Shown: one piece after another, positions 1-64,000 of the stretch
Numbering within the stretch: the stretch's first letter is position 1
How the letters are laid out: each line of letters begins with the position of its first letter
Program-made: the position numbers and the translations under genes
The notes under the pieces: model-generated
Databases searched by the model: none
Told to the model about the DNA's origin: nothing
What the model saw: only the letters and a program-made list of their open reading frames with translations
From: Gammaproteobacteria bacterium
GTDB taxonomy: Bacteria; Pseudomonadota; Gammaproteobacteria; SURF-13
Direction: 5' to 3'
Assembly: GCA_016195665.1 (NCBI GenBank)
Contig: JACPZD010000001.1
Location: forward strand, 282,848 to 346,847
DNA: 64,000 nucleotides

Positions 1-104
1 TCATGATCGTTGCGCACCAGCCAGCGCGCCAGATTGTAGGCGGACTGCATGTGCGGCATGACCGTGTCTTCAAATCGCGCAAGTTTACTTTTCCACTCCA
101 CCAC
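1..104 (-). CDS. ECF-type RNA polymerase sigma factor, N-terminal fragment (gene continues beyond window start)
   Basis: Minus-strand translation reads (V)EWKSKLARFEDTVMPHMQSAYNLARWLVRNDH..., typical of the sigma-70 region 2 start of ECF sigma factors. GTG start at 104/101 is preceded by AAGGAAA. The gene is truncated by the window edge. Confidence 0.4.
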   Translation of the reverse strand, partial: MVEWKSKLARFEDTVMPHMQSAYNLARWLVRNDH

Positions 105-509
105 GTTTCCTTATCTGTATTCTAAGACTGGCTGATCGGCGATTTTATTCCCGCGGCGAATTAATCGCCTTCGCGGGAATATTTTTTGTTGAAAAAGGTT
201 ATACGGGTACACAACATAACCTATTTTCTAGCTTTAACCTAGCCCACATAGAGGAAACTATGAAGATCTCAGATCACGTTTTATTGAGCGCCGCATTTGG
301 CTTCACCCTATCTACTGCCGCCCTTTCGTATCAACCTTGAGATGGCGGATCACATAGCGAGCGCCGATGAGGAATCGACGTTATGAAGCCCACAGATACT
401 GAAAGCGCCAAGACTCTCTTACTGCTGATGGCGCCCAGATTGATGCCAATGAAGAATATCCACTGAACTGCGAAGTCGGGATGGGTCCGGGTGGAGATCA
501 TTTTCACAT

Positions 510-1342
510 GAACCTATCTCAAAATCACGTTATGACCAGAATATCGTATAATTGCCTTCGTGCTACGACTGAGCGACCAACACTGGAATCGTATCTGGGA
601 ACACTTTCCAGAGGAACACATTCCTGCTGGTCGAGCGGGTCGCAAACCCATTCCCGCCCGCCAGGTACTTGAAGCCGTTCTCTGGATTCTCAATACGGGT
701 GCTCAGTGGCACATGCTGCCGCAGTGCTACCCGAATTACAAAACGGTGCATCGCCGTTTTCAACAAGGGTGCCGGAGCGAAGTGCTGCGTGATGTGATGA
801 CCGATCTGGCGAATACGCTGCGGAATGAAGGTGTGCCCGGCGAATCGGAATGCTTTATTGATGCCGCCTTTGCATCGGCCAAGGGCGGTGGTGACGAGAC
901 CGGCCTGACCAAGCGCGGTAAGGGCGTGAAAATCATGGCAATTGTTGACCGTCATGGGCTTCCGTTGGCGGTCAGTACCCACGCCGCGAATCATCACGAA
1001 GTCACGCTGGTGCAGTTGAGCTTTGATTTCTACATGATTGAAGCGAAGCCGGAGAATCTGACCGGTGACCGCGCCTACGATAGCGGCAACTTGGACGACG
1101 AACTGCGGCAAGAGGGCATCGAGATGATCGCACCGCATCGAAAGAATCGGAAAAAAGCCAGGACGCAGGACGGTCGTCGTCTGCGCCGTTACGAGCGGCG
1201 ATGGATGGTCGAGCGATTCTTTGCGTGGATTCAATGGCAACGTCGTCTCCTGGTTCGCTGGGAATATTACGCCGAGAACTTTCTCGGATTCGTTCAATTG
1301 GCAACCATCGGTGTCTTGCTCAGGCAATTTTGAGATAGGTTC
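510..1342 (+). mobile_element. IS5-family (IS427/ISL2-group-like) insertion sequence, about 833 bp
   Basis: Perfect 16-bp terminal inverted repeats: GAACCTATCTCAAAAT at 510-525 and ATTTTGAGATAGGTTC at 1327-1342. They flank a single 257-aa DDE transposase ORF. Confidence 0.8.
560..1333 (+). CDS. IS5-family DDE transposase
   Basis: N-terminal HTH region (QHWNRIWEHFPEE...RKPIPARQVLEAVLWILNTGAQWHMLP) and C-terminal DDE region typical of IS5/IS427-group transposases. The ORF ends inside the right IR. Confidence 0.85.
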   Translation: MLRLSDQHWNRIWEHFPEEHIPAGRAGRKPIPARQVLEAVLWILNTGAQWHMLPQCYPNYKTVHRRFQQGCRSEVLRDVMTDLANTLRNEGVPGESECFIDAAFASAKGGGDETGLTKRGKGVKIMAIVDRHGLPLAVSTHAANHHEVTLVQLSFDFYMIEAKPENLTGDRAYDSGNLDDELRQEGIEMIAPHRKNRKKARTQDGRRLRRYERRWMVERFFAWIQWQRRLLVRWEYYAENFLGFVQLATIGVLLRQF

Positions 1343-1957
1343 TAATCATTTTCGCATATAGGTGGGTAATAAAAGAGGGCCCGGATAGCACACCGCTCAG
1401 AGCACCTATACCTTGCCTGCGATGAGTCCCGGTGAACATGTCATCAGCATCAAGGTGGTGGATAAAGGGCATGTGCCGGCTGACCCGGAAAAGACGATCA
1501 AGATTACGGCCAAATAAGTTTTGGCATGACCAATCTCGTTTATACCTTAGTACAGTTCATCCACAACTTCGGGGCCGCCGCGGTCGTTGACGGCTCCGCC
1601 GCAGCGTGACGGTTGGCGCGTGATAGTGTGTCGGCGCAGCTCAAGTCGGCCGCACTTGTGGCAGTGGGCTGGGGGCACAGATCACGACAGCGGAATTGGT
1701 TTTGGCCTGATCAGCTATTACCTAAAAGGCCATCTTCCAGAAATTGAAGGCGTAGCGTTACCGGCGTTAATTATCAAGGTGTCGTGCGCATTGTTCAGCC
1801 TTGTATTGATAACCAGGTATCTGCTCAACCCTCCGCAAAGGCATTGTCAGAAAACATGGGGCGTGGGGCCCTGGGGCGTGAATCCGACACTCAGCGTCAT
1901 CGCATTGGGTGCTGCAGCGTTTCCGCGTCGGTATCTGTGACTGCACAATGCAGCGAA

Positions 1958-1990
1958 TAAAAAAAACGGACACTCTTGAGTGTCCGTTTA
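1958..1990 (-). terminator. Rho-independent terminator downstream of porin gene
   Basis: Hairpin AACGGACACTC-TTGA-GAGTGTCCGTT flanked by an A-run (T-run on the minus strand), immediately 3' of the porin CDS. Confidence 0.6.
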
Positions 1991-2036
1991 AGACGCCACT
2001 ATAGCTTAATACGCAGACTATAGTTTAAGGAGAAAA

Positions 2037-3089
2037 TTAGAAGTCGTGATTGATGCCGATGGAGAAGGTCGAGGGATCTTGCCCGGCCACAGCGACCGCC
2101 ACCGCGCCGCTGGAGGCACCGGGGGCGAGGCCGTATTGAGCCCCGCTGTCGTTGCGGGTCTTGGCGTAGAGGGCATAAACCTCGGTGCGCTTGGAGAGTC
2201 TATGCGAGAGTCCGGCGAGGTAGAAGTTGGCGCCGGTATTACTGGCCAAGGCATTGTTACCCGCACGACCATAGGCCAGGCTGACCGTGTTGTCACCGAT
2301 ATTGTGGGCGAGGCTCGCGTACCAGGCATTGCGGTCAAAGGCAGTCGCTGCGCCGCTCTCCGATAATTTTTCATACACCAGGCCGAGCTTGGTCTTCTCT
2401 TGGAAGGTGTAACCAAGGCCGGCCTTGAGGCCTTGGGTGTCGTTCTTGCCGCCGCTTCCTTCACGGTTGTGTTTCTCATACGCCAGGCCGACCGCGAAGG
2501 GGCCGCTGTCATAGGTGCCGCTCAAACTGTAGCGATCCTGGTTCACGCCGCTGACCTCGCCGGCCCGGTATTGGGCCCTGAACTGCAGACCGTCGAACTT
2601 GGGACTCCAGTAGTTGACTGTGTTGGGCTCGCGCTGGAAAAATTTTGTCCCGCCGCCCGTGCTGATGCTGCCGATGATGTTGCGGTAGTCGCCCATGGTG
2701 TCGCTGAACACGGCCATCTTGCCGGTGGACATGCGGTAAGGGCTGTCGTGGATACCGAGGGCAACCGTACCGAAGCCACCGGCTAGGCCGACAAAGCTGT
2801 TGCGTCCACCACCGAACAGCGTGCCGGTTTTCCCAGCGCCGTCATCCATGTTGACGCCGGTCTCCATTTGAAAGATAGCTTTGAGGCCGTTGCCAAGATC
2901 TTCTGTCCCCTTCACGCCCAGACGTGAAATGGCGTCGCTGACTTTGGTGACGTTGCTGGCGCCGGTATCGGTGAAATCCACCGACAACCGCGCCTTGCCA
3001 TAGAGGGTGATATTGTCTGCGGCCTGCGCTCCCACAGGCAATGCGGCCGCGAGGGCGAGGGCGGTTAGTTTTGTGTTGCACAATCTCAT
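2037..3089 (-). CDS. Outer-membrane general porin (Gram-negative porin superfamily)
   Basis: Signal peptide MRLCNTKLTALALAAALPVGAQA, beta-rich Gly/Tyr-rich sequence and a C-terminal ...GINHDF ending in Phe. ATG at 3089 is preceded by AAGGAGAA. The ORF-track start at 3164 is an upstream in-frame extension. Confidence 0.8.
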   Translation of the reverse strand: MRLCNTKLTALALAAALPVGAQAADNITLYGKARLSVDFTDTGASNVTKVSDAISRLGVKGTEDLGNGLKAIFQMETGVNMDDGAGKTGTLFGGGRNSFVGLAGGFGTVALGIHDSPYRMSTGKMAVFSDTMGDYRNIIGSISTGGGTKFFQREPNTVNYWSPKFDGLQFRAQYRAGEVSGVNQDRYSLSGTYDSGPFAVGLAYEKHNREGSGGKNDTQGLKAGLGYTFQEKTKLGLVYEKLSESGAATAFDRNAWYASLAHNIGDNTVSLAYGRAGNNALASNTGANFYLAGLSHRLSKRTEVYALYAKTRNDSGAQYGLAPGASSGAVAVAVAGQDPSTFSIGINHDF

Positions 3090-3237
3090 TGATGTTCTCC
3101 TTATCGAGTAGTTTATAAGCTGGCTAAAAGTGCCCATAGCTTGCGGGAGAAAAGTTACAGGCATATGAAATAATTGTTACAAAACGGAGACAGTGACTCA
3201 TTCCGCGGCATTGGTTGTTGTCGAAAATTTCATTTAG

Positions 3238-3255
3238 CCGTCATTTATTTGTCAT
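3238..3255 (+). promoter_or_regulatory. Candidate Pho box (PhoB binding site)
   Basis: CCGTCAT-TTAT-TTGTCAT: two 7-bp direct repeats matching CTGTCAT at 6/7 each, with the canonical 4-bp AT-rich spacer (11-bp periodicity). A -10-like TAGTAA lies about 12 bp downstream. Confidence 0.45.
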
Positions 3256-3365
3256 GAGGAGAGGGCATAGTAACGCTGACGTAGCAACCCCTGACCCTCA
3301 CTTTAAGATCAAAAAGGAAGATTAAACGCTTCTAATCATAACGAAGTCTCCGCCCGTTGCACCTT

Positions 3366-3396
3366 CCAGCCGCGCCTTGAGCGCGGCTTTTTTTTG
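3366..3396 (+). terminator. Plus-strand intrinsic terminator or attenuator in the leader upstream of the phytase-like gene
   Basis: GC-rich hairpin GCCGCGC-CTTGA-GCGCGGC followed by T9. No plus-strand CDS ends here. Confidence 0.55.
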
Positions 3397-3565
3397 ATTG
3401 TTTGGATGTCGCGGACCGCCCTGTCAGAGTGTCACATTGCCTTATAAAAAACTTCACAAGACCTTCATGAGACGGCCATCTTTCGCAGTTAACCTGCCGC
3501 AGTATTACTCGCCCGGCATTGGGGCGAATCTAATCTACGATACCTATTCCATCACAGGAGGCAAC

Positions 3566-6052
3566 ATGAAACCCAGACTGCTTACGTTAGCGATTTCGCT
3601 CTCGGTGGCGAGCGCAGCCGCCCAGGCCGACGTCACCTTGCAAGGCCGGGCCATACTCCCCGCCGACACCTTTGCGGCAGGCCCGACTTCCGGCGCCCAT
3701 ATCGGCGGCGGCGCCAATGGCCGAGCGGCCCCCTTTATCAACAAGCAGCCGGTGCAGGGCTTTTCCGCCGTGCTGAAAAATAACGACGGCACGTTTTACG
3801 TCATGTCCGACAATGGCTTCGGCAGCCTGGAGAACTCCGCCGATTATAATTTGCGCGTGTATCACATCCGCCCGCAATTCAAGACCAAGGAAGGCGGCTC
3901 GGGTGAGATTCAGGTCATGCACCATTTTGAATTGCGCGATCCTGACCACAAGATTCCGTTCGCCATCACCCACCATTTCAGCAGTGCGCGCGTTCTCACC
4001 GGCTCGGATTTTGATATCGAGTCCATGCAGCGCACGGCGGACGGCACATTCTGGTTTGGCGATGAGTTCGGCCCGTTTTTGATCCACACCGATGCGACCG
4101 GCAAGGTGCTGGAAGCACCGGTTGCCTTACCCGATTATGCTAATGACGTACAGGGACGTACTAATGTCGCGGGAGGCAGGATGCCGGGAGCGACCTCCGG
4201 CAAGGAAATACGCTCGCCGCAAAATCCCTACAATGAGGAATCAAGCGCGGTGCGGGTGATGAACGCGGTGCGCGCGCATGCTCAGGCAAATGGCGCGAAC
4301 AGTGCGGTGGTGTTCTCGCCCTGGCACGTGATGCTGGATGACGCCAACTCCAATACCTTTGTCGACAACCGCAAGACACCGCCTCTGGGCTCCGGTTTAG
4401 CCGCGGCATCGAGTGACATTTTTAATGTGAAATCCATCAAGTCGGCGGGGTACCCCGTGGTCACCTGGACGGTGAATGACAAGCCGCGCATGCTGGAGCT
4501 GATGAAGCTCGGTGTGAACGGCATCATCTCGGACCGTCCCGATGTGCTGATACAGGCCGCTCAGGAATTCGACGCCAACGGCGACGGCGCGCCTGGCGAT
4601 TTCATTGGCGCCGATGGGCTGATTGACATCAGCAAATTCGACGCGCAAGGCCATCGCGGCGGGCGCAACCTGCGCCCGGAGAATACCCTGCCCGCAATGG
4701 AGGCGGCGCTCGATAATCTGATGACCACGCTGGAAACCGATAACGGCGTGAGCCAGGACGGTGTGCCGGTACTCAATCACGACCCGCACATCCAGGCGCA
4801 AAAATGCCGCCGCGCGGATGGCACGGCTTACACGGAGGCCGATGAGGTGCTGGTGAAAGACCTGACGCTGGCCGAAATACAGACCCAATTCATCTGCGAC
4901 AAGGTGTTCCGCGGCCCCGATCAGCAGAACAATCCTGCTCTTTCGCCGGTGGCGGTAGCCTTCGCCGCCTCGCACGGCCTCACGCATCCCTACGTCATGC
5001 CGTCCACACAGCAACTGTTCGATTTTGTGAACACCTATGTGGATTACTATCGCAGCGGTATAGGCAGTGCACACCCCAACGCCGCGAAACGCTGGAAGAA
5101 TGCGCTCAAGGTGCGTTACAACATCGAGACCAAGATCAACCCGCGCGCCGAGTTCGCAGCCCGCACCATCGGGCACGAACCGTTTGCCGCCACGGTCGCG
5201 ACTGTGATCGCCGACAACGGTTTGCAAACCCGTGCCGACATTCAATCGTTCGATTTCCGCACCCTGCTCGACGTGCACAAGACCTATCCCGGCATCCGCA
5301 CGGTGTTTCTGTTCGGCGATTTTCCGATCTACGCCGATTCGGCCATCGCCGGTTCCGATGACGGCACCAACTTGCAGGACGAACACGGCGCCAACACACC
5401 GTGGCTGGCCGGTCTGCAATGGCCGTATCGCGTCACCAAAGACAGCGCGCCGTTCCGCGCGCAACAGAGCGGCGGATTTGAAGGCATGGCGCTGTCCAGC
5501 GACGGGAGCAAACTCTACCCGCTATTGGAACGCCCGCTCGCCGGTGACGACGCCAAGACCTTGCTGATTCACGAGTACGACATCGCCGGCAAGTCCTACA
5601 CCGGTAAGCAACATAAATACCGTCTGGATACGCGCGGCACCAATATCGGCGACTTCATCCTTTATAACAAGGAAGAAGGCCTGGTGATTGAACGCGACGG
5701 CACACAGGGAGACCTCAACGGCTTTAAAAAGCTGTTCAAGATCGAGCTGGAGGATCACGGCGAGTATGTGGAGAAGAAAGAGGCTGCCGACTTGCTGCGC
5801 ATCAAGGATCCGCATCGCATCAGTGAACCGGTGCAGACGGGCGATGTCGGAACCGGCTTTAACTTCGCCTTCCCGTTCGTGACCATCGAGGACGTGGTGG
5901 TGCTCGACAGCAAGACACTCGGTGTACTGAACGATAACAACTATCCGTTCAGCGTGGGTCGCCATGTCGGCACAAGCCAGCCGGATGACAACGAATTCAT
6001 CCTCATCAAGCTGGAGCAGGCCCTGGATAGCAAGGAAAAGGACAAGAAGTAA
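3566..6052 (+). CDS. Secreted multidomain phosphoesterase: phytase-like esterase domain interrupted by glycerophosphodiester phosphodiesterase (GDPD) domain
   Basis: Signal peptide MKPRLLTLAISLSVASAAAQA after AGGAGG. N-terminal (FSAVLKNNDGTFYVMSDNGFG) and C-terminal (FEGMALSSDGSKLY...FPFVTIEDVVVLD) parts match the phytase-like esterase fold. GDPD signatures lie in the middle (HRGGRNLRPENTLPAMEAA; LETDNGVSQDGVPVLNHD; VTWTVND...GVNGIISDRPD). Confidence 0.8.
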   Translation: MKPRLLTLAISLSVASAAAQADVTLQGRAILPADTFAAGPTSGAHIGGGANGRAAPFINKQPVQGFSAVLKNNDGTFYVMSDNGFGSLENSADYNLRVYHIRPQFKTKEGGSGEIQVMHHFELRDPDHKIPFAITHHFSSARVLTGSDFDIESMQRTADGTFWFGDEFGPFLIHTDATGKVLEAPVALPDYANDVQGRTNVAGGRMPGATSGKEIRSPQNPYNEESSAVRVMNAVRAHAQANGANSAVVFSPWHVMLDDANSNTFVDNRKTPPLGSGLAAASSDIFNVKSIKSAGYPVVTWTVNDKPRMLELMKLGVNGIISDRPDVLIQAAQEFDANGDGAPGDFIGADGLIDISKFDAQGHRGGRNLRPENTLPAMEAALDNLMTTLETDNGVSQDGVPVLNHDPHIQAQKCRRADGTAYTEADEVLVKDLTLAEIQTQFICDKVFRGPDQQNNPALSPVAVAFAASHGLTHPYVMPSTQQLFDFVNTYVDYYRSGIGSAHPNAAKRWKNALKVRYNIETKINPRAEFAARTIGHEPFAATVATVIADNGLQTRADIQSFDFRTLLDVHKTYPGIRTVFLFGDFPIYADSAIAGSDDGTNLQDEHGANTPWLAGLQWPYRVTKDSAPFRAQQSGGFEGMALSSDGSKLYPLLERPLAGDDAKTLLIHEYDIAGKSYTGKQHKYRLDTRGTNIGDFILYNKEEGLVIERDGTQGDLNGFKKLFKIELEDHGEYVEKKEAADLLRIKDPHRISEPVQTGDVGTGFNFAFPFVTIEDVVVLDSKTLGVLNDNNYPFSVGRHVGTSQPDDNEFILIKLEQALDSKEKDKK

Positions 6053-6164
6053 CGCTGACTAACGGCACGGCCGCGCCGAAGGCGCGGCCGGAGCCCTTCG
6101 ATTTCGCCACTACGAGCGGTCCTTGTGTTGGGCCTGTGGCAGTACCGGACTCAATGGGAGGTTG

Positions 6165-6308
6165 ATGATGATTAAATTGACGATGATTAAACCCGTTTGG
6201 CTGTTTTATCTCTTCTTGGGTGTCATTTATATCCTGGGCGCTGCTTACGTCGCCATCGCTGGTGACATAACTCCGGTCGTAACCCATGGAACCGCGCCGG
6301 AGATGTGA
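6165..6308 (+). CDS. Hypothetical small membrane protein (47 aa)
   Basis: GGGAGG RBS 6 nt before ATGATG; one hydrophobic helix (KPVWLFYLFLGVIYILGAAYVAIAG). No recognised family. Confidence 0.3.
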   Translation: MMIKLTMIKPVWLFYLFLGVIYILGAAYVAIAGDITPVVTHGTAPEM

Positions 6309-6544
6309 CTCCCAGCAGCGGGGTCATTTGGGCGCGAGGAAGCAGTGCGGGATTTATGCACGTGAGCATATCGCGAAATCCTAACGGGCTGGGTTCCGCC
6401 CGGCAGAGTGTGCGCGTTCACAGCACGGACGATTACACCGGCAAGGTATTGTTGAGCGGTCTGGAGGCCGATACGGCGGCTATCCGCGATATCAACGGCA
6501 CAATCAAGTATCAAACCACGCTGGCGCCCGTCATACAGCATTAA
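6305..6544 (+). CDS. Hypothetical protein (79 aa), possibly translationally coupled
   Basis: GTG start overlaps the TGA of the preceding small ORF (GTGA). Lies just upstream of the 5'-nucleotidase gene. No family recognised. Confidence 0.25.
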   Translation: MTPSSGVIWARGSSAGFMHVSISRNPNGLGSARQSVRVHSTDDYTGKVLLSGLEADTAAIRDINGTIKYQTTLAPVIQH

Positions 6545-6575
6545 CCTAAACCACAACTTTTAGAGAGAGGTCATC

Positions 6576-8444
6576 ATGAAGACAAGCATTGTTATCAAAT
6601 CCTGGCTGGTTGCCCTGCTCCTCACCGCAACAACAGGTGCGCAGGCCCTGGACAACATCAACGCCATCGAGGCTCACCAAGAACACCCCGATCTGCACGG
6701 TGATGACGATGATGCCGCACTTCGCGAAATCGCCGCGCAGCGTGTGCACTGGCTGCGTGCGGGACCGATTGCCAACCCGGAGTCGTGGCTGCACGTCAAA
6801 ATCCTCGGCATCAACGACTTCCACGGCCAATTGTCCACCGGACGGCGCGTGGCTAACCGTCCGGTGGGCGGCGCTGCGATACTCGCGTCGTATCTCCATG
6901 CCGCACAACAGGGTGTCAACGACCGCGCCGTGATCGTGCATGCGGGCGATCATGTCGGCGCCTCGCCGCCCGCCTCCGCCTTGCTGCAAGACGAACCCTC
7001 CATTCAGTTTTTGAATTTGCTCGCCAACGAGGATTGTGAGTTCAGCGAGAATGACGATAGACCAGAAAAGGACGACGTGAAAAAGATTCATGAAGAGCAG
7101 CATGAACACGAACGGGATGATTTTGACCCGCGCTGCAATCTGGTGGGCACGCTCGGCAATCACGAGTTCGACGAAGGCGTGACCGAATTGCAGCGCCTGC
7201 TGCACGGCGGCAACCACGTAAATGGCCCGTATCTCGAAGACCCGTATCGCGGCGCCAGCTTTCCGTACGTGTCGGCCAACGTGGTGGACGCGGTAACCGG
7301 CAAACCCATTCTGCCGCCCTACGTCATCAAAAAAGTGCGCGGCATGCCCATCGCCTTCATCGGCGCGGTACTGAAGGAGACGCCGACCATCGTTACTCCG
7401 ACAGGCGTTGCGGGCTTGCGCTTCCTCGATGAGGCGGACAGTATCAACGCCTATATCCCCGAACTGCGCGCGCAGAAGGTACGCGCCATGGTGGTGTTGA
7501 TCCATCAGGGCGGGCGTCAGACCAGCTATCAAGGCCCGACGCTGCCCAACGGCATGGTGAGCGGCGAGATTGTGAACATCGTGTCGCGCCTGGACGATGA
7601 AGTGGACGTGGTGATGTCCGGCCACTCGCATTCCTTCACCAATGCAATTCTTAAGAATAATCGCGGTAAAGACATTCTCGTTACTCAAGCCTTCTCGGCG
7701 AGCACCGCTTATGCGGACATTGATGTGGAGATTGATCCGGCGACCAAGGATATCGTGAAAAAATCCGCCCGGATCGTCACAACCTACGGCGACTCCGGGC
7801 CGGGCCTCACGCCGGACAGCCAAGTCGCCGAGCTGGTCGCCCAGGCCGAGCAAAAGGTCGCCCCGCTCGTCAACCGCGTGATCGGCACGGCACAAGCCGA
7901 CATCACCCGTACCCAAACCAGCGCGGGCGAATCCGCGCTGGGTAATTTAATCGCCGACGCCCAGCGCACCGCGATGCAAACGGACTTCGCCTTCATGAAT
8001 CCGGGCGGCATCCGCGCCGATCTCGATGCCGGACCGGTTACTTGGGGTGAACTATTCACCATACAACCGTTCGGCAATAGCTTGGTCAGGATGGAACTCA
8101 CCGGTCAGCAGATCTACGACCTGCTCAATCAACAATGGCTCAATCAGCCCTTCCCGCGCATCCTGCAAATTTCCGGCCTGACCTATACGTGGGATAACGC
8201 ACGACCCGTCGGCAATCGCATTGTCGAGGTGCGCAGGAACGGCGCGCCGATCAATCTCGTGCAGTACTACAGCGTCACCGCCAACAGCTTCATCGCCGCA
8301 GGCGGCGACAATTTCACCGTCTTTAACCAGGGTCTCACCCGGGTGGGTGGGCCGCTCGATCTCGACGCATTGATTGTCTACATCAGTGCCCTGCCGCAGC
8401 CGTTCAGCGCCACGCTGGAAGGCCGCATCGCGCGAATCAATTAA
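6576..8444 (+). CDS. Secreted bifunctional metallophosphatase/5'-nucleotidase (UshA-like)
   Basis: Signal peptide MKTSIVIKSWLVALLLTATTGAQA. Calcineurin-like motifs GDHVGASP and GNHEFDEG, plus a C-terminal 5'-nucleotidase substrate-binding domain. RBS GAGAGAGG. Confidence 0.85.
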   Translation: MKTSIVIKSWLVALLLTATTGAQALDNINAIEAHQEHPDLHGDDDDAALREIAAQRVHWLRAGPIANPESWLHVKILGINDFHGQLSTGRRVANRPVGGAAILASYLHAAQQGVNDRAVIVHAGDHVGASPPASALLQDEPSIQFLNLLANEDCEFSENDDRPEKDDVKKIHEEQHEHERDDFDPRCNLVGTLGNHEFDEGVTELQRLLHGGNHVNGPYLEDPYRGASFPYVSANVVDAVTGKPILPPYVIKKVRGMPIAFIGAVLKETPTIVTPTGVAGLRFLDEADSINAYIPELRAQKVRAMVVLIHQGGRQTSYQGPTLPNGMVSGEIVNIVSRLDDEVDVVMSGHSHSFTNAILKNNRGKDILVTQAFSASTAYADIDVEIDPATKDIVKKSARIVTTYGDSGPGLTPDSQVAELVAQAEQKVAPLVNRVIGTAQADITRTQTSAGESALGNLIADAQRTAMQTDFAFMNPGGIRADLDAGPVTWGELFTIQPFGNSLVRMELTGQQIYDLLNQQWLNQPFPRILQISGLTYTWDNARPVGNRIVEVRRNGAPINLVQYYSVTANSFIAAGGDNFTVFNQGLTRVGGPLDLDALIVYISALPQPFSATLEGRIARIN

Positions 8445-8469
8445 CCACTCTCTCACACAGGAGCAGATC

Positions 8470-9441
8470 ATGCACAAGCTGATATTTCTTATACTCACCG
8501 CTGTTGCGGCCGTTCAAACGGTATATGCCGACCCCACCGAAAAAGAGGGCCTGAATACACCACGGTTCGCATTCGCCCTGATTGGCGACCTGCCATATAA
8601 CCAGCGTCAACTGCAAACTTTTCCGGACTTTCTGCGCACCCTGGATGCCGAGAAATTGGCCTTTGTGGTGCACGACGGCGATTTCAAAAACGGCAGATCG
8701 CTGTGCGACGACGCCACCTTTTATCAGCGCAAGACCTTGTTTGACGCCTCCGCCCATCCGTTCATTTTTATCCCCGGCGACAATGAATGGACGGATTGCC
8801 ACCGCGCCAACAACGGCGCCTACGATCCGCTGGAGCGCCTCAATAAACTGCGTGAATTGTTTTTTGCAGGCGATTACAGCCTAGGGCAGCGCACCTTGCA
8901 ACTCACCCGCCAGAGCGCCGATCCCCATTATGCCAAATTCCGCGAGAACGTGATGTGGAGCTACGGTGACGCGATCTTCGCCGGATTGAATGTCCCCGGC
9001 AGCAACAACAACCTGGGACGCACCCCGGCGATGGATGCCGAATATCAGGAACGCAACGCCGCCAACCTGGCTTGGCTGAAGCAAGCCTTCAGCACCGCCA
9101 GGCAACACAGCAGCCTGGGCGTGATGATCATCATCCAGGCTGATCCGGGCTTCGAGCTTGCGTCCACCGACCCGCAGCGCACCGGTTATAACGATTTTCT
9201 AAAGGCACTGGAACAAGAAACTCTCGCCTACGGCAAACCGGTGGTGCTGGTACACGGCGACAGCCATTATTTCCGCATAGATAAACCGCTGCTTGACAGC
9301 CGTGCTCAACAGCGCATCGCGCGCTTCACGCGCGTAGAAACCTTTGGCGAAGCGGATACCGGCTGGCTGCGGGTTGAGGTGGATCCCAGGGATGCGAACC
9401 TGTTTGTGTTTAAACCCTATTTACTGGAATCCGGGGAATAG
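8470..9441 (+). CDS. Secreted metallophosphoesterase (calcineurin-like phosphatase)
   Basis: Signal peptide MHKLIFLILTAVAAVQTVYA after CAGGAGCAG. Motifs GDLPYN, HDGDFKNG, GDNEW and VHGDSHY of the metallophosphatase fold. Directly follows the 5'-nucleotidase gene. Confidence 0.75.
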   Translation: MHKLIFLILTAVAAVQTVYADPTEKEGLNTPRFAFALIGDLPYNQRQLQTFPDFLRTLDAEKLAFVVHDGDFKNGRSLCDDATFYQRKTLFDASAHPFIFIPGDNEWTDCHRANNGAYDPLERLNKLRELFFAGDYSLGQRTLQLTRQSADPHYAKFRENVMWSYGDAIFAGLNVPGSNNNLGRTPAMDAEYQERNAANLAWLKQAFSTARQHSSLGVMIIIQADPGFELASTDPQRTGYNDFLKALEQETLAYGKPVVLVHGDSHYFRIDKPLLDSRAQQRIARFTRVETFGEADTGWLRVEVDPRDANLFVFKPYLLESGE

Positions 9442-9556
9442 GAGAATTGCAATGGATCGCCGCGCATTTCTAAAGTACTCGATTAGCACCAGTATTATCC
9501 GGGATATGCCCGGCAAGCTGGGTATGGGCTAGGCAGAAGCGGGGACGCTGTTCGCC

Positions 9557-10258
9557 TCACCGGATCAGGATGGTTTCCCCGGCACGGACCCGGTCGCCCG
9601 GCCGCACGCGCAGCGTAAGCCCGGACTGCCACGGGACGATCAGGTCCACTTGCGAGCCGATGCGGATCATGCCAAAGACGGCGCCTCGCTCCACGCGCTC
9701 GCCTTCCCGGTAGTAGCTGTCGATGCCGTTTACGGTGCGCGCCCCGATCTGCACCACATAGTAGGAAAGCGGCGCACCCCGATACTCGCCGACGAAGCGT
9801 GTTACCGTGCGCTCGTTCTGCACGATGTGCCCACTGCCGGCGTAGCGCGGCGCGAGATCGAAAACGGTGCGCCAGTGCATGGCGCCCATGTACGCGTTCT
9901 CTCCGATTGCCGGATGCCGGCGGATGAAACCGACGATGGCGGTGAGCGGCGCGCGGTTGTAATGTACGTCGAAGGGGCTCATGAAGACCCCGATGACGAG
10001 CATGGGCTGGTCCACGTCCTGGCGCAGGATGTCCTGCACCGTGGCGCGTAGGCCTTGCTTGATCACCACGACATCCTCGCCCGGCTCGACCTTGCGCACG
10101 TAGACCACGGTACCGTCTGCCGGGCTCAGAAACCCTTCCTCGGCCGGCGGCGTGCGCGGCGGATCGCGGAAAAACCACACGTAGCGCCAGAACAGGAAAC
10201 CGCCGGTGAGGACTGTGACGGCCACCAGCGCGGCGACGATTACTCGACGTGTTGCCAC
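9557..10258 (-). CDS. psd: Phosphatidylserine decarboxylase-family proenzyme (small type)
   Basis: N-terminal TM helix; conserved PSD core (FLSPADGTVVYV..., FMSPFDVHYNRAPL) and a C-terminal Gly-Ser self-cleavage region (MIRIGSQVDLIVP). Confidence 0.7.
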   Translation of the reverse strand: MATRRVIVAALVAVTVLTGGFLFWRYVWFFRDPPRTPPAEEGFLSPADGTVVYVRKVEPGEDVVVIKQGLRATVQDILRQDVDQPMLVIGVFMSPFDVHYNRAPLTAIVGFIRRHPAIGENAYMGAMHWRTVFDLAPRYAGSGHIVQNERTVTRFVGEYRGAPLSYYVVQIGARTVNGIDSYYREGERVERGAVFGMIRIGSQVDLIVPWQSGLTLRVRPGDRVRAGETILIR

Positions 10259-10956
10259 GGTCCTTCGCGCAGTACGCGCACCAGTGCCACGCCCGAGGAG
10301 AACGGAAAGTCAACGACCTCGAAGCGCTCCTGCTCGCGGGCAATCACCTTAAGCCAGCGCTTGACCCCGGCGTGACGCACGAGCTCGCGCACGTAGATGT
10401 GGGTGTCGTGCAGCAGGATATAGCTGTTGCGGTGTGCATGATGCAGGGTGGCGAGGAAGTCGTGGCGCACGTCGGCGTAGGCGTGGTTGCCGTCAATGAA
10501 CGCGAGATCAATCTCCGGCAGCCCGCGCTCAGCATAGCCGGCGAAGAACTCCGCGCTCGTGAGCTTGTAGTGCGTGATCAACCGCTCGACGCCGAAGCGC
10601 CGGAAGTGCGCCTGCACCTTTTGGACGTCGTCCCACTGTGAGGTCCCGCCGATGGTGCGGAAGGGGCCGTGCTTGAGCATGGAGTACGACGGGTCCACGA
10701 AGCTGAGACGACCGCAGGCGTTGTCCTTGAGCCCGAGGGCGAGGCAAGCGACGCTGAAACCGTAGCCCGAACCGATAACCAGCACGTGGCGCGGGCGCAG
10801 CGCGCGTACCAGGCCATAGTAAAGAAAGCCGAAGCCGAGGTTGAGATTGTCCGGCTCCTCGTTATGTCCGAGCGGCTTGGCGTGATCGAGAACCGCGCGC
10901 AGTATCGCGGGATTGAGGCTGAACTGGGCTTCATCGGTCCAATCAAGCTTTAGCAT
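10240..10956 (-). CDS. Class I SAM-dependent methyltransferase (TylF/MycF-like Methyltransf_24 family)
   Basis: Rossmann motif HVLVIGSGYGFSVACLALG and a downstream AFIDGNHAYADVRHDF typical of this O/N-methyltransferase family. The stop overlaps the psd start by 19 bp (operon). Confidence 0.6.
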   Translation of the reverse strand: MLKLDWTDEAQFSLNPAILRAVLDHAKPLGHNEEPDNLNLGFGFLYYGLVRALRPRHVLVIGSGYGFSVACLALGLKDNACGRLSFVDPSYSMLKHGPFRTIGGTSQWDDVQKVQAHFRRFGVERLITHYKLTSAEFFAGYAERGLPEIDLAFIDGNHAYADVRHDFLATLHHAHRNSYILLHDTHIYVRELVRHAGVKRWLKVIAREQERFEVVDFPFSSGVALVRVLREGPWQHVE

Positions 10957-11038
10957 GTCGTGATTGCTTCTTATGACCAGCGGTCGCGCCGGATTTTTTC
11001 TTCATCTCATTACATTACACATGTACTGTTTCAGTTCG

Positions 11039-11056
11039 GTTACATACAGATGACAG
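11039..11056 (-). promoter_or_regulatory. Candidate Pho-box-like site upstream of the methyltransferase-psd operon
   Basis: Minus-strand CTGTCAT-CTGT-ATGTAAC: the first repeat is a perfect CTGTCAT, with 11-bp periodicity. It lies about 85-100 nt upstream of the methyltransferase start. Confidence 0.35.
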
Positions 11057-11183
11057 CGCTGTGACCGCCGCGCTATTTCCAGTACCGGTAATTTTTGTCA
11101 TAAATATTTAATAAATCTTTAATAATTTTTTCCCTCTCGGTACCGATAATGTTTCGGCAATCTAGGATTTTAAGGAACACATC

Positions 11184-11513
11184 ATGAGCAACGAGCGTTT
11201 TTTTATGGAGATCTCCGGGCCTGCCGGCAGGCTGGTCAGGCTGGGCGACACTTTCGTGAACCGCCAGGGCATCGAACTGGTGGTATCGAGCATCTGCCGC
11301 CCGCTCGACTGTGAAGATATTTTGCTGGGACTCGCGCCCGTGAATACCCTGCTCAATGGTGGAAATTGGTATAACGAAATCCTGATGGACTGCGAAGAAC
11401 CCGGCGTCCTTGCCAACAGGATTTACAGCGAACACCCCAGTATCCGTCTTGACCACCTGGACAAGATGAGGGCAGTGGAAGATTTTCCCCTTGACCGACG
11501 GATCGTGGCTTAA
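11184..11513 (+). CDS. Hypothetical protein (109 aa) upstream of and overlapping EAL-GGDEF gene
   Basis: RBS AAGGAAC; no recognised family. The 3' end overlaps the start of the following signalling gene. Confidence 0.45.
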   Translation: MSNERFFMEISGPAGRLVRLGDTFVNRQGIELVVSSICRPLDCEDILLGLAPVNTLLNGGNWYNEILMDCEEPGVLANRIYSEHPSIRLDHLDKMRAVEDFPLDRRIVA

Positions 11514-13371
11514 GAAACAAGCCTCCTTTGAGTTGACCACCATGACTGCCTGTACTCAGGGTTTAACCCAACATGCCATGAATGAAGGTCCGGGGGCCTA
11601 TCTCAAGTCGCTGCAAGAGATTTTAGAGCACCGCCGCCTCACACCGCTTTTCCAACCCATTATTTCACTTCATACCCAACGTATCTACGGTTATGAGGCG
11701 TTGATCCGCGGCCCGTCCAACAGCCCCCTGCATGCGCCACTCAAGCTGTTTGACGCCGCCGGCCGTGCGGGCCTGCTGGCGGAACTGGATATGCTTTGCC
11801 GGGAGGTGATCTTAGAAGGCTTCCGGCGCCTTGATCTGCCCGGCAAGCTGTTTGTCAACGTCTCGCCGGAATGCCTGCTACAGCCCGGTTTCAGACCAGG
11901 AAAGACTCTAGAACTACTGCGCGCGCATAATCTTACCCCTGAGCGTGTCGTCATAGAGTTAACCGAACACAACCCGGCCAATAATTACACCGTGTTGCGC
12001 GACGCCGCCGAGCACTACCGCCAGATGGGTTTCGAAATCGCCATTGACGATCTCGGGGCCGGGTATTCGGGTTTGCGGCTGTGGTCGGAATTGCGCCCTG
12101 AATATGTCAAAATTGACATGCATTTCATCCAGGGTATACACGAAGACCACGTCAAGCAGCAATTCGTGAAATCTATCCAGGAAATTTCCGGCAGCCTCAA
12201 CTGCCGTATCATCGCCGAGGGTGTGGAGTGTCGAGAAGAGTTTCTCGCCGTCCGCGAGATGGGCGCCCCTTTGGCGCAGGGCTATTACTTCGCCAAGCCG
12301 CGTCCCCAGCCTCCGGTATTATTGCCGCGTGAATTATTTCTTACCCGCCAGGAAGGCCCGGGCAGCCCTTATCTCAAAAGCTCGTCGCGCTACGGCACGG
12401 CTGCGAGCTTGATACGCGCGAGGATCACCGTCACGCCCGATGCCACTTTTCAACAGGTAGGCGAGATGTTTTGTAACGCCCCGGAACTGACTTCCATCCC
12501 GGTAGTTCAGGATGCGGTCCCCATAGGGCTGGTGAAGCGCCATCAATTCATGAATATGTTCGCCAGCCATTTCGGGCGTGATTTACACGGCAAAAAGCCG
12601 ATCTCGCGCTTTATGGACAATAATCCGGTGGTGGTGGATAAGAATATGCCGTTTGAGAACCTGAGTAAACTGTTGGTGGGTTCGACCCAGGTCTCCGCCG
12701 CCGATGAGTTCCTCATCACCGCGCGCGGACGTTATGTGGGGGTGGGAACCATCGCCCAACTACTGCAGAAGCTCACTGAACTACAACTGCGCAACGCACG
12801 CTATTCCAACCCGCTCACTTTGTTGCCCGGCAGCGTACCGATCAATGAGTGTGTGGATGGCTTATTGCACAAACGCAGACCGTTCACCCTGTGCTATTTT
12901 GACCTCGACAACTTCAAGCCCTTTAACGATGTGTACGGCTACAGCGCGGGTGATGAAGCCATCAAGTTACTTGCCGAAATCATTACCGAAGTCTGTGGCA
13001 AGCGCGGCGATTTTGTCGGCCATATCGGCGGCGATGACTTCGTGGTGGTGTTTCTGAGCGAGAGTTGGCGTGAGCGCTGCCAGACTATCCTTAATATTCT
13101 GGCCGACAAAATTGTCCGGCTTTACCAGGGACCGCATATCGAACTGGGTGGGATCTCAACCAAGGATCGGCGTGGCCAACCCTGTTTTTATCCGATCATG
13201 ACGCTTTCCATAGCCGCTGTGGAGGCGCTACCCGGCCGTTTCCTGACTCACCACGACATCTCCATGCGTCTCAGCCAGGTGAAGCAGCAAGCCAAGAGCG
13301 TCCCCGGCAATGTGCTGTTCGTGGACCGACGCGAGTCCGAAGCGGACGGCCGGCTTAGAGCATATCCATAA
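11491..13371 (+). CDS. c-di-GMP signalling protein, EAL - tandem CBS - GGDEF-like (GGDDF) domains
   Basis: EAL domain (YEALIRG, DDLGAGYS, KIDMHFI), then two CBS-like segments, then a GGDEF-type domain with the motif HIGGDDF (non-canonical GGDDF). Start codon uncertain (11491 or an internal Met). Confidence 0.75.
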   Translation: MTDGSWLKKQASFELTTMTACTQGLTQHAMNEGPGAYLKSLQEILEHRRLTPLFQPIISLHTQRIYGYEALIRGPSNSPLHAPLKLFDAAGRAGLLAELDMLCREVILEGFRRLDLPGKLFVNVSPECLLQPGFRPGKTLELLRAHNLTPERVVIELTEHNPANNYTVLRDAAEHYRQMGFEIAIDDLGAGYSGLRLWSELRPEYVKIDMHFIQGIHEDHVKQQFVKSIQEISGSLNCRIIAEGVECREEFLAVREMGAPLAQGYYFAKPRPQPPVLLPRELFLTRQEGPGSPYLKSSSRYGTAASLIRARITVTPDATFQQVGEMFCNAPELTSIPVVQDAVPIGLVKRHQFMNMFASHFGRDLHGKKPISRFMDNNPVVVDKNMPFENLSKLLVGSTQVSAADEFLITARGRYVGVGTIAQLLQKLTELQLRNARYSNPLTLLPGSVPINECVDGLLHKRRPFTLCYFDLDNFKPFNDVYGYSAGDEAIKLLAEIITEVCGKRGDFVGHIGGDDFVVVFLSESWRERCQTILNILADKIVRLYQGPHIELGGISTKDRRGQPCFYPIMTLSIAAVEALPGRFLTHHDISMRLSQVKQQAKSVPGNVLFVDRRESEADGRLRAYP

Positions 13372-13480
13372 ATAGTTCCCCTGCGCCCCTTGCGGTGAAA
13401 AAGCTTCACCGCGGAGGACGCGGAGGAGAAACAAATCCTTCTTGATTCCTCTGCGCCCTCTGCGGTAAATTATTTATGGA
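13365..13480. repeat. Palindromic MITE/REP-like element, copy 1 (family A)
   Basis: Outer IR TCCATAAATA / TATTTATGGA encloses the arms GCTTCACCGCGGAGGACGCGGAGG ... TTCCTCTGCGCCCTCTGCGGTAAA. Lies at the convergent phoB / EAL-GGDEF junction. A second copy is at 41400-41487. Confidence 0.6.
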
Positions 13481-13509
13481 TAAGTTCTTAATCTGCTCAA
13501 GTAACCCCG

Positions 13510-14256
13510 TCAGGGCGAAATTGAGGTTTCGGCCTCGATCTGGACCCTGATGTCGGGGAGTTTCATGCCGCGGGTCGAAAAGCGATAACCCGAGCCGCGC
13601 ACGGTCTGAACACACTGCTCATAACCGTACTCTTGCAAGACCTTGCGCAAGCGGCGGATGTGCACATCTACGGTGCGCTCTTCCACGTAGACGTTACTTC
13701 CCCATACCTGATCGAGCACTTGCGCACGGCTGTAGACGCGCTCGGTGTGCGTCATGAAGAAGTGCAGCAGGCGAAACTCGGTGGGGCCCATTGGCACCAT
13801 TTGATCCCCCACGCTGATCAGGCGGTTAGCCGGATCGAGTTGCAGACCGAACAGGTTTATCACCTCGTCGGTCGCCTGCGGCGTGGTGCGGCGCAACACC
13901 GCCTTGATGCGCGCCAGGAGTTCTTTGGGTGAAAACGGTTTGGTGATGTAGTCATCCGCGCCGCTGTCCAGGCCCCTGATCTTGTCGCCTTCCTCGCCGC
14001 GCGCGGTGAGCATGATGACGGGGAGTTGGCTGGTCGCGGGGTCGCGCTTAAGGTTGCGCGCAAACTCCAAACCGCTTACACCGGGCAGCATCCAGTCCAG
14101 CAACAGCAGCAGCGGGATCTCTTTGTTAATGCTCGCGCGCGCAGCCTCGGCGCTGTGCACCGCTTCGCATTGATAACCCGCGCGCGTCAGGGCAAAGCAC
14201 AGCATCTCGCAGATGGCGGGCTCGTCGTCTATTACTAATACCTTATTCATCTTCAT
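13510..14256 (-). CDS. phoB: Phosphate regulon response regulator PhoB
   Basis: [23 protein letters not shown]...[41 protein letters not shown], and the winged-helix end GSGYRF. No phoR is adjacent. Confidence 0.9.
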
Positions 14257-14272
14257 AATTGAAACCTAAAAA

Positions 14273-14290
14273 TGTGACATCTATGTTACA
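14273..14290. promoter_or_regulatory. Quasi-palindrome TGTGACAT-CT-ATGTTACA immediately upstream of phoB start
   Basis: Inverted repeat of TGTNACAT half-sites 17-35 nt upstream of the phoB start codon. It is too close to be a canonical Pho box; possibly an operator. Confidence 0.3.
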
Positions 14291-14620
14291 AAGGATAGTA
14301 TATATCCAATATAGCCCTTGACATTTATAGGTAATGATTTTCATTTGCTAAAATTTGGCTTAACCTTGCCGCCAGCGCCGGGGCTTCTAGCACTTACCAC
14401 ACCATAGATTTATTATCATAAATATCAAGGAGATATTTGTATCATGTCTGCCCGGTGTTTGGCCTTTATGCCGTCACCCATAACGACAGCCAGGCCGCCT
14501 ACCACATCCGGCACGAACGGGGTAACGGCGCAAAGCGCGGCCGGACAGGATGTCTCCTCTTTTTCCGTAGGCATCAATCACAACTTCTGATTTGTGGCCA
14601 AGGGGGCCAATACGGCCTCC

Positions 14621-15121
14621 TCAGTCCAGCGCAATAAGGTCCTGGGGGCGGTAAAAATAAATCAGGGTGGCTGTTCCCGGCTGGGGAGGCCCGTCAAATT
14701 TGACAGCCATCACCCCGCTCTTCACGAATTTGATACCGAGGCCGTGGCCGGGGCTCAGTAATGCCCCGCACAGTTCGCTCAAATCCGGCTCATGCCCCAC
14801 GCACAGCACCGTTTCCTCCGCTCCGCAGCCGGCCAATAGCTTGAGCACCGCCTTTACGGAATACTCCTTGCCGAGCGCCGGGCTCTCCATCAAGACCGTC
14901 TGTAACCCCAGTGTCTCCGCGGTGATCTCAGCGGTTTGACGCGCCCGCAGACGCGGACTGGTAAAGATGCGGGCGGGCTTTAGGCCAATGCGCTTCAACG
15001 CCTTGGCAACCTTGCCCTGAATCTTGACGCCGTCCTTGCTGAGCGGACGCAGACTGTCATCGGGATAATGCAGCGGGTCAAACTCTCCGGCGTCCGCGTG
15101 TCGCATCAAGATGAGTTTCAC
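14621..15121 (-). CDS. sixA: Phosphohistidine phosphatase SixA
   Basis: Histidine phosphatase motif LILMRHADA near the N-terminus; about 160 aa, typical of SixA. Confidence 0.75.
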   Translation of the reverse strand: MKLILMRHADAGEFDPLHYPDDSLRPLSKDGVKIQGKVAKALKRIGLKPARIFTSPRLRARQTAEITAETLGLQTVLMESPALGKEYSVKAVLKLLAGCGAEETVLCVGHEPDLSELCGALLSPGHGLGIKFVKSGVMAVKFDGPPQPGTATLIYFYRPQDLIALD

Positions 15122-15936
15122 CGGCCCTCCTCTTTCTTGAAACTATACTGACCGAACCGGCCGCGTAGCGGCAACAAGAGCAACCCCCAAAAACCCAACT
15201 GTTGCGGGTCACGAAATTCTTTGAGGCCGATCTCAAATCCCAGTTGACCCAGCGCCGGCTGCGCGCGATAGGTGCCGCACAGGCGATCCCACAGCGAGAC
15301 GGAAAATCCAAAATTGGAATTGGTTTCGTTAACGACGCTGGAATGATGCACCCGATGCATGTCGGGCGTGACGATAATCAACCTGAGCCAGCGGTCTATT
15401 TTCTCCGGCAGATGCACGTTGCCGTGATTGAACACCGAGGCGCCGTTCAGCACTACCTCGAAGATCAGCACCGCCCAAGGCGGCGCACCCAGCGCGGCGA
15501 CGGCGGCCATCTTGTACAGCATGGACAAAAAAATCTCCACGGGGTGAAAGCGCACGCCGGTGGTGAGATCGAAGTCCAAATCGCTGTGATGCACGCGATG
15601 CAGCCGCCAGAAGATGGGGAGCGCATGTGATAGCACATGTTGTAAATAGAGCGCGAAGTCGAGCAACAGCCAGGCGAGCAGGAATTCCAGCCAGTAGGGC
15701 CAAGACGTTAGATTAAACAAACCCCAGCCATGCTGCCCGGCGTAGAGTGCCGTGGCAAATGCCCCCACGCCCAACAGCAGGCGCAGCGCCAGCACATTCA
15801 CAGCGAGCAGCGAGAGGTTGGTAAGCCAGTGCCGGCTCTTGGGCTGCGTAGATGAGCGGCGCGGGCGCCTGGCCTCCCACAGCGCCATGACGATGAATAC
15901 GGCGATAAAACTGCCAAAGCGGATTGCGGTTTCCAT
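15118..15936 (-). CDS. Fatty acid hydroxylase / sterol desaturase superfamily membrane protein
   Basis: Multiple TM helices and histidine boxes HVLSH, HRVHHS and HRVHHSS. Stop overlaps the sixA start by 4 bp. Confidence 0.75.
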   Translation of the reverse strand: METAIRFGSFIAVFIVMALWEARRPRRSSTQPKSRHWLTNLSLLAVNVLALRLLLGVGAFATALYAGQHGWGLFNLTSWPYWLEFLLAWLLLDFALYLQHVLSHALPIFWRLHRVHHSDLDFDLTTGVRFHPVEIFLSMLYKMAAVAALGAPPWAVLIFEVVLNGASVFNHGNVHLPEKIDRWLRLIIVTPDMHRVHHSSVVNETNSNFGFSVSLWDRLCGTYRAQPALGQLGFEIGLKEFRDPQQLGFWGLLLLPLRGRFGQYSFKKEEGR

Positions 15937-16044
15937 ATTAGAATCAGATACAAGAGAAAAGATACAGTAAAATCAAAATCACACGCTAAGGAGAGGGGTT
16001 CTACTTGTATCTTGTATCTTGCATCTTTTCTCTGCCTTAAAATT

Positions 16045-16118
16045 TGGAGCGGGTGATGGGAATCGAACCCACGCTATCAGCTTGGGAAGCTGAAGTTCTA
16101 CCATTGAACTACACCCGC
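16045..16118 (-). tRNA. tRNA-Gly (anticodon CCC)
   Basis: Minus-strand GCGGGTGTAGTTCAATGGTAGAAC...CAGCTTCCCAAGCTG...GGTTCGATTCCCATCACCCGCTCCA. Cloverleaf with a 7-bp acceptor stem, anticodon loop TTCCCAA, T-loop GGTTCGATTCC and encoded CCA. Confidence 0.85.
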
Positions 16119-16155
16119 GTGATGTGAATTTTATCATAGCCCGAGCAGCGGGGGC

Positions 16156-17964
16156 TCAGGCTTTGTCAAACAACCCCCGGATAAGCTCGGCGTGGCGCTC
16201 GATGACTTGGCTGCGCTTGAGTTTCAGGGTGAGAGACAACAAGCCGTTTTCAACCGTCCACGGATCCAGCAACAAGGCGGCACGCCTTACCTTGGCATAG
16301 GCCGGAAAACTGCGCAATTGTTCCGCCACGCGCGCCAGCACGGCGCTCTGGGTGCGGCTGTCCGTGAGGCTGGCGCGATCCAGCGGGTCGAGCTTGAGAT
16401 GTTTGGCGAATCCGTCCCATTGCTCCGGGTTCAGCACCAACAACGCGCCGAGCCAGGCCTGGCCTTCGCCGACGATGAGCGCCTGCTCGAACAGGGGGTC
16501 GAGGGTAATGGTTGCCTCCATGTCGGTGGGCGGTACCTTTTCGCCATTGGACAGCACCAGGATATCCTTGATCCGCCCGGTAAGATAAATATGGTTGTTC
16601 TCGATGCGTGCCTGATCGCCGGTGTGCAGCCAGCCGTCGGCGTCTATCATCTGATAGGTCGCCGTGTGATTGTTCCAGTAGCCCTGCATTACACCGGGGC
16701 CGCGCGCCAGCAGCTCACTCTGCTCGCCGATGCGCACCTCCATGCCCGGGATGGGCACGCCGACGCTGGCGGGATCGTTGTCGTCCAACCGGTTGCCGCT
16801 GATGAGCGGGCTCGTTTCAGTGAGTCCGTAGCCCTGCGCGATGGGTAATCCCAAACCGATAAACATGCGCGCAACCGGGGCCGGCAGCCCAGCGCCGCCG
16901 CTCGCGGCCCAGCGCATGCGCCCGCCCAGCCGGGCCAGAAACTTGCGCGCCACCAGCCTCTCCAGCAGCGGCCAAAGCAGCAGGCCGGGGGTGCGCGATG
17001 CGCGTCCTTGCGCCACCTCGAAGCGCCGCCAGCCGATGTCTATCGTCAGGCAAAACAAGCGGCGGCCCAGCCAGGAACGTTTTTGCAACTGACTCTGAAC
17101 CCGGGTATAGATCCGCTCGAACACCCGCGGCACACAAATCATTACCGTGGGACGCACCGCCAGCAGATCCTCGGCTAATTGCGGGATAGAGCGGCAATAC
17201 GCCACCGTGGCGCCCGCCATCATCGGCGAGTAATAACCCAGCGTGCGCTCGAAGGTGTGCGATACGGGCAACATGGACAAAAACACATCTTGCGGATAGA
17301 CCTCCAGCACCCACAATCCCCCTGCGGCGCTGGTCAGTACATTATGGTGACTCAACATCACACCCTTGGGCCGCCCCGTCGTGCCGGAGGTATACACGAT
17401 GTAGGCAAGCTGTTGCGGACCGTGGTCGTGCGACTCCACCGCGGCCTCGGCTGCTTGCGTAAGCCAGTCCGACAGGTTCTGTATCCTCGCGTCATTGTCG
17501 AACTGCTGCCCACTGCCGCCGATGAGAATACGGCTGAGGCCGGCCAACGGCTGTACAGTCGCCTGCAGACGCCGCCATTGCGTGGCATCCTGCACCAATA
17601 GCAACCTGGCTGCGCTATCGTCCAACATATAGGCGGTATTGTCGGGCCGGTCATCGGTATAGAGCGACACCACGACCAGGCCCAACGATAGCGCAGCCTG
17701 CTCGAAGATCACCCACTCCCTGCTGTTGCGCATCAAGATCGCCACCCGGTCGCCCGGCTGGAGATCCTCGGACGCCAGCGCCGTACGCCAGCGCGCTACC
17801 TCACCGGCTGTCTCCGCCCAGGTACTGTCTACCCAAGCGCCGGTGGCCTTGTCATAGCTGCGGTAGGCAGGTGCCTGAGGGCTGCGGCGCACCCGCTCAA
17901 GGAACAGGCCATCGAGGGTGCTCGCCTGTTCCAGGGGAATGATGTCCTTTATCCATTGCGTCAT
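16156..17964 (-). CDS. Long-chain fatty acid--CoA ligase (AMP-dependent synthetase/ligase)
   Basis: AMP-binding signature YTSGTTGRPKGV, about 600 aa, FadD-like architecture. Confidence 0.85.
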   Translation of the reverse strand: MTQWIKDIIPLEQASTLDGLFLERVRRSPQAPAYRSYDKATGAWVDSTWAETAGEVARWRTALASEDLQPGDRVAILMRNSREWVIFEQAALSLGLVVVSLYTDDRPDNTAYMLDDSAARLLLVQDATQWRRLQATVQPLAGLSRILIGGSGQQFDNDARIQNLSDWLTQAAEAAVESHDHGPQQLAYIVYTSGTTGRPKGVMLSHHNVLTSAAGGLWVLEVYPQDVFLSMLPVSHTFERTLGYYSPMMAGATVAYCRSIPQLAEDLLAVRPTVMICVPRVFERIYTRVQSQLQKRSWLGRRLFCLTIDIGWRRFEVAQGRASRTPGLLLWPLLERLVARKFLARLGGRMRWAASGGAGLPAPVARMFIGLGLPIAQGYGLTETSPLISGNRLDDNDPASVGVPIPGMEVRIGEQSELLARGPGVMQGYWNNHTATYQMIDADGWLHTGDQARIENNHIYLTGRIKDILVLSNGEKVPPTDMEATITLDPLFEQALIVGEGQAWLGALLVLNPEQWDGFAKHLKLDPLDRASLTDSRTQSAVLARVAEQLRSFPAYAKVRRAALLLDPWTVENGLLSLTLKLKRSQVIERHAELIRGLFDKA

Positions 17965-18029
17965 GAGGCGGATACCTTCAAAATAACGTGTGTCATGGAA
18001 TGTGGCCGAACCGCGCGAGGAGCAGAAAG

Positions 18030-18239
18030 GTGGGTTTTATCGAAATCTTTGTCAATGGTCAAGCGCGCCAAGTGCCCGAGGGCTGTAACGTCTCGCGCCT
18101 GCTCGACGAATTGGACCTCACCGGCCAGCGCATCGCCGCCGAGGTCAACCGCGAGATCGTGCCACGCAGCCATTACCCCTTGCACACCCTGCACTCCGGC
18201 GATCGGTTGGAGATCGTGCGTGCTATTGGGGGCGGGTAA
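18030..18239 (+). CDS. thiS: Sulfur carrier protein ThiS
   Basis: About 69 aa ending in GG (…LEIVRAIGGG). GTG start after AGGAGCAGAAAGG. Immediately upstream of thiG. The ORF-track extension to 17988 is unlikely. Confidence 0.7.
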   Translation: MGFIEIFVNGQARQVPEGCNVSRLLDELDLTGQRIAAEVNREIVPRSHYPLHTLHSGDRLEIVRAIGGG

Positions 18240-18242
18240 ACC

Positions 18243-19052
18243 ATGAGCGCTGTTTTGGTTACTGAAATCACCGGCAGTGACCCGCTGGTTATCGCGGGCA
18301 AGCACTATCACTCGCGGTTACTGGTCGGCACCGGCAAATACCGCGACCTGGACGAAACGCGCCACGCCATCAAGGCCAGTGGCGCGGAAATCGTCACCAT
18401 CGCGATCCGCCGCACCAACATCGGTCAAAATCCCAACGAGCCCAACCTGCTCGACGTGCTGCCGCCTGACAAATATACCATACTCCCCAACACTGCCGGC
18501 TGTTACACCGCCGAGGACGCGATCCGCACCTGCCGTCTCGCGCGTGAACTGCTCGACGGCCATGACCTGGTCAAACTCGAAGTGCTCGGCGATCCGAAGA
18601 CGCTGTTTCCCGACATCACGGAGACCCTCAAGGCCACCGAGACCCTGGTTAAGGACGGCTTCAAAGTCATGGTCTACACGACCGACGATGTGCTCATCGC
18701 CAAGCGTTTAGAGGAGATGGGCTGCGTTGCAGTCATGCCGCTCGCCGCGCCAATCGGTTCAGGACTCGGCATACGCAATCCCTACAACATCCGCATGATC
18801 GTCGAAAACGCCAAGGTACCGATTCTGGTGGACGCAGGCGTCGGCACCGCCTCGGACGCGGCGATTGCCATGGAACTCGGCTGCGACGGCGTGCTCATGA
18901 ACACCGCTATCGCCGCGGCGAAGAACCCGGTGCTGATGGCCTCTGCGATGAAGAAGGCCATCGAGGCCGGCCGCGAGGCCTATCGCGCCGGTCGCATGCC
19001 GCGCAAGCTGTACGCCAGCGCCTCGTCGCCGATTGATGGTACGTTTTTCTAG
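18243..19052 (+). CDS. thiG: Thiazole synthase ThiG
   Basis: Full-length match to the ThiG TIM-barrel (…KLEVLGD…, [27 protein letters not shown]). Confidence 0.9.
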
Positions 19053-19066
19053 TTCAAGCACGCGCG

Positions 19067-19408
19067 TTAAAGCGCGAGAACCAGCCGTAAACCTTCCTCC
19101 AACTCTTGCAAGAGCTTAGCCGGTAACTTACCGGTCTTCTCGGTTAAATAGGACTTATCAACGGTGATGAGTTGGGAGACATTGATGACCGAATCCTTCT
19201 TCAGCCCGGCAATTTTGGCGGAAACCAGCACATTAGCGGGCGCATCAGCCAGCCTGAGATTGGAAGTAATCACCGCCGCAATAATAGTGCTGATGCGGCT
19301 TCGGTTAAAGCTGTCCGACTGGAGGACAACCAACGGGCGGCGAAACCCCGGAGCAGAACCGCTGGGCTCGGGAAGTGACGCCCACCATATCTCTCCCCGT
19401 TTGATCAA
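19067..19408 (-). CDS. Type II toxin, MazF/PemK/Kid-family endoribonuclease
   Basis: MIKRGEIWWASL...GFRRPLVVLQSDSFN...TIIAAVITS matches the PemK/MazF fold signature. Overlaps the upstream antitoxin by 4 bp. Confidence 0.8.
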   Translation of the reverse strand: MIKRGEIWWASLPEPSGSAPGFRRPLVVLQSDSFNRSRISTIIAAVITSNLRLADAPANVLVSAKIAGLKKDSVINVSQLITVDKSYLTEKTGKLPAKLLQELEEGLRLVLAL

Positions 19409-19647
19409 CGCTTTTTCTTGGTCAAGGTCTTGAATTGCAGCCGCTCCACAACCTTGTCCAGCCCGGCTGATTGTATATCCGCGTCATAGATCTGATTAAG
19501 CCGCTCCGTCACACCATCAGTGGAATATCGTTTAATAAGAGCCAGCACCGCAGTGGAATACAGCTCACTGCGCGACACCCCCAGGCGGCGGGCCAGTCGC
19601 TCGGCGGATTGAAAAACAGGTTCTGGAATTGAAATAGCGGTTTTCAT
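19405..19647 (-). CDS. Type II antitoxin, ribbon-helix-helix (CopG/MazE-like)
   Basis: 80-aa protein upstream of and overlapping the MazF-like toxin, with an N-terminal RHH-like segment (KTAISIPEPVFQSAERLARRLGVSRSELY). Confidence 0.7.
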   Translation of the reverse strand: MKTAISIPEPVFQSAERLARRLGVSRSELYSTAVLALIKRYSTDGVTERLNQIYDADIQSAGLDKVVERLQFKTLTKKKR

Positions 19648-19654
19648 AAACCTA

Positions 19655-19672
19655 GTATAACAATAGTTATAC
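19655..19672. promoter_or_regulatory. Palindromic operator candidate of the TA operon
   Basis: GTATAAC-AATA-GTTATAC perfect 7-bp inverted repeat 8-25 nt upstream of the antitoxin start, in the divergent TA/trmB promoter region. Confidence 0.4.
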
Positions 19673-19699
19673 CCGAGTCAACAGGGTGGGAACGTCACT

Positions 19700-20392
19700 A
19701 TGCAAGACACCGAAAAACCACTGCGTACCGTCCGCAGCTACGTGCTGCGCCAGGGGCGCATGACGTCCGCTCAGCGCGAGGCGCTGGACACGCTTTGGGG
19801 GTGTTACGGCGTAAATCCGATGAATACAGATCTTGATCTTGATGTCTTGTTCGGAAGGTGCGCTCCGCGCGCTGTGGAGATCGGCTTTGGCATGGGCGAT
19901 GCGCTGGCGGCGATGGCCGAAGCCCATCCCGAGCAGGATTATCTTGGCATCGAGGTACATCGTCCCGGCGTAGGCAGTCTATTGCGGCAGATCGAATGGC
20001 GGGGCTTAAGCAATGTGCGCGTGATGTGCGCCGATGCGGTACAGGTGCTGGAACAGCAAATTCCTGACAACAGTCTTGACGCCGTGCATTTATTCTTTCC
20101 CGATCCGTGGCCCAAGCGCCGCCATCATAAACGGCGCCTGGTGCAAGAACAATTTGTGGAGCTGATCGCGCAAAAGCTTAAGCCGAACAGGGTATTCCAT
20201 TTCGCCACCGACTGGCAAGAGTACGCCGAACAGGCGCTGGACGTTATGAGCAACGCGCCCGGGTTCGTCAACGCCGCCGGCGCCGGCAATTACTCACCCC
20301 GCCCGGATTATCGTCCGCTCACCAAATTCGAACGACGTGGCCAACGGTTGGGTCATGAGGTGTGGGATCTGATCTTTTCAAAACAGCCGTGA
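19700..20392 (+). CDS. trmB: tRNA (guanine46-N7)-methyltransferase TrmB
   Basis: SAM-binding EIGFGMGD and the hallmark FPDPWPKRRHHKRRL. Confidence 0.9.
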   Translation: MQDTEKPLRTVRSYVLRQGRMTSAQREALDTLWGCYGVNPMNTDLDLDVLFGRCAPRAVEIGFGMGDALAAMAEAHPEQDYLGIEVHRPGVGSLLRQIEWRGLSNVRVMCADAVQVLEQQIPDNSLDAVHLFFPDPWPKRRHHKRRLVQEQFVELIAQKLKPNRVFHFATDWQEYAEQALDVMSNAPGFVNAAGAGNYSPRPDYRPLTKFERRGQRLGHEVWDLIFSKQP

Positions 20393-20416
20393 TTATCCAA
20401 CCGGGGTAGTTTGATC

Positions 20417-21187
20417 TCAAAACTCAAACCGTATTATGTTCTTGGAGCCGGTGATGCCTTCGATGGTGTAGTCAAACTTGGCCTGGTTGTAACTGGTGAA
20501 GGTCAGCTTGCCCGTACCTACTTGGGTGGTACTCACTGACGAGGGGTTGAATGGGTTGGCCCAGTAAGGGCCGGTGGTTTTGTAAACTTTACCGCTGTAA
20601 GCGAATTTTGAAGTGCTCGAGGTAAAAGTCTCCGCGATTTCCCAGGATCCAGGCTGTAGGGTGTACCAAGTGGCTCTGCCCGCCGGATCATAGACATACC
20701 AGGCGGCAAACAATTTATCGTTCATCTGAGTGATGCTGAGACCCCAACCGGATTCAGCCGTGTTCCACCATAATCCTGTGTAATCAAGCAGCGGAAAGGA
20801 CGCGGGACGGTTGATATTTTCATCGCTAACAGTGAACTGGCGGGTTCCCACCACGGTGAAGAAATTCGCATTCCCTGATCGTAACTCTACTTGATAGCTT
20901 CCGGCGGGAAATCGTCCCAGAGTGACATCGAGTGGTAATGGAGCCTGGCCGAGAAACTGAACCTCTACTTCATAATATACAATGATTTTATTGGCCACCA
21001 TAGACACCCGTACAGTAGACGAGGCTACGCTACCAATTTCTGCAGCTAATGCTTGCAAGTAAACAGTATCCTGCCCCTTAGGATTGGCCGGAAGTATGGT
21101 TAAATTTGCCGCCGAGGCTGGGAACATGCTACCTAACAACAGCACGAGCAGCAGGCAACGCGATAGCGATATCCGTGACGTGTTCAT
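20417..21187 (-). CDS. Secreted hypothetical protein (beta-rich), downstream of subtilase
   Basis: Start ATG at 21187 with GGAG RBS. Signal peptide MNTSRISLSRCLLLVLLLGSMFPASA. No family recognised; C-terminus ends ...RFEF. Confidence 0.55.
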   Translation of the reverse strand: MNTSRISLSRCLLLVLLLGSMFPASAANLTILPANPKGQDTVYLQALAAEIGSVASSTVRVSMVANKIIVYYEVEVQFLGQAPLPLDVTLGRFPAGSYQVELRSGNANFFTVVGTRQFTVSDENINRPASFPLLDYTGLWWNTAESGWGLSITQMNDKLFAAWYVYDPAGRATWYTLQPGSWEIAETFTSSTSKFAYSGKVYKTTGPYWANPFNPSSVSTTQVGTGKLTFTSYNQAKFDYTIEGITGSKNIIRFEF

Positions 21188-21285
21188 AGATTCTCCATAA
21201 TGAAGTCGCGCACCGGGCATAAGCCATTGTTCATGAGTAAATAGCTCTTGGCCGTGCTTGAGGCAAGCCCTGATGGGGCATCAAA

Positions 21286-23148
21286 TCAATAACTTGGGCG
21301 ATAGCCATTGTTGCGATACACATAACCCAAGTAGCCGATGTAAGAGGTATAACCTTGGGCCGCCATGTTGGCCTGTTCACTTTGGGGGAAGATCGCATGG
21401 TCATCTATGCTAGTTTTATAGGCCCGGATTAAAAGCTCCGTGCCCGGCGGCTGTGCATAGCCATACGGGTACACATAGCCCTCGATGCCGTCGTATTTGT
21501 AGCCGGCGGCGATATAATTTTTGGCTTCGTTGTAATCCGTGCTGTAAACGTGATCCACATGGTAGGGGTATTGGCTACAAACTGTTGCCCCCTGTACCGG
21601 ATCGCCGCACTTGTAGCTCAGGCGGTACAGCGGCCTTAACTCAACACTGGAATTATACGGATTGCGGTGAGTGGTAAACACCCATGCCTGGGCGCGCGCT
21701 GGTCCGGAGTTTGGAAAATTTGGATACTCCGAAATGGTGTTGCCGATATTACTGTAAAGGTTTACTGGTGAGAATGAGGTAACGTAAGGAGGCAGCGTCC
21801 CCGACATTGCCGCCAAGGCCATCTGCGGCACGGTGGTGTAGAAATAGTCATACACATTGACGCCATAGAAGGCGAATAGCGGGGTAAGCCGGTTAGTAGT
21901 CGACAGCACCGAGGTTACGGCGGAATAAGCATTAGGAAGGCCGTAGCCGATCTGTTGATTGGGTGCATAGGCATTATTTGAGGCCCCCAATAAACGACTG
22001 CGAATATCGGTGGCCGATAAGAGTGGGTTGACCGAGCGCATCAAGCCCACCAGCCCGGTGATATGCGGCGTCGCCATGGAGGTGCCGGTGCAGTTGCCAT
22101 AGCCCGATTGATCGTTCGACCAGCTCCACGAACCGTAGTCCGCGCAGCGTAACCCTGAACTCCACGTAGCTCCCTGATAAAAGGTTGAAAGGATATCGCG
22201 GCCAGGCGCCACCACGCCACGAGTGTCCATGCCCGGACCCTTGGTTGAGCCACTTTCACCACTTGGAGCCGGCGGATTTTCAACCCATAGTGCGCCATTG
22301 CTTTGAGTTGCTCCGACTGCGATGGTTCGACTGTCATTCGCAGGAAACTGGAGTATGGTATCTTCCTTAAAATTTCCAGCCGCAGCCGCGATAACCACGC
22401 TGCGGTTCGCTGCAAATTGCAGGGCCTGACAGTAAGCTTCATAGGGGTTAGCTGGGCAATTTTTGTTGAGGTTTCTCTGTCCGAAACTCATGTTCAGTAT
22501 TTGAGCGCCTGAGTTAACCGTCCAGTAAATACCATTGATGATCGCTGTTTCGGTCAGATTATTGTTACCAGCAGGGGAAACCCTGGTAATGATCAGGGTA
22601 CAGTTCCAACACATGCCCGCAACGCCTCGGGCCGTCGGATTGGGGTGGCCGTACTGTGCGTTGGGATAGGCTGTCTCCGCTGCAATAATCCCCGCAGTAT
22701 GAGTGCCGTGGCCTGCTGCATTAAAGAAAAACGGATACTCATCCACCGACGCCCCAGGGGTGGCCGCATTGTAGGCAAATTGCGGACGGTATTTTCCAAC
22801 GAGATCGGGGTGATTGATTTGAATACCAGAATCAATATGCCCGATGTAGGCGCTGCCGCGCACGACATCCCAGGCGGGGAACATGTTGAGAACATAAAGA
22901 CCCCATTGGTAGCCCAACGGGGAGGTGACAGGTTGCACGTAGGGGTCGCTGGGGGTGACCGAGAACTCCACAGAACCATTCTCACCTACCCAGAGGATGT
23001 TGGGATCCTGCGCCAATCTGCCCTTGGTTTGCCCGGCTTCCGCTGCACTCGGGAAATTGAGGACAATGTATTGTTGGAGTTTAACCTCCGGCGGCTCTTC
23101 GCGTGGTCCCGGTAGTATGGGCGGAAATTCGATGCGTTGGTGAATCAA
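21286..23148 (-). CDS. S8-family subtilisin-like serine peptidase (catalytic domain plus Tyr/Gly-rich C-terminal domain). Signal-peptide segment lies upstream out of frame.
   Basis: Catalytic triad motifs: Asp region, HGTHTAGIIAA and GTSMATPHITG. The ORF as read has no signal peptide; a signal peptide (MRLSSKLNIALYLVTALASAGLYAAAPPPP) is encoded at 23403-23314 in the -1 frame across a C12/G12 run. Confidence 0.85.
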   Translation of the reverse strand: MIHQRIEFPPILPGPREEPPEVKLQQYIVLNFPSAAEAGQTKGRLAQDPNILWVGENGSVEFSVTPSDPYVQPVTSPLGYQWGLYVLNMFPAWDVVRGSAYIGHIDSGIQINHPDLVGKYRPQFAYNAATPGASVDEYPFFFNAAGHGTHTAGIIAAETAYPNAQYGHPNPTARGVAGMCWNCTLIITRVSPAGNNNLTETAIINGIYWTVNSGAQILNMSFGQRNLNKNCPANPYEAYCQALQFAANRSVVIAAAAGNFKEDTILQFPANDSRTIAVGATQSNGALWVENPPAPSGESGSTKGPGMDTRGVVAPGRDILSTFYQGATWSSGLRCADYGSWSWSNDQSGYGNCTGTSMATPHITGLVGLMRSVNPLLSATDIRSRLLGASNNAYAPNQQIGYGLPNAYSAVTSVLSTTNRLTPLFAFYGVNVYDYFYTTVPQMALAAMSGTLPPYVTSFSPVNLYSNIGNTISEYPNFPNSGPARAQAWVFTTHRNPYNSSVELRPLYRLSYKCGDPVQGATVCSQYPYHVDHVYSTDYNEAKNYIAAGYKYDGIEGYVYPYGYAQPPGTELLIRAYKTSIDDHAIFPQSEQANMAAQGYTSYIGYLGYVYRNNGYRPSY

Positions 23149-23314
23149 ATAGCGGGCGTCTTTGGGATTGCCCAGGCGGTTGTATAGACTTTGATTGCGC
23201 GCATTGGCAGTCGGGTTCTTAACAGCGGCAATCAGTTCATCGGGGGTAGCAGGATCGTCTGCGGCGTTTTTATTGTAGAGCAGAATAAGCTCAGTGACTT
23301 CTGGCTTTAGTTGC

Positions 23315-23326
23315 GGGGGGGGGGGG
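23315..23326. repeat. Homopolymeric G12 (C12 on coding strand) tract inside the 5' end of the subtilase gene
   Basis: 12 consecutive G at 23315-23326. With 12 the signal-peptide reading frame hits TAA after 5 codons. With 13 (or 10) the signal peptide joins the subtilase in frame. Confidence 0.9.
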
Positions 23327-23551
23327 CAGCGGCATAGAGGCCGGCCGAGGCCAACGCAGTGACCAGATACAGCGCTATGTTAAGCTTGCTTGAAAGACGC
23401 ATGTTTCTCTCCTCTTGATTCGGGGGGTTAGAACACCAGTCATTAAGCTACGAGATAACTGTTACAGCACGATCACCGTTTTGTTACAGATCTATGAAGT
23501 TCAGGCTACTGCTCTTTGAATCGCCCGTCAAGGCCTTCATCGGGGAGTCTG

Positions 23552-24265
23552 TCACTGATCCCATGCCGCCCGCGCCAGTACCCACACATCAATTCTTTCC
23601 ACGCCCGCTTTGCGCAGTGTCGCGGCCAATTCCTGCACGGTGTGACCGGTAGTCATCACGTCATCCAGAATCGCCACATGCCGGGCTGCTATGGGCCGTG
23701 TAACGCGAAACGCACCTTTGATATTTTTGCGCCGCTCGGCGGCGGGCAGTAGCGATTGCGCCGAGGTCTTGCGCACCCGTTCGCAGCTTTTATAGTCCAC
23801 CGGAATGCTCAAACCACGCGCGATGGGCCGGGCGATTTCCAGGGCCTGATTAAAGCCGCGCTCGCGCAGCCGGGAGCGATGCAGCGGCACGGGAATGATG
23901 ATCTCCGGCATCGCTTGCATCTGGTCCTTGAGATGTTCAGCCAGCAGTTCGCCCAGTGCGCGCGCAAGGTGAAGTTGCGCCTGGAACTTCAAGCGCAAAA
24001 TCAGATGATCGGCCGGATAGGCGTAGCGGAACAGGCTTACCGCGCTGTCATAGCTGGGCGGGTCTTGCAGACATTGGCCGCAGAGTTCTGCCGCGCTAGT
24101 CAGCGGCAAGGCGCAGCGTGTGCACGCTGCGGCATTGTAAGGAAGCTCAACTGCACAGCCGCTACACAAATCACCCTCTTTAACTGCGTTACCGCACAGG
24201 ACGCAGGCGGGAGGATAAAGCCAGTGTTGTAGTTTTTTTGCCCAATCGTTAACCGAAAGGTTCAT
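23552..24265 (-). CDS. comF: ComF-family protein (phosphoribosyltransferase domain with N-terminal zinc-ribbon)
   Basis: Cys clusters CVLCGN...CSGC and CTRCALPL...CGQC, then the PRTase motif VAILDDVMTTGHT. Confidence 0.75.
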   Translation of the reverse strand: MNLSVNDWAKKLQHWLYPPACVLCGNAVKEGDLCSGCAVELPYNAAACTRCALPLTSAAELCGQCLQDPPSYDSAVSLFRYAYPADHLILRLKFQAQLHLARALGELLAEHLKDQMQAMPEIIIPVPLHRSRLRERGFNQALEIARPIARGLSIPVDYKSCERVRKTSAQSLLPAAERRKNIKGAFRVTRPIAARHVAILDDVMTTGHTVQELAATLRKAGVERIDVWVLARAAWDQ

Positions 24266-24308
24266 ATCAGGTTGACAGCCCTGCTGGAGCCGTTATCATG
24301 CCCAGATT

Positions 24309-25349
24309 ATGAACTATCCCAATGCGACCTTCGAGCCCCCTGAGACCGGCGCTCAAAATATCCTTAAGAAATTCAGCCTTGCGGAAATTGAGGCGCTGTT
24401 TGAATTACCGTTTAACGATTTACTGTTTCGCGCCCAATCCGTTCACCGCCTGCATTTCAATCCCAATGAGGTGCAGCTTTCCACCTTGATTTCCATCAAG
24501 ACCGGCGGCTGCCCGGAGGATTGCGGCTATTGTCCGCAGGCCGCACGCTATCACACCGGCGTAGAAAATCAGGCTTTGCTGCCGCTTGAAACGGTATTGG
24601 AAGCCGCCCGCGCCGCCAAGGCCAACGGCGCAACGCGTTTCTGCATGGGTGCGGCCTGGCGCGGACCGAAGCAAAAAGACCTGACGCCGGTCATAGCGAT
24701 GGTCAAGGCCGTGGGCGAACTGGGCCTGGAGACCTGCGCCACACTCGGCATGCTGCAAGAGAATCAGGCAAATCAGCTCAAAGAGGCCGGGCTTGATTAC
24801 TACAACCACAACCTCGACACTTCACCTGAATTTTACGGCGAAATTATTTCCACGCGCGGCTATGAAGACCGCCTCAATACGCTGGAGCAGGTGCGTACGG
24901 CGGGGATTAAAGTCTGCTGTGGTGGCATCATTGGTATGGGCGAGACGCGCCGCGAACGCGCGGGGTTGATCGCGCAATTGGCCCATATGGACCCGCAACC
25001 GGAGAGCGTGCCGATCAATAATTTAGTGCAAATCGAGGGCACACCGTTGCACGGCACAGAGGCGCTCGATCCTTTTGAATTCATACGCACCATCGCGGTC
25101 GCGCGCATCACTCTGCCCAAGAGCCGGGTCCGCCTCTCCGCGGGCCGCCAGCAGATGCCGGAAACGATGCAGGCCTTGTGCTTCCTCGCCGGGGCCAACT
25201 CGATCTTTTACGGCGACAAGCTGCTCACCACCGGCAATCCAGAGGCGCAGCAGGACAAGGTCTTGCTGGAAAAGTTGGGCATATCGCCAATGGGAACCTC
25301 TAAAAATTGCGTCCCTGCAATTTTTAGAGACGAAAAGCAAAAGACGTGA
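24309..25349 (+). CDS. bioB: Biotin synthase BioB
   Basis: Radical-SAM [10 protein letters not shown] motif and the BioB C-terminal region. The C-terminal roughly 30 codons overlap a series of hairpin repeats. Confidence 0.9.
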
Positions 25350-25362
25350 CTTTTGCTTTTCT

Positions 25363-25395
25363 CCATTTTTCAAACACTAACGTGTTTGAAAAATG
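25363..25395. repeat. 13-bp-arm perfect palindrome CCATTTTTCAAACAC-N5-GTGTTTGAAAAATG between bioB and bioF
   Basis: Same palindrome arms recur at 29044-29080 (7-bp spacer) downstream of bioD. Further hairpins lie at 25301-25345 and 25418-25446. Confidence 0.55.
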
Positions 25396-25448
25396 AACGG
25401 TACGTCCCTGTACCGCGAGGCGCCTCTAATTTTTAGAGGTGCCTCGAC

Positions 25449-26609
25449 GTGAATCTGGATCAACGTCTTGCCGATGAACTAGAACTCCGCCGCCGGCAAC
25501 ACCTCTGCCGCAAGCGCCGCATTCTGCAAAGTCCGCAAGGCGCAGAAATTGTCATAGAGGGACGACACTGTCTTTCGTTCTGTAGCAACGATTATCTCGG
25601 CCTCGCCAATCATCCTCAGGTAATCAAGGCGCTACAAGACGGCGCGGCGCGTTACGGCGTCGGCAGCGGTGCCTCGCATTTGATCACCGGCCACAGCGCG
25701 GCGCACCACGCCCTCGAAGAAGAACTGGCCGAGTTCACCGGGCGACCCCGCGCCTTGTTGTTCTCCACCGGCTACATGGCCAACCTCGGTGCCATCGGCG
25801 CGCTGACGGCTCCACGCGACACGGTGTACGAAGACCGCCTCAATCACGCCTCACTCGTTGATGCGGCGGTTTTATCCCGCGCCCGGCTGCGGCGTTATCC
25901 GCATGGCGACATGAGTACGTTAAGGAATCAGCTTGTACGCGCCGACAAACTTGCACTCATTGTCAGCGATGGCGTATTCAGCATGGATGGCGATCTTGCG
26001 CCGGTATCTGCGCTTGCGGAGTTGGCGCGCGACTACAACGCCCGTCTCATGATAGACGACGCGCACGGCTTGGGCGTGCTTGGGAAAACCGGCAGGGGAA
26101 CCCTGGAGCATCTCGCAATAAACCCGGACGATGTTCCTGTTCTTATGGGTACGCTGGGCAAGGCCTTCGGCGTCTTTGGCGCGTTTGTCGCGGGAAGTGA
26201 AGAGTTGATCGAGACACTTATTCAACAGGCGCGCAGCTATATTTACACCACCGCGCTGCCGCCCGCACTCGCCGAGGCCGCGCGAGCAAGTCTCAAGCTA
26301 GTACAAAGCGAGGGCTGGCGGCGTGAACATCTGTTTTCACTCATCACGCGCTTTCGTAGCGGTGCTGCCCAACTTGGCTTACCCCTTTTACCCTCTGCAA
26401 CCCCCATCCAGCCGCTCATCGTTGGCGAGAGTGAGCGGGCGCTCGCGCTCAGCGAAAAACTCTATGCGCGCGGGATAGTGATTACCGCCATCCACCCGCC
26501 GACCATACCCAAAGGCCAGGCGCGTCTGCGCATCACCCTTTCCGCCGCGCACACGGAACAGCATATAGACCGTCTGCTGGAAACCTTGGCTGACGTCGTT
26601 GACGCATGA
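25449..26609 (+). CDS. bioF: 8-amino-7-oxononanoate synthase BioF
   Basis: PLP-dependent class II aminotransferase fold. Lys motif region GTLGKAFG and a BioF-like N-terminus. Confidence 0.9.
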
Positions 26610-27373
26610 GTCTGTATAGTGAAGCGCTGGGCAACGGACCGGATATAGTGCTACTACACGGCTGGGGATTGCATGGTGGTGTATGGGAGGAAACGGCCGC
26701 GCACCTTGCAAAAGATTTCCGCGTCACCTGCGTAGACCTCCCGGGTCATGGACGCAGCGCAGCGATCCCCGAATCTTACACGCTGCAAATTCTCGCCGAA
26801 CGGATCTTGTCCGTTGTCCCTCAACCAGCAATATGGCTCGGCTGGTCGCTCGGCGGGATGCTGGCCATGCAATTCGCCGCGATCCACCCTGAACGTGTGA
26901 CAAAACTGATCTTGGTTGCGAGTACCCCAAAGTTCACATGTTCTGTCGATTGGTCTCACGGCATCAGCTCAGAGGTGTTGGAACAATTTGCGCAAGAGCT
27001 GGAACACGACGCCAAAAAAACGATAAGGCGATTTCTCGCATTGCAATTGCGCGGCAGCGAACGGGCACAGGCAAGCCTTGCCGCCCTAAACCATGCCGTA
27101 TTTCGCCACGGCCTGCCCGCAACGGCGGCTTTGCGGGGAGGATTAAACATTCTGCGCGACGCCGATCTCCGCACTCAACTGGCGCGCATCACCTCACCGG
27201 CGCTGGTGATCGCCGGGGAACGTGACCCGTTGATTCCATTACAGGCCGGTGACTATCTGGCGGCGAATTTGCCTAATGGAAAATTGTTCACCCTGCCGAA
27301 GTCGGGACATGCGCCGTTCCTTTCACATCCCCCTGAGTTTTTGCTAGCCCTCAACGAATTTTTATATGACTGA
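26606..27373 (+). CDS. bioH: Pimeloyl-[ACP] methyl ester esterase BioH
   Basis: Alpha/beta hydrolase: [11 protein letters not shown], nucleophile elbow GWSLGG. Overlaps bioF by 4 bp within the bio operon. Confidence 0.8.
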
Positions 27374-28268
27374 ACTTCCTGAACTCTACCGGCTCGATAA
27401 AAGGCTCATGCGGCGCGCCTTCGAAAGAGCCGCGCGCGAATATGATAAAAACGCAGTGCTGCAACACGAAGTCGGACGGCGGATGCTGGAACGCCTCGAC
27501 CTCATGCACATCCACCCGTCAGTGATACTCGACGCCGGCGCCGGCGCCGGCGCACCCGGCAAGGCGCTCGCCCAGCGTTATAACGGCGCCACAATCATCT
27601 CCCTGGACATCGCCCGCGGCATGCTGCTTGAGGCGTGCAAGCGGGTTTCGTTTTTAAGCAAATGGTTTACTCGTCGCCAGACCTTTGTTTGTGGCGACAT
27701 TGAATCGCTGCCGCTGCTGACCGGCAGTGTGGACATGATCTTTTCCAATCTCAGTTTGCAGTGGTGCAACGACCTGGATCAAGCGTTGAGCGAATTTTAC
27801 CGGGTGCTCAGGCCCGGTGGCCTGCTGATGTTTTCTACCTTCGGCCCCGACACACTCAAAGAACTGCGCGCGAGTTGGAGCAAAGTGGACCAGTACAGTC
27901 ACGTGAATGCCTTCATGGATATGCACGACATCGGCGACGCCCTTGTGCGCGCGCGCTTCGCCAATCCGGTGATGGATGTGGAGCGTTATACGCTGACCTA
28001 TCCTGACCTCAATACATTGATGCGCGATCTGAAAAACATCGGCGCGCACAACGTCATGGCGGGCCGCCCGCACGGACTCACCGGCAAGGGACGCCTGCAC
28101 CGGCTTACAACCGCTTACGAGACTTATCGCAAGGACGGGGTCTTACCGGCGAGTTATGAAGTTGTCTACGGTCACGCCTGGGCGCCGGAAACTATGCCTC
28201 AACTAACCTCCCGCGACGGAGTGGTCAGCATTCCTCTCAGCAGCCTGCGCGGTCGCAAAGCAGCATGA
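27366..28268 (+). CDS. bioC: Malonyl-[ACP] O-methyltransferase BioC
   Basis: Class I SAM methyltransferase (ILDAGAGAGAPG). Position between bioH and bioD. Confidence 0.8.
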   Translation: MTELPELYRLDKRLMRRAFERAAREYDKNAVLQHEVGRRMLERLDLMHIHPSVILDAGAGAGAPGKALAQRYNGATIISLDIARGMLLEACKRVSFLSKWFTRRQTFVCGDIESLPLLTGSVDMIFSNLSLQWCNDLDQALSEFYRVLRPGGLLMFSTFGPDTLKELRASWSKVDQYSHVNAFMDMHDIGDALVRARFANPVMDVERYTLTYPDLNTLMRDLKNIGAHNVMAGRPHGLTGKGRLHRLTTAYETYRKDGVLPASYEVVYGHAWAPETMPQLTSRDGVVSIPLSSLRGRKAA

Positions 28269-28942
28269 CACGCGGTTTTTTCGTCACCGGCACCGACACG
28301 GATGTCGGTAAGACCTGGGTGACGCTGGGCCTGCTGCAGGCGTTCGCCGTTGCAGGCTATCGCACGGCGGCCATGAAACCCGTAGCTTGTGGGGTGGTCG
28401 AGACTGGTGAAGGCTTACGCAATGAAGACGCCTTACTGTTGCAACGGCAGGCCACCTTGCCGCTCGGCTACGAAGAAGTAAATCCCTATCTGTTTCATCC
28501 GCCGATCGCCCCGCACCTTGCCGCGCAAGACGCCGGGATACGCATTGATCTCTCGCATATCAAAGCGCTGTACGACATTGTCGTACAGCGCGCGGACGTT
28601 GTGGTTGTGGAAGGCGTGGGCGGCTGGCTGGTGCCGCTCAATGAGAGTGAGACCAGCGCAGACTTGGTTGAGCAATTGGGTTTGCTCGTGATCCTGGTCG
28701 TGGGATTGCGCTTAGGTTGTCTGAATCATGCTTTACTCACGGTCGAGAGCATCGCCCGGCATAACGTGCGTCTGGCGGGCTGGGTGGCGAATTGCATCAC
28801 TGCGAATATGCCCCAACAGGCGCGGAACATCGAGGCCTTGCAGGCACGGATTTCAGCGCCCTTGTTGGGCACTATCCCTTATCTTGCAGCGTTAGATCCA
28901 AACAGGATCGCCACACTGCTTACGCTTCCTGACTCAGCGTAG
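28265..28942 (+). CDS. bioD: ATP-dependent dethiobiotin synthetase BioD
   Basis: P-loop FFVTGTDTDVGKT and the BioD-typical EGVGGWLVPL. Confidence 0.9.
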   Translation: MTRGFFVTGTDTDVGKTWVTLGLLQAFAVAGYRTAAMKPVACGVVETGEGLRNEDALLLQRQATLPLGYEEVNPYLFHPPIAPHLAAQDAGIRIDLSHIKALYDIVVQRADVVVVEGVGGWLVPLNESETSADLVEQLGLLVILVVGLRLGCLNHALLTVESIARHNVRLAGWVANCITANMPQQARNIEALQARISAPLLGTIPYLAALDPNRIATLLTLPDSA

Positions 28943-28974
28943 TCACCTTCAAGATAGGCATCAAGCGACCAGCA

Positions 28975-29127
28975 GGATGTTGAAAAAGCCCTTCCATGGG
29001 CTTTTTCAACACGTAAAGCGAAAAATGTCATTTTCGCTTTACTCCATTTTTCAAACACATACAGCGTGTTTGAAAAATGGCAGCCCATCCGTGGGCTGCA
29101 CGCAGGCTGTTTTTCAACAGCCTGCTA
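28975..29127. repeat. Array of five consecutive hairpins (repeat family B) between convergent bioD and rpoH
   Basis: Five hairpins in order. One: GTTGAAAAAGCCC-TTCCAT-GGGCTTTTTCAAC. Two: GCGAAAA-ATGTCAT-TTTCGC. Three: CCATTTTTCAAACAC-N7-GTGTTTGAAAAATGG. Four: CAGCCCA-TCCG-TGGGCTG. Five: CACGCAGGCTGTTTTTCAACAGCCTGCTA. The first and last also occur at 41906-41966. Confidence 0.55.
28979..29010. terminator. Bidirectional intrinsic terminator (bioD / rpoH)
   Basis: Stem AAAAAGCCC / GGGCTTTTT with A-run and T-run on either side. Located between convergent genes. Confidence 0.55.
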
Positions 29128-29968
29128 GCGCCGCCTTCAGCTTTTTGATGGCGTTGTTTTCAAGCTGGCGGATGCGCTCGGCAGAAACCTTGTGGCGCTT
29201 GGCGAGGTCCTGCAGGGTGGATTTCTTTTCGGCCAGCCAGCGCCGGGCGAGGATGTCGCGGCTGCGTGGATCGAGGTTGGCGAGGGCGCGGTTGAGCTGT
29301 TCGCTGCCGCTTTCAGTGGTATCTTGCTGCTCCACTTGCCGCGCGGGTTCCATACGCAAGTCTTGCAGATAGGCGGCGGGCGCGAAGTTGGGCGCCTCGT
29401 CTTCATCGTCCTCATCGGCATCGAACGAGATGTCTTGACCGCTGAGACGCATCTCCATCTCGCGCACGGCCTCGGGGCTCACGCCGAGGTCTTTCGCCAC
29501 GGCATTGACCTCTTCCTGGTTGAACCAGCCCAGGCGTTTCTTGGCGCCGCGCAGATTAAAGAACAGTTTGCGTTGCGCCTTGGTGGTCGCCATCTTGACG
29601 ATGCGCCAGTTGCGCAGGACGAATTCGTGGATTTCGGCGCGGATCCAGTGCACGGCAAACGACACCAAACGGACCTTCATGCGGGGGTCGAAGCGCCGCA
29701 CCGCCTTCATGAGGCCGATGTTGCCTTCCTGAATGAGGTCACCCAGCGCCAAGCCATAGCCTGAATAGCCGCGCGCGATGTGCACCACAAAACGCAGGTG
29801 GGCCATGATGAGACGCTGCGCCGCACTGAGATCGTTGTGTTCTTGCAGGCTGACCGCAAGAGCGAATTCTTCCTCGGCACTCAGCACCGGTATCGTTTTC
29901 ACCGCCCGGATATAGGTATCCAGACTGCCTATAGGTGTAGCCAACTGGAGATTAAAGGTCTGTCTCAT
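29114..29968 (-). CDS. rpoH: RNA polymerase sigma-32 factor RpoH
   Basis: RpoH box QRKLFFNLR; sigma-70 regions 2 and 4; 284 aa. Classic location downstream of ftsYEX. Confidence 0.9.
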
Positions 29969-30114
29969 CGTCTTACCTCAAGTAGCGGTTCAATTTTACC
30001 ATGCCGCGGCGAATTTGCAGCGGATCTAGCTATTAGCTAACCCCAGGAATGATAAAAACCACTGATATTTCAACTATCTTACAGTTACTTAAGAGTGATA
30101 CAAGGCCGGAAAGT

Positions 30115-31581
30115 TCAGTTTTGGCCGGTAGCCCGCCTGGCTTCGTCATTAACGGCCACCAGCCCTTGCTGGTTACACACATACGTACAGTTCCTCCCCG
30201 CCTTTTTGGCGGCATAGAGCGCCTGGTCTGCGTGGCTGAACAACCGGGTCAGCGAGACCTCCGGGTGATACAAGGTGGAGGCGACCCCTACGCTGATCGT
30301 CAAGGGAATATTTATAGGGTTCAGGGACTCAATACGTCGCCGCAGTTCCTCGGCCTGGGCCAGGGCTTCACTTTCTCCACAGTGTGGTACCAGGATGGCA
30401 AACTCCTCCCCGCCAAACCTTGCGACGATAGGGTCGCCCTCGGTGTGCCGGTAAGCTACTTCCCCCAGCCGCCTGCCGGTCTCCATTGCTTCCGCAGATT
30501 TAGTCCCTTCTATAAAATGCTGGCTGAGCGCCTGCGCGATCAAGACTAGTACACGATCTCCTGCGATATGGCCATAATTGTCGTTTATTTTCTTGAAATG
30601 GTCTATATCTATCAAATATACGCATAGCGGGCGGCTGGACTCTTTTTCGAGGCTGCGACTACCGTGGTCGAACAGGTAACGCCGGTTATGCGCCCCTGTC
30701 AGACTGTCCGTGGTGGCCAGACGGCTCATCTCCTCGGCCTGATGCTTAAGGGCGGTGAATTGCTGCTTGATGAGCAGCAGTGAACGTACCCGGGCCATGA
30801 GCACCTCGGCCACAATGGGCTTGGTGACAAAATCGTTCGCCCCGGCATGGAACACCTCAGCCTGCTTTTTCTCATTGCTGATGGAGGTGACCACCAACAC
30901 CGGCAGCTCTTGCTGGGAGTAACGTAGCTTGGTGCGGATGGCGTGCAGCAAATCGCCACCCGTCATTTTGCCCTTGAGGAAAAAGTCGGTGATGACGATG
31001 TCCACCTCCGGCTCGTCCTCCGGCGCGTTCCGCTCCAGCAGACTCAAGGCCTGTTCCGCGGTGCTGACCCGCTCCACCTGCAAACCGTGCGTTTCCATCA
31101 CACGGCGTGTGATCTCCGCGGCGGTGGGGCTGTCCTCCACATAAAGTACCCTGCCCACCAAACCGAGATTCCGCTGAGTGAAGGCCTTGATGAAGCTTAC
31201 AAACTCGGCATAACCCTGTGATTTATCAAAATAGTCCGTGACGCCGGCGGCAAAGCCTTCGCGCAGCAACCGGTCGTCCGCATTGCCTGAGACGACAATA
31301 ATGGGGGTATAGCGCTGGATGGCGGTCTCACGGATACGCCGGCTGAGGTCGAGGCCATCCATGTCGGGAAGCAACAGGGCGGTGGTGATGAGATCGAACT
31401 TGATGGTGGTAAGATAGCCCAAGGCCTCGCTTGCGGTGGCGCAGGCGGTGATGCGGGCATTGCCCATCTCCGCCCGCAGGCTGCGCGCAATCAGCGTGCG
31501 CGAGACCTCGGAGTCATCCACGATCATGATGCTTGTTGTTCGTTTTTCCACCCCAGTCTTACCCCTTCTTAAGTCAGCCAA
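30115..31581 (-). CDS. PleD-like response regulator diguanylate cyclase (REC-REC-GGDEF)
   Basis: Two receiver domains (MIVDDSEV...; LYVEDSPTAAEI...) and a GGDEF domain with canonical RFGGEEFAIL. The true start may be the internal Met of SIMIVDD. Confidence 0.8.
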   Translation of the reverse strand: MADLRRGKTGVEKRTTSIMIVDDSEVSRTLIARSLRAEMGNARITACATASEALGYLTTIKFDLITTALLLPDMDGLDLSRRIRETAIQRYTPIIVVSGNADDRLLREGFAAGVTDYFDKSQGYAEFVSFIKAFTQRNLGLVGRVLYVEDSPTAAEITRRVMETHGLQVERVSTAEQALSLLERNAPEDEPEVDIVITDFFLKGKMTGGDLLHAIRTKLRYSQQELPVLVVTSISNEKKQAEVFHAGANDFVTKPIVAEVLMARVRSLLLIKQQFTALKHQAEEMSRLATTDSLTGAHNRRYLFDHGSRSLEKESSRPLCVYLIDIDHFKKINDNYGHIAGDRVLVLIAQALSQHFIEGTKSAEAMETGRRLGEVAYRHTEGDPIVARFGGEEFAILVPHCGESEALAQAEELRRRIESLNPINIPLTISVGVASTLYHPEVSLTRLFSHADQALYAAKKAGRNCTYVCNQQGLVAVNDEARRATGQN

Positions 31582-31622
31582 TACAACATCTGATAGGGCT
31601 CTGCATAATTCATACCAGGGTG

Positions 31623-32669
31623 TTACGTCGGCTCAATGGCGGCCAAGTGCCTGTGTACGGCCAGCAAAGCACCGAACAGGCCAAGCGCCCCTCCCAGGCT
31701 CAGCAACACGAGACTGCCTTTAAGGCTTAAGTGGATCAGTTGGAAATCGCTGCTATAAAGCCTCGCGAGCTGTTCTATTGGGCCGCGCAGCAGTCCCAGG
31801 GCAAGCGTCACCAGCGCCCAGGCGATGACCCCGCCGAGCAGCCCATAGCCGAGGCCAAGGTAGAGAAACGGGCGGCGGATAAAGGCATCGGTCGCGCCTA
31901 TCAGCTTGATGATCTCGATCTCCTCGCGGCGGTTTAGTATCGCCAGGCGGAGGGTGTTACTCACGATCAGCAACACGCCGAGCGCCAACAGACCGGCCAG
32001 CAGCGTCACGCCGCGCTCGACGACCCGCAGAATCGCCTCCAAACGCTGTAGCCATTGCATATCAAACTGCACGGCGTCGGCCTCGGGGAGCGCCCGTAGC
32101 GTGGTGAGCAGTTCCGTGACTGCCTGAGCCGGCGAAGTTCCTGCGGGAGGCGGCGTGGGATAGACCACTAGCAGAGCCGGCAGGGGATTCTCATCCAACA
32201 TCGCCAAGGCCTCGGCAAAACCGCTCTGTTTGCGCATCTCCTCGAACCCTTGAGAGCGGCTAATCAGCTTGACCTGCGACACACCCGGCAGCGTGCGCAA
32301 TCGCCCGGCGAGCGCGCTTGCCTGAGCGTCGCCGACCCCGGGCTTGAGAAAGACCGAAATCTGCCGCTCGTCGTGCCATTGTGTGCTATGCGCCTGAATA
32401 GGGCTCAATACCGCATACAGCCCGGCGGGCAAGGCGAGCGCGATGCCGATGACGGCGGCCGTCATTAAGGTGGCGATAGGGGAGCGGCTCAACTGTCCGA
32501 GCGTGGCGACAAACGCCTGCAGGTGTAACAGGATAAAGGCGCCAAAGCGGCGCCGGGGTGCGGGCGCAGAAAGTCTGGCTTCCGGTTGTTCCAACGGCCG
32601 TTGCAGCTTCTCGCGCGCAACGGGTGTCGCCCCCGTGCGGCGCCTACCGCTGCCGAAGAGATTCTTCAT
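31623..32669 (-). CDS. ftsX: Cell division ABC transporter permease FtsX
   Basis: FtsX-like permease with 4 TM helices and a periplasmic loop. Directly downstream of ftsE. Confidence 0.85.
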   Translation of the reverse strand: MKNLFGSGRRRTGATPVAREKLQRPLEQPEARLSAPAPRRRFGAFILLHLQAFVATLGQLSRSPIATLMTAAVIGIALALPAGLYAVLSPIQAHSTQWHDERQISVFLKPGVGDAQASALAGRLRTLPGVSQVKLISRSQGFEEMRKQSGFAEALAMLDENPLPALLVVYPTPPPAGTSPAQAVTELLTTLRALPEADAVQFDMQWLQRLEAILRVVERGVTLLAGLLALGVLLIVSNTLRLAILNRREEIEIIKLIGATDAFIRRPFLYLGLGYGLLGGVIAWALVTLALGLLRGPIEQLARLYSSDFQLIHLSLKGSLVLLSLGGALGLFGALLAVHRHLAAIEPT

Positions 32670-33333
32670 GCGCCTTACTATCGCCGGTCAGCCGGCCGTT
32701 TTTGAGGGTGAGCGTGCGCTGCGACAGGCTCTCGATGAGGCTCACATCGTGGCTTGCAATCAGCACCGTTACACCGAACTGATTGAATTGCTGAAACAGC
32801 TTCATGATCTCGCGCGACAGCTCCGGGTCGAGATTGCCGGTCGGCTCGTCGGCGAGCAACAGCGGCGGCTTGTTGACCACGGCGCGGGCGATACCGACGC
32901 GCTGCTGCTCGCCGCCCGACAGGACCAGGGGATAGAACCGCTCCTTGCCGAGCAATCCCACCTTGTCCAGCGCGGCGCGCACCCGCCGGCCGGTCTCCGC
33001 TGCACCGAGGCCGGCGATCATCAGCGGCAGCGCGACATTGTCGAACACCGTGTGGTCATTGAGCAGCCTATGACTCTGGAAGACCATGCCGATGCTGCGG
33101 CGCAGATAAGGGATGCGCCGATTGCCGAGCGCCGACAGGTTTTGTCCGTTGACGATGATCTGACCGCTGCTCGCGCGCTCCAGCAGGGTGATGAGCTTCA
33201 GCACCGTGCTTTTGCCGGCGCCGGAGTGGCCGGTGAGGAAGGCCATCTCGCCGCGCTGGAGTTCAAAATCCAGTCGGTTCAGCGCCTCATAACCGCCGGG
33301 ATAGCGCTTGGAGACCTGGTGGAAGTGGATCAT
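32644..33333 (-). CDS. ftsE: Cell division ATP-binding protein FtsE
   Basis: Walker [13 protein letters not shown] signature [14 protein letters not shown], Walker [13 protein letters not shown]. Confidence 0.9.
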
Positions 33334-33380
33334 AACTGTAGGTGCGAATTCATTCGCATATCGGCCGAATAAATTCGGCC

Positions 33381-34463
33381 CTACCCATTTTCAAACAACG
33401 CCTCCACGAATTCCGCGGCGTTGAATTCACGTAGATCTTCTATCCCTTCGCCGACGCCGATGTAGCGTATAGGCAAACCGAGTTTCTTGGCGATGGCGAA
33501 GATGACGCCGCCCTTGGCGGTACCGTCGAGTTTGGTGAGGATGACGCCGGTCACGCCCACCGCCTGGTGAAATTGACTTGCCTGGGTCAGGGCGTTCTGG
33601 CCGGTGCCGGCATCCAGCACCAGCAGCACCTCATGGGGCGCGCCGGGGTCGGCCTTGGCGATCACCCGTTTGACCTTTTTCAGTTCCTCCATCAGATTGC
33701 CTTGGGTGTGCAGGCGGCCCGCAGTGTCGGCGATCAGCACGTCCGTACCGCGCGCCTTGGCGGCCTGTATAGCGTCGTAGATCACCGAGGCGGAATCCGC
33801 GCCGCTGTGCTGAGCGATCACCGGAATGGCGTTGCGCTCACCCCAGACCTGCAACTGTTCGATGGCTGCGGCGCGAAAGGTGTCGCCGGCGGCCAGCAGC
33901 ACCGAGTGGCCCTGGCCTTGCAACCGCTTGGCGAGTTTGCCGATGCTGGTGGTCTTGCCCGCGCCGTTGATGCCAACCATCAGTATCACAAACGGCCGCA
34001 CGCCTGGGATTATCTCTAGGGGACGGCTGCACGGCTCCAGGATGGCAAACAGGTCTGCGCGCAGCGCGGCAAATAGGGCCGCCGCATCGCTTAATTGACG
34101 CCGCGCCACGCGCGCAGTCAGATCCTCGATGATCGCCTGCGTCGCCTCCACGCCAAGATCGGCGCTCAACAACTGCGTCTCGATCTCCTCCAACAGCGCC
34201 CCGTCAATCTGCCGCTTACCGAGCACCAGCCGGGAGAGGCCCTCGCCCAGGTTGCTGCGGGTGCGGCCGAGCGAGGTCTTGAGACGCGAGAACAGGCCCC
34301 GCCCCGTTGCGGCGGGAGACTCGACGCCGGCGGTCGCTCCCGGCATCCTGCCTCCCGCGACATTAGTAGGACCCTTCGCTGGCGCTCTTCCCTGTACGTC
34401 AGAGCTTGCGTCACCCGTCGCGGCGGCCGAGGGTGGCGATTTGTCTTTTCTGAAACTGAACAT
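33381..34463 (-). CDS. ftsY: Signal recognition particle receptor FtsY
   Basis: NG domain with GVNGAGKTT, DTAGR and [10 protein letters not shown] motifs. Confidence 0.9.
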
Positions 34464-34544
34464 GGCTTTTTAGGTCATAGGATGCGCTGGATACGTTATC
34501 CTATCACTCAGGCCAGGGTTAGACGAACCATAAGGATTTATCAG

Positions 34545-35927
34545 ATGCCCAGATTATTTCTCATCATACTGCTCTGCGCCGCTTGGACGGCCGCCGCCTC
34601 GCCTGGCGAGGTCCATGAATTCAAACTGGACAACGGTCTTAAATTGATCGTCAAGGAGGATCACCGCGCGCCGGTGGTCGTCTCACAGGTCTGGTACAAG
34701 GTCGGCTCCAGCTACGAGCACAGCGGCGTCACCGGGCTATCGCATGTACTGGAACACATGATGTTCAAGGGCACCCGCAAACACGGTCCCAATGAGGCCT
34801 CGCGCATCATCTCCGCCAACGGCGGCCGGGAAAACGCCTTCACCGGCCGCGACTACACGGCGTATTACCAGCAACTGGAAAAATCGCGCCTGCCGGTGAG
34901 CTTCGAACTGGAGTCCGACCGCATGCGCAACCTGCTGCTCAAGCAGGAGGAGTTCGTCAAGGAGGTCCAAGTGGTGATGGAGGAGCGCCGGCTGCGCACC
35001 GACGACGACCCCGAATCGCTCACCTATGAGCATTTCGCCGCCACGGCGTTTCATAACGGCCCTTACCAGAACCCGGTGATCGGCTGGATGGACGATCTCG
35101 AGAATATGACTCTCGATGATTTGAAGCAGTGGTACAAAACCTGGTATGCGCCCAACAACGCCACCGTGGTGGTGGTAGGCGATGTGCAGCCCGAGGAGGT
35201 GTTTGCTCTCGCCAAGAAATATTTTGGGCCGCTCAAACCCAGTAAATTGATGCCGCTTAAACCGCGCCGCGAGGTCGAGCAAAAGGGCCTACGGCGGGCG
35301 ATAGTGAAGGCCCCGGCCGAGCTGCCATATCTCATCATGGGTTACCAGACGCCGTCGCTGACTGCTGCGCAAGACACGGACTGGGAACCCTATGCCCTGG
35401 AGGTGTTGTCGGGAATTCTGTCCGGCGGCAACAGCGCGCGACTCGCCAAGCACCTGGTGCGCGAAGAACGCATCGCCGCGAGCGCCGGTGCGGGGTATAA
35501 CCTGTATTCCCGCGTCCCTGATCTGTTCACGATCGAGGGCACGCCCGCACAGGGCCGCAGCGTCGCCGAGCTTGAGCAGGCGCTGCGTGACCAGATCAAA
35601 CGCCTGCAGGACGAGCCAGTGAGCGAGGCGGAGCTTGCCCGCATCAAGGCGCAGGTCGTGGCCGGCAAGGTCTATGAGCAGGACTCCACCTTCGGCCAGG
35701 CGATGCAGATCGGAACCTTGGTGACCGTCGGCCTCGACTGGCGGTTGCAGGATAGCTATCTCGATCGCATCAACGCGGTCACCGCACAACAGATCCAACA
35801 GGTCGCGCGTAATTATCTGAACGACGACCGGCTCACCGTCGCAGTGCTGGAACCGCTCCCCCTCGACCCCAACAAGAAACCGCGCGGGCCGTCGGACGGT
35901 CACTTAGGAGGCGGCAATGTACGTTAG
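34545..35927 (+). CDS. M16-family zinc metallopeptidase (pitrilysin-like, active-site subunit)
   Basis: Signal peptide MPRLFLIILLCAAWTAAA after an AAGGA RBS. Inverted zinc motif HVLEHMMFKGT (HxxEH). The ORF-track start at 34095 is an upstream extension. Confidence 0.8.
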   Translation: MPRLFLIILLCAAWTAAASPGEVHEFKLDNGLKLIVKEDHRAPVVVSQVWYKVGSSYEHSGVTGLSHVLEHMMFKGTRKHGPNEASRIISANGGRENAFTGRDYTAYYQQLEKSRLPVSFELESDRMRNLLLKQEEFVKEVQVVMEERRLRTDDDPESLTYEHFAATAFHNGPYQNPVIGWMDDLENMTLDDLKQWYKTWYAPNNATVVVVGDVQPEEVFALAKKYFGPLKPSKLMPLKPRREVEQKGLRRAIVKAPAELPYLIMGYQTPSLTAAQDTDWEPYALEVLSGILSGGNSARLAKHLVREERIAASAGAGYNLYSRVPDLFTIEGTPAQGRSVAELEQALRDQIKRLQDEPVSEAELARIKAQVVAGKVYEQDSTFGQAMQIGTLVTVGLDWRLQDSYLDRINAVTAQQIQQVARNYLNDDRLTVAVLEPLPLDPNKKPRGPSDGHLGGGNVR

Positions 35928-37285
35928 GTTATGGAACCCCCTCACCCCTCACCCCTCACGCCTCACGCCTGACTCTGCCGTAAGCAGTACGGTTACGCGA
36001 TGGATTCTGTTTTTGTTCTTGCTGCTGCCCCTGGCAGCCCAAGCCGGGCCGCAGATTGAACAGTGGCAAACCCAAAACGGCGCGCGCGTCTACTTTGTCG
36101 CAGCGCCGGAATTACCCATGGTGGACGTGCGGATGGTGTTTGATGCGGGCAGCGCACGCGACGGCGGCAAGCCCGGGCTCGCCGCGCTGACCAACGGCCT
36201 GCTCGACGACGGCGCCAAGACGGCTGACGGCGAGCTTAACGCCGATCAGATTGCTGAGCGCTTCGCCGATCTCGGCGCGCAATTCGGCACCGGCGCGGAC
36301 CGTGACATGGCGAGCATCAGCCTGCGCAGCCTGACCAAATCCGAGCTGCTGCAGCCGGCCTTGCAGACCGTCGCGACGATCCTGACGCAGCCGAGCTTTC
36401 CGCAAAATGGCTTCGAGCGCGAGCAGAGCCGGGTGCTTACCCATCTCCAGGCGCAAGAACAATCCCCCGGCGAGATAGCCGGCAAGACCTTCTTTAAGGC
36501 CGTGTACGGCGAACATCCGTATGCCACGCAGGCGCTCGGCAATCCGGACAGCATAAAGCAACTCACCCGCGATGACCTGATCGCCTTTCACAACCGCTAT
36601 TACGTGGCGCGCAATGCCGTGGTCGCCATCGTCGGCGCGGTCACGCGCAAGGAGGCGGAGGCTATTGCCGGGACGCTGGCAGGCAAGCTGCCCGAAGGCG
36701 AGGCCGCCCCGGCACTGCCAAAGGTGGCCGGCCTGGAGAGCGCCCAGAACGTGCAGATTCCGTACAGCTCCGCACAGACCCACATCCTGGTCGGCCAGCC
36801 CGGCATCAGCCGCAACGACCCCGACTATTTCCCGCTGGTCGTCGGCAATCACATCCTCGGCGGCAACGGCCTGGTCGCACGGCTTGCCGAGGAAATCCGC
36901 GAAAAGCGCGGACTCTCCTACAGCACCTATAGTTACTTCCAGCCGATGCGTGAACCGGGGCCATACACCCTCGGCCTGCAAACCCGCAACGAACAGACCG
37001 AAGCGGCCCTCAAGGTGTTACGAGATACGCTGAAAAACTACGTCGAGAATGGCCCGACTCCCGCCGAGCTCAAAGCCGCCAAGCAGAATATCACCGGCGG
37101 CTTTGCGCTGCGCATAGACAGCAACGCCAATCTGCTCGACTATCTTGCGCTGATCGGTTTTTACCAGTTGCCGCTCGACTACCTGGACGGCTACAACCGC
37201 AAGGTCGAGCAGGTTACCCTGGAACAGATCCGCGACGCCTTTAAGCGCCGCATCAAACCTGAACAGATGGTCACGGTCATCGTCG

Positions 37286-37314
<29 letters not shown>
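35917..37314 (+). CDS. M16-family peptidase-like protein (non-catalytic partner, no HxxEH)
   Basis: Homologous M16 fold but lacks HxxEH. Overlaps the upstream M16 gene by 11 bp. The first 25 or so codons are encoded by the CCTCACC heptamer repeat, followed by a signal-peptide-like LFLFLLLPLAAQA. Confidence 0.7.
35937..35971. repeat. CCTCACC heptamer tandem repeat (family C), copy 1
   Basis: CCTCACCCCTCACCCCTCACGCCTCACGCCTGAC at the junction of the two M16 genes. Confidence 0.55.
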
Positions 37315-38364
<1,050 letters not shown>

Positions 38365-38365
38365 G

Positions 38366-40036
38366 ATGCAGTGGCGAGCGCGGCTACTGCTACTCCTGAT
38401 CGTTACGATCGGGACCCAGGCACTCGCCGACCAACCATCCGCCGCCGCCATCGCCAGCGCCCATCCGCTCGCCACCCGGGCCGGCCATGAAGTCCTCTCC
38501 GCGGGCGGCAATGCCTTTGATGCAGCGGTCGCGGTGACGGCGGCGCTCGCCGTCGTCGAGCCGATGAGCTCCGGTCTGGGCGGCGGTGGTTTCTGGCTGC
38601 TGCACCGTGTCAGGGATGGCTTTGAAACCATGCTGGACGGGCGCGAAAAGGCCCCGCTCGCCGCGCGGCGCGACATGTACCTCGATGACAGTGGAGAAGT
38701 CGTCTCGAATCTCTCCGTGGACGGCGCGCTGGCCGCCGGCATTCCCGGCACACCTGCGGCCATCGTGCATCTCGCCCAACATTATGGAAGGCTGCCGCTC
38801 AAAAAGAGTCTCGCTCCCGCCATTAAATTTGCGCGCGCCGGCTTTGCCGTCAATGAATCGTATCGGGGCATGGCCGGTTTTCGTCTCAATGCGCTGCGTG
38901 CATCACCTGCGGCAGCCGCCGTGTTCTTGCACAACAACGAAGTCCCGGAACCCGGTTATCTCATTAAACAGCCCGACCTGGCAAAAACATTGGAGAACAT
39001 CGCAGTGCATGGCGTAAACGGATTTTACGGCGGAACTGTTGCGCAACGCTTGGTGGACGGCGTGCGCAGCGCGGGCGGCATCTGGTCACTCGATGATTTC
39101 GCCAACTATAGCGTAATGGAGCGTAAACCTGTACGCGGCAACTATCATGGGATAAAAATAACCACCGCCGCCCCGCCTTCCTCGGGCGGTGTCGCGCTGC
39201 TCACTACGCTTAATATCCTGGCAGGCTATAAATTCGACGAACTACCGGCTCTCACCCGCACGCACCTCACCCTAGAAGCCATGCGCCGCGCCTACCGTGA
39301 CCGCGCCGAGTATTTGGGTGACCCGGACTACGTCAAGGTGGACGTGGCGCAACTCACCCATCCGTTCTACGCCGCGGGCCTGCGCGCCTCCATCCGCAGC
39401 GACCGAGCCATGCCCAGCGCCAGCCTGCCGGGACAAAATCCCCTGATCCCGGCGGTTGGAGACACTACGCATTTCTCGGTGCTCGACAAAGAAGGCAATC
39501 GCGTCGCCGCGACGATGAGTATCAACTTCCCCTTCGGTTCGGGTTTTATGGCCCCCGGCACGGGTGTATTGCTAAACGATGAGATGGACGACTTTTCCGC
39601 CAAGCCGGGGGCGCCGAATGTCTACGGCCTGGTGGGCGGGGAGGCCAATGCCATTGCGCCCGGCAAACGACCGCTCTCGAGTATGACACCGACCTTTCTG
39701 GAGGATAAGCGTGGCGTGGCGATCCTCGGCACGCCCGGCGGCAGCCGGATTATCTCGATGGTTTTACTCGCCACGCTGGACCATGCAGCCGGTCATGAAC
39801 CGGAGTCCTGGGTAACTTTGCCACGGTATCACCACCAGTTTCTGCCCGATGCGGTGCAATATGAACCTGGCGCGTTTTCCAGGGAACTGGTTACGGGTCT
39901 TGAAAAGATGGGCCACACGTTAGAGCCCCTGGAACGGCCCTACGGCAACATGCAGGCGGTGTTCTGGGACCGGCGAAACAGGACCGTCAAGGCCGCCAGC
40001 GACCCGCGCGGGATAGGGCAGGCAGAGGTCCGCTAG
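38366..40036 (+). CDS. ggt: Gamma-glutamyltranspeptidase
   Basis: Signal peptide MQWRARLLLLLIVTIGTQALA. Catalytic Thr region GDTTHFSVLDKEGN and GGSRII motifs. ATG at 38366 lies right after the coaD stop. Confidence 0.85.
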   Translation: MQWRARLLLLLIVTIGTQALADQPSAAAIASAHPLATRAGHEVLSAGGNAFDAAVAVTAALAVVEPMSSGLGGGGFWLLHRVRDGFETMLDGREKAPLAARRDMYLDDSGEVVSNLSVDGALAAGIPGTPAAIVHLAQHYGRLPLKKSLAPAIKFARAGFAVNESYRGMAGFRLNALRASPAAAAVFLHNNEVPEPGYLIKQPDLAKTLENIAVHGVNGFYGGTVAQRLVDGVRSAGGIWSLDDFANYSVMERKPVRGNYHGIKITTAAPPSSGGVALLTTLNILAGYKFDELPALTRTHLTLEAMRRAYRDRAEYLGDPDYVKVDVAQLTHPFYAAGLRASIRSDRAMPSASLPGQNPLIPAVGDTTHFSVLDKEGNRVAATMSINFPFGSGFMAPGTGVLLNDEMDDFSAKPGAPNVYGLVGGEANAIAPGKRPLSSMTPTFLEDKRGVAILGTPGGSRIISMVLLATLDHAAGHEPESWVTLPRYHHQFLPDAVQYEPGAFSRELVTGLEKMGHTLEPLERPYGNMQAVFWDRRNRTVKAASDPRGIGQAEVR

Positions 40037-40128
40037 CTGCCTCGGACCACCTTGCGCCGTACCGGCGGGTTGACTATAATGGCTTTCATTTTTAGCACTT
40101 TTAACTCACATAACCGTAGGAGCCCTCC

Positions 40129-40236
40129 ATGCCTGCATCCATGATTATTCCGATCATTATTTTCGGCGGCTTTATCTTGCTTGCTATCGCGATCACCAAC
40201 GTCGCGCTGAAGAATCTCACCCCGCCCAGAAAGTAA
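40129..40236 (+). CDS. Hypothetical 35-aa single-TM microprotein
   Basis: AGGAG RBS 7 nt upstream of ATG; MPASMIIPIIIFGGFILLAIAITNVALKNLTPPRK. Lies upstream of the CcoN-C-terminal-like gene. Confidence 0.35.
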   Translation: MPASMIIPIIIFGGFILLAIAITNVALKNLTPPRK

Positions 40237-40351
40237 ATCGCGTAGGTCAGGCTGCGCAAGCCCAACCCCGCCCGTCGCGTTGCTTCGCAACGCGGCTTAT
40301 CCCTGAGCTACCGGCAGGCTAGAGCACCCCTGTCCGGTAGCTGTTGCCAAC

Positions 40352-40873
40352 ATGTCCGTAATGCACAAATCGCCCCCCCATCCACTTATAAAGTTCGTCG
40401 TGATGTCGGCCGTGTTCTTTCTTGTCGGCACCGTACACGGCGTGCTGCAGGTGATACACCCGATTCGCGTCTGGCTGGACTCCATCGGCAGCCCCTACGG
40501 CGGACCCGGCCACATGATAGACCCGCTCGCCCACGCCCATATCAACATGGTCGGCGGCGTGGTGCTGCTGGTGATGGCTGCAAGCTATTATTTACTCCCC
40601 GTGTTGTCCAACCGTCCGCTCTATTCCCTGCGGCTGGTGAATCACACCTTCTGGTGGGTCAGCCTCGGGGTGACCGGTTTTTACAGCACGCTGCTGTTCT
40701 TCGGCATCTGGGAAGGTTTTTTGTATCTCGAGCATCCCGCAAAGGTGGAAGAGGCCCATCGTTATTACCCGCCCGTCATCGCGGCGGTTTCCACCGTGAT
40801 GGGTATTGGTTTTTGGTGTTATTTCGCCAATATCTTCTTGACGGCCAGGGATATCTATAAAAGCCGTCCATGA
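40352..40873 (+). CDS. Stand-alone heme-copper oxidase subunit I C-terminal-domain-like membrane protein (paralog 1)
   Basis: 173 aa with 4-5 TM helices. HAHINMVGG...LYSLRLVNHTFWW...ANIFLTARDIY aligns to the last roughly 120 aa of CcoN 51609-53018 (HAHLALLGF...LYSLALANFHFWM...YNMYMTAREGT). That region includes the helix-X HxH heme-ligand motif. Confidence 0.6.
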   Translation: MSVMHKSPPHPLIKFVVMSAVFFLVGTVHGVLQVIHPIRVWLDSIGSPYGGPGHMIDPLAHAHINMVGGVVLLVMAASYYLLPVLSNRPLYSLRLVNHTFWWVSLGVTGFYSTLLFFGIWEGFLYLEHPAKVEEAHRYYPPVIAAVSTVMGIGFWCYFANIFLTARDIYKSRP

Positions 40874-41388
40874 GGCTTGAGTGCAACTGCCCCGGGAGCT
40901 TCCCCGGCTGGCACGATCAGGACATCAATCTAGCCGGACAACTAGTGCATACGGTGTCCGCACCGATGTTTCTACACATGCCGATGGGTTACGAACTGCA
41001 GGTAAAGCGGCAGCAGCAGACGCTGGAACGCCTCAACCTCACCGAACGCTGGCCCGGCTTGGTGCTGATGCGCACCGGCCTGTTGCGCGGAAAGCTCCTG
41101 CGGCTGCTGGAACCCGCGACCTCACCCGCGCGCGGACTGGAGTATCTTCCCAACCCTTTTCAGGTGCGCGGATTTTTACATGAGGGCGGTATCGGCAGCC
41201 TTGCACTAAGCGTGCGCCGGATGCAAAGTGCCCTGGTGCAATCGGGGAAACGGCCGCTGGAGTTGTACCTCAGTCATCTCACCTGCCCGCGCTGCGCGGC
41301 GGCGCGAGGCGGCGAAAAGATTTTATTGCTGCGCCACTGGGTGGAAAGCCCGGCGTTGCTAAAGCGGGTGAACCGGAAGGCGCGCTAG
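40870..41388 (+). CDS. Hypothetical protein (172 aa), translationally coupled to the CcoN-C-terminal-like gene
   Basis: ATGA overlap with the upstream gene; contains a CPRC motif. Family not recognised. Confidence 0.45.
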   Translation: MRLECNCPGSFPGWHDQDINLAGQLVHTVSAPMFLHMPMGYELQVKRQQQTLERLNLTERWPGLVLMRTGLLRGKLLRLLEPATSPARGLEYLPNPFQVRGFLHEGGIGSLALSVRRMQSALVQSGKRPLELYLSHLTCPRCAAARGGEKILLLRHWVESPALLKRVNRKAR

Positions 41389-41399
41389 GCGTTAGCCGT

Positions 41400-41487
41400 A
41401 ACCCGCCGAAGACGCTTCACCGCAGAGGACACGGAGGGGAAGCAAACCAGTATTTTATCGTATTCCTCCGCGTCCTCTGCGGTAAAA
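41400..41487. repeat. Palindromic MITE/REP-like element, copy 2 (family A)
   Basis: GCTTCACCGCAGAGGACACGGAGG...TTCCTCCGCGTCCTCTGCGGTAAAA. Near-perfect inverted repeat arms shared with the 13365-13480 copy, at a convergent gene junction. Confidence 0.6.
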
Positions 41488-41500
41488 ATGGCTTCTATGC

Positions 41501-41887
41501 TCAGTTTGACGTTGCCGCAGCTCGCGGCAACGGATAGCGCAACACCGTTTCATCCGCACCATGCTTAAGCCGTACCTGCAGGGTCTGCGGCCCATCCCCC
41601 ACGTTCAGCGCACGGCGGTATACCCCGGTATGGCCGTCCTGGATGGACTGCACCCACGGATCTGCGTCACTCATGCGGATAGACACCAACAGATCGTGCG
41701 CGGCGCGGCGCGGCGGGCGCGTCCCCGACACCAGAAATTCATTCATCCCCACCACCACCGGAGCTGGGCGCGTCTCCACCCCGATCACGACATCTTGCCA
41801 GCGTTGTACAGGTAACCGTGATTCATCAGTCCCGCAGGCCACGGCGCACACGGATAATAGCGCCATGACTAACGATCTTACAGCCAT
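41501..41887 (-). CDS. FixH-like periplasmic lipoprotein (CcoH/FixH-domain candidate)
   Basis: Lipobox-like LLSVCAVACG and a small periplasmic beta domain. Position downstream of ccoG. Confidence 0.4.
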   Translation of the reverse strand: MAVRSLVMALLSVCAVACGTDESRLPVQRWQDVVIGVETRPAPVVVGMNEFLVSGTRPPRRAAHDLLVSIRMSDADPWVQSIQDGHTGVYRRALNVGDGPQTLQVRLKHGADETVLRYPLPRAAATSN

Positions 41888-41905
41888 AGGGCGCGGCTAA
41901 TAGTT

Positions 41906-41966
41906 TGTTGAAAAAGGCCATCCTGGGCCTTTTTCAACACGCAAGCTGTTTTTCAACAGCCTGCTA
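41906..41966. repeat. Repeat family B hairpins (copy 2)
   Basis: GTTGAAAAAGGCC-ATCCT-GGGCCTTTTTCAAC then CACGCAAGCTGTTTTTCAACAGCCTGCTA; same units as 28979-29127. Confidence 0.5.
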
Positions 41967-42377
41967 ATCGTTTTTCTCATCGTCGTCCTTGGATTTATCA
42001 CTATCCAGTTTACCCGCACGCTTGGAGCCGTACATGTTGACCATGTAGTATACAAATGCAAATCCCGCCGCAATGTACACCAGGGCCGCGGCGAAGCCCC
42101 AGTCGAACCACGGGCGCGGATGTCCGGGACGGTCTCCCCAAAACGGAAAACTCAAACCCACGGCAATCAGCGTAACGACAACGACCACCGCGACAAACCA
42201 ATACGGGAGATTGCGCTGCGACTCGGGGATTTTCTCGACCAGCTCCCAGTCTTCCAGGCCACGCTTCATGCGGCGTTCCTCGTCCGAGGCATAACCGTAA
42301 TGATCCGGCTTCTCGACGCCCCAATCGGGGGTCCCCGGTTCACTCCCGTTTTTTTCCTCATCCTGCTGCATAGTCAT
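41964..42377 (-). CDS. Hypothetical two-TM membrane protein with acidic termini, downstream of ccoG
   Basis: Two hydrophobic helices (WFVAVVVVVTLIAVGL; AAALVYIAAGFAFVYYMV). Overlaps the ccoG stop by 4 bp. Confidence 0.45.
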   Translation of the reverse strand: MTMQQDEEKNGSEPGTPDWGVEKPDHYGYASDEERRMKRGLEDWELVEKIPESQRNLPYWFVAVVVVVTLIAVGLSFPFWGDRPGHPRPWFDWGFAAALVYIAAGFAFVYYMVNMYGSKRAGKLDSDKSKDDDEKND

Positions 42378-43723
42378 CGTCCATCGCTACTGACAAAATG
42401 CTGTACTCGATAGCTCGCGCGCCAGCCATCTTGAGCCTCTACTTTTACGACAACGGGATACAGCCCCTTGGGTAGCACTTTACCAATGTGCAGATTGAGG
42501 TCCTTGCGTCCGACCGTAGTAAAACCCATTTCACTTCCAGACAATTGATAGCTCGCCGCGGGCAGGCCTTCTACCCGCACCTTCAACAGCGCTTCTTTAT
42601 ACAGTTTGTTGGCAAGACCGATACGGTAGTCCTGTATCGTTCCCTGATTGGTGTCCGCGCGGTAAACGCTGAGGTGGTAGGGCTGATAGCTCAGCAGCCC
42701 CCACGCGAACATCGCTGCGCCCATCACCGTGAGCGGCAGGCTCCACGAAAAACGCCCGAGCAGCGTGCCGAGATTGCTCTTGAGATTACTGCCCTGTTGA
42801 ATTGCGAGTCCTACCAGCTTTGACACCTTGCGTTCGCCAAACTCGAAACTCAACAGCCCGGGCTCACCGTTGCGATATTGCAGCGAGTCGCAGGCGCTGA
42901 TACACGCACCGCAGTTGATGCAACTGTCGTAGGTGCTGGTATTGCGCGGGTCTATCTCCACGGGACACACGGTAAGACAAAAGTTGCAACTCGCGCAGCG
43001 TTCGCCGCGCGCGTCGTCACAGGCGATATGCAGCGTTTGACGGGTCTTGAAGGAGTGCTGCCAAACCCGGTAGATGCACATGAAGCGGCAAAAGAAGTAG
43101 CGCACCACGGCGATGTCCACCAGAATAATCAGCACAAACACCGTGTAAATCCAGTGCAGCGAAGAGGCGAGGCGCGCATCGTCACGCAAGGTGATGAACG
43201 ACAAAACCACGTCGGGCGGATAAAAATACAGCAGAGGGATCAAGGCGAGCAGCAGCGACCCCGCCAGAAACAGGCCGCCCAGCATCAGCCAGTTAATCCA
43301 TTTTTTCTTGCCGGCGGAAACGTGCATCAACTCGCCGGTGAGACTCACCTCGGCGCGTTTGCCCAAAAACCTCTGGGTCATGCGGTTGGCCCACTCGGAG
43401 AAGGTGTTTTGCGGACACACCCAGCCGCAGAAGGCGGTCCCAAGCGTGGAATAGGTCATAACCAGCATACTCGAAACCGCCAGCCAAAACCCCACCACGA
43501 TGAAAAAATCTGAAAACCAGATCTGCCGGTCCAGCACCACAAAGGCGCCGGCGGCGGGGTCTATGCGAAACAGACCGGTGACGGGGATCAATATGGCGGC
43601 CAGCAGCGCCCCCCACTGCACGGCGCGCCGGTAACGGCGCAAACGCACACCGTCGGAGGCGGGACGCCCTGTCTCGACCGTCACCTTGATGCGGTTTAAT
43701 GCCTGGTTGGCGCTTACACTCAT
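42374..43723 (-). CDS. ccoG: cbb3 oxidase accessory protein CcoG/FixG (polyferredoxin membrane protein)
   Basis: 5 TM helices and two ferredoxin-type motifs (CASCNFCLTVCP; CINCGACISAC) followed by an Ig-like C-terminal domain, about 450 aa. Confidence 0.85.
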   Translation of the reverse strand: MSVSANQALNRIKVTVETGRPASDGVRLRRYRRAVQWGALLAAILIPVTGLFRIDPAAGAFVVLDRQIWFSDFFIVVGFWLAVSSMLVMTYSTLGTAFCGWVCPQNTFSEWANRMTQRFLGKRAEVSLTGELMHVSAGKKKWINWLMLGGLFLAGSLLLALIPLLYFYPPDVVLSFITLRDDARLASSLHWIYTVFVLIILVDIAVVRYFFCRFMCIYRVWQHSFKTRQTLHIACDDARGERCASCNFCLTVCPVEIDPRNTSTYDSCINCGACISACDSLQYRNGEPGLLSFEFGERKVSKLVGLAIQQGSNLKSNLGTLLGRFSWSLPLTVMGAAMFAWGLLSYQPYHLSVYRADTNQGTIQDYRIGLANKLYKEALLKVRVEGLPAASYQLSGSEMGFTTVGRKDLNLHIGKVLPKGLYPVVVKVEAQDGWRASYRVQHFVSSDGR

Positions 43724-43755
43724 AGCAATGCTATTTTAACATACGCCTTAACTGC

Positions 43756-43870
43756 CAGTGAGGCGTAAGGCGTGAGGAGTGAGGTGTATAAAACCGCTTC
43801 CCTCACGCCTCACTCCTCACCCCTCACTTGTTGTAACGCCTCACTCCTCACCGGTTTTCACCCTCACTCC
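43756..43870. repeat. GGTGAGG/CCTCACC heptamer inverted tandem repeat (family C), copy 2
   Basis: GTGAGGCGTAAGGCGTGAGGAGTGAGGTG ... CCTCACGCCTCACTCCTCACCCCTCAC ... CCTCACTCCTCACC. Overlaps the 3' end of the MFS/spermidine-synthase gene. Confidence 0.6.
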
Positions 43871-46591
43871 CCTGTCGAGCGGGCTGACGGCGGTCAGTTG
43901 CGAGCGGTAGCGCTCCGCCTCGGCCGCGTTACCCGCCTCTCGTTCGAGCCGCCACAAGGCGCGCAGCGTCTCGACATGATCGGGACGCAGCTTGAGTATC
44001 GCCTGCAAGGCGGCACGCCTGTCTCTGCCCTTGGCAAGGACCTGCGGCAGCGAGGCATACATCGCATCGGCCAGCGCAAAGGCAATCCAGCGGTCACGGG
44101 GATTCGCCTCATAAGCAAGACGCAGCAACCGCGCACCCTCGTCACTGCCGCGTAGCGTCGCAAGCCAGCCGCGCGTGGCCAACTCATTTCCCGCGTAGCT
44201 GCGCTCAAACTCGGCCATATCTGACATCGCGATATGCATCTCACTCGCGGCCTGTTCCAGTGTCGGGCGTTGTCGCAGCAATTCCTCTATAATGTTTACA
44301 AGATCCATTTCTCCGCTGTAACGGGCACGGGGCAGGCTATACTCAATGCGTGGAGCCCATTCGTCTTGCACCGGGCCGGTTTCGGCGTTTATTCGCCCCC
44401 AGTAACGGCCCAGCCAGGTCCACGCGCCTTCACCGCCGGTCACCCGCGACTGTGTTTCGGTATTCATACGGTTGAGGTTGGCGAGCATGGCCGGCGCACC
44501 ACCTATCGCCTCTGTTGCGCCAACCAGCGCCAGGCGAAATCCGTCCATGAAGATCACGGCGTCCGGATACACGCGCGCGAAGCTGCGCAGCACCACGGCA
44601 AGCGACCCGGCGTCGAACTGATTGAGCGCGATCCATTGTACAAACAGACCGCCCTCATTGAGGCGTGCCTTGGCACGGGCGAACTGCTGTACCGAGAGCA
44701 GCGTGCTGTGACCGACCAGATCGGGGTGAAACAAGTCGCCGACGATGACATCGTAATGCCCGCTGCCGGCGCGCAAAAAACGCCGCGCATCATCGCGCAC
44801 GATGCGGGTAGCGGCAGCGACGCCTTGATTGAGAGGCGCAAACCAGGGCATGGCCTCTATCACCCCCTGAGACACTTCCACGGCGGTGCGTTGCAGATCC
44901 GGAAACGGCAGGGAACCGGACGCCGAGATACCCGTGCCCAAACCGAGAAACAGCACGCTGCGCGGCGCGGGGTGCAGCAACAGCGGCAGCCGCGCCTGGT
45001 TTTGCTGCACGATCACAGCGGCCTGATCGGTCGCCGCATCCATGCGCTGCATGTCGGTCAGCAAGACGCGCTGACCATCGGCGCGTTCCACGACCTGAGT
45101 GATGGAGAGCGCATCCTCGTGACGATACACGTCATGACTCCCCGCCTGCGCCTTGGGCAACAGTTTTGCAATCTCCGGTAACTCCCGCACCGGCCAACCC
45201 AATACTGCGAGTGTGAAAAATCCCGTTGCTACTACAACAGCTTTTAGAGCAGAGCCTCTGACCCACACCAGGCCGCACACCAGCAGCACCGATGCAGCGA
45301 TCAGCAGCGTGCCGGGCGCGCCGAACGCCGGGATCAACACCCCGCCTGCGAGCAGCGCGCCCAGCGCCCCGCCCAGTGCGTTGACGCCATACAACCACGC
45401 GCCGCTTTGTACTACCCACGAATCTGCGACCGAAGGGCGCTCTGACTCCCCTTCTCCCGCTGGGAGAAGGTGGCCCGAAGGGCCGGATGAGGGAGAGACC
45501 GCACAGTTCATGGACATCGTTCGCGACATCGAGGTCGTGCGGTCTCGTCCGGCGCGCGCGCTGATGAGCGGCAGCCACGCGCCCAACGCAAGGGTTACCG
45601 GCAGGGTGAGTGCGGTCAACGCGAGCCCTTGCAGGGTAAGCGCCTGGAGTAGTGAGTCAAACCGACCCTGCTCCGCCCAAGCCGAGATGATGGGCACTCC
45701 CCATAAACTGGTGACTGAAAACAGCACGGCGATGACGGGTAGGGAACTCAACCAGAACCTGTCCCTCATATACCTTGCGAGCAGGCTGCCCAAACCTATG
45801 CCGAGCAAAAATATAGCGAGGATCAGCGCCATAACATACTCGGTGCGCAGCAGAATCATGCCGAACAAGCGTATCCAAGCGATTTCCAGCATCAGAGCCG
45901 CAGCGCCCACACCTGAATAGGCCAACAAGGTTAATAAATCGGGGCGGGCGTCTGTTGTCACACCTTGCGGCGAGCTACGCGCCGGTGCGACGGTGGAGAG
46001 TAGCCCTGCTCCCAGCGCAATCAGCAGTCCTATCGACGCAACGACGTCTATCGCCTGAGCCCAGCCCCAAGCCGGTAACAGCCAAAGCGGTAACAAGGCG
46101 CCCGCGACACCGCCGCAGGTGTTCGCCCCGTAGATCTCGGCGAGTGTCAGCGGAGTGGGCGCCAAGACCTTGAGCATCAGCGGGAAGGTAACGCCCATCG
46201 CCAGAGCAGGAAGCGCCAGCACCAGCAGCGTCACCGCACCCTGCAGCAGGTACCAGCCGTTCAGGTCTAGCTGCACGGCGAGACTGCCGGCTGTGCCGTC
46301 TAGCAGACGCAGTAATTGCGGCAAGGCGAGCGCGAACAGCGCGACGCCCCCTTCCAGCACGGCAACCACGCGGAGTGGATTGCGCAACCTCAAGGATAAC
46401 CGCTCGCCCAGCACGCTCCCAAAACCGAGCCCCAGCATGAACGCCGCCACCGTAACGACGACGCCGAAGATGCTCACCCCGAATTGCACCGTCAACATGC
46501 GCGCCCACAACACTTCGTAAGCGATGCCTGTCATGCCGGAGAAGGCGTAAAGGATCAGTAAGGCCCAAGGCCAGACGCGAGTAGCACGCAT
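43841..46591 (-). CDS. Fused MFS-like membrane domain / spermidine synthase-like (PABS) domain protein with C-terminal TPR repeats
   Basis: About 12 N-terminal TM helices, a central spermidine-synthase-like Rossmann region (VLFLGLGTGISAS...VIVGDLFHPD), and a C-terminal TPR-like helical repeat region. 916 aa. Confidence 0.7.
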   Translation of the reverse strand: MRATRVWPWALLILYAFSGMTGIAYEVLWARMLTVQFGVSIFGVVVTVAAFMLGLGFGSVLGERLSLRLRNPLRVVAVLEGGVALFALALPQLLRLLDGTAGSLAVQLDLNGWYLLQGAVTLLVLALPALAMGVTFPLMLKVLAPTPLTLAEIYGANTCGGVAGALLPLWLLPAWGWAQAIDVVASIGLLIALGAGLLSTVAPARSSPQGVTTDARPDLLTLLAYSGVGAAALMLEIAWIRLFGMILLRTEYVMALILAIFLLGIGLGSLLARYMRDRFWLSSLPVIAVLFSVTSLWGVPIISAWAEQGRFDSLLQALTLQGLALTALTLPVTLALGAWLPLISARAGRDRTTSMSRTMSMNCAVSPSSGPSGHLLPAGEGESERPSVADSWVVQSGAWLYGVNALGGALGALLAGGVLIPAFGAPGTLLIAASVLLVCGLVWVRGSALKAVVVATGFFTLAVLGWPVRELPEIAKLLPKAQAGSHDVYRHEDALSITQVVERADGQRVLLTDMQRMDAATDQAAVIVQQNQARLPLLLHPAPRSVLFLGLGTGISASGSLPFPDLQRTAVEVSQGVIEAMPWFAPLNQGVAAATRIVRDDARRFLRAGSGHYDVIVGDLFHPDLVGHSTLLSVQQFARAKARLNEGGLFVQWIALNQFDAGSLAVVLRSFARVYPDAVIFMDGFRLALVGATEAIGGAPAMLANLNRMNTETQSRVTGGEGAWTWLGRYWGRINAETGPVQDEWAPRIEYSLPRARYSGEMDLVNIIEELLRQRPTLEQAASEMHIAMSDMAEFERSYAGNELATRGWLATLRGSDEGARLLRLAYEANPRDRWIAFALADAMYASLPQVLAKGRDRRAALQAILKLRPDHVETLRALWRLEREAGNAAEAERYRSQLTAVSPLDRGVRVKTGEE

Positions 46592-46686
46592 TTATATTTG
46601 GAGACCGAGTTGGCCAGGAAGGGTGTGAATTTGTCTCACCTACTTACGACCGAATTCATTCGGCCTGCAGCTCTCGCTCACAAAAC

Positions 46687-47049
46687 TCAAAACGGATAAA
46701 ACCACACAATCGCCACCACCGCATGCACGATCGCCAGCGTCACGCTGATACCCGCCATCACCATGTGAGGGATAAAAACCTGCTTTCCATACAACGCCAT
46801 GGCGATGCCCAGACCCGCCGTCGTCAATATACTGATAAGCAGCGCCAGCCCCATCAAGAACAGGATCTGGTGTTTCTTTCTCGTCTCCGCCTGCTGCTTT
46901 TCTAGCTGGCCTAGTTTGGCCCGATCCTCTTGCTGCACAAACTCCTGAATTACTGCCTCATTACTTCGATCTGCGGCCAATGCCCGGTCGAGCGGGGATA
47001 GCGGACATAACAACGCTGCAATCAACGGCAACGACCAAGTGCTCCTCAT
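46687..47049 (-). CDS. Hypothetical secreted/membrane protein (120 aa)
   Basis: N-terminal signal peptide, coiled segment, two C-terminal TM helices. Confidence 0.4.
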   Translation of the reverse strand: MRSTWSLPLIAALLCPLSPLDRALAADRSNEAVIQEFVQQEDRAKLGQLEKQQAETRKKHQILFLMGLALLISILTTAGLGIAMALYGKQVFIPHMVMAGISVTLAIVHAVVAIVWFYPF

Positions 47050-47058
47050 GCGCTCAGA

Positions 47059-47271
47059 TCACTCGTCACGGTCGGACTCTGCACTCGACGCGCGCTTCGC
47101 GTTGCGCCAATACAACCATGCAGCAAGGCCGATGGGCGCGAGCACGCCGGGAACCAAAAACAAGAAGATGTACCATAAGGTATCAATCGTAACATGCAGA
47201 TAGCGGTAACTATCGAGGGCATAGGCCGCTCCCGGCGTGAGCAGCCCGCAGTATAAGGCAAACTTTTTCAT
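47059..47271 (-). CDS. Hypothetical small membrane protein (70 aa)
   Basis: Signal-like N-terminus plus TM helix LWYIFLFLVPGVLAPIGLAAWLYW. Confidence 0.35.
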   Translation of the reverse strand: MKKFALYCGLLTPGAAYALDSYRYLHVTIDTLWYIFLFLVPGVLAPIGLAAWLYWRNAKRASSAESDRDE

Positions 47272-47280
47272 GGATCCTGT

Positions 47281-48333
47281 CTAGGGCGCGCTTTGCACGC
47301 AACGAAAACCATAAAAATCCGAGGCGTAATTCGGCAGTGAGTAGTTGCGGTGGTAGGCCGCCGTAGAAAACGGATCACTCTTCCACGACCCGCCGCGCAT
47401 AACCTTGTAGCGCTGATCCGTCACTACCAGGTCTACTACCTTAAGGCTGCGGTCTTCCGCTGAGGTCGCCTTACCGCGCTTGGCCTTGAACAAATCCTCC
47501 GGCGCGGTGCTCCCGGGATACGGCACAAAATCATCCGCCGTCCACTCACTGATATTGCCGGCGAGATCCATCACCCCAAACGGGCTCGCGCCCCGCGGAT
47601 ATGCAGTGACCGGCGTGGTCGCCCCCACGTTGTAGTAAGTATTAAGCCGTGTCCCGTCCATTTCGTTACCCCAGGGCCAGCGCCGTCCGTCCGCCCCGCG
47701 CGCGGCCTTTTCCCACTCCGCTTCGGTCGGCAGGCGCTTGCCCGCCCACTGCGCGTATTTTTCGGCATCATGCCACGACACCATCGTCACCGGGTGCAAC
47801 TCCTTACCCTTGGGGATCATCCCCCCCACCCAGTTTTCCGGTGGGCGATGCCCGGTCGCGACTACAAAGCGGGCATATTGCGCATTCGTCACCGGGTACT
47901 TGTCAATGCGATAGGCAGGCAGCGTCACGCTGTGTTGCGGCCGGTTTTGCTCGTCGGCGCGCTCGTTGTCGGTACCCATGATGAACGGCCCTGCCGGAAT
48001 GAGCAGCGTCGTATCCACTTCAGCCCATTGCGCCGGAGTAAGCAATTGCTCGACTTGTTCAGGCGTGTACAGCCCGACCGCCACTTTCGCCTCACCGGTG
48101 CGCCGCATGGCGTCCTCACCCGCCGCGCGAATGCGCGTGGCTTCTTGCTTCAAGTCGTACGTCGCCTTGCCTCGCATCTCGGCCATGCGGTTGGCGCCGA
48201 GCTGGATTACATGAATACTCCCGCCTATCATGGCCAGCGCCACGCAGGTCACTAAGGTGGCTATCAGATAACGCTTGCGCTTCGCGCGCTCCGCCGCTGT
48301 CAGCGCGGGTCTGCCGGGTAATGTCGTACTCAT
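47281..48333 (-). CDS. Formylglycine-generating-enzyme (FGE/SUMF1) domain protein, membrane anchored (NirV-like)
   Basis: N-terminal TM helix and an FGE-sulfatase domain ending RGGSWKSDPFSTAAYHRNYSLPNYASDFYGFRCV. Confidence 0.8.
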   Translation of the reverse strand: MSTTLPGRPALTAAERAKRKRYLIATLVTCVALAMIGGSIHVIQLGANRMAEMRGKATYDLKQEATRIRAAGEDAMRRTGEAKVAVGLYTPEQVEQLLTPAQWAEVDTTLLIPAGPFIMGTDNERADEQNRPQHSVTLPAYRIDKYPVTNAQYARFVVATGHRPPENWVGGMIPKGKELHPVTMVSWHDAEKYAQWAGKRLPTEAEWEKAARGADGRRWPWGNEMDGTRLNTYYNVGATTPVTAYPRGASPFGVMDLAGNISEWTADDFVPYPGSTAPEDLFKAKRGKATSAEDRSLKVVDLVVTDQRYKVMRGGSWKSDPFSTAAYHRNYSLPNYASDFYGFRCVQSAP

Positions 48334-48346
48334 AACGCCAACCCAA

Positions 48347-48835
48347 TCAAGGCTGGTAGGGCTTGCCGGTCAGCTTTTCGTACTCGGCCTTACGGGTTTC
48401 CACCAGATACCAGTCCTTCACCTTCAGGCTCGCCATATAAGCGGCGAGCGTACGCCTGTCCTGTTCAGGCAGGTGCGCGTAGGAGGGCATACGGTATTGT
48501 TTTTTGAGGCGAGAGGGCAAGATCGTCTGCGGGTCGGGCGCGGAGAAATAGACGTAAAACCACGCTTCATCGCGCAGCGAGCCTATCCCATCCAACGCCG
48601 GCGCGGGCACCGACTCGAACATGTTGCGCACCGTCCAGAGCGTATGGCAATTCTTGCAGCTCAGGCTGCGGTATAAATCTGAGCCCTTGCGTGCAAGTTC
48701 GGGAGTAGCGGTACTGTAAAACGGGATGCCGGGGTCCTGCTGCGCGGGCAGACCTAATTGCCACAAACCCCTGCCAACCGCATACAGTACCAGCGCGGCG
48801 ATGATCCCGAGCACCCATTTCTCACCTCCGCGCAT
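48347..48835 (-). CDS. Membrane-anchored mono-heme c-type cytochrome
   Basis: N-terminal TM helix and one CKNCH heme-binding motif. Confidence 0.7.
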   Translation of the reverse strand: MRGGEKWVLGIIAALVLYAVGRGLWQLGLPAQQDPGIPFYSTATPELARKGSDLYRSLSCKNCHTLWTVRNMFESVPAPALDGIGSLRDEAWFYVYFSAPDPQTILPSRLKKQYRMPSYAHLPEQDRRTLAAYMASLKVKDWYLVETRKAEYEKLTGKPYQP

Positions 48836-48851
48836 CGCCTGCCAGCGTCCT

Positions 48852-49100
48852 CTAGTGATGCCCGCTTAACTCCTCGCGCCGCTTAATCTGCTGCGCGATC
48901 ACTTCCCGGCTCTTGGCGTATTCCTCCGGGCTCATCCGCTCCCTGTCATCCTCCGTGAACATCACGTATTTGATGTCCTCATCGAATTGCTCATTGCGCA
49001 TCGCCCAGCGTATCCCGAACACCACAGCGATCAGAATCAGCCCGCCGACCACCAGCCACAAGTAAATCGTCCAGCCATCAACTAAAAAATCCGTATTCAT
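48852..49100 (-). CDS. CcoQ-like small subunit candidate (single TM)
   Basis: 82 aa; N-terminal DGWTIYLWLVVGGLILIAVVFGIRW TM helix and a charged tail resemble FixQ/CcoQ. Confidence 0.4.
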   Translation of the reverse strand: MNTDFLVDGWTIYLWLVVGGLILIAVVFGIRWAMRNEQFDEDIKYVMFTEDDRERMSPEEYAKSREVIAQQIKRREELSGHH

Positions 49101-49180
49101 AGTTCCATCCTCCTATCGTGAAGCCATCCCTGGCGTTACCTCAAGCTCTTCTATAAGCACCGGCCGCTTCGCGGCTCACC

Positions 49181-49477
49181 CTAAAACAGATAACCACCCA
49201 ACAACTGCAACGAACCCATGATCACCGCGACCACAATACCCAGAAATATCCAGGCAAACAGCCACTTCTCACCGGTCTTCAACCCTTTGACATTTTTCCC
49301 CGCCATAAATCCAATCACAATGGTGGAAAAAAATATGATCGCGAGCAGCATGAAGAAAAACACCCCGATGCTGAATTCCTGACTGTAAACACTATCCACC
49401 CCCCTGTCCATGGCAAGCGGATTTTGTGTCTGTACAATCATGGTCCGATTTACTGATAAATCCATAAGTAAGGCCAC
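49181..49477 (-). CDS. Hypothetical small membrane protein (98 aa, 3 TM)
   Basis: Three hydrophobic helices; sits between the CcoQ-like and CcoP-like genes. Confidence 0.4.
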   Translation of the reverse strand: MALLMDLSVNRTMIVQTQNPLAMDRGVDSVYSQEFSIGVFFFMLLAIIFFSTIVIGFMAGKNVKGLKTGEKWLFAWIFLGIVVAVIMGSLQLLGGYLF

Positions 49478-49694
49478 ACTTACCGATACGTCCCCCCCTA
49501 TGTAGGGGGCGGGACAGGGTGGGGGTAGATAAAAACGCGGTGTTTACTCAGAAGTCACAAAGACGACCTGTCGTCTTTGTGACTTCTGAGTAACGACATA
49601 GAGCTGATAACACGCATCTCAGTGAATCTAAACCCCTAAAAAGACAATGCCGCTACTGAGAGCGGCATTGTTGTTCTTGGTTTGCGGCTGCGTG

Positions 49695-49820
49695 TTATTT
49701 TTTCTTCTTATACAGGTTAGGTGCGTAACGGTCTACGATAAAGCTGTAGAGCACTGGCACCAGCAAGGCCACTAACGTTACTCCGGCCAGAACCAGCGGC
49801 GGATTGTCCAGATCTATCAT
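49695..49820 (-). CDS. Hypothetical 41-aa single-TM microprotein
   Basis: MIDLDNPPLVLAGVTLVALLVPVLYSFIVDRYAPNLYKKKK. ATGA overlap with the upstream CcoP-like gene. Confidence 0.3.
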   Translation of the reverse strand: MIDLDNPPLVLAGVTLVALLVPVLYSFIVDRYAPNLYKKKK

Positions 49821-50503
49821 GCTACTCTCCTCTTTTGACCATGCACGCTCAACTCGGCAATCTCGGCGTCGCTCAACATGCGCTCGTTACCATGACGCGG
49901 TTGCACCGTATAGGGTGGCAGCCGCTTTACTACTATCATTACCGCCAGGCAGAAATAGATCACGTAAAAGATGTCGATAGTATATCCCTTATCCCACCAG
50001 GGCTGTTGACGCACAATGCTGCCGTCGGGACGGACATTCCCTTCAAAGTTGGCAAGGACGAGCCTATCGCCCAGAACGGTATAGTCTTCCAGAATGGCGT
50101 TTTTCGCCTGCAGGTCCTGGATGAGCGGCTTCAATACACGCAGGTCATCCATTTCTACGGGGTGTTGTATCAGTTGAGTCTTGTGCTTTGATTTACTACC
50201 CACCTCTTTGACAAGATAGTCCATGCGGGCCTGATCATTCGGCAGGGCCTGCACTTCGGGGCTATCCATCGCAGCGATATACTCCTGATAGATCGCTGCG
50301 GTAGGGCGCTGGCCCCACAAGGGAAAGGTAATAAGGTATGCGGATATGATGGTCAGCACCAGCAGATACACCACCGGCTGAGGCAGACGGTTGTTGTTCT
50401 CGGTGATGCCGCCCAGGCTTTCGGACTCCCATATCTCCATGGCGGTCTTGTTGCTTTCATCATCCGTGAGGGTACGCAGCGGGTTGTCAAATCTCCAGGC
50501 CAT
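49817..50503 (-). CDS. CcoP-like membrane anchor lacking c-type heme domains
   Basis: N-terminus (ESLGGITENNNRLPQPVVYLLVLTIISAYLITFPLW) resembles the CcoP/FixP N-terminal TM region (D-G-I-x-E-x-x-N-P-L-P). No CxxCH motif occurs anywhere in the 228 aa. Confidence 0.5.
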   Translation of the reverse strand: MAWRFDNPLRTLTDDESNKTAMEIWESESLGGITENNNRLPQPVVYLLVLTIISAYLITFPLWGQRPTAAIYQEYIAAMDSPEVQALPNDQARMDYLVKEVGSKSKHKTQLIQHPVEMDDLRVLKPLIQDLQAKNAILEDYTVLGDRLVLANFEGNVRPDGSIVRQQPWWDKGYTIDIFYVIYFCLAVMIVVKRLPPYTVQPRHGNERMLSDAEIAELSVHGQKRRVA

Positions 50504-50514
50504 GACACATCCTC

Positions 50515-51465
50515 CTACTTTAAGTTCAAGACAAAGTCTATCAAGTAACGAATCTCGCTGTTGCTCGCATAGGCGGGCACCTCGGGCGGCGTCACGCGCT
50601 CGCCACGGCGATATTCCAGAAACTCCCTGCGCCAGCCCGCATAGTTAATCTTGTTGCCGTTGGCGTCGGTCTCGCCCCACAGGTAATCAAAGCGCGGCAT
50701 GATGGAGTGCGGCTGCACCAGGCGTGGATTGAAGAAGTGCATCATCATCCACTCCTTGGAGGAGTTGCGCGAACCGACATGCAGCAGGTCGGGCGCCTTG
50801 CGGTCGGAGCCAAATGCGGTGGGTGACTCACCGTTGAAGTCGCCCAGATAAGGCGGTGCGCCGAAGTATTGGAAGTCCTGAGTCTGCTCGGGCAGTAAAG
50901 TGTGGCACCACCAGCAGCCCTCCCGCACGAAGATGACCTTGCCCGAACCGGCATAGTGGGCGTTGGCGTCACCGGCCGCGGTGAGCACCGCATCAGGCGT
51001 CCAGCCGTGGGTGACGCTGGCGTTCTCTATATAGGGGTAAGATTTACCCTCGTAGTCGCCGTTCTTAACCAGGAACACGGCGCCCTGCGTCTCGCTTGCC
51101 TCATGGATTTTACCCTGTTCAACGCTCAACTCCGCACTGCCGGCACCGAGCACCTTCGGATGCTTGATGCCGCTGGGGAAGGGTGCGCCGGGACGGAATA
51201 CGTAAGCGTACACCGGGTCCATGTCCGCGCCCGAGGCCGGGTCCTTATTCAACAAAACCTTGGTGGGTGCGGCGTGACCCCTGAGGCGCGGATCGCTGAA
51301 GCTAAAGCCGCTGTTGGCCCCGTAGGTCAATTGCTTGTCGAGCGCGAGCGCCGTAGAGCCCACCGAGAAGATGTTGAAGCTCGGCATCACCAGCGTGATG
51401 AACATGGACAAGCTGAGTGCTGCACCGAACATCACGGCGCCGATTCTATACTCTCTAAAGGCCAC
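50515..51465 (-). CDS. ccoO: cbb3-type oxidase mono-heme subunit II (CcoO/FixO-like), N-terminally extended
   Basis: GTG start with AGGGAG RBS. CWWCH heme site and the CcoO signature ...PDLLHVGSRNSSKEWMMMHFFNPRLVQPHSIMPRFDYL. 316 aa versus the usual 200-240. Confidence 0.75.
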   Translation of the reverse strand: MAFREYRIGAVMFGAALSLSMFITLVMPSFNIFSVGSTALALDKQLTYGANSGFSFSDPRLRGHAAPTKVLLNKDPASGADMDPVYAYVFRPGAPFPSGIKHPKVLGAGSAELSVEQGKIHEASETQGAVFLVKNGDYEGKSYPYIENASVTHGWTPDAVLTAAGDANAHYAGSGKVIFVREGCWWCHTLLPEQTQDFQYFGAPPYLGDFNGESPTAFGSDRKAPDLLHVGSRNSSKEWMMMHFFNPRLVQPHSIMPRFDYLWGETDANGNKINYAGWRREFLEYRRGERVTPPEVPAYASNSEIRYLIDFVLNLK

Positions 51466-51608
51466 GTCTATACTCCCTTAAGCAAATTAATTCATCTCCG
51501 CAGCTTGCTGCGGGCGCAAAGCGATGGGGTTTCCACAGGGAAGAGGCGCAGATCTTCCCTTTGGTCGCCCGCGCGTTTTTCAGACCGCGCGGAGCGAAAT
51601 CCAATTGG

Positions 51609-53018
51609 CTATCGTTCGTAGGCCAGCTCATGCACCATGCGGCCGGCCGGCACTATGGTGCCCTCACGCGCCGTCATATACATGTTATACAGCCACACGC
51701 AGTTACCGAGGAATACCAAGGTACCGCCAAACCAGCGCGCGATCATGTACGGGTGCTCGGCGACCACGATATCAATGTACGGCACCTCGTAAATCTTGCC
51801 CGCGCCCTGAATCAGGCCCGCGATGGTCATTGAGATCCAGTAGATCGAAAAGCCGATCAAAAGCATCCAGAAGTGGAAGTTGGCGAGGGCCAGGGAATAG
51901 AGCTTACGCTTCATGATCATCTGCAGGCCGTAGTACACGGCGGCCACCTCAATGAAGGTGGAGAAGCCGAGCAGTGCGAGGTGCGCGTGCGCCACGATCC
52001 AGCCGGTGCCGTGGATGTACCAGTTGATCGAGCGTGTCTGCTGGAAGCCGCCCTGCATGTTGAGCGGAATGGCGAGCAGCACGCCGGTCACCGTGAAGCG
52101 CACCTCGATGTTCTCCACGAACATGTTCCACTTGCCCTGCATGGTAAGCAGGATATTGGATACGAAGGCGATCGCAGGCACCAGGATCAGCACGCCCTCC
52201 ACCGAGGCGAATGACTTCAGCCACTCGGGCAACGGCGCGGACATCAGGTGATGCGCGGCGGGCGTGGAGTAGAAGATCACGATGGACCAGAAGTGCAAGT
52301 GGCCGATACGATGCGAGTACAGCGGGTTGCCGGTGATTTTGGGGATGGTGTAGTAGGCAATGGCCGCGGCCACGGGGGTGATCCACAAACCGAGAATGTT
52401 GTGTGCATTCCACCAGGTGAGGTAGGCCTCGGTCAGGCCGGTGAGGTGGAAGTACTCCGGCAGGTTGCCTACCAGCAACACGATCATGAGCATGAAGATT
52501 GAACCGGCGAAGAACCAGTTGGTGGTGTATATGCCCTGGGTACGGCGTTTGGCGATGGTCATCCAGACATTGAGCGACACGGGGATCAGCACGCCAAACA
52601 GCAGGATGAGATCTATGGGATAGATAAAGTCGGAGTATTCACGCCCGGAGGTCATTCCCATCCACATGGTGATCAGGCCCACAGCCAGGCCGATATTCCA
52701 GTTCATGCAGCTCCACAGCGCGAGCTTTTCCGACCACAACTTGGTATTGCCAAGCGCCGGGGTGATGTACATCATCGCGGCGGCGAAGGCCATCGAGATC
52801 CAGCCGAAGATCACCGCCATTACGTGCACCTGGCGCATCTTGCCGAAGGCGAAGTACTCATAGCCGGTTACCCAGTCGGGGAAGGCCAGCTTGGCGGCAT
52901 TGAAAGAGCCCAAACCCGTGCCTATGATAAACCAGACGATGGCCGAAAAAGAAAAGAACAGCGTCGCGGTGCCCGGCGGGATGTCTTCGCTCTTGGAAAA
53001 CAGATATTTGGTCAACAT
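51609..53018 (-). CDS. ccoN: C-family heme-copper oxidase catalytic subunit I (CcoN/FixN)
   Basis: 12 TM helices. TWWNAHNILG (helix VI), HHLMS (CuB His pair), HAHLALLG (helix X heme ligands). 469 aa. Confidence 0.85.
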   Translation of the reverse strand: MLTKYLFSKSEDIPPGTATLFFSFSAIVWFIIGTGLGSFNAAKLAFPDWVTGYEYFAFGKMRQVHVMAVIFGWISMAFAAAMMYITPALGNTKLWSEKLALWSCMNWNIGLAVGLITMWMGMTSGREYSDFIYPIDLILLFGVLIPVSLNVWMTIAKRRTQGIYTTNWFFAGSIFMLMIVLLVGNLPEYFHLTGLTEAYLTWWNAHNILGLWITPVAAAIAYYTIPKITGNPLYSHRIGHLHFWSIVIFYSTPAAHHLMSAPLPEWLKSFASVEGVLILVPAIAFVSNILLTMQGKWNMFVENIEVRFTVTGVLLAIPLNMQGGFQQTRSINWYIHGTGWIVAHAHLALLGFSTFIEVAAVYYGLQMIMKRKLYSLALANFHFWMLLIGFSIYWISMTIAGLIQGAGKIYEVPYIDIVVAEHPYMIARWFGGTLVFLGNCVWLYNMYMTAREGTIVPAGRMVHELAYER

Positions 53019-53114
53019 GCTAATACCTCATCAAACTCGAAATCTGTAGCGTGCGCCGCGCGCGCGCCCCGTAAAATAATTTTAGTTATATTTAGGCCTA
53101 ATTAAGACCGGCGC

Positions 53115-53273
53115 TTACTTTTTTGCCGGCATCGCGCAGCACGGCTTGATCAGCCCGCGGTTACCGACCTTGCCGCACACCTTGCAGGGGATCATCAGAT
53201 ACCATGCTAGCCACATGCTGGAGAAGGCGGCGACCATGCTAAAAACTGCGGCGATTATTGCTAAAAGACCCAT
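53115..53273 (-). CDS. Hypothetical 52-aa TM microprotein with CxxC...CC motif
   Basis: MGLLAIIAAVFSMVAAFSSMWLAWYLMIPCKVCGKVGNRGLIKPCCAMPAKK; GGAGC RBS. Immediately upstream of ccoN. Confidence 0.35.
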   Translation of the reverse strand: MGLLAIIAAVFSMVAAFSSMWLAWYLMIPCKVCGKVGNRGLIKPCCAMPAKK

Positions 53274-53339
53274 TTGCTAGCTCCGTGCGCTGTTAGTTTC
53301 GACTGCATAAATTTAGGGGTACCTTGCTGCAAGACAGCC

Positions 53340-53633
53340 TTAGTGATGACCGCCGCCCTGGCTCACTTTGGACATCTTATCATGACCATATATGGCGGAC
53401 AATAAGATCCATATAAAGGCGAAACCGAACACCAACATGGTCCAGGTCATAAAGCCGTTGAAGTAACCGAACGGATTGTAAGAGTTCCAGCCGCCCCAGT
53501 CGCCAAAGGCGCCACGGCCCAGATTGGCCATGAGATAAATACCGAACACGCTGCCGTTACCCATCCCCACCACCATGCCGACCACCAGGCTAAGTATCAG
53601 GGATTTTCTCACCATGCTGACCGACTTCGCCAT
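53340..53633 (-). CDS. Hypothetical small membrane protein (97 aa, Gly-rich, 3 TM, C-terminal His tail)
   Basis: Hydrophobic helices and a GGGHH C-terminus; no family recognised. Confidence 0.45.
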   Translation of the reverse strand: MAKSVSMVRKSLILSLVVGMVVGMGNGSVFGIYLMANLGRGAFGDWGGWNSYNPFGYFNGFMTWTMLVFGFAFIWILLSAIYGHDKMSKVSQGGGHH

Positions 53634-53745
53634 ATCTCTCTCCGCTCTTGGACTTGAATTAAATGTTCACAAAGCGCCCAAACCAGGGGCTTGCCGTTAA
53701 TTTGTATAATTTACATCAGGTCGCGTTATAATTTCAACACCTGAT

Positions 53746-53946
53746 ATGAAAGAAATTGTCGTTTATTTAATCGCGGCCATCGCCGGGCTGACCATACTGG
53801 GGTATTCGGTGCATATGCTGATCGGCGGGCTGGTCAGCAGGGCCACGGAATACACTGTGATTGCGCTCGCCGTTTTAATTGGGGTAGCTGTGCTTGGCTT
53901 TCTCGCCTGGGATGTGGTGAAGAGGCGGGTGAGAAGTGAGGAGTGA
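53746..53946 (+). CDS. Hypothetical 66-aa two-TM microprotein
   Basis: MKEIVVYLIAAIAGLTILGYSV... two helices. The 3' end runs into the heptamer repeat. Confidence 0.35.
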   Translation: MKEIVVYLIAAIAGLTILGYSVHMLIGGLVSRATEYTVIALAVLIGVAVLGFLAWDVVKRRVRSEE

Positions 53947-54046
53947 GGGGTGAGGGGTGAGGGGTGAGGGGTGATAGCTTTTTACTCCTTACTCCTCACT
54001 CCTTACGCCTAACTCCTCACCTTTTTCTAACTCCTCGCCCCTCACA
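53928..54046. repeat. GGTGAGG/CCTCACC heptamer inverted tandem repeat (family C), copy 3
   Basis: (GTGAGGG)x4-5 ... TTTTTACTCCTTACTCCTCACTCCTTACGCCTAACTCCTCACC...CCTCAC, between convergent genes. Confidence 0.6.
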
Positions 54047-54047
54047 G

Positions 54048-54503
54048 CTACTTGTAAACCGTCAAGGCCTCTCGCACCTCTTTGAATGTCGCGGCATCTT
54101 GAAACTGTCCGCGGTGGAAGATGAATTGCCTCGGTTGGCCCAAGACGTCCTTGCCGGAAAGCCCGATGGATTTCCCTTGGGTGTCGCTGTAATAACGGAC
54201 GTCTTTGACCAGTTGCACTCTCTCGCCGTTACGCAACTCCAGGCGCACCTGCTCGCGGCTGATTTCGATCGCCACCGGGGAGGTGGGCAGCCACATCAGG
54301 CGGGTTTTAAGAATACGGTTGGCGCCCGCGATGAAGAAAAACGAGGCCATAAAAAAAAGGATATAGGCCACGGACGGGTTCTCGCCATACCCCAGCTTGA
54401 GACCGAGCAGCCCGAGCACGACGACGGTGGGCACATATAACAGCAAATCCCACAACACTCCCTGCCGGTCCTGCCGCAGGACGTAGCGGGTGACGCCGCT
54501 CAT
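54048..54503 (-). CDS. Membrane protein with bacterial PH-like (YdbS/bPH_2-like) cytoplasmic domain
   Basis: Two N-terminal TM helices followed by a roughly 80-aa beta-rich domain. Confidence 0.45.
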   Translation of the reverse strand: MSGVTRYVLRQDRQGVLWDLLLYVPTVVVLGLLGLKLGYGENPSVAYILFFMASFFFIAGANRILKTRLMWLPTSPVAIEISREQVRLELRNGERVQLVKDVRYYSDTQGKSIGLSGKDVLGQPRQFIFHRGQFQDAATFKEVREALTVYK

Positions 54504-55006
54504 CGCTTAGCGGTTGCCGCGGGGAGCACGCGGCTGAGCTGCGCCTCGAGTTCGCCATACATGACCCGTCCGGCCTGTACATAACGCACCGTCTGTTTTT
54601 GATCTATCACGTAGGTCCAGGGGTCGCCCATTATGCCGAAGGCCTTGAAGGCCTGCGGGTTTTGGTACTGGTCTATGTGCATAAACAGCACCCGCGGCTC
54701 ATACTTGCTCATCATGGCCTTGAGCATCTGGAGCTGCTGATCACAGGGCGTGCAGTGACCGGGGGTGGCGAAGGCGAGCACGATGGGCTTGCCGGTCTTG
54801 AGCGCCTGATCGAGCGAGTATTGATACATGCGCGCGTCGGGATAGCGGTAGGTGGTGATCTTGCTAAAGTCGCCGCCCACGTCGGCCAGGGTCTTGGTGG
54901 CGATCGGCGGGGCCTGCATGCCGACGCCCACCCTCGGCCCAAAGTCGCAGGCCGTCAAAAGAACTACGAGGCAGAGCGTGAAGGCTCCGTAGCGCGCGCG
55001 CATCAT
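54500..55006 (-). CDS. TlpA-like thiol:disulfide oxidoreductase (thioredoxin fold, CxxC), probable lipoprotein
   Basis: Signal/lipobox LVVLLTAC. Thioredoxin-fold active site LAFATPGHCTPC. Confidence 0.7.
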   Translation of the reverse strand: MMRARYGAFTLCLVVLLTACDFGPRVGVGMQAPPIATKTLADVGGDFSKITTYRYPDARMYQYSLDQALKTGKPIVLAFATPGHCTPCDQQLQMLKAMMSKYEPRVLFMHIDQYQNPQAFKAFGIMGDPWTYVIDQKQTVRYVQAGRVMYGELEAQLSRVLPAATAKR

Positions 55007-55530
55007 GGCTTTGCGCTCTGCGGCTCGCTCCAGCCGCGCGCGGTGCGGAACAGGTTGTAGGCCCAGATGAGGTTGGAGAGCAGCACCAAACTGCCGAACA
55101 TCCCCACCGAGATCATAAACGGACGCACGATTTTATTGACCTCGTCAATGTCCATGGTTTCGCTGGCCAGACCGCCCAAACTCCCCGCCATGACAAAGGA
55201 CAGGACCATGCCGAGCAGGCCGAAGTTGTGGACCCAAAAATGAATGTTGACCAGGCGCAGGCTATAGATGTTGCGCCGGACGATGCGCGGCACGATGTAA
55301 TACACCGCCGCGAATATCGCCATCTCGACCCAGCCCAGCAGGTTCAGGTGGCCGTGGCCGAGCATGATGAGATGGGCGTGCGGCCTGTGGTTGATGAAGT
55401 CGCGCAGTTTGGGGAGCATGCCGACCACTACGCCCCAGGAGAAGCCGATGATGCTGTAAATCACGCAGGCCGCAATAAACCATAAAATGTAACGGCGGTA
55501 CTGTGTGTCCTGGCCGAAATTCTCATTCAC
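55003..55530 (-). CDS. Stand-alone heme-copper oxidase subunit I C-terminal-domain-like membrane protein (paralog 2)
   Basis: 175 aa. HAHLIMLGHGHLNLLGW...IYSLRLVNIHFWV...LIWAYNLFRTARGW is homologous to paralog 1 and to the CcoN C-terminus. Overlaps neighbours by 4 bp on each side. Confidence 0.6.
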   Translation of the reverse strand: MNENFGQDTQYRRYILWFIAACVIYSIIGFSWGVVVGMLPKLRDFINHRPHAHLIMLGHGHLNLLGWVEMAIFAAVYYIVPRIVRRNIYSLRLVNIHFWVHNFGLLGMVLSFVMAGSLGGLASETMDIDEVNKIVRPFMISVGMFGSLVLLSNLIWAYNLFRTARGWSEPQSAKP

Positions 55531-56141
55531 GGGGAGGGCGCCTTTTCTGTCGCGTCTCCCTGTTGCCCGGGGGGTTTGGTGCGGATGTCCTGGTATTTAT
55601 CCTTCCAGCCTTCAGGGGCCCACATCTTGACCATGCTGTCTATGAATCCTGAGCTTTCCGGCGGCGGCTCGCGCGCCATAGACGAACCTTGTTCCGCCTT
55701 GAGTTCGGAGAGAAACATGGCGATGTCGTGGATGTCTGCGGAGGGAAGGGCAGTAGTGTAGCCCGCTTCTCTGCCGGGGGCGTGATCCATGGTCGTCGTT
55801 CCATAAGTCAACTCCGGCCGCCTCAGGAAATTCTCTATCCACTCCGCGCTGCGGCGCGAACCGATACCGTCCAGTACGAGGCCGTTGTTGGTGCCGTTGC
55901 GCATCGCGCGGTGGCAGGCGGTGCAATTGGCTTCGCGGAATAATTTTGAGCCGCGCAGGCCTTCCGCGGTGGAATCAAAGGAGCTGCGCGAGGTGAACAT
56001 CGGCTCCTTCATGTGGCTGCGCACGGTCTCGAGCACGATGTAACCGATCACCGCCAACACCAGAAACGCACCGAATACGGCAAACAGCACGCGTTCGCCG
56101 GGTTTGAGGGATTGTTTAGGCTTCGTCGTAGGCAGTGTCAC
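55527..56141 (-). CDS. Membrane-anchored mono-heme c-type cytochrome
   Basis: TM helix VLFAVFGAFLVLAVIGYIV and one CTACH motif. Confidence 0.7.
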   Translation of the reverse strand: MTLPTTKPKQSLKPGERVLFAVFGAFLVLAVIGYIVLETVRSHMKEPMFTSRSSFDSTAEGLRGSKLFREANCTACHRAMRNGTNNGLVLDGIGSRRSAEWIENFLRRPELTYGTTTMDHAPGREAGYTTALPSADIHDIAMFLSELKAEQGSSMAREPPPESSGFIDSMVKMWAPEGWKDKYQDIRTKPPGQQGDATEKAPSP

Positions 56142-56165
56142 GGTTAACCTTGCACATCGGCAGGT

Positions 56166-56203
56166 AGAAAAACAAAAGGGCGGGGATGTTTCCCCCGCCC
56201 TTA
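56166..56203 (-). terminator. Intrinsic terminator after the diheme cytochrome c gene
   Basis: Hairpin AAGGGCGGGG-ATGTTT-CCCCGCCCTT followed on the minus strand by TTTTGTTTTT. Confidence 0.55.
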
Positions 56204-56266
56204 TGGGACTTGCGTCCCTACAACAAGTTCAAAAACTCAACTCTAAGGCGAACGCGCTTTCAGCGG

Positions 56267-57253
56267 CTATTCGTGCGCGGCGCCGGCGGTATTCGGCGGT
56301 ATTTGGTGAGGCTGACGCGAATTGCCCATGGAGATAGGCGGCGCGCTGGTCAGGTAGGCGGCGACATTGTAAATGTCTTCATCCTTGAGCTTGCTCGCCA
56401 CGGCGCGCATCTGCGCCAGCGGGTCGTTGGCGCGGCTGCCATCCTTCCATTTCTTCAACTGATTTACCAGATAGACGTAACGCTGTCCGCCGATGACGGG
56501 GTAGATCGGCAGGGCACCGCGCCCGTTGAACTGGTGGCAGCTGCTGCAGGCCGGTACGCCTTGGGCCGGAATACCATAGAGCACGATGCCCTTTCCGAGA
56601 TGACGCTCACCGACCGGTACGGTGCCGGCCGTCTTGATCTCGTCCAGATTAGAGGCCGAGGCGAGCGCATCGTGATGCACGCTGGACTCATAGGCGGCGA
56701 TGTCGGCCTTGTCCTGATCGGAGAGGGCCTTGGCGACACCGTTCATGACACCCATGGTGGTGTCGGTCCGGAGGTCTGCGGCGAACTCATAGAGCTGCTT
56801 TCTGATGTAAGTAAAGCCTTGGCCGGCCAACCGGGGGGTACCCATATTGTCATCGCCCAGACCTTGCTCACCGTGGCAGGACATGCAGGGCGGGGCCTCG
56901 CCTTTCCCTTCGTTGAAGATCTTTTTCCCGGCCTCGAAATTACCGACCAGCCTGAGCGCCTCGCCCGGCATGGGCATAGGAGGCGGAGTGGCGGGGGCTA
57001 CGACCTCCGGTGGGGTGGGGGTTGCCATGGCCTCCGGATTTTCCGCGGGGACGGGGGGGGCTACTACCGCCGGAGCGGGCGCAATTTCACCCGCCGGGGC
57101 CGAACCGGCGGATTCCGGGGCTGCCGGTGCTTGCTCAACGGCCGGGGCAGACGTGACGCCCGGATCTTCTGACCAAGCTTGATTTGCCGCGACCAAGGCC
57201 AAGGCCGCAAGCGATGCCTTAATTAACCGACGCATAATGAATCCTTCCTCCAT
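56267..57253 (-). CDS. Diheme cytochrome c4-like protein with Pro/Ala-rich linker
   Basis: Signal peptide; two heme sites CMSCH and CSSCH; low-complexity PAPA-rich N-terminal linker. Confidence 0.8.
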   Translation of the reverse strand: MEEGFIMRRLIKASLAALALVAANQAWSEDPGVTSAPAVEQAPAAPESAGSAPAGEIAPAPAVVAPPVPAENPEAMATPTPPEVVAPATPPPMPMPGEALRLVGNFEAGKKIFNEGKGEAPPCMSCHGEQGLGDDNMGTPRLAGQGFTYIRKQLYEFAADLRTDTTMGVMNGVAKALSDQDKADIAAYESSVHHDALASASNLDEIKTAGTVPVGERHLGKGIVLYGIPAQGVPACSSCHQFNGRGALPIYPVIGGQRYVYLVNQLKKWKDGSRANDPLAQMRAVASKLKDEDIYNVAAYLTSAPPISMGNSRQPHQIPPNTAGAAHE

Positions 57254-57725
57254 ATCACGATATTATAAAAGCTTCTCCGCAGAAACCCCGCCGCATCGCT
57301 TACCGGGCCTTAACCCCTCGGCAGCGCTAAGGTTACTTAGAGGAGTTTTTCTTGGCCGTCTTGTATGCAGCGAAGAGCACGACGAGTACGACTGTTATGA
57401 TAATGCCGTACAAGCTCAGTACGTCACCCGTGCTGTATTCCACGGAATCTTTGGCCAAATCAACAGATAAGTCGAACAAACTACACCTCCCTCTATGCGC
57501 CCCACCGGGCATGCCATGGCTGGTAATTCAGAGTCTATAGTTAGATATTATGCCATGAGATTTTGGCGACATGCAATAAGCCCGCAGACAAGAATCCGTA
57601 TGTCTGCGTTACCGGGCAGGAATAGAGTATTATTTAATCTTAGATCCAGCTAAACCGACTTAGCCATTGCCTAATCATCACAGCGGCTATCTGGAAAGCA
57701 AACCCTCACGATCAACTATACTCGG

Positions 57726-58505
57726 ATGGATATTAGAGATTTCGTCGTCGTCATCATCCTGTTCATCTTTGCCGACATCATTTTTTATGTCGTGGTGATG
57801 AAGGGTTTGATGGTCAAAAGCATTGTCAGCAAGACTCCGGCCGAGGAGCGGCGCGACAACCCGCGCCAGGAGGGCCCGGCTTACACGGTCGAACTGCGCC
57901 ATGCGACGCCCGCGCGGCTGGAGAGGCCTATCAGTCTGTTCTCGGTAGGCGGCCAGGTGAGCCCGGCTGAAACAGTGCAGGATTTGGGTGTGGTGATGCG
58001 TCACGAGTTGGCGTACCTCAGCGTGCAGAACTTTCGCTTTGTCCCGCCGCACGACTTGATGGTGGGTGAGCCCGCGCGGCTGGAGCTTCAGCTTACCCAG
58101 AATATCGTCGAGCCGATCACCCGGGCGATCAATCACGCCTCCCCCGCCAAACTCACTACCCTGAAGATCGGCGCGCACCTGATCGCCGGGCTACGCGGCG
58201 ACGGCTTTCGGATCACCCCGGTCGCCCACGAGGAGCAGGGGCTCGGCGTTCAGTCCACCCTGCAATGGGCGTGGAACGTGCTGCCTCTTAAGTCCGGTGA
58301 CAGGAGTCTCGATCTCGACCTCACTTTACGGCTCAAGATCCCGAGCGGTGAGGAAACGAGGGTTTATTCCTGGCCGGAGTGTAAGGTCAGGGTCGAGCCC
58401 AATGCCTATTTTGTCGCCAAAACCTTTATAAAAGGCCGCTGGAAGGCGTTATTCGCAGTTACGGCCTTGCTGGCGGCGGGCTTCTATGTCTGGCTGCGCG
58501 GGTAA
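57726..58505 (+). CDS. Hypothetical membrane-anchored protein (259 aa)
   Basis: N-terminal TM helix, C-terminal TM helix, no recognised domain. Confidence 0.45.
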   Translation: MDIRDFVVVIILFIFADIIFYVVVMKGLMVKSIVSKTPAEERRDNPRQEGPAYTVELRHATPARLERPISLFSVGGQVSPAETVQDLGVVMRHELAYLSVQNFRFVPPHDLMVGEPARLELQLTQNIVEPITRAINHASPAKLTTLKIGAHLIAGLRGDGFRITPVAHEEQGLGVQSTLQWAWNVLPLKSGDRSLDLDLTLRLKIPSGEETRVYSWPECKVRVEPNAYFVAKTFIKGRWKALFAVTALLAAGFYVWLRG

Positions 58506-58520
58506 TTGTCTCTTTATCGT

Positions 58521-58584
58521 GTGTGAGGCGTAAGGCGTAAAATGCTGTTCCCCTTACTCCTCACCCCTCACGCCTCACACCTTA
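58521..58584. repeat. GGTGAGG/CCTCACC heptamer inverted repeat (family C), copy 4
   Basis: GTGAGGCGTAAGGCGTAAAATGCTGTTCCCCTTACTCCTCACCCCTCACGCCTCACACC upstream of recQ. Confidence 0.55.
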
Positions 58585-58599
58585 CTGCGTAGCCCCTAC

Positions 58600-60732
58600 G
58601 TGCAACACCAACCCCTCCACATCCTCCGCACCGTGTTCGGCTACGAACACTTCCGCGCGCCGCAGGACGAGGTCATCCGCGCCCTCATGGCGGGCAGCGA
58701 TGCACTGGTGCTCATGCCCACCGGCGGCGGCAAGTCGCTCTGTTTCCAGATTCCGTCTATCGTGCGTCCGGGCACAGGCGTTGTCGTCTCGCCGTTGATT
58801 TCGCTCATGCAGGACCAGGTGGCGGCGCTCAAACAGGCCGGCGTGCGTGCGGCATTTCTCAACTCCACGCTCGATGCCGCCACAGCGCGCGCGGTCGAGC
58901 AACAGCTCCTGCGCGGCGAGCTCGACCTGCTTTACGTCGCGCCCGAGCGCCTGATGACCGAGCGCACGCTCGACCTGCTGGCGCGGTCGAACATTGCACT
59001 GTTCGCCATCGACGAGGCGCACTGCGTCTCGCAGTGGGGCCATGACTTCCGCCCCGAGTACATTCAGCTCTCGGTGCTGCACGAGCGCTTCCCCGGCATC
59101 CCGCGCATCGCCCTCACCGCCACGGCCGACGAGCCCACGCGGCGCGAGATCATCGCGCGCCTGGGACTCGAAAACGCGCGCATCTTCATCAGCGGCTTCG
59201 ACCGCCCCAACATCCGCTACCGTATCGCCCAGGCGGATAGTGGCGGCGGCAGCGCGCGCGAACAACTGCTGCGCTTCATCCGCACCGAACACGCGGGCGA
59301 GGCCGGCATCGTCTATTGTTTATCGCGCAAGCGTGTGGACGAAATCGCCGCCTGGCTCGAAGCCCAAGGCCTGGACGCGCTGCCCTATCACGCCGGGCTT
59401 TCCGCCGAGGTGCGCGAGCGCAACCAGTCGCGCTTCATCAACGAGGAAGGCGTCATCATCGTCGCCACCATCGCTTTCGGCATGGGCATAGACAAGCCCA
59501 ACGTGCGCTTCGTCGCGCACCTGAATCTGCCCAAGAGCATCGAGGCCTATTACCAGGAAACCGGCCGCGCCGGGCGCGATGGCCTGCCCGCTGATGCATG
59601 GATGATCTACGGCCTGCAGGACGTCATCACCCTGCGCCAGATGCTGGAGACCGGCGCTGCGGACGACACACACAAGCGCGTCGAACGCCACAAGCTCGAC
59701 GCCATGCTGGGATTATGTGAGATCACGACCTGCCGCCGCCAGGCTCTGCTCGCGTATTTCAGCGACCCGCTGCCCAAACCCTGCGGCAACTGCGACACCT
59801 GCCTGGAACCGCCCGAAACCTGGGACGCCAGCGTGCCCGCGCAGAAGGCGCTCTCCTGCATCCACCGCACCGGACAAAGATTCGGCGTGAACTATCTGGT
59901 AGACGTGCTGCTGGGCAAAGCCGATGAGCGCATCCAGCGCTTTGGCCATGACCAGATCAGCACTTTCGGCATCGGCAAGGATTTGGGCCAGCAAGAATGG
60001 CGCGGCGTGTTCCGCCAGCTCATCGCGCGCGGTCTGCTCGCCGTGGACCTCGAAGGCCACGGCGCACTTAAACTCGGCGACGCCTGCCGCCCCGTGTTGC
60101 GTGGCGAAAAGCGCGTCATGCTGCGCCGCGAAACCAAGCCCGAAAAGACCAAGAAAACCAAAACCACGCGCGCAGCGCGCGGCCCCTTCAGCCAGGAAAC
60201 CGACCAGCGTCTGTGGGAAGCGTTACGCGCCCGCCGCCTGGAAATCGCCAAGGCGCAAGGCGTACCGCCCTACGTCGTGTTCCACGACGCCACCCTCACC
60301 GAAATGATCGCCCGCCGCCCGCAGACGCTGGAAGAACTCGCGCATATCACCGGCATCGGCGAACGCAAACTCGCCGCCTACGGTGAGGATTTTCTCGAAA
60401 TCATCCGCGCGCACGCGCGCGATGACGACAAGGACGCCGCCGTCAGCGACACCGCCGCCGAAACCCTGCGACTGTTGCGGCTCGGCCTGGACATCCCCGC
60501 CATCGCCACCCGCCGGGGCCTGAAAGAGAGCACCCTCTACAACCACCTCGCACTAGCCATCACGAGCGGCGAAATCAAACTGCGTGAGGTCGTGCCGCTG
60601 GATGAGGAAGAACTAACCCGCATCCGCGCAGCCCTGCACGCCAACGGCGGACAGGCGCTCAAGCCGGTGTTTGAGACATTGGGTGGGCGGTATTCTTATG
60701 GGATGTTGCAGTGTGTGCGGGCAGCGGAATAA
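58600..60732 (+). CDS. recQ: ATP-dependent DNA helicase RecQ (with HRDC and extra C-terminal HTH-like domain)
   Basis: Helicase motifs ([14 protein letters not shown]; [14 protein letters not shown]), a zinc-binding/RQC region ([10 protein letters not shown]...CGNCDTC) and HRDC. 710 aa. Confidence 0.9.
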
Positions 60733-60824
60733 GGTGCCTCAGCGGAATGTGTTAATGCAATATCTGATCACGTGTGCTTTTTGATTGGTAGTATCCCTCA
60801 CTATGGTTTGCCATAATCACCTGC

Positions 60825-62297
60825 ATGGGCGAGATAGCCATCCAAAGCTCTATTGATGCCGCAAGGCTTGACGTCGGCAGTTCGCTTGAAGCGAACCGAA
60901 AATCCGAGCTCGGCCAGTTCATGACGCCTGCGGCAATCGCTACGTTCATGACGTCCCTTTTCTCCGCCACGACCAAGACAATACACCTGCTGGACGCCGG
61001 CGCAGGGGTGGGCTCGCTCACAAGCGCCTTCCTCGATCGTTTCCAAAGTTCGACAGCTTTGGTCGAGGCGTGGGAGATCGATCCATTATTGAAGATGCAT
61101 CTGGCCGATATGCTGGCTTCGTATGCCCGCGCGGGATTGGCGAGCACGATTCATAATTCCGACTTTATCGAGGATGCGGTTTGGAATATCTCGATGGAGG
61201 GAGGCCAACGATTTACCCATGCCATCCTTAACCCGCCCTATCGAAAAATAAAGAGCGACAGTAAGTACCGCTACTTGTTGCGGGATGTGGGTATCGAGAC
61301 GGTCAATCTCTATACCGCGTTTCTCGCGTTGGCTATCCTGCTCATGGAGGAAGATGGCGAGATAGTGGCCATTGTTCCAAGGTCTTTTTGCAACGGAACC
61401 TATTACCGCCCGTTTCGGGAGCAGTTACTGCAAAGCTGCGCCATCGAACATATCCATGTGTTCGAGGCAAGAAACAAGGCATTCAGCGACGATGATGTGC
61501 TCCAGGAGAACATCATCGTCAAGCTCAAGAAGGCCGGGACACAAGGTGCTGTAACGGTGAGCGAGAGTCACGACGCTACATTCAGCGATTACCACGCGCG
61601 TGCATTGCCATTCGGCCGGATCGTCAAAGATGGCGATGCGGAGCGTTTCATTCACATTCCTGTACTTGCCAATGCCGGTGATGGCACACACGGGTTGTTT
61701 AGCCATAGCCTGAAAGAACTCGGCATTGAGGTTTGTACCGGTCCCGTTGTTGATTTCAGGCTGCGGGGGCATTGCCGCCCGGAACCGGACCCCGGCACGG
61801 TCCCTCTGATTTATGCCCATCACTTTTCTGATGGGAAGCTTGTTTATCCAAAGACACACAAGAAACCGAATGCGATTCTGTTGGCGGAGGAAACCCGGAA
61901 ATGGCTGATGCCAAAGGGCTTCTATGTCCTGACCAAGCGCTTCTCCAGCAAGGAAGAGCGCCGCCGGGTCGTCGCATTCGTGATCGACCCGAATGAACTG
62001 CCTGCGCCGTTCTATGGCTTCGAGAACCATCTGAATGTTTTTCATATCGCAAAACATGGCATGGACAAGGAAACCGCACTCGGTATGGCGCTGTTCCTGA
62101 ATTCAACGGTCGTGGATTCCCATTTCCGGGTTTTTTCGGGCCACACGCAGGTGAACGCGACAGACCTGCGGCAGATGCGTTACCCGAGCCACGAGCAGTT
62201 GTTGGAGCTTGGCCGGCTGGCGACAGCGGAAGCCCGCGATCAGGCCGCTATCGACCGATTGATAAAAGAAGTCGAAACAAGATGGCAGTCAAAGTAA
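60825..62297 (+). CDS. Type II N6-adenine DNA methyltransferase (M.BsuBI/M.PstI-like, Eco57I-type gamma class)
   Basis: SAM motif LDAGAGVGSL and catalytic ILNPPYRKIK. Adjacent to a BsuBI/PstI-family REase. Confidence 0.8.
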   Translation: MGEIAIQSSIDAARLDVGSSLEANRKSELGQFMTPAAIATFMTSLFSATTKTIHLLDAGAGVGSLTSAFLDRFQSSTALVEAWEIDPLLKMHLADMLASYARAGLASTIHNSDFIEDAVWNISMEGGQRFTHAILNPPYRKIKSDSKYRYLLRDVGIETVNLYTAFLALAILLMEEDGEIVAIVPRSFCNGTYYRPFREQLLQSCAIEHIHVFEARNKAFSDDDVLQENIIVKLKKAGTQGAVTVSESHDATFSDYHARALPFGRIVKDGDAERFIHIPVLANAGDGTHGLFSHSLKELGIEVCTGPVVDFRLRGHCRPEPDPGTVPLIYAHHFSDGKLVYPKTHKKPNAILLAEETRKWLMPKGFYVLTKRFSSKEERRRVVAFVIDPNELPAPFYGFENHLNVFHIAKHGMDKETALGMALFLNSTVVDSHFRVFSGHTQVNATDLRQMRYPSHEQLLELGRLATAEARDQAAIDRLIKEVETRWQSK

Positions 62298-63236
62298 AAC
62301 ATATTCAGGAAGCGTTAACCGTTCTGAGCGAGCTGGGCATGCCCAATGAGCAGCTACACGAACGCACCGCCATCTGTCTGCTGGCGTTGCTGGACTTAAC
62401 GAAGGACAGGGCCTGGAGCGATGCTCAAGACCCGAGACTGGGTATCCGCGCAATCCTCGACTTCGCGCGCAGCAAATACAAACGCCTCTACGCGGAGAAC
62501 ACCCGCGAAACCATCCGCGATGAAAGCATCAAGCCATTGGTATCGGCCGGCGTAGTCATGCACAACCCGGACGACACGTCCCGCGCCGTAAACAGCCCCA
62601 AGAACTGCTATCAGGTTGAGCCGGCCGCGCTCGCGCTTTTCCGCACCTTCGGGAAGAGAACATGGGGCGGAACATTAACCGCTTATCTCTCCGGGCGTCT
62701 GACGCTGGCCGATAAATATGCGCGCCATCGCGACATGGCCAGAATCCCCGTCCGGATCAAGGACGGGGAGACCATCACCCTGAGCGCAGGCGAACATTCA
62801 GAACTCATTCGCGCTATTCTCGAGGAGTTCTCGCCGCGCTTTGTTCCGAATGGCGAACTCATCTACGTGGGCGACACAGGCAGTAAATGGGGGGTACTTC
62901 GATCGAGACCTCCTTGGGTCGCTAGGTATTGATGTCGGCCAGCACGGCAGGATGCCGGACGTGGTGATTTATTTCCGCGAGAAGAACTGGTTGATACTGG
63001 CCGATGCGGTAACAAGCAGCGGCCCGGTAGACGGGCGCAGACATGCCGAGATATCCGAGCTGTTCAGGGACTCGACCGCGGGGCTCGTTTATGTCACGGC
63101 CTTCCCAAGCCGCGGCGAAGTCATGCGGAAATATCTGTCCGTGATTGCATGGGAAACGGAGGTGTGGAGCGCGGATGCACCAACGCATCTTATCCACTTC
63201 AATGGCAGCCGTTTCTTGGGCCCGTACTCAAAGTGA
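62282..63236 (+). pseudogene. BsuBI/PstI-family type II restriction endonuclease, disrupted by +1 frameshift at a G6 run (62889-62894)
   Basis: N-terminal domain ORF 62282-62932 and C-terminal domain ORF 62841-63236 are in different frames. Removing one G at 62889-62894 gives the contiguous ...YVGDTGSKWGYFDRDLLGSLGIDVGQHGRMPDVVIYF..., typical of PstI-like REases. Confidence 0.7.
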
Positions 63237-63248
63237 GAACATAAGCCC

Positions 63249-63626
63249 ATGGCCGGATTCATATTACGTCTGTTGATTGTTGCGCTTGGGCTCTGGCTGG
63301 CGTCTGAGTTGGTGCCGGGCATAGAGGTGAAAGGCGTAGGGACGTTGCTCGGGGCGGCGCTGTTGCTTGGCATTGTCAATGCCGTGGTGCGGCCGGTGCT
63401 GATTATCCTGACGCTGCCTGCCACTGTCTTCACGCTTGGGCTGTTTCTGCTGGTGATCAATGCGGCGATGCTGGGACTGGTGGCGTGGATGTTCGACAAC
63501 TTCACCATCGCGGGTTTCTGGCCGGCGTTGTTCGGCTCCATTGTCGTGAGCATAACCGGATGGCTCGCGTCGCACTTCATCGGCCCGCGCGGGCGGGTCG
63601 AGATCATCGTGGTACGGAATCGGTGA
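63249..63626 (+). CDS. Phage holin family (4-TM) membrane protein
   Basis: 125 aa with four TM helices and the Gly/Leu-rich pattern of the PF04020-type putative holins. Confidence 0.55.
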   Translation: MAGFILRLLIVALGLWLASELVPGIEVKGVGTLLGAALLLGIVNAVVRPVLIILTLPATVFTLGLFLLVINAAMLGLVAWMFDNFTIAGFWPALFGSIVVSITGWLASHFIGPRGRVEIIVVRNR

Positions 63627-63689
63627 TTTGTTTGATACCCAGATTTCATTCCATCCGGGCTACGTCGACAGGCTCGACGAGTCAAGCCA

Positions 63690-64000
63690 TCAAAACTCGT
63701 ATTCGATCTGCGCCCTGAGCGTATCGTTGGGGGCGGCATCGCTCACTCCATGCAGCCAGGCGGCGTTGTATTTAATCGCCCGGCGTCCTTCCAGGCCGAT
63801 CTTGCCAAACACGGCTGGGCCGAAGCGATGGTTCTGTTCGCTCGCCGGATCCCAATCGTTCCACTTGCCCATCTCGCCAAAGCCCTGCAGGCCAAACTCG
63901 AAGGCCGGTTGCCAGCGGTATTTCACCTGCCACTGATAGCCGATTTCCGTATTGTGCGGCATATCCGGGTCATCCCCGCTGAATCTGCGTTCAAATAGCA
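63690..64000 (-). CDS. Outer-membrane beta-barrel protein, C-terminal fragment (gene continues beyond window end)
   Basis: C-terminus ...LRAQIEYEF with a terminal Phe and alternating aromatic/beta pattern. The frame is open to the window edge. Confidence 0.4.
   Translation of the reverse strand, partial: LFERRFSGDDPDMPHNTEIGYQWQVKYRWQPAFEFGLQGFGEMGKWNDWDPASEQNHRFGPAVFGKIGLEGRRAIKYNAAWLHGVSDAAPNDTLRAQIEYEF

Follow-up and report, generated by a model that had tools for sequence, protein, structure and literature searches.

Repeat-controlled genes comparable to the locus

Phase variation of a protease through a poly-C tract is already known from Neisseria meningitidis, in which the gene for the subtilisin-like protease NalP carries a coding poly-C tract of 6-15 nt and is ON at lengths of 7, 10 and 13 (PMC3723659, PMC5472700); the locus described here would add a further case. 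NalP (AspA) is an autotransporter lipoprotein with a C-terminal β-barrel translocator, it is produced by a host-restricted pathogen, and about half of the isolates possess the gene in its ON state. The contingency loci of Campylobacter, Haemophilus, Neisseria and Bordetella pertussis combine a 5' G/C run with a surface or secreted product, early truncation, and length polymorphism among close strains, and they occur in host-adapted species that carry many such loci (the 'phasome'). An enrichment of repeats near the N-termini of proteins is a signature of contingency (Lin & Kussell, PMC3315296; Orsi et al., PMC2831843), and 5'-biased repeats that act as gene-inactivation devices form the general background to loci of this kind (PMC2831843, PMC3315296). 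In the inlA gene of Listeria monocytogenes, a short A run is located at codon 8 of a gene for a secreted or surface protein. Programmed frameshift and slippage genes (dnaX, IS elements, rescued endosymbiont poly-A genes) likewise possess two overlapping frames and a slippery run, but in these genes the direction of the shift is fixed, the slippery motif is conserved and a stimulatory structure often follows downstream. Repeat-driven phase variation has been documented mainly in host-adapted pathogens.

The locus studied here lies in a 64,000-nt stretch of DNA that was analysed as a whole and is referred to as the window. It resembles nalP in that a coding poly-C tract would set the expression of an exported S8/subtilisin-like serine protease (export being predicted here), with the same logic and the same arithmetic. 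The two genes share the general S8 fold only, and the tract therefore arose independently of that in nalP. Pfam finds only the S8 and DUF5648 domains in the protein, in contrast to the autotransporter architecture of NalP, and no Cys-containing lipobox of the NalP type follows the hydrophobic (h-) region of the window's signal peptide; the locus shares the working principle of nalP without belonging to the NalP-type autotransporters. It differs further in its uncultured, metagenome-only host, in the presence of a conserved and predicted secreted partner gene downstream, and in that no ON allele has been observed. The 5' position of the C run, the type of gene product, the early truncation and the length polymorphism among close strains are shared with the contingency loci of host-adapted species; here, however, there is one tract in 64 kb and C runs are otherwise avoided. 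As in inlA, a homopolymer is found a few codons into the gene of a secreted or surface protein, but it is a long C run at the junction between signal peptide and pro-region. Unlike the programmed frameshift genes, both directions of the shift are needed among the relatives, and no stimulatory structure was found.

Here, metagenome assemblies alone point to a poly-C tract of polymorphic length that controls the predicted export of an extracellular protease in an uncultured and seemingly free-living clade of proteobacteria. Confirmation would make the locus a natural instance of bet-hedging over a costly 'public-good' enzyme, one that is exploitable by cheaters, outside of infection biology. What sets it apart is its environmental, uncultured host and, despite clear maintenance of the gene, the lack so far of any observed ON allele.

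The poly-C tract and the reading frames of the window

The following elements are located on the minus strand of the window:

23407..23416, minus strand: Shine-Dalgarno region AAGAGGAGAG, with its GAGGAG core at 23414-23409, 6 nt upstream of the ATG
23307..23402, minus strand: signal-peptide ORF of 31 codons plus TAA, MRLSSKLNIALYLVTALASAGLYAAAPPPRN
23333..23335, minus strand: alternative ATG within the signal-peptide codons (TAT GCC read as ATG CC)
23315..23326, minus (coding) strand, G12 on the plus strand: uninterrupted C12 tract that sets the frame of the S8 gene
23149..23314, minus strand: first 55 codons of the pro-region (QLKPEVTELILLYNKNAADDPATPDELIAAVKNPTANARNQSLYNRLGNPKDARY), in the peptidase frame and upstream of the annotated TTG
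21286..23148, minus strand: S8 subtilase ORF as annotated, 620 aa from TTG, NCBI MBI3343557.1

A reading of the window made from its sequence only had noted that a G12/C12 run at 23315-23326 separates a signal peptide from the S8 frame, and our analysis confirms this arrangement. On the minus strand, the sequence runs ...GAGGAGAGAAAC ATG CGT CTT ... GCC GCT G-C12-GCAACTAAAG..., and the C12 tract supplies the codons of a Pro run at the point where the signal peptide meets the pro-region. No other homopolymer in the 64-kb window exceeds 8 nt; matches to G10 occur with a mean of 0.15 per window in dinucleotide-preserving shuffles, while three overlapping matches were observed. As in a typical contingency locus, the repeat is pure, lies inside the coding region and is found about 75 nt from the start codon. 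The second-longest G/C run of the window, a G8 at 57053-57060 on the plus strand, leaves the long open frame in which it is located unbroken.

The signal-peptide ORF starts with the ATG at 23402-23400, one nucleotide away from the position (23403) that the sequence-only reading had given, and it ends with the TAA at 23309-23307, two codons past the tract. Its predicted signal peptide has two K/R residues among the first eight and a 12-residue hydrophobic core with a mean Kyte-Doolittle value of 2.0; the n- and h-regions of the 31-codon ORF are comparable to those of the in-frame signal peptides found in distant homologues. ASA/AAA motifs are present as well, but the predicted signal peptide is contiguous with the mature protein only at tract lengths of C13 or C10. 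In contrast, no hydrophobic segment is present in the N-termini that gene callers have assigned to these proteins (MIHQRIEF..., MPLPPPP..., MHRSIPSG...). A promoter scan upstream of the signal-peptide ORF recovered no sigma-70-like site.

The peptidase frame is open from 23379, a position inside the signal-peptide ORF, to the stop codon at 21286-21288, and upstream of the TTG at 23148 this frame contains no ATG, GTG or TTG. Because there is no in-frame start codon, the pro-region codons at 23149..23314 are translatable only if they are joined to the signal-peptide ORF. Editing of the tract in silico yields a predicted secreted preproenzyme of 704 aa for C10 and of 705 aa for C13, as had been anticipated for these two lengths from the sequence only, while C11, C12 and C14 lead to termination after 31-37 codons. 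The alternative ATG at 23333-23335, which has no obvious ribosome-binding site upstream, would, with a tract of C11 or C14, be in frame with the peptidase and give rise to a full-length but signal-less protein (MPLPPPP...). Gene callers have chosen the start equivalent to this codon (ATG; GTG in L001) in three of the related contigs described below (L001, L006 and L013; proteins P0001, P0124 and P0129). Since the internal ATG is reachable at tract lengths of 2 mod 3, three states of the locus are in principle possible: secreted, signal-less and null.

The S8 subtilase and its annotation

The ORF at 21286-23148 encodes, as judged from its sequence, a member of the peptidase family S8. When the in silico fused protein is searched against Pfam, the Peptidase_S8 domain (PF00082) covers residues 186-488 with an E-value of 3.1e-40 and 138.7 bits against a cut-off of 21.8, and a DUF5648 domain follows at the C-terminus (residues 613-687). 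The catalytic triad motifs appear in the order known from subtilisin (HIDSG, GHGTHTAG, GTSMATPH), accompanied by the oxyanion Asn in AAAGN, and they are kept in the homologues.

In the public record MBI3343557.1 ('MAG: S8 family serine peptidase'), the protein starts at the TTG at 23148 and carries no frameshift flag; the annotation thereby omits the signal peptide together with some 55-56 conserved codons, and the 31-codon ORF is not annotated by NCBI. The Logan gene caller, in contrast, reports the signal-peptide ORF as a gene of 31 aa on a second assembly of the same sequence (L017). Secretome predictions for such genomes will miss this protease because the annotation drops the signal peptide, and the absence of any frameshift flag makes the locus a practical warning for work of this type.

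The tract in related bacteria

Relatives of the locus were collected from the contigs of a nine-member protein cluster at 90% identity, to which a profile search and a contig scan each added one further contig. The resulting 13 further contigs show 85-92% amino acid identity over the aligned N-terminal regions and originate from about a dozen other metagenome assemblies, some of which may share underlying read sets. Their tracts are as follows:

L001 (SRR13723388): C12
L002-L005, one more contig and L012 (ERZ534009, three SRR28... runs, GCA_023487615.1): C6 (six contigs)
L006 (JGI 3300038550): C8
L009-L011 (JGI 3300038422, SRR12953104, SRR12953084): C9
L013 (SRR28401848): C8
L007 (JACXTT010003260.1): at least C15; the contig begins inside the tract

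Signal peptide, ribosome-binding site and an uninterrupted C tract in the equivalent position are common to all 13 contigs. No disruption of the signal-peptide ORF occurs in any of them; its consensus is MRL[SP]SKL...LAS[AT]GL[YC]AAAP, and the Shine-Dalgarno sequence is kept as AGGAGAG, GAGGAAAG or GGAGGAGGG. Counting the window together with its relatives, the tract lengths are 6, 8, 9, 12, 12 and at least 15, with conserved flanks. L006 (C8) and L011 (C9) differ, besides the tract, by one mismatch in 2641 nt and have identical peptidase coding sequences; the tract therefore varies at the strain level, and length polymorphism among close strains with conserved flanks, a hallmark of contingency loci, is present at this site.

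Conservation within the gene is lowest in the few bases that directly follow the tract on its 3' side; they form a spacer of 7, 9 or 10 nt, depending on the lineage. Because this spacer differs in length, so does the tract length that restores the frame: 10 or 13 in the window and in L013, 11 or 14 in L001, and 7 or 10 in the L002 and L006 groups. The lineage-specific combination of spacer and restoring length fits a past co-adjustment of the two. The frame can be read in 13 contigs, among them the window (14 when the second assembly L017 is counted); every one is out of frame, and they represent six lineage/length states. A shift by +1 nt would be needed in the window and in the L002 and L009 groups, and a shift by -1 nt in L001, L006 and L013. 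A conserved -1 frameshift, considered because the lengths 6, 9, 12, 12 and 15 are all multiples of three, was dropped once the spacer-corrected frames showed both OFF frames.

An ON allele was found neither in any of the assemblies nor in a collection of 15 billion proteins. A profile built from four in silico fused N-termini recovered no signal-peptide-fused allele from a collection of 5.8 billion clusters, no protein that begins with MRL(S/P)SKL and runs into the peptidase is present in the collection searched, and none of the nine members of the 90%-identity cluster begins with the signal peptide. The sampled populations have so far yielded OFF lengths only, rather than the ON and OFF lengths that coexist at an established contingency locus, in a small sample of six independent states. 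The chance of an all-OFF sample under a random phase is about (2/3)^6 = 0.09, which makes the sample odd but not decisive.

Other searches added little. The alignment-based scan of metagenome contigs returned L007 and an unrelated, distant match (L008) only, a single-protein scan of metagenome contigs gave no match, and neither did scans of genome contigs by protein profile and by exact 24-mer. A literature search on the run and assembly accessions matched no paper.

Selection on the gene and ancestry of the tract

The peptidase is under strong constraint: pairwise dN/dS values among four lineages (675-679 codons) range from 0.10 to 0.16 at dS values between 0.18 and 0.58, and the alignment of these lineages contains no internal stop and no indel-induced frameshift. 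On the four-taxon tree, the ratio of nonsynonymous to synonymous changes is 12/34 on the terminal branch of the window, 6/19 on the L002 branch and 16/50 on the internal branch; since the ratio on the window's terminal branch is the same as that on the internal branch, there is no relaxation in the window lineage. A corresponding comparison of synonymous and nonsynonymous changes within strains met with near-identical contigs that lack any coding substitution.

The constraint extends to the part of the gene that the annotation omits. Across lineages, dN/dS is 0.09-0.31 for the roughly 55-56 codons that separate the tract from the annotated start, and this segment can be aligned to the N-terminal parts of homologous proteins with 45-53% identity. 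Being both constrained and alignable with homologues, this leader is translated sequence, and it can be reached only by translation that begins in the signal-peptide ORF. For the codons of the signal peptide, dN/dS among the relatives is 0.2-0.4. Both halves of the gene are hence under purifying selection.

Homologues at 45-53% identity possess ordinary in-frame signal peptides, and the poly-C tract is absent from L014, the sole distant homologue locus that was read as DNA. These two observations indicate that the fused gene is ancestral and that the tract is specific to the clade. The tract is no by-product of codon usage, because Pro-Pro pairs are never encoded as CCC-CCC in 17 other genes of the window (0/21), even though CCC accounts for 34% of Pro codons; C runs are otherwise avoided in the genes of the window.

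Synonymous divergence between the window and L002 is uneven along the gene: dS is 0.18 for the gene as a whole but reaches 0.60 over the first 56 codons and 0.90 over those of the signal peptide. L013 possesses a spacer of the window type, but its leader is nearer to those of L001 and L002. When the window segment 23149-23402 is compared with L002 and L013, these sequence patterns suggest that recombination or mosaicism may have affected the surroundings of the tract.

Interpretation of the out-of-frame alleles

The most probable interpretation, which we hold with moderate confidence, is that of a slipped-strand contingency locus in which the poly-C tract toggles a secreted subtilase ON and OFF. 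An ordinary gene for a secreted S8 preproenzyme would have gained a hypermutable poly-C run exactly between its signal-peptide codons and its pro-region. The C12 allele would then be a real OFF allele, from which translation initiated at the ATG at 23402 would halt after 31 codons, and in which the peptidase frame would offer no usable start codon from which the 55 conserved codons at its N-terminus could be read. During replication, slipped-strand mispairing would add or remove one or more C residues; C13 or C10 would restore an exportable protein of 705 or 704 aa composed of signal peptide, propeptide, S8 domain and DUF5648, while C11 or C14 would link the peptidase body to the internal ATG and yield a product without a signal peptide. 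With respect to the exoprotease, a population would accordingly consist of a mix of heritable, stochastically interconverting ON and OFF cells; OFF cells would prevail in the sampled habitats, and periodic selection on ON cells would preserve the coding sequence. The reversibility and the rate of switching, the export of the enzyme, the benefit of switching and a polar effect on the partner gene are elements of this model that we infer. A switch of this type had been proposed in the sequence-only reading of the window; the conserved position, the purity and the length variability of the tract, together with selection on both halves of the gene, speak for it, while the failure to find an ON allele speaks against it. 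That all sampled alleles are OFF while the gene is strongly constrained is a concrete puzzle that any explanation of the locus has to accommodate, and several have to be weighed against the slippage-prone switch. It should be noted that readings in terms of a DNA switch, gene decay, RNA-level slippage and error are not fully exclusive of each other.

Long G/C homopolymers suffer from raised indel error on all sequencing platforms, and the window derives from a metagenome-assembled genome, so that a sequencing or assembly error, with a true tract of C13 (or C10) and an intact gene, had to be considered and had been voiced as an option from the sequence only. We assign this explanation only a slim chance. 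The C12 allele was recovered by two different assemblers, since the Logan assembly L017 (SRR12113414) matches the window without a single difference over 4863 nt (100% identity), the C12 included, and none of the other homopolymers of at least 7 nt in the window breaks a long open frame. Moreover, the C6, C8 and C9 tracts of the relatives, lengths that are reliably called by short-read consensus, are likewise out of frame, and since they are so in both directions, no uniform under- or over-calling bias fits the data. A uniform under-calling with true lengths of 7, 10 and 13 was specifically ruled out in this way, as both OFF frames occur once the lineage-specific spacers are counted. The agreement of the second assembly and the out-of-frame state of the easily sequenced relatives make an error unlikely, and the C12 allele is probably real; the differences in tract length among related uncultured bacteria further favour the slippage-prone switch over a sequencing error.

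A real OFF allele might also be the product of decay, with the fragile tract acting as a one-way hotspot that repeatedly and effectively irreversibly inactivates a dispensable protease, so that the sampled genes would be young pseudogenes without any adaptive switching. We regard this as unlikely, yet some observations point in its direction. All sampled alleles are OFF; this holds for all six contigs of the C6 lineage, and a tract as short as that of the L002 group is, given the dependence of slippage on repeat length, too short for quick switching and rapid reversion. Second lesions are, in addition, present in three relatives: in L007 (positions 1-270), about 1.9 kb of the peptidase have been deleted and the N-terminal 26 codons are fused to the last 50 or so; L010 (at about 280-290) has a 2-nt CA insertion 66 nt past the tract; and L013 (at about 1000-1015) has lost 1 nt in the catalytic-His motif GHGTH. 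Taken at face value, these lesions suggest that the OFF state is sufficiently long-lived for second hits and can lead to gene loss, and part of the signal may hence reflect gene loss rather than adaptive switching; some of the lesions, however, are found on low-coverage Logan contigs and could be assembly errors. Decay is difficult to reconcile with dN/dS values of about 0.1-0.4 for peptidase, signal peptide and the ~56-codon leader, with the lack of stop codons at dS values of up to 0.58 (peptidase), and with a terminal branch of the window that is as constrained as the internal branch. It would need six independent and very recent inactivations, all of them caught in the act. Furthermore, the tract has remained pure and has lengthened to 12-15 nt, despite the availability of interruptions by CCG, CCA or CCT, codons that are used elsewhere.

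Lasting purifying selection and the lack of an in-frame DNA allele would be reconciled if the frame were corrected at the RNA level. Polymerases and tRNA-Pro are known to slip on homopolymer runs and CCC-C sites, and slippage of the polymerase on the C run and/or of tRNA-Pro on CCC-C might provide a constitutive, low dose of the in-frame product. We consider this quite unlikely. The relatives would require shifts in opposite directions (+1 versus -1 nt), which excludes a single, directional programmed frameshift. No stable structure was detected, the 116 nt 3' of the tract folding no better than shuffled sequences (z -0.91); C6 is short for polymerase slippage; and the difference between 8 and 9 C residues in near-identical strains is variation in the DNA itself. 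A related and very unlikely reading holds that selection favours the out-of-frame arrangement as the regular condition of the gene, with slippage on the C run serving as a dose limiter for a potentially self-damaging exoprotease. Changes in the length of the DNA tract would then merely tune the efficiency of slippage, and in a variant of this reading the locus would have three states (secreted, signal-less cytoplasmic and null). Such a dose limiter would explain the occurrence of exclusively OFF alleles alongside the strong purifying selection on signal peptide, leader and enzyme.

The downstream partner gene and the gene neighbourhood

The peptidase gene is followed by a conserved partner:

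20417..21187, minus strand: downstream partner gene, 256 aa from MNTSRISL, with its own predicted signal peptide

It begins 98 nt past the stop codon of the peptidase and follows the peptidase in all relatives. This arrangement is also found in L014 (partner at 5163-5903), in which the peptidase is 53% identical to that of the window and the partner proteins share 42% identity (E 1e-59). The minus strand shows no terminator-like site in the interval that separates the two genes; judged from the sequence, co-transcription of peptidase and partner is plausible, and a premature stop in the former would then exert polarity on the latter. The partner protein has no match in Pfam or NCBIfam. Its AlphaFold model (pLDDT 90) is all-β and consists of a sandwich and a barrel; compared with the PDB, the model has no significant match, with small β-barrels as the best hits (E 0.03). 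The protein could be a partner, a substrate or an inhibitor of the protease.

In the window, the segment 19067-19647 (minus strand) contains a gene for a PemK/MazF-type toxin (113 aa, Pfam E 2e-26) and, upstream of it and sharing 4 nt with it, an ORF of 80 aa; the product of this ORF has no Pfam match and is likely the antitoxin, and the pair is located between thiG and trmB. A similar toxin/antitoxin-like pair occupies the same position in L003. Between a comF-like gene and the peptidase, genes for a HigB-like toxin and/or an HTH_3 (HigA-like) protein are present in L001 (4482-4784), L006 (720-1520) and L012 (2067-2816), while the window lacks this HigB/HigA-like insertion and has a 150-nt intergenic gap only (23403-23551).

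Follow-up and report, generated by a model that had tools for sequence, protein, structure and literature searches.

What does a membrane protein do that resembles only part of subunit I of a respiratory oxidase? This question is raised by a 64,000-nucleotide stretch of gammaproteobacterial DNA (GCA_016195665.1 JACPZD010000001.1:282848-346847; its whole length is called the window here), in which a gene for a 173-aa protein with motifs of CcoN, the subunit I of cbb3-type oxidases, sits in a compact module with two other genes. The original prediction, made from the DNA sequence, held that the protein matches only the last four helices of CcoN and named a haem-binding assembly factor, a sensor and a split oxidase component as possible roles. 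Our analyses confirmed the observation behind this prediction and supported its interpretation in part.

A four-helix relative of CcoN in a three-gene module

The module consists of three open reading frames, all confirmed at the positions at which they had been predicted (Table 1). The first, encoding a 35-aa microprotein, has the expected ribosome-binding site (GGAG, 8 nt ahead of the ATG), and the ATGA overlap between the second and third, read directly from the sequence, bears out their proposed translational coupling. A consensus promoter scanner made no call at the promoter-like site preceding the microprotein gene because the -35 hexamer matches at only three of six positions. The two hairpins located between the microprotein gene and the 173-aa gene were rejected as a known RNA element, since an Rfam search of 40276..40342 returned no family match. 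The inverted repeat beyond the partner gene is a possible bidirectional terminator; it lacks a T-tract and is thus not called an intrinsic terminator. Purifying selection acts on all three module genes, with dN/dS values of 0.08-0.15 for the 173-aa gene (against eight orthologues), 0.15-0.20 for the 172-aa partner gene and 0.09-0.41 for the microprotein gene.

Table 1. Features of the module and of the surrounding window, with positions counted from the first nucleotide of the window
Feature	Position	Strand	Remarks
Promoter-like site	40053..40080	+	TTGCGC, 17-nt spacer, TATAAT; read from the sequence; about 50 nt 5' of the microprotein start
35-aa single-TM microprotein gene	40129..40236	+	First gene of the module; ORF with GGAG ribosome-binding site
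Two hairpins	40276-40294, 40306-40342	+	Between microprotein gene and 173-aa gene; perfect inverted repeats of 8 and 9 nt
173-aa single-repeat (four-TM) haem-copper-oxidase-like protein, subtype A	40352..40873	+	Homology, fold, selection
172-aa cytoplasmic GyrI-like/SOUL-fold protein, Cys4 (C5, C7, C139, C142)	40870..41388	+	ATGA overlap
22-nt inverted repeat	41416..41486		Between partner gene and convergent p128; 91% complementary, 27-nt loop
Convergent block	41501..46591	-	p128 lipoprotein-like, p137 (two TM), CcoG-like, 916-aa protein; conserved beside the pair
CcoG-like polyferredoxin	42374-43723	-	Member of convergent block
916-aa fused membrane/spermidine-synthase-like protein	43841-46591	-	Member of convergent block
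Divergent C-family oxidase operon	49817..53018	-	CcoN, CcoO-like, FixP_N-like; family matches
FixP_N-like	49817-50503	-	Oxidase operon
CcoO-like	50515-51465	-	Oxidase operon
CcoN	51609-53018	-	Oxidase operon
Paralog-2 operon	54048..57253	-	Gene order as Tenderia ALP51722-51726 and locus L089
151-aa membrane protein	54048-54503	-	Paralog-2 operon
Thioredoxin-fold lipoprotein	54500-55006	-	Paralog-2 operon
175-aa single-repeat protein (paralog 2)	55003-55530	-	Paralog-2 operon; second stand-alone homologue
TM-anchored monoheme cytochrome c	55527-56141	-	Paralog-2 operon
Diheme cytochrome c	56267-57253	-	Paralog-2 operon

By BLASTP, residues 59-167 of the 173-aa protein align with residues 342-452 of the CcoN encoded in the window (E 2e-10, 28% identity), and all three motif pairs quoted in the original prediction fall within this alignment; weaker matches involve CcoN residues 219-252 and 14-99. 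The ccoN gene used as reference is present where it was predicted, with its strand corrected to minus. The Pfam COX1 profile (PF00115) matches the protein with 38.5 bits at model positions 307-411 of 436, above the gathering cut-off of 34.8 bits and hence not in an unrelated family, and TIGR00780 (ccoN) matches with 48.9 bits (E 4.4e-13) at positions 300-456 of 474, below its CcoN equivalog cut-off of 583 bits. A profile of the family finds solved CcoN with an E value of 2e-17, and the AF2 model of the 173-aa protein (pLDDT 84.5, four long helices) has CcoN chains as its best solved-structure matches (TM 0.74-0.77, query-normalised). On the basis of these matches, an unrelated membrane protein with chance motifs was rejected.

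The 173-aa protein is, therefore, a true homologue of haem-copper oxidase subunit I that lacks the CuB ligands. It is homologous in sequence and fold to CcoN helices IX-XII and shares with them the H-x-H of helix X, the only part of the six canonical subunit I histidines that it keeps. As the original prediction had stated, the helix II His (low-spin haem) and the CuB His triad of helix VI and the helix VII HH are missing; so is the cross-linked Tyr, and the protein has four helices in place of the twelve that form the core of subunit I, whereas the CcoN of the window retains all six canonical His and the Tyr. Without CuB ligands, the 173-aa protein is not an oxidase.

Relatives are numerous. 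A word-indexed search returned at least 968 clusters at E <= 0.001; the best 120 range from 156 to 214 aa in length and from 60 to 94% in identity. A relative is encoded in at least 407 species-representative genomes, mostly of uncultured Gammaproteobacteria (with Chromatiales and Ectothiorhodospiraceae labels) and Zetaproteobacteria. The proposal that this is not a standard annotated family holds insofar as neither Pfam nor NCBIfam has a dedicated family for it; it does not hold insofar as the proteins are annotated automatically, their source name being "cbb3-type cytochrome c oxidase subunit I", and appear as "truncated CcoN" in a 2022 preprint that is discussed below. Among 119 sequences of the subtype to which the 173-aa protein belongs (subtype A), H29 is conserved in 100%, H54 in 97%, H98 in 94% and H136 in 98%, and a four-residue SPYG insertion gives rise to a near-invariant periplasmic loop, DSIGSPYGGPGHMIDP. 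These extra histidines and the loop are missing from triple-repeat relatives (see below) and from single-repeat subtypes with Gln or Trp at position 29, and could possibly form an additional metal site or a docking surface. Judging from helix positions in the AF2 model, five histidines (H29, H54, H61, H63 and H136) face the periplasmic half of the protein, and H98 is placed where TM3 reaches the cytoplasm.

Because the protein covers only about one third of subunit I, it might be suspected of being a functionless, decayed fragment of a duplicated ccoN. We consider this extremely improbable and rejected a decayed fragment or pseudogene on conservation, a dN/dS of about 0.1 and expression in Tenderia: length is conserved, at 167-187 aa, across the at least 968 clusters, the partners are conserved as well, and the flanks of the gene contain no ccoN remnants and no further repeats. 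In "Candidatus Tenderia electrophaga", the corresponding pair Tel_00520/Tel_00515, which also has a 4-nt overlap, is transcribed on the biocathode with logCPM values of about 8.2-8.4 (PMC5371394, supplement).

Triple-repeat relatives and a paired pattern of histidines

An exhaustive HMMER search with the family profile against 1.84 billion representatives yielded 1128 proteins at E <= 0.001, among them 47 at E <= 1e-30. The best-scoring matches were not 170-aa proteins; they were proteins of 625-1122 aa with three matched stretches. These triple-repeat proteins (typically about 650-730 aa), found mostly in Chloroflexota and in a few Verrucomicrobiota, each consist of three tandem full-length copies of the four-helix unit. 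With a profile built from the single-repeat family only, the repeats of 123 triple-repeat proteins scored on average 106, 116 and 60 bits, whereas the three repeats of the window CcoN scored 8, 20 and 33 bits. That each triple-protein repeat exceeds 50 bits is a measure of relatedness and does not make the 173-aa protein, which has a single repeat, a member of the three-repeat group.

The claim that the protein corresponds to the last four helices of CcoN needs revision in the light of this comparison. The triple-repeat proteins score far above CcoN, which argues against a specific correspondence to the CcoN C-terminus, and the family profile finds each of the three repeats in solved CcoN (at residues 11-152, 170-247 and 306-465), which fits a single repeat unit. 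The profile comparisons thus identify the 173-aa protein as a single copy of the four-helix unit that is present three times in subunit I, and the near-symmetric triple-repeat proteins, not CcoN, as its nearest relatives. Each of their repeats is homologous over its full length to the 173-aa protein, which is 40% identical to repeat 2. They share with it both the annotation "cbb3-type cytochrome c oxidase subunit I" and the linkage to one CcoN/CcoO subfamily. They differ in that their three repeats, which have diverged, are joined in a single polypeptide with only four of the six ligand histidines, in having Gln at position 29, and in lacking the SPYG loop, H98 and H136 as well as a GyrI-like partner.

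As seen in the P. stutzeri cbb3 structure, CcoN holds haem b with two histidines, one on helix II and the other the second His of the HxH on helix X; the first His of that motif is the ligand of haem b3. The helix II His of the window CcoN falls in the column of the repeat's first His when aligned with hmmalign, but in a profile alignment to P. stutzeri CcoN the helix II His comes two residues before that column; because the alignments conflict, we regard the equivalence of the two positions as probable rather than certain. Among the 123 triple-repeat proteins, the first ligand position of helix 2 is variable in R1 (His in 35%) and the second is His in 100%; both are His in 100% in R2; and R3 has His in 100% at the first position and Gln in 98% at the second. 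Two inter-repeat pairs (R1 second with R2 first, R2 second with R3 first) are therefore intact, and the third is gone on both sides. This is the pattern predicted for a two-haem protein by an interface rule under which one haem would be held jointly by repeat i, through its second His, and by repeat i+1, through its first. In the stand-alone family, both histidines of H61-x-H63 on helix 2 are 100% conserved, so that a homotrimer would offer three such sites.

Position 29, a His in stand-alone subtype A, is Gln in 100% of R2 and R3 and aligns in the profile alignment with the helix IX Glu of P. stutzeri CcoN; for these reasons, it is more likely a second-sphere residue than a ligand. The 2010 paper on the P. 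stutzeri structure reportedly describes a hydrogen bond from this Glu to the proximal His. Positive charges at the N-terminus, in the TM2-TM3 loop and at the C-terminus, read from the sequence, indicate that both ends of the four-TM unit are cytoplasmic, and tandem fusion and parallel oligomerisation are consequently topologically equivalent.

We infer, tentatively, that the 173-aa protein is a non-catalytic, oligomeric and probably trimeric haem b membrane protein that serves a divergent cbb3-type system, a reading that we prefer while giving it less than an even chance. Within the membrane, copies of the protein would associate, most likely in threes, to rebuild the 12-helix ring. The invariant H61-x-H63 would bind b-type haem where two subunits meet, close to the periplasmic face, one subunit's second His and its neighbour's first His ligating the haem, as helices II and X of CcoN do for haem b. 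Its placement among b-type cytochromes draws on the invariant histidines and the paired ligand pattern and is provisional to that extent. As a small cytochrome of the membrane, the protein would then assist electron transfer in a divergent cbb3-type oxidase system of iron oxidisers and electroautotrophs. It would have two dedicated partners, the 35-aa TM peptide and a cytoplasmic protein that combines a GyrI/SOUL fold with a Cys4 metal site. The interfacial-haem model leaves four further conserved histidines and the unique loop of subtype A unexplained; the extra cluster of H29, H54 and H136 might be a separate metal site beside the haem.

Partners, genomic contexts and the oxidase link

The proposal of a dedicated module, with a conserved microprotein and a coupled Cys-rich protein, is upheld by comparison across genomes. 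In 75 of 84 loci, the next gene downstream of the 173-aa gene belongs to PF20603 (several of the other loci are on truncated contigs), and the commonest junction between the two is a 4-nt overlap (41 of 71). Of 82 loci, 45 have an upstream ORF of 30-41 aa with a single TM segment, a ribosome-binding site and a shared (I/L)(V/I)PI..F motif, and 44 of these 45 also have the partner gene. The partner is restricted to subtype A of the single-repeat family and is absent from the contexts of triple-repeat proteins and other single-repeat subtypes.

The 172-aa partner, which is 100% identical to a Gammaproteobacteria MAG protein (locus tag HY028_01645), reaches the PF20603 gathering score and has the duplicated beta-alpha-beta-beta fold; its AF2 model (pLDDT 90.6) is GyrI-like. 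It has neither a signal peptide nor a TM segment and is therefore cytoplasmic. Invariant in its family are C5, C7, C139 and C142 (CxC...CPxC), together with W14, P38, W61, P62 and R155. The best fold matches were the C-terminal domain of EcmrR (13.8), the Lin2189 hydrolase (12.3), CtaZ (11.6), human SOUL (10.9), mouse p22HBP (10.5) and SbmC/GyrI (10.3); the match to Lin2189 probably accounts for the Pfam name "Bact_hydrolase". By sequence, the partner has no solved-structure match, no NCBIfam match and only database names that read "hypothetical", and we therefore rejected its being an enzyme or regulator already known by sequence; a literature search on PF20603 found nothing. It differs from GyrI-like and SOUL (HEBP) domains in its invariant Cys4 site, and we know of no precedent for an invariant Cys4 in SOUL proteins.

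The modelled fold is compatible with tetrapyrrole binding, which falls short of proof, and for a SOUL-fold partner in the cytoplasm haem handling is no less fitting a function than electron transfer. The main rival to our preferred reading, in our view an unlikely one, is haem insertion or assembly, the role that the original prediction had put first: the partner would pass haem b to the 173-aa protein and from there to nascent CcoN, whose helices IX-XII the 173-aa protein would mimic, and the CcoG-like block would supply Cu(I). Several observations speak against it. GyrI-like domains bind many ligands, and the top fold matches are drug-binding regulators and a hydrolase; the invariant Cys4 is without known precedent among SOUL proteins; triple-repeat and other single-repeat relatives do without the partner and are still in oxidase operons; partner-less copies of subtype A retain every conserved His; and the pair also occurs far from oxidase genes.

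Three genomic contexts of subtype A were distinguished. The convergent block adjoins the pair in 47-50 of 84 loci (about 56%), Zetaproteobacteria included, and no full-length CcoN was found within 6 kb in these convergent-block loci. In the second context, the pair stands alone beside rpmE, SNase, malic enzyme and DEAD-helicase genes. The third, represented by seven loci, has a partner-less copy divergent from a LysR regulator, with hibernation-factor and Bax-inhibitor-1 genes next to it. Since the module occurs away from oxidase genes and partner-less copies exist, the oxidase link is not obligatory for subtype A, and a role as a dedicated CcoN chaperone is not required either.

The LysR-linked loci with their neighbouring genes, and the four extra conserved histidines and invariant periplasmic loop of subtype A, speak for a stress-linked sensor or scavenger, a small membrane haem or metal protein that would bind O2, NO or peroxide, or a metal ion through the extra His cluster, independently of the oxidase. 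We consider such a role improbable: no signalling domain or output partner is present, 75 of 84 loci carry the GyrI-like partner, and about 56% are beside the CcoG-like block.

The genetic tie of the protein to a cbb3-type oxidase, implied by the original prediction, was supported. In three genomes, the triple-repeat gene is the last of an operon that opens with genes for CcoN and a CcoO-like cytochrome, followed by several small proteins, and other single-repeat subtypes, with Gln at position 29, lie within CcoN/CcoO/FixP_N operons. One of these (locus L089) has the order diheme cytochrome c, monoheme cytochrome c, single-repeat protein, 72-aa protein, CcoN, FixO, FixP_N; with a thioredoxin-like gene further along, it is a compact version of the paralog-2 arrangement of the window. 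The window CcoN is 58-61% identical to the CcoNs encoded in the same operons as single-repeat genes at L089 and a second locus, L088, and 34-38% identical to those from triple-repeat (Chloroflexota-type) operons. Beyond CcoN, CcoO and the repeat proteins, no small proteins common to the Chloroflexota operons and the window were detected. Repeat-unit proteins of different phyla thus accompany one divergent C-family oxidase subfamily, to which the window CcoN belongs.

The second paralog, whose existence the label "paralog 1" had implied, is indeed present in the window (Table 1). Its gene comes after that for a membrane-anchored cytochrome c, and its product is nearer to the true CcoN C-terminus than to the triple-repeat family. 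That one oxidase operon of the window has a different single-repeat paralog on each side, and that linkage to CcoN/CcoO recurs in several phyla, could also mean that the 173-aa protein is a supernumerary or structural subunit which docks on CcoN or pairs with paralog 2 and has no cofactor of its own. This, too, appears improbable, because ligand histidines and a position 29 that are 100% conserved, and the paired loss of ligands in fused relatives, are hard to explain without a cofactor, and because of the monocistronic LysR-linked copies.

A conserved block of about 30 genes has been described in Tenderiales (bioRxiv 10.1101/2022.05.06.490989), and its published gene order corresponds to that of the window between about 57.3 and 40.1 kb, read in descending direction. 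The matching order has a diheme cytochrome, a monoheme cytochrome, a "truncated CcoN", a thioredoxin, CcoN and CcoO; after further genes, a monoheme cytochrome among them, come a ~35-aa single-TM protein, CcoG and a second "truncated CcoN" (10.1101/2022.05.06.490989). The same preprint gives the name "truncated CcoN" to the counterparts of both window paralogs (ALP51744.1/Tel_00520 and ALP51724.1/Tel_00415), remarks on ~35-aa single-TM proteins in the region and proposes that the block encodes "a sort of alternative complex IV". The 173-aa gene shares with the Tenderiales paralog 1 a product of ~170 aa, the 4-nt overlap, the convergent CcoG-like block and the cbb3-1/cbb3-2 region, and its partner is 50% identical to its orthologue Tel_00515; orthology of the 173-aa protein to ALP51744.1 rests on partner orthology and gene order. 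The Tenderia orthologues of the convergent block, Tel_00495 to Tel_00510, respond to electrode potential. The Tenderiales proteins belong to the same family, and the preprint contains no analysis of repeats, ligands, partner fold or fused relatives. "Truncated CcoN" was not found elsewhere in the literature searched, and Emerson 2013 and Kato 2015 do not mention the single-repeat fragments. Thus, the genes had already been noticed and annotated automatically, but not analysed.

A single unit among repeat folds

The pseudo-threefold symmetry of subunit I in haem-copper oxidases and NO reductases has long been known. The literature that we searched describes neither a free-standing single unit nor a near-symmetric triple-repeat relative of these enzymes, and, as far as we searched, the single-repeat nature of the 173-aa protein, its fused relatives and the paired-ligand pattern have not been reported. 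The window carries two single-unit genes, and database searches add a fused three-unit family that obeys a simple interface ligand rule.

A further view, which we hold to be doubtful but worth stating, is that the 173-aa protein represents the haem-copper oxidase fold in a single-repeat form that still exists today, a homotrimer with three interfacial bis-His haems, and that the triple-repeat proteins and the oxidases are successive stages that followed gene triplication. The Chloroflexota triple-repeat proteins, with two haems, would be one such stage, and the canonical oxidases, with a bis-His haem and an opened haem/CuB site, another. If this were true, the family would offer a tractable model for the origin of the respiratory oxidase/NO-reductase fold. 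If haem is bound as predicted, the protein would provide a direct experimental handle on the assembly of the oxidase fold, and an uncharacterised part of the highly expressed "alternative complex IV" of iron- and electrode-oxidising bacteria would have been identified. If no haem is bound, there would still be a large mis-annotated family, with thousands of "cbb3-type subunit I" entries that are unable to be oxidases.

The proposed arrangement bears an analogy, not a homology, to that of SemiSWEET and SWEET proteins, which are unrelated in fold and function to the proteins described here. SemiSWEET is a stand-alone, part-size unit that oligomerises into the fold that its relatives encode as internal repeats. 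Similarly, subunits of the 173-aa protein may assemble into a ring of helices that the triple-repeat proteins, and CcoN itself, form from a single polypeptide.

The full-length oxidase subunit and its surroundings

The full-length CcoN encoded in the window contains all six ligand histidines and the tyrosine, and it scores only 235 bits against TIGR00780, for which the cut-off is 583. Because it is 58-61% identical to CcoN proteins that share operons with single-repeat genes, it belongs to a divergent subgroup of the C family, the one represented in the "complex IV" region of Tenderia. Small unnamed genes also occur in the Tenderia region at the place equivalent to that of the three small membrane ORFs beside the window's CcoN gene. 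The counterpart of the FGE-sulfatase domain protein is labelled a serine/threonine kinase in the Tenderia papers. The gene for the 916-aa protein adjoins a CcoG-like gene in about 40 of the 84 related loci, a conserved arrangement. The gamma-glutamyltranspeptidase gene lies directly upstream in 23 of the 84, an adjacency to the module (the microprotein, 173-aa protein and partner genes) that probably reflects synteny rather than a functional link.

Features of the window and of related database loci
Feature	Location	Strand	Remarks
Gamma-glutamyltranspeptidase gene	38255-40036	+	directly upstream of module
916-aa protein, spermidine-synthase-like domain	43841-46591	-	matches NF037959 (fused MFS/spermidine synthase) with a score slightly over the cut-off
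FGE-sulfatase (formylglycine-generating-enzyme-like) domain protein	47281-48333	-	within oxidase region
Monoheme cytochrome c	48347-48835		adjoins FGE-sulfatase domain gene
Full-length CcoN	51609-53018	-	
Three small membrane ORFs	53115-53946	-, -, +	52, 97 and 66 aa, respectively; between CcoN and paralog-2 operon
Paralog-2 operon	54048-57253	-	five genes
Single-repeat gene, 203 aa	locus L091, region 12-2252		Gln29 type; downstream of DUF420 gene
Triple-repeat genes	L085, 6001-7974; L086, 6001-8190; L087, 6001-8019		
Triple-repeat proteins	P0241-P0268, P0391-P0497		

Other single-repeat and triple-repeat contexts

Copies of the 173-aa subtype that lack the partner gene were found at seven loci (L022, L031, L035, L055, L063, L065 and L075), where they and a LysR-type regulator gene are divergently transcribed, and where genes for a hibernation factor (S30AE) and Bax-inhibitor-1 lie downstream of them. 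The partner-less copy at L065 and the partnered copy at L042 come from the same MAG; some genomes therefore contain two copies of the subtype. The single-repeat gene at L091 overlaps a 119-aa ORF by 4 nt, which suggests that the ORF may encode a different dedicated partner; the neighbouring DUF420 is the CtaM family, which in Bacillus is associated with maturation of the aa3 oxidase.

The triple-repeat family (~650-730 aa, with some members reaching 1100 aa; mostly Chloroflexota) consists of proteins named "cbb3-type subunit I" that are composed of three similar four-helix repeats without CuB ligands, and for which the oxidase-subunit label is almost certainly a mis-annotation. At each of the three tabulated loci, the triple-repeat gene closes a CcoN-CcoO operon.

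The paralog-2 operon

The operon containing the window's second single-repeat protein (paralog 2, 175 aa), which has HGH where the 173-aa protein has HAH, also encodes a diheme cytochrome c, a TM-anchored monoheme cytochrome c, a thioredoxin-fold lipoprotein with a CTPC motif, and a 151-aa membrane protein. The diheme cytochrome is probably a member of the Cyc1/c4 type, which has been considered in connection with iron oxidisers. The gene order, a cytochrome c gene followed by a haem-copper-oxidase unit, is similar to that of norC-norB.

Follow-up and report, generated by a model that had tools for sequence, protein, structure and literature searches.

A probable divergent cbb3-type oxygen reductase locus with a haem-less CcoP-like protein in a gammaproteobacterial genome

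Introduction

What kind of enzyme is encoded where ccoN and ccoO are accompanied, in the position of ccoP, by a gene for a protein without a haem-binding motif? This question is raised by a gene cluster in a gammaproteobacterial genome (contig JACPZD010000001.1); the whole stretch of DNA that was analysed, 64,000 nucleotides from position 282,848 to 346,847, is called the window here. An original prediction had taken the locus for a variant C-family oxidase in a layout departing from the canonical ccoNOQP–ccoGHIS arrangement. We consider it likely that the cluster specifies a whole and working oxygen reductase, a divergent member of the C-family (cbb3-type), along with electron donors and assembly factors for it; the enzyme would be of the chemolithoautotroph type and most probably the "distal" form.

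The conserved gene cluster

The conserved cluster comprises about 22 genes (41501–57253) and begins beyond position 47281, where its edge had been predicted. All of its genes except g06 lie on the minus strand, to which all positions given below refer unless stated otherwise. Each of the 19 genes first tested by tblastn was matched in 52–80 of 80 related loci with the order kept; thus, the arrangement of the cluster is far beyond chance. Three further genes, added later to these 19, keep the cluster order likewise, in up to 80 genomes. Synteny was seen in Nitrotoga, Gallionellaceae/Sideroxydans, Ferrovum, Chromatiales, Ca. Tenderia and Zetaproteobacteria, i.e., in three proteobacterial classes.

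The window is part of a metagenome-assembled genome, which leaves room for the view that a canonical cbb3 locus has been distorted by erroneous gene calling, frameshifts or misassembly. However, gene lengths, order and motifs do not vary among as many as 80 independent genomes, Nitrotoga isolates among them, and none of the 80 loci and no frame of the window contains an open reading frame that joins a FixP_N-like motif with CxxCH; an artefact is hardly credible. The diheme CcoP that the original prediction allowed might have been overlooked in the operon is absent from operon, window and related loci alike.

To judge by their sequence features, ccoN, ccoO, g11 and g11b form one structural operon closed by a conserved terminator: start and stop codons overlap, and an intrinsic terminator, a hairpin with a T run, follows g11b (49644–49671). 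A hairpin and T run (≤ −10 kcal/mol) lie between g11 and g12 in 45 of 71 loci, differing in sequence and placed mostly about 170–240 nt past g11, i.e., right behind g11b. The ccoN–ccoO spacer (51466–51608) carries an insertion of about 115 nt with two GC-rich hairpins, which is absent from the closest relative. Another hairpin resembling an intrinsic terminator (11-bp stem with 8 GC pairs, then a T run) lies behind g01 (56176–56202).

The catalytic subunit and its active site

The presence of ccoN and ccoO, as predicted, is borne out by Pfam matches to COX1 (E 4e-76) and FixO (E 2.7e-17), respectively. The product of ccoN (51609–53018) is subunit I, the catalytic one, of a haem-copper O2 reductase that diverges within the C-family. 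In the PDB, all five matches of CcoN (3mk7_A, E 2.6e-63) and all five of CcoO were cbb3 subunits; thus, on sequence grounds, both proteins clearly belong to the C-family. Their scores lie far under the NCBIfam equivalog cutoffs (CcoN, 235 bits vs 583 for TIGR00780; CcoO, 64 bits vs 201), as fits the variant that had been proposed.

The site for haem b and haem b3–CuB is intact. Across 121 CcoN sequences, there is no variation at the equivalents of H60, H207, Y251, H257, H258, H345, H347 and E122, so that all six metal-ligand histidines, including the three of CuB, and the C-family cross-link tyrosine of helix VII (the Y251 equivalent) are kept. This check of active-site residues had been called for by the original prediction. 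Because these residues are kept, CcoN, as judged by its active site, is an O2 reductase rather than a nitric-oxide reductase (NOR).

A NOR, or another non-O2 reductase of C-family descent, might be suspected from the divergence from canonical cbb3 with scores under the equivalog cutoffs, from the Gln and Ala that stand near the active site at the positions of E323 and Y317 of P. stutzeri, and from the oxic–anoxic interfaces that several hosts inhabit. However, besides the invariant cross-link tyrosine and CuB histidines, the PDB search with CcoN returned cbb3 only, with no NOR chain at E ≤ 1e-5, and obligate microaerophilic iron oxidisers are reported to depend on the distal enzyme as their cbb3 oxidase and to express it highly. 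A non-O2 reductase is, therefore, very improbable. For the O2 reductase favoured here, the Gln and Ala substitutions mean that protons may be handled otherwise than in the canonical model.

CcoO and its inserted domain

The ccoO gene (50515–51465) encodes the monoheme subunit II, of 316 amino acids, with one CWWCH; the FixO match covers residues 174–265. CcoO had been predicted to be elongated at the N-terminus. The extra length, about 119 residues, is real, but it is internal: residue 174 pairs with residue 55 of P. stutzeri CcoO (3mk7_B), and the additional residues are predicted to form a β-rich domain between the transmembrane (TM) anchor and the haem domain. The start codon (GTG), the ribosome-binding site in front of it and the N-terminal membrane anchor are all conserved, and 120 homologues measure 305–320 amino acids, which rules out a miscalled start codon as the source of the extra length. 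Among the same 120 homologues, the CWWCH and the Met ligand (M256) are invariant. In the AF2 model, pLDDT is 76–96 at residues ~70–170 and the haem domain is of low confidence; the insert is confidently predicted to fold as a β-domain, for which no fold match was found in the PDB.

Haem-less CcoP-like proteins

In the ccoP position lies g11 (49817–50503), encoding a protein of 228 amino acids. Its sole Pfam match is FixP_N (E 2.4e-5; 24.4 bits, just under the 24.9 cutoff), in keeping with the prediction of a CcoP-like N-terminus without CxxCH. The predicted layout is a cytoplasmic FixP_N motif (with E35), TM1, a periplasmic domain of ~110 amino acids, TM2 and a cytoplasmic tail. Of the 1588 homologues found, none of those aligned (n = 36) or listed contains CxxCH; all 36 aligned members match FixP_N, and GG.xE.NN.LP and E35 are invariant in them. 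The motif aligns with GIEEYDNPLP of 3mk7_C (residues 46–55) and the invariant Glu with residue Glu49 of CcoP from P. stutzeri, for which Buschmann et al. reportedly described, in 2010, a role in proton uptake. When the PDB was searched by sequence with a g11-family profile, CcoP was not recovered. The g11 protein is present in 79 of the 80 loci.

The start of g11b (49695–49820) overlaps the stop of g11. It encodes a single-TM microprotein of 41 amino acids, a candidate CcoQ/CcoM-like small subunit; its pattern MIDLDNPP...P.IYSFFVD.YDK directly follows g11 in all of the ~45 loci listed. To judge by accession numbering, g11b is apparently uncalled in the NCBI record. A second haem-less FixP_N-like protein with two TM segments, g20 (41964–42377), is paralogous to the N-terminus of g11 (hhalign against the g11 family: probability 92.9%, E 3.8e-7). 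In ~43 of 60 matching loci it has strong matches directly downstream of g19, wherever the locus extends that far; the remaining matches are weak cross-matches to g11.

Is g11 a subunit at all? The enzyme might be a minimal two-subunit CcoNO oxidase, with g11, g11b, g07, g08 and g20 as assembly or stability factors of the CcoH/CcoQ kind. CcoN and CcoO alone were detected in the proteome of M. ferrooxydans PV-1, CcoQ, though encoded in the canonical operon, does not appear in structures of mature cbb3 and is taken for an assembly factor, and the periplasmic domain of g11 has neither a recognisable fold nor a cofactor motif. However, shotgun proteomics easily misses small hydrophobic proteins, g11 and g11b are translationally coupled within the ccoNO transcription unit, and g11 retains the CcoP-specific cytoplasmic motif with its invariant Glu, for which an assembly factor has no obvious use. 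A two-subunit enzyme is, therefore, rather unlikely, and g11 is treated here as a probable subunit.

Separately encoded cytochromes c

A CxxCH scan placed all c-type haems other than that of CcoO on separately encoded proteins, as foreseen for mono- and diheme cytochromes. The c4-type diheme cytochrome g01 (56267–57253; two CxxCH, two Pfam Cytochrom_C domains; in 56 of 80 loci) has PDB matches to cytochrome c4 (6q2u/8smr, E 4.7e-23) and to A. ferrooxidans c-552 (1h1o, E 3.6e-19). As read from the translation, it consists of a signal or anchor sequence, a Pro/Ala-rich linker of ~70 amino acids and the diheme domain. It is a candidate electron donor, Cyc1-like; in the P. aeruginosa supercomplex, electron transfer to cbb3 is mediated by cytochrome c4. 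Two membrane-anchored monoheme cytochromes are g02 (55527–56141; one CTACH; Cytochrom_C, E 2.4e-9; 72 of 80 loci), whose stop overlaps the start of g03, and g14 (48347–48835; one CKNCH; Cytochrom_C/Cytochrome_CBB3; 74 of 80 loci), which might take over the function of the CcoP haem domain.

Genes upstream of ccoN

Downstream of g02, g03 (55003–55530) encodes a "mini-CcoN" with four TM segments, paralogous to CcoN helices ~IX–XII (Pfam COX1 positions 303–428, E 9e-18; 37% BLASTP identity with residues 331–451 of the window CcoN). It keeps three histidines aligned with CcoN H336, H344 and H346, and NCBI labels it "cbb3-type cytochrome c oxidase subunit I". The thioredoxin-fold lipoprotein g04 (54500–55006; Pfam AhpC-TSA/Thioredoxin; 63 of 80 loci, median identity 64%) carries a CTPC motif; a role as thiol:disulfide oxidoreductase in the periplasm is probable. 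The membrane protein g05 (54048–54503; 151 amino acids) is also in 63 of 80 loci, and the family search returned no match for it.

Interspersed small TM proteins had been predicted, and eight were located: g06, g07, g08, g11b, g12, g13, g16 and g17. The two-TM protein g06 (53746–53946, plus strand; 66 amino acids) is antisense to the cluster in every one of the 65 of 80 loci that have it. Directly upstream of g08 and ccoN lies g07 (53340–53633; 97 amino acids; 80 of 80 loci), a membrane protein and candidate small subunit. Another candidate small subunit is the TM microprotein g08 (53115–53273), whose core motif FSSMW.AWYL stands upstream of ccoN in at least 40 of the 80 loci. The CxxC...CC microprotein noted earlier is indeed there, but its Cys tail is limited, among the 80 loci, to the window's own lineage (L001–L011 and L067).

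A putative assembly set

Downstream of the operon, g12 (49181–49477; 98 amino acids, two TM segments) and g13 (48852–49100; 82 amino acids) are each in 71 of 80 loci. The latter is a CcoS/FixS-like maturation microprotein (Pfam FixS, E 3e-4; 20.9 bits, cutoff 23.1; median identity 64%). The FGE-domain protein came out as predicted: g15 (47281–48333; 69 of 80 loci) is a TM-anchored periplasmic protein of FGE-sulfatase fold (PF03781, E 9e-59), under every NCBIfam equivalog cutoff. A true FGE is ruled out, since the translated domain has a single Cys. It is followed by g16 (47059–47271; 70 amino acids, signal peptide and one TM; 67 of 80 loci) and g17 (46687–47049; 120-amino-acid membrane protein with weak DUF4079/HsmA matches; 65 of 80 loci).

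Farther on, outside the predicted limits, g18 (43841–46591; 916 amino acids; 61 of 80 loci) is polytopic with a spermidine-synthase-like domain and a helical-repeat C-terminus. Of the MFS/spermidine-synthase/TPR fusion that had been announced, the first two parts hold (NF037959 MFS_SpdSyn, 44 bits vs cutoff 40; Spermine_synth, E 4e-5); the TPR part gave no Pfam match at E ≤ 0.01. The polyferredoxin membrane protein g19 (42374–43723; Fer4_5 and Fer4_18 domains; 52 of 80 loci) is CcoG/FixG-like (TIGR02745, E 2e-31; 109 bits vs cutoff 317). The conserved cluster ends with g21 (41501–41887), a 128-amino-acid lipoprotein without a Pfam match, found in 16 loci that reach that far. CcoH and CcoI (Cu-ATPase) are absent from the window. 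The layout is non-canonical, as had been proposed, but with g19 and g13 in the cluster the assembly set is not wholly missing.

Proposed working of the enzyme

The core of the enzyme would be CcoN and CcoO. The TM segment of g11 would replace the CcoP helix, and g11 would place a Glu on the cytoplasmic side, where the single proton-uptake channel opens; g07, g08 and g11b may be small CcoQ/CcoM-like subunits. Since the CcoP haems are missing, electrons are proposed to enter at the CcoO haem c, as gene content suggests, from separate carriers (the linker-bearing g01 and/or the membrane-anchored g14 and g02), and would pass via haem b to b3–CuB. The CcoO β-domain probably sits where the haem domains of CcoP would otherwise be, or else forms the surface on which donors dock. 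A dedicated part in biogenesis, the insertion of Cu and haem, may fall to g13, g15, g18, g19, g20 and, upstream, g04.

Comparison with known systems

The CcoNO(Q)P enzymes of P. stutzeri (3MK7/5DJQ), P. aeruginosa (8SMR) and R. capsulatus (6XKW) share with the window the CcoN fold, metal ligands, helix-VII Tyr and Ca-site Glu, a TM-anchored monoheme CcoO whose haem has His/Met ligation, the gene order N–O–(P-like) and a c4-type cytochrome as likely donor. Unlike them, the window has a putative third subunit without haem domains, a CcoO insert, Gln/Ala at Glu323/Tyr317, other candidate small subunits (g07, g08, g11b) and CcoN and CcoO scores less than half of the equivalog cutoffs. As in ccoGHIS/fixGHIS, CcoG-like and CcoS-like proteins are encoded, both under family cutoffs, whereas the FGE-fold, MFS/SpdSyn-like, thioredoxin-like and second FixP_N-like proteins stand in place of the rest. 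With cNOR (NorBC), the window enzyme shares a 12-TM catalytic subunit, a TM-anchored monoheme c subunit and the lack of a diheme third subunit, but it has CuB-type ligands and the cross-link Tyr, which, to our knowledge, is absent from NORs within the haem-copper superfamily. The hydrophobic N-terminus (a putative anchor) and long linker of g01 resemble the anchor–linker–haem-domain design of the membrane-tethered cytochrome cy of R. capsulatus; unlike that monoheme protein, g01 is diheme, with a domain like soluble cytochrome c4. Both cy and c4 serve cbb3 oxidases as donors.

The closest likeness is to the "distal" cbb3 of the iron-oxidiser literature, a subtree reportedly recognised by Ducluzeau, Ouchane and Nitschke in 2008. 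Distal enzymes are reported to differ in subunit composition, without an identifiable subunit III and with adjoining c-type cytochromes; for Ferrovum, the "missing subunit III" was pointed out, with the remark that co-localised cytochromes may replace it. Gallionellaceae carry either classical ccoNOQP or the distal form, so that, by elimination, the locus is most probably the lithotroph-type distal cbb3. In the iron-oxidiser and cbb3 literature searched, no description was found of the FixP_N protein that lacks haem but keeps the Glu, of the insert in CcoO, of g11b and g08, or of the ~22-gene synteny with FGE-like and MFS/SpdSyn-like genes; in M. ferrooxydans PV-1, the third gene is labelled simply ccoP. 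The clade is already recognised but poorly characterised, and the window most probably adds another member. Its CcoN is 77–83% identical to Mariprofundus, Sideroxydans, Gallionellaceae and Ferrovum homologues, with neighbours alike, and nothing essential separates it from the distal ccoNO of S. lithotrophicus ES-1 (98th–99th expression percentile), the "ccoNOP" of PV-1 (SPV1_10291/10301/10306) and the Ferrovum JA12 genes FERRO_02570/02560.

Organization of the gene cluster

The cbb3-type cluster is a dense array of genes at 41.5-57.3 kb of the window, all on the minus strand except g06, with families assigned from Pfam and NCBIfam. In order of transcription, it begins with genes for a diheme cytochrome c (g01, 56267-57253), a TM-anchored monoheme cytochrome c (g02, 55527-56141), a protein of 175 aa that matches only the last third of COX1 (g03, 55003-55530), a thioredoxin-fold lipoprotein (g04, 54500-55006) and g05 (54048-54503), followed by g06 (53746-53946) on the opposite strand. 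Then come g07 (53340-53633), the CxxC...CC microprotein gene g08 (53115-53273), ccoN (subunit I, 51609-53018), ccoO (subunit II, 50515-51465), g11 in the ccoP position, with the FixP_N motif alone (49817-50503), and g11b, an ORF of 41 aa (49695-49820) whose start codon overlaps the stop of g11. The array continues with g12 (49181-49477), the FixS-like g13 (48852-49100), another TM-anchored monoheme cytochrome c gene (g14, 48347-48835), g15 with an FGE-sulfatase fold (47281-48333), g16 and g17, the MFS/spermidine-synthase-like g18 (43841-46591), the CcoG-like g19 (42374-43723), g20 (41964-42377) and g21 (41501-41887). The flanking genes are housekeeping and signalling genes (FtsY, BioF, c-di-GMP enzymes, RecQ, γ-glutamyltranspeptidase); thus, the cluster is an ordinary chromosomal locus. 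The proteins correspond to NCBI accessions MBI3343577-93 (exact matches, MAG 'Gammaproteobacteria bacterium'), and the run of accession numbers suggests that NCBI did not call g08 and g11b in this MAG.

A few Ferrovum and Nitrosomonadales loci lack the upstream block g01-g06 or have it at another place. Thus, the cluster is modular: g01 and g02-g05 make up a donor module, g07-g08-ccoN-ccoO-g11-g11b a structural operon and g12-g21 a downstream module. In the window, strong terminator-like hairpins lie 3' of g01 and of g11b, and in 45 of 71 loci the g11-g12 interval holds a hairpin with a T run, differing in sequence and mostly placed directly after g11b; this recurrence supports a structural transcript that ends at g11b. 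Sites found in a scan for sigma-70 promoters were at chance level (9 found, 7.8 expected).

The spacer between ccoN and ccoO (51466-51608) is 143 nt long in the window and 27 nt in its closest relative (locus L005); the extra ~115 nt hold two GC-rich inverted repeats and could represent an element that stabilises the mRNA or a small insertion of the REP/MITE type. At 46-50 kb the GC skew lies strongly below zero (-0.12 to -0.14) and from 50 kb on it is about zero or positive, a change that occurs despite the unchanged strand of the genes (46000-52000).

Conservation among lithotrophs

Close relatives of the window CcoN number in the hundreds. A scan of one genome per species provided 80 loci for comparison, with CcoN 77-99% identical to that of the window, from Ca. 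Nitrotoga, Gallionellaceae, Sideroxydans, Ferrovum/Ferrovaceae, Chromatiaceae/Chromatiales, Ectothiorhodospiraceae, Thiotrichaceae, Ca. Tenderia and Zetaproteobacteria/Mariprofundaceae. Each of 19 window proteins is present in 52-80 of the 80 loci, with median identities of 45-81% (tblastn); order and orientation are constant, including the antisense g06, and synteny carries on through g20 and g21 wherever the loci extend far enough. The 41-aa ORF g11b follows g11 in every one of the loci listed. Every one of the microproteins flagged in the original prediction is conserved across proteobacterial classes; thus, they are genes and not noise. The CxxC...CC microprotein g08 needs a narrower description: its cysteine tail is real, but is confined to the window's own lineage (L001-L011 and L067), the homologue in other lineages being a TM peptide of ~30-40 aa that ends shortly past the motif FSSMWF.WYL.

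Between Zeta-, Beta- and Gammaproteobacteria, CcoN is 77-83% identical and the neighbouring genes 45-65%, which is unusually high for such a distance and suggests that the whole cluster spread horizontally among lithotrophs. Some loci carry additional genes. Between g05 and g07, a Nitrotoga locus (L013) has ~2.5 kb inserted (6920-9395 of that locus) that hold, apart from g06, genes for a TM protein of 128 aa and a polytopic membrane protein of 577 aa, neither of which the window has. The same locus encodes, between g14 and g15 (14464-14934), a further membrane protein of 156 aa, found also in several others of the loci listed that have a similar g14-g15 gap; the window is without it.

The catalytic subunit

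CcoN has the expected 12-TM COX1 fold with its ligand histidines (Pfam COX1, E 4e-76). Five PDB chains match it at E <= 1e-5, all of them cbb3 CcoN chains, the best being 3mk7_A from P. stutzeri (2.6e-63). In the alignment with this chain, the equivalents of the ligands H60 and H347 (haem b), H345 (haem b3) and H207, H257 and H258 (CuB) are present, as are those of the cross-link Tyr251 (Y250 in the window) and of the Ca-site Glu122, and these ligand histidines, the cross-link Tyr and the Ca-site Glu are invariant in the window protein and 120 homologues (121 sequences). The helix-VII cross-link Tyr marks O2 reductases as opposed to NORs, and such a set of CcoN residues is established in the superfamily as the signature of C-family O2 reductases. 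Thus, the enzyme is a C-family O2 reductase. The alternative that it is a NOR (cNOR, NorB/NorC), which the comparison of active-site residues proposed with the original prediction was meant to distinguish, is rejected, because the active-site residues and cross-link Tyr of an O2 reductase are kept and the PDB search gave cbb3 chains only at E <= 1e-5. A cNOR has a non-haem Fe site, is without the cross-link Tyr and has NorB proteins as its nearest relatives in sequence.

The score of CcoN with the NCBIfam ccoN equivalog TIGR00780 is far under the cutoff (234.9 against 583 bits), which indicates a divergent lineage rather than a typical ccoN. The clade has two fixed changes, Gln in place of Glu323 and Ala in place of Tyr317; nothing relevant on what Glu323 and Tyr317 do was found in the literature searched.

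Subunit II contains an internal insertion

CcoO passes the FixO model (63.4 bits, cutoff 29.6) and fails the NCBIfam equivalog TIGR00781 (63.9 against 200.65 bits). It had been described as extended at the N-terminus: the extra length is real, but the N-terminus is the usual TM anchor, residue 174 aligns to residue 55 of P. stutzeri CcoO, and the ~119 additional residues are an internal insertion between the anchor and the haem domain. The other explanation of the length, a wrongly called start codon, is rejected, because all 120 of the homologues listed have 305-320 aa (with full-length alignment in 117 of the 120), the GTG start and GGAG-type RBS are kept in the nearest relative, and the TM anchor lies at the extreme N-terminus. 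The haem-binding CWWCH and the Met of 'SIMPRF' (M256) are invariant among the homologues.

In an AlphaFold2 model built from an alignment of 32 sequences, residues ~70-170 form four long β-strands and short helices (pLDDT 76-96), and the haem domain comes out poorly, which is unsurprising when its cofactor is missing from the model. Foldseek returned no significant PDB match for the insert or the model.

Haem-less CcoP-like proteins

The only Pfam match of g11 is FixP_N, at 24.4 bits against a cutoff of 24.9, and this weak match recurs in all 36 aligned members of the family (E<=0.1). The family numbers 1588 (E <= 1e-3), and the 35 named members among the matches listed are all called 'hypothetical protein'. 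Neither g11 nor any of the 36 aligned homologues contains CxxCH, and g11 is thus not a two-haem CcoP. Its invariant motif, G31-G32-x-x-E35-x-N37-N38-x-L40-P41, aligns with 'G46-I-E-E49-Y-D-N-P-L-P55' of P. stutzeri CcoP (3mk7_C), the shared pattern being GI.E..N.LP; therefore, g11 retains a Glu that corresponds in position to CcoP Glu49. This Glu49 is reported (Buschmann et al. 2010) to sit where the single proton-uptake channel opens to the cytoplasm. No mention of it was found in the cbb3 structure literature searched. A search of the PDB with the g11-family profile gave noise only and did not retrieve CcoP, and phmmer with g11 alone gave no matches. The distribution of charges predicts that the N-terminus and the KR-rich C-terminus of g11 are cytoplasmic and that residues ~64-172 are periplasmic. 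The putative periplasmic domain is modelled with pLDDT ~85-92, and the model has no significant PDB match and no known fold (Foldseek).

Directly 3' of the CcoG-like g19 lies g20, encoding a second haem-less, FixP_N-like protein with two TM segments. It is a paralogue of the N-terminus of g11 with the Glu and LP motif in common (hhalign 92.9%, E 3.8e-7), and is conserved in most related loci that reach that far.

A canonical diheme CcoP hidden elsewhere in the operon, part of the refuting condition set with the original prediction, is rejected: when all six frames of the window and of the 80 loci were scanned by regex, no ORF had both a FixP_N-type motif and CxxCH, and in the entire 64-kb window only four ORFs contain CxxCH, namely CcoO, g14, g02 and g01.

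Candidate electron donors

The three remaining cytochromes are separate proteins. In g01, a hydrophobic N-terminus is followed by a Pro/Ala-rich linker of ~70 residues, a layout that resembles the tethered cytochrome cy design. Its haem domain is c4-type: the best PDB match is P. aeruginosa cytochrome c4 (E 4.7e-23), which is also present in bc1-cbb3 supercomplex entries, and A. ferrooxidans c-552 is matched as well (E 3.6e-19). In the P. aeruginosa bc1-cbb3 supercomplex, c4 and c5 carry electrons to cbb3. The monoheme cytochromes g02 and g14 have no significant pairwise similarity to CcoO, so that neither is detectably a CcoO paralogue, and g14 has no informative PDB relative. Since there are no CcoP haems, the CcoO haem would have to receive its electrons directly, with at least one of g01, g14 and g02 as the source.

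Accessory genes

A full ccoGHIS set was not detected. The CcoS-like g13 (FixS, E 3e-4; 20.9 bits, cutoff 23.1) and the CcoG-like g19 (E 2e-31; 109 bits, under the family cutoff of 317) were found, and neither CcoH nor CcoI was detected among the cluster genes and the larger ORFs of the window that were scanned. The FGE-domain protein and the MFS/spermidine-synthase protein noticed at the outset are both present, as g15 (FGE-sulfatase fold, E 9e-59) and g18, which narrowly exceeds the threshold of the 'fused MFS/spermidine synthase' model. NCBI names cluster members 'formylglycine-generating enzyme family' or 'SUMF1/EgtB/PvdO family nonheme iron enzyme'. A true FGE/SUMF1 combines the FGE-sulfatase fold with a pair of catalytic Cys. 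The domain in g15 has one Cys only (GFRCV) and scores below all NCBIfam equivalog cutoffs; therefore, the identification as a true formylglycine-generating enzyme is rejected. By their co-conservation with the oxidase, the accessory genes are inferred to act in its biogenesis.

Two 'mini-CcoN' genes of ~175 aa and four TM segments are present, g03 (55003-55530, minus strand) and one at 40352-40873 (plus strand). Both are paralogues of the part of CcoN that holds its last four helices, and both retain the His in alignment with ligands of haem b/b3. Searching the full library at E<=1e-3 gave 613 relatives, of which many are standalone proteins 130-190 aa in length; subunit I proteins of full length are matched in three stretches, which agrees with the pseudo-threefold repeat of this fold. 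The gene at 40352-40873 lies outside the conserved cluster and is paired with that of a PF20603 'Bact_hydrolase' protein (40870-41388).

Relationship to the "distal" cbb3 oxidases

According to papers on Fe oxidisers, Zetaproteobacteria and Gallionellaceae have two forms of cbb3, corresponding to the two subtrees, 'proximal' and 'distal', of Ducluzeau et al. [quoted passage not shown] The locus is a further member of a clade that is already recognised and widely annotated as cbb3. In S. lithotrophicus ES-1, distal ccoNO expression is in the 98th-99th percentile and a cyc1 homologue lies within the cbb3 cluster. The Ferrovum JA12 genome paper reports subunits I and II only, and proposes that co-localised c-type cytochromes substitute for subunit III. 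Three cbb3 genes are annotated in M. ferrooxydans PV-1 and Ferriphaselus, with locus tags in a pattern that fits N-(gap)-O-third gene, and only CcoN and CcoO were detected in the PV-1 proteome. In the literature searched, no description was found of a haem-less FixP_N protein with the conserved Glu, of the CcoO insert, of g11b or g08, or of the extended synteny with the FGE-like and MFS/SpdSyn-like genes.

The atypical nature of this cbb3 locus is thus confirmed, and its reading as a variant C-family oxidase is supported. Going beyond this, we tentatively suggest, at somewhat less than even likelihood, that the clade is a distinct C-family oxidase subfamily, specialised for lithotrophs that send high-potential electrons (from Fe(II), nitrite, reduced sulfur or cathodes) directly to oxygen. 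It would have an architecture of its own, consisting of CcoN, a CcoO whose β-domain docks the donor, a CcoP remnant without haem that survives only to form the mouth of the proton channel, and at least three micro-subunits; an altered proton pathway (Gln for Glu323, Ala for Tyr317); and new biogenesis factors, namely an FGE-fold protein in the periplasm, a protein of the MFS/SpdSyn-like kind and, with possible haem binding, a 4-TM 'single-repeat' paralogue of CcoN.

Neutrophilic iron oxidisers have this oxidase as their main terminal oxidase, at very high expression, and the same cluster is found in nitrite oxidisers (Nitrotoga), in sulfur oxidisers and in cathode-oxidising Ca. Tenderia. The cluster defines a set of candidates for subunits and assembly factors. 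The analysis makes the list of parts much sharper and adds a model for subunit composition and electron entry that can be tested. Models of the electron-transport chain in these organisms still show the oxidase as a textbook CcoNOP. If the CcoP haems are absent, CcoO must be the docking site for the last step, in which periplasmic carriers (Cyc1/c4-type and others) pass electrons to the oxidase, and in these energy-starved hosts the redox span and the yield of proton pumping may differ from the Pseudomonas/Rhodobacter paradigm.

Follow-up and report, generated by a model that had tools for sequence, protein, structure and literature searches.

A free-standing four-helix module homologous to part of heme-copper oxidase subunit I, encoded with a monoheme cytochrome c in a gammaproteobacterium

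In this study, a 175-aa membrane protein was found to be a single, free-standing unit of the four-helix type that occurs three times in subunit I of heme-copper oxidases (HCO), with helices IX-XII of CcoN as its nearest counterpart. The protein (hereafter the module) is encoded in an operon of four genes (Table 1) within the window, i.e., the whole stretch of 64,000 nucleotides that was analysed. We tentatively read the module as an oligomeric, heme-b-binding partner of a cytochrome c and not as an oxidase; heme binding, oligomeric state, electron transfer and physiological role are what we infer for it. New here are the relatives with one, two or three modules, a fusion with a heme-c domain and the detection of three repeats in CcoN by a module profile. 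Literature searches on a triplication or internal-repeat origin of HCO and on DUF2871 returned nothing relevant. A preliminary description of the region was confirmed in part, as its open reading frames (all four on the minus strand) and the proposed homology stood and several details did not; its interpretation was likewise supported in part.

Table 1. Features of the window in the order of their positions.
Feature	Position	Strand	Remarks
Paralog 1, second free-standing 4-TM HxH module, 173 aa	40352-40873	+	
Partner of paralog 1, 172 aa	40870-41388	+	ATGA overlap; weak Pfam Bact_hydrolase match
CcoG/FixG-like polyferredoxin membrane protein, 449 aa	42374-43723	-	Pfam Fer4_5/Fer4_18
Membrane-anchored FGE-sulfatase-domain protein, 350 aa	47281-48333	-	Pfam E=9e-59
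Second membrane-anchored monoheme cytochrome c, 162 aa	48347-48835	-	Pfam; paralogue of the 204-aa cytochrome c
FixP N-terminal membrane domain only, 228 aa	49817-50503	-	No heme domains; syntenic in most loci
CcoO-like monoheme subunit, 316 aa	50515-51465	-	Long N-terminal extension; Pfam FixO E=2.7e-17; partial NCBIfam ccoO
Complete C-family oxidase subunit I, CcoN-like, 469 aa	51609-53018	-	
Small membrane protein, 52 aa	53115-53273	-	Synteny kept in most loci (tblastn)
Small membrane protein, 97 aa	53340-53633	-	Synteny kept in most loci (tblastn)
Small membrane protein, 66 aa	53746-53946	+	Synteny kept in most loci (tblastn)
Heptamer arrays (GGGTGAG)x6.9 and (TTACTCC)x5.1	53927-54017		Between the convergent 151-aa and 66-aa genes
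151-aa protein	54048-54503	-	Short N-terminal strand, two TM helices, six-stranded beta domain, C-terminal helix
Thioredoxin-fold lipoprotein (redoxin), 168 aa	54500-55006	-	Lipobox LTAC; active site GHCTPC
Free-standing 4-TM module, 175 aa	55003-55530	-	GTG start; homology to CcoN helices IX-XII
Membrane-anchored monoheme cytochrome c, 204 aa	55527-56141	-	GTG start; N-terminal TM helix; CTACH
Intrinsic-terminator-like hairpin	56176-56202	-	11-bp stem, 8 GC pairs, T-run; between diheme cytochrome gene and operon
Diheme c-type cytochrome, 328 aa	56267-57253	-	Signal peptide, Pro/Ala-rich linker, two CxxCH; Pfam Cytochrom_C, 2 stretches

Identity and conservation of the module

Against Pfam PF00115 (COX1) the module scored 64.7 bits (cut-off 34.8; E=9.4e-18), and the match is confined to profile positions 303-428 of 436, the C-terminal third. 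The CcoN chains 3mk7_A and 9g6b_A were its PDB profile matches (E about 1e-18). The AF2 model of the module (pLDDT 93) has four transmembrane (TM) helices and one short loop helix and fits CcoN with a TMq of 0.80-0.83 and an rmsd of 1.6-1.7 Å at 24% identity. The homology to the CcoN C-terminus claimed in the preliminary description is thus borne out, and the peptides it quoted are present in the protein. With NCBIfam TIGR00780, the CcoN equivalog, the score of 57.2 bits lies far below the cut-off of 583, and the public label 'cbb3-type cytochrome c oxidase subunit I' is therefore an over-call, a name that misleads metabolic inference from metagenomes. Membership in DUF2871 (PF11070; 17.5 bits, threshold 27.4) and in DUF996 (PF06195; 20.5 bits, threshold 31.3) was rejected. 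The few homologues with a precomputed PF11070 match make a distant relationship to DUF2871 possible.

Invariant in the module family are C22, R43, H59, H61, N63, E69, H97, H101, N102, P137 and N159. H59 and H61 ('GHGH'), identical in 81/81 sequences, align with the helix-X heme-ligand histidines of CcoN in three independent alignments, and for this reason H51/H53 ('HAH') was rejected as the corresponding pair. The 'extra' histidines noted previously proved to be a mixed group: H51 is kept in 79/81 sequences but matches a His at -8 that is also present in CcoN, H53 is N, D or H across sequences, and H48 is likewise not constant among aligned homologues. Like CcoN (P. stutzeri 3MK7), the module has the helix-X HxH, the His at -8 and the motifs 'YS..L...HFW' and 'YN'; unlike CcoN, it carries the family-specific invariant residues C22, E69, H101 and N102. 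These four and H97 are left unexplained by a simple heme-binding role. Only four of the twelve oxidase helices are present, and of the six invariant subunit I histidines (helix II, VI, VII twice, X twice) the module has the helix-X pair only; the cross-link Tyr is absent as well. Since CuB ligands and the helix-II His are missing, it cannot reduce O2 alone, in agreement with the previous statement that it is not an oxidase proper. TM2 is conserved on every face (helical moment of entropy 0.06 vs 0.45 for TM3), as is expected if this helix is buried by partners or cofactors.

The family comprises 601 homologues; of the 120 that were listed, almost all have a length of about 170-180 aa. Relatives were found in 407 species genomes. 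The dN/dS of the module (0.08-0.12) is the lowest among the four operon genes. A functional and selected family, as previously argued, is supported by these values. The module matches just the last third of CcoN, as would be seen for a ccoN duplicate in decay or for one half of a split ccoN, an origin to which we assign practically no probability. A decayed duplicate or pseudogene is ruled out by a dN/dS of about 0.1 and by the size and spread of the family. Against a split gene, a search of all six-frame ORFs of the window with the module profile gave the full-length CcoN and two stand-alone modules only, with neither a partner ORF for helices I-VIII nor a third module. The second stand-alone module, paralog 1, is 25-27% identical to the 175-aa protein, which upholds the homology proposed for it, and has none of the 175-aa-type residues C22, E69, H101 and N102. 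Its 172-aa partner scored 28.1 bits with Bact_hydrolase (cut-off 27), and the pair recurs in locus L077.

Relatives with one, two and three modules

A profile of stand-alone modules matched the CcoN of the window three times, at residues 21-156, 167-298 and 304-455 (i-Evalues 1.7e-11, 1.2e-9 and 2.3e-29). In CcoN, the first His column of this profile corresponds to the heme-b ligand in helix II, the CuB ligand in helix VI and the heme-b3 ligand in helix X, respectively. Relatives with one, two or three tandem modules have HxH in every module, and the tandem repeats are 33-43% identical mutually and 25-39% identical to the window module. P0127, P0136, P0138 and P0185 are triple-module proteins of about 400-420 aa with 12 TM helices that are apparently undescribed so far; P0185 is a natural fusion of a signal peptide, a CxxCH domain and three modules. 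The triple-module proteins have HxH[IL]xL[LV]G[WF]V in common with the window module and differ from it by joining three modules in one chain, by the absence of E69/H101/N102 and by their neighbours (FeS_assembly_P, PCP_red/NIR_SIR, ScdA_N, hemerythrin-DUF438, Sco1). The position of one of them beside the copper chaperone Sco1/SenC hints at copper, not heme alone. A fusion of the module with a thioredoxin domain was not found among the 150 best representatives.

With free-standing, two-module and three-module proteins and a cytochrome c fusion at hand, the pseudo-threefold symmetry of oxidase subunit I, long noted in its structure, is now testable by sequence and biochemistry, and the question arises whether a single repeat is able to form oligomers, take up heme and pass on electrons. 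It is tempting to speculate that the module and paralog 1 are living single-copy versions of the triplicated four-helix unit, which would form a symmetric or near-symmetric 12-helix complex with bis-His hemes at the interfaces and a tethered cytochrome c as donor. Such a 'proto-oxidase' would still be used in iron- or electrode-oxidising and nitrite-oxidising bacteria, and the two- and three-module relatives would be fusion intermediates; we consider this scenario conceivable and rather doubtful.

The operon and its neighbourhood

The 204-aa cytochrome c has one CxxCH and an N-terminal TM helix, as expected for the membrane-anchored mono-heme protein of the preliminary description. It matches Pfam Cytochrom_C (E=2.4e-9), shows a weak PDB likeness to the heme domain of ACIII ActA and to NorC (NorC E=0.015), and gave no match with FixO/CcoO models. 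ATGA overlaps had been reported on both sides of the module gene; the two downstream overlaps (module/redoxin and redoxin/151-aa gene) are indeed ATGA, but the upstream one is GTGA, the module starting with GTG. Across loci, the median spacing is -1 nt between cytochrome c and module genes and -4 nt between module and redoxin genes. The redoxin combines a thioredoxin fold with a CxxC motif and an export signal (the lipobox). It exceeds the Pfam cut-off for AhpC-TSA/Thioredoxin, also matches Redoxin, and has ordinary thioredoxins as its closest PDB sequences. Its previous description as a CxxC lipoprotein holds, but the TlpA-like label does not, as none of the curated TlpA/ResA/DsbE models matched at cut-off (dsbE 18.9 bits vs 123; ResA 18.2 vs 170). 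With TlpA/ResA/CcmG it shares an extracytoplasmic thioredoxin fold and a CxxC in a setting of cytochrome and oxidase genes; its active site is HCTxC, however, and not WCxxC, and the motif [GA]HCTxC, in which His replaces the usual Trp, is found in 80/80 orthologues. The 151-aa protein was proposed to be a PH-domain membrane protein. The AF2 model (pLDDT 90.8) agrees with two TM helices and a PH-like topology, the domain being predicted as cytoplasmic, but support at family level was not obtained: neither the window protein nor 45 orthologues matched a PH family in Pfam at E<=1, and the best Foldseek matches, which include SPT16/SSRP1 PH and SNT-2 PTB, are not significant (prob about 0.9, E=0.04-0.2). 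No Pfam family was found for this protein, which has 448 homologues, Ca. Nitrotoga included.

Synteny was analysed in 80 of the 407 positive genomes, and counts refer only to loci where the contig has room; for several distant single modules, contigs were too short for informative gene context. The redoxin gene lies beside the module gene in 78/78 loci, the 151-aa protein is present in 77/77 and the 204-aa-type cytochrome c in 74/75; a lack of conservation in relatives was thus clearly not seen. A diheme Cyc1-like cytochrome is encoded upstream of the unit in 69/71 loci, and a complete CcoN/CcoO oxidase adjoins it downstream in 52/62. In the remaining 10/62 loci the unit is intact without an adjacent oxidase. 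In the window, the neighbouring CcoN aligns with 3mk7_A (P. stutzeri CcoN; E=2.6e-63) at all six cofactor His and the cross-link Tyr, and its helix-VII Tyr lies six residues before HH, as in the C family (cbb3-type). No diheme CcoP was found with this oxidase, only the FixP_N-like protein (24.4 bits, just below the cut-off of 24.9). The two monoheme cytochromes c are about 25-30% identical (tblastn cross-hits). Locus L088 encodes a 45%-identical FGE homologue between the two module types, and a CcoG-like homologue with 31% identity. The cassette was also found in Betaproteobacteria, among them Ca. Nitrotoga, and in a MAG of the Zetaproteobacteria. The presence of biogenesis-type genes in the cluster (CcoG-like, FGE-like, redoxin) speaks against a redox module.

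The diheme cytochrome of the window is the positional equivalent of 'Cyc1' (Tel_00405) of Ca. Tenderia electrophaga. In this organism, a 'truncated CcoN' (Tel_00415/ALP51724) belongs to the conserved cbb3-1/cbb3-2 region (Eddie et al., 2017, mSystems, PMC5371394; 10.1101/2022.05.06.490989), and the gene order is diheme Cyc1, monoheme cytochrome, truncated CcoN, thioredoxin, ..., CcoN, CcoO, ..., CcoG, ..., second truncated CcoN (PMC5371394; 10.1101/2022.05.06.490989). The order in the window is the same. The Tenderiales preprint of 2022 draws the arrangement as 'truncated CcoN' with no function assigned (bioRxiv 10.1101/2022.05.06.490989), and the Tenderia work offers the label and a speculated 'alternative complex IV' without residue analysis, repeat relationship or function (PMC5371394; 10.1101/2022.05.06.490989). 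Our search of the literature for 'truncated CcoN' gave one paper only, and the module gene is not discussed in those papers on FeOB comparative genomics that we consulted. The window module fits the orthogroup pattern of a COX1-C-terminal protein of about 170-180 aa whose gene is flanked by those of a monoheme cytochrome c and a thioredoxin-like protein and lies downstream of that of a diheme cytochrome. In three MAG loci of Ca. Tenderia (L053/L055/L062), the modules share about 60% identity with it in the same synteny, whereas the window belongs to another gammaproteobacterial lineage, with DATMXC010000197.1 as the closest public contig. Ca. Tenderia, an electrode oxidiser, expresses the Cyc1-cbb3 cassette at a high level. 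Therefore, the module is an unexplained conserved part of a proposed respiratory branch for extracellular electron uptake.

Within this cassette, normalised mRNA of the orthologous Ca. Tenderia electrophaga operon is roughly 6-12-fold below that of CcoN/CcoO, and that of truncated CcoN about 12-fold below CcoN (10.1101/2022.05.06.490989). The low mRNA is equally compatible with an assembly factor and with a minor complex. The hairpin upstream of the operon would be in line with the roughly 6-9-fold lower normalised mRNA of downstream genes in Tenderia; since the count of terminator-like sites in the region does not exceed the shuffled expectation, its function as a terminator is a putative one. 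The two heptamer arrays can pair as a long hairpin (MFE -42.9 kcal/mol, z = -3.4), possibly a bidirectional terminator. Gene proximity to the oxidase, together with the binding of small extra TM subunits by cbb3 oxidases (CcoM, for example, at helices VIII/IX), would also suit a stoichiometric extra 4-TM subunit that docks on the neighbouring CcoN. This is very unlikely in our view, given the about 12-fold difference in mRNA from CcoN/CcoO, the separate operon behind a terminator-like hairpin and the 10/62 loci apart from the oxidase; moreover, an extra subunit offers no reason for the heme-ligand His to stay invariant.

Possible functions of the module

Residues i and i+2 face opposite sides of a helix. 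Thus, on structural grounds, H59 and H61 cannot share a ligand, and partners outside the four-helix unit are needed. Potentially, module protomers associate, most simply as three, like the 12-helix three-module relatives, and bind b-type heme at their interfaces, close to the periplasmic side of the membrane. H59 from one protomer and H61 from the next would then coordinate each heme together, much as heme b of CcoN has its ligands at the corresponding positions of repeats 1 and 3. The monoheme cytochrome c, which is co-translated and tethered to the membrane, might serve as periplasmic redox partner of the module, as CcoO and NorC do for CcoN and NorB. In those systems, too, a single-TM monoheme cytochrome c is encoded beside and co-translated with its HCO-type partner; here, by contrast, the cytochrome gene comes first and the partner lacks a catalytic centre. 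Together with the periplasmic HCTxC lipoprotein and the 2-TM protein, the module may constitute a low-abundance accessory redox module within the cassette for electron uptake, from Cyc1 to CcoNO, that litho/electro-autotrophic Proteobacteria carry. A redox-active heme protein is favoured by the invariance of H59/H61, the coupling to cytochrome c (74/75 loci) and the fusion in P0185. Against it counts that the predicted hemes would all lie at one membrane depth, so that no obvious energy-conserving reaction results.

A role in maturation or cofactor delivery, which the preliminary description favoured, remains a serious rival to the heme-b reading, and we regard it as possible. In this reading, the module would serve the biogenesis of the 'distal' CcoN/CcoO oxidase encoded nearby: as a mimic of CcoN helices IX-XII, it would either carry heme b for a short time or bind to CcoN while this is being made, and thereby allow the insertion of heme b/b3 and, indirectly, of CuB. 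The part of the thioredoxin-like lipoprotein would be to maintain periplasmic cysteines of apocytochromes or chaperones in the reduced state. Assembly help by several cassette proteins was suggested in the Tenderiales preprint (10.1101/2022.05.06.490989). The adjacent CcoN/CcoO (52/62 loci), the sub-stoichiometric mRNA in Tenderia (about 12-fold under CcoN) and the clustering with a redoxin gene and with CcoG-like and FGE-like ones, which is seen even in L088, a distant and compact locus, point in the same direction. However, the unit is retained apart from the oxidase in 10/62 loci but hardly ever without the cytochrome c (present in 74/75) or the Cyc1-like gene (69/71), and the 12-TM triple-module relatives, P0185 with its fused heme-c domain among them, resemble enzymes or cytochromes and not chaperones. 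To our knowledge, none of the established cbb3 assembly factors CcoS, CcoH, CcoG, CcoI and SenC is a CcoN homologue, and we know of no Cys-ligated copper in cbb3 oxidases that a redoxin would have to serve; both points argue against a maturation role.

In addition to heme binding between protomers and maturation, a relay of copper (or protons) was considered and is judged unlikely. A putative intramembrane polar ladder of C22, H97-x3-H101, N102 and E69, followed by H59/H61/H51 at the periplasmic face, would carry Cu(I) across or along the membrane, and the periplasmic HCTxC lipoprotein would be a Sco-like Cu(I) acceptor for CuB assembly. The invariance of the ladder residues C22, H97, H101, N102 and E69, the His in place of the usual Trp in all 80 redoxin orthologues, the Sco1/SenC gene next to the triple-module relative P0127 and the CcoG-like gene in the cluster (CcoG is a cupric reductase) would fit such a relay. 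However, Met-rich or CxxC metal motifs are absent from the module, a Sco neighbour was seen in one case only, paralog 1 lacks C22, E69, H101 and N102, and both C22 and H97 are lost in P0125, a relative with 42% identity.

Gene order and conservation of the unit

The open reading frames of the monoheme cytochrome c, the 175-aa protein (the module), the redoxin and the 151-aa protein were found on the minus strand at the positions first assigned to them. The ATGA overlaps claimed for this unit are present at the two downstream junctions, but the cytochrome/module junction reads GTGA.

Features of the oxidase region, in window positions
Feature	Position	Strand	Remarks
Paralog 1, 173 aa	40352-40873	+	second free-standing 4-TM HxH module
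Paralog 1 partner, 172 aa	40870-41388	+	ATGA overlap; borderline Pfam Bact_hydrolase, 28.1 bits vs 27
137-aa protein	41964-42377	-	segment resembling FixP N-terminus, by eye only; Pfam gives no support
916-aa polytopic membrane protein	43841-46591	-	weak spermidine-synthase-like domain, TPR-like C-terminus; between FGE-like and CcoG-like genes
FGE-sulfatase-domain protein	47281-48333	-	membrane-anchored; conserved in cassette (loci L088, L090)
228-aa protein	49817-50503	-	near-threshold match to FixP (CcoP) N-terminal membrane segment; no heme domain
CcoO-like gene, then the heme-less FixP_N-like gene of the 228-aa protein			past the 469-aa CcoN
C-family oxidase subunit I (CcoN), 469 aa	51609-53018	-	complete; ~2 kb downstream of four-gene unit
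Heptamer tandem arrays (GGGTGAG)x6.9 and (TTACTCC)x5.1	53927-54017		partly complementary to one another
151-aa protein	54048-54503	-	
Redoxin, 168 aa	54500-55006	-	
175-aa protein	55003-55530	-	GTG start
Monoheme cytochrome c, 204 aa	55527-56141	-	GTG start, N-terminal TM helix, one CTACH heme motif
Terminator-like hairpin	56202-56176		strong; after diheme cytochrome gene; 11-bp stem and T-run
Diheme c-type cytochrome, 328 aa	56267-57253	-	upstream of four-gene unit

Neighbours were counted at 80 genome loci, and only loci whose contig leaves room entered each denominator. The module is accompanied by the redoxin at 78/78 loci, the 151-aa protein at 77/77, the monoheme cytochrome c at 74/75 and the diheme cytochrome at 69/71, and the 469-aa CcoN lies within 6 kb downstream of the module unit at 52/62. 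The same gene order recurs in the complete betaproteobacterial chromosome OW818637.1 and, in compact form, in the distant metagenomic contig L088. Since the neighbours are near-constant over the 80 loci and the order recurs in these two sequences, the lack of synteny in relatives that the preliminary description held to speak against the unit is clearly not what is observed. Median intergenic distances within the four-gene unit are -1, -4 and +3 nt, compared with +202 nt to the diheme gene. Ca. Nitrotoga is among the members of the 151-aa family. In ten genomes (L011-L015, L018, L019, L028, L030, L037), no CcoN was seen within 6 kb downstream of the five-gene unit (diheme cytochrome through 151-aa protein), and at nine of these loci no other cassette genes were seen in those 6 kb; ~4 kb downstream in L037, two small cassette genes return, and the ORFs that follow in L014 are unrelated. 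Therefore, the five-gene unit is separable from the oxidase.

In comparison with close relatives, the module gene has a dN/dS of 0.08-0.12, below those of the other three operon genes, and C22, R43, H59, H61, N63, E69, H97, H101, N102, P137 and N159 are invariant across 81 module sequences. The gene unit is real and well conserved.

Fig. 2B of Eddie et al. (2022; bioRxiv 10.1101/2022.05.06.490989) shows the arrangement as diheme cytochrome, monoheme cytochrome, 'truncated CcoN', thioredoxin, ..., CcoN, CcoO, ..., CcoG, ..., second 'truncated CcoN'. According to that paper, Tenderiales and neighbouring orders conserve it, and it had been seen before in freshwater iron oxidisers; its function was given only as 'a sort of alternative complex IV'. 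A conserved Zetaproteobacteria cassette holds cyc1 and two other cytochromes (McAllister et al., 2020; PMC7029218). In the literature searched, the phrase 'truncated CcoN' occurs in one paper only; the unit has been noticed and labelled previously, and never analysed or characterised.

Identity of the module and its partner proteins

A word-indexed search gave 601 homologues of the 175-aa protein; of the 120 listed, nearly all measure 169-184 aa. In the source they are annotated as 'cbb3-type cytochrome c oxidase subunit I', and 407 species genomes encode a relative. Residues 10-140 match positions 303-428 of 436 in Pfam COX1 (64.7 bits, E=9.4e-18), and the NCBIfam CcoN model gives 57 bits (cut-off 583). 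The family profile matches solved CcoN chains (E ~1e-18), and the AlphaFold2 model (pLDDT 93; four TM helices and a short loop helix) superimposes on CcoN helices IX-XII with TMq 0.80-0.83 and rmsd 1.6-1.7 Å. The 175-aa protein is no oxidase. The CcoN histidines homologous to H59 and H61 ('GHGH') ligate heme b3 and heme b; the pair had initially been placed at H51/H53. H51 matches a His eight residues upstream of the ligand pair, also present in CcoN, at a position that is the Mg-site histidine in A-type oxidases. H53 varies, as does H48 among the aligned homologues.

The redoxin carries [GA]HCTxC in 80/80 orthologues, with a lipobox in the N-termini sampled. Its thioredoxin fold was confirmed, but the TlpA-like assignment was not: the TlpA, ResA and DsbE models all score below cut-off, and the closest solved sequences are plain thioredoxins. 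Similarly, the 151-aa protein, described as a PH-domain membrane protein, has a PH-like topology in its AlphaFold2 model (pLDDT 90.8; short strand, two TM helices, six strands, C-terminal helix), but no Pfam family was found in 46 sequences, and the PH and PTB domains among the top Foldseek matches are non-significant (E>=0.04).

Module series and proposed role

Searched exhaustively with phmmer, 1.84 billion representatives yielded 613 matches. Canonical oxidases aside, the best 150 of these include 58 stand-alone proteins 120-215 aa long, one that clearly has two modules (P0152, 273 aa) and ~22 proteins of 331-440 aa, 13 of them with two or three HxH[IL]xL[LV]G motifs. Tandem HxH four-helix modules define a triple-module family of 390-420 aa (P0127, P0136, P0138, P0139, P0160, P0247; loci L081-L083, L091), to which Pfam gives partial COX1 matches only. 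P0127 and P0136 each hold three repeats, 33-43% identical among themselves and 25-39% identical to the 175-aa protein (E 1e-10 to 1e-21). In P0185 (558 aa; L093 855-2531), a signal peptide and a monoheme CxxCH domain are fused before three HxH modules, and the gene adjoins FeS_assembly_P and DUF2249 genes. Recurring neighbours of triple-module genes are FeS_assembly_P, PCP_red/CGGC or PCP_red-NIR_SIR-Fer4, ScdA_N and hemerythrin-DUF438-PAS_10, which points to a role related to NO/O2 or to iron centres.

A profile of stand-alone modules matches the window CcoN in three near-full-length domains, at residues 21-156 (i-Evalue 1.7e-11), 167-298 (1.2e-9) and 304-455 (2.3e-29). In the first His column stand the heme-b ligand of helix II, the CuB ligand of helix VI and the heme-b3 ligand of helix X; thus, heme b of CcoN is held by the 'first-His' of repeat 1 and the 'second-His' of repeat 3. 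Judged from these alignments, the module represents the repeat unit of the oxidase, and a homo-oligomer of modules would offer the same heme-holding geometry at every interface. No description of this relationship or of the triple-module family was found in the literature searched. The main interest is that modules occur singly, doubled and tripled, with implications for oxidase origin and architecture.

We propose, with moderate confidence, that the module is a heme-b-binding oligomer with the co-translated, tethered cytochrome c as periplasmic redox partner, because the HxH pair is invariant, TM2 (its carrier) is conserved on all faces (helical moment of entropy 0.06 vs 0.45 for TM3), the cytochrome partner is obligatory, and multi-module and cytochrome-fused relatives exist. 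Helix positions i and i+2 cannot share one ligand; therefore, partners outside the monomer are needed. With its predicted heme binding, stoichiometry and electron flow, the module would be a low-abundance accessory part of the Cyc1-CcoNO branch.

In Ca. Tenderia, log2 normalised expression of the orthologues is about 12.8 for Cyc1, 10.1 for the monoheme cytochrome, 9.6 for the truncated CcoN, 10.6 for the thioredoxin, 13.3 for CcoN and 12.9 for the CcoO-like gene (Table S1, Eddie et al., 2017; PMC5371394). Therefore, the small operon lies roughly 6-12-fold below the oxidase. None of these genes responded significantly to electrode potential (PMC5371394). The sub-stoichiometric mRNA and the CcoG-like, FGE-like and redoxin neighbours favour the main rival explanation, in which the module helps the adjacent oxidase to mature. 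The invariant intramembrane set C22/H97/H101/N102/E69, the unusual HCTxC motif and a Sco1/SenC gene found once, beside a triple-module relative, suggest a copper-relay variant. Expression data, profile search and dN/dS render unlikely or exclude three further readings: a stoichiometric oxidase subunit, a split gene and a pseudogene.

Further genes and elements of the cassette

The 469-aa CcoN aligns with P. stutzeri CcoN at the cross-link tyrosine and at each of the six histidines that bind cofactors. The oxidase type of the window apparently has no diheme CcoP, for which the soluble Cyc1-like diheme cytochrome may stand in. In the FGE-like protein, the catalytic Cys pair of formylglycine-generating enzymes, as we presume it from human FGE, seems missing; therefore, it is probably not an FGE proper. 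The pair of paralog 1 and its 172-aa partner is kept in another genome (L077).

L088 (5.85 kb, without a full CcoN) encodes a cytochrome c, a 58-aa protein, a paralog-1-type module, an FGE-like protein, a 175-type module (42% identity), an overlapping HCTQC lipoprotein (33%), a 57-aa protein and a CcoG-like protein. After the CcoG-like gene comes a 280-aa fragment that carries CTVCH near its N-terminus and might be a cytochrome-porin (Cyc2-like).

Between the convergent genes of the 151-aa and 66-aa proteins, the heptamer arrays form a long hairpin (-42.9 kcal/mol, z=-3.4); the arrays overlap with the 3' end of the 66-aa gene.
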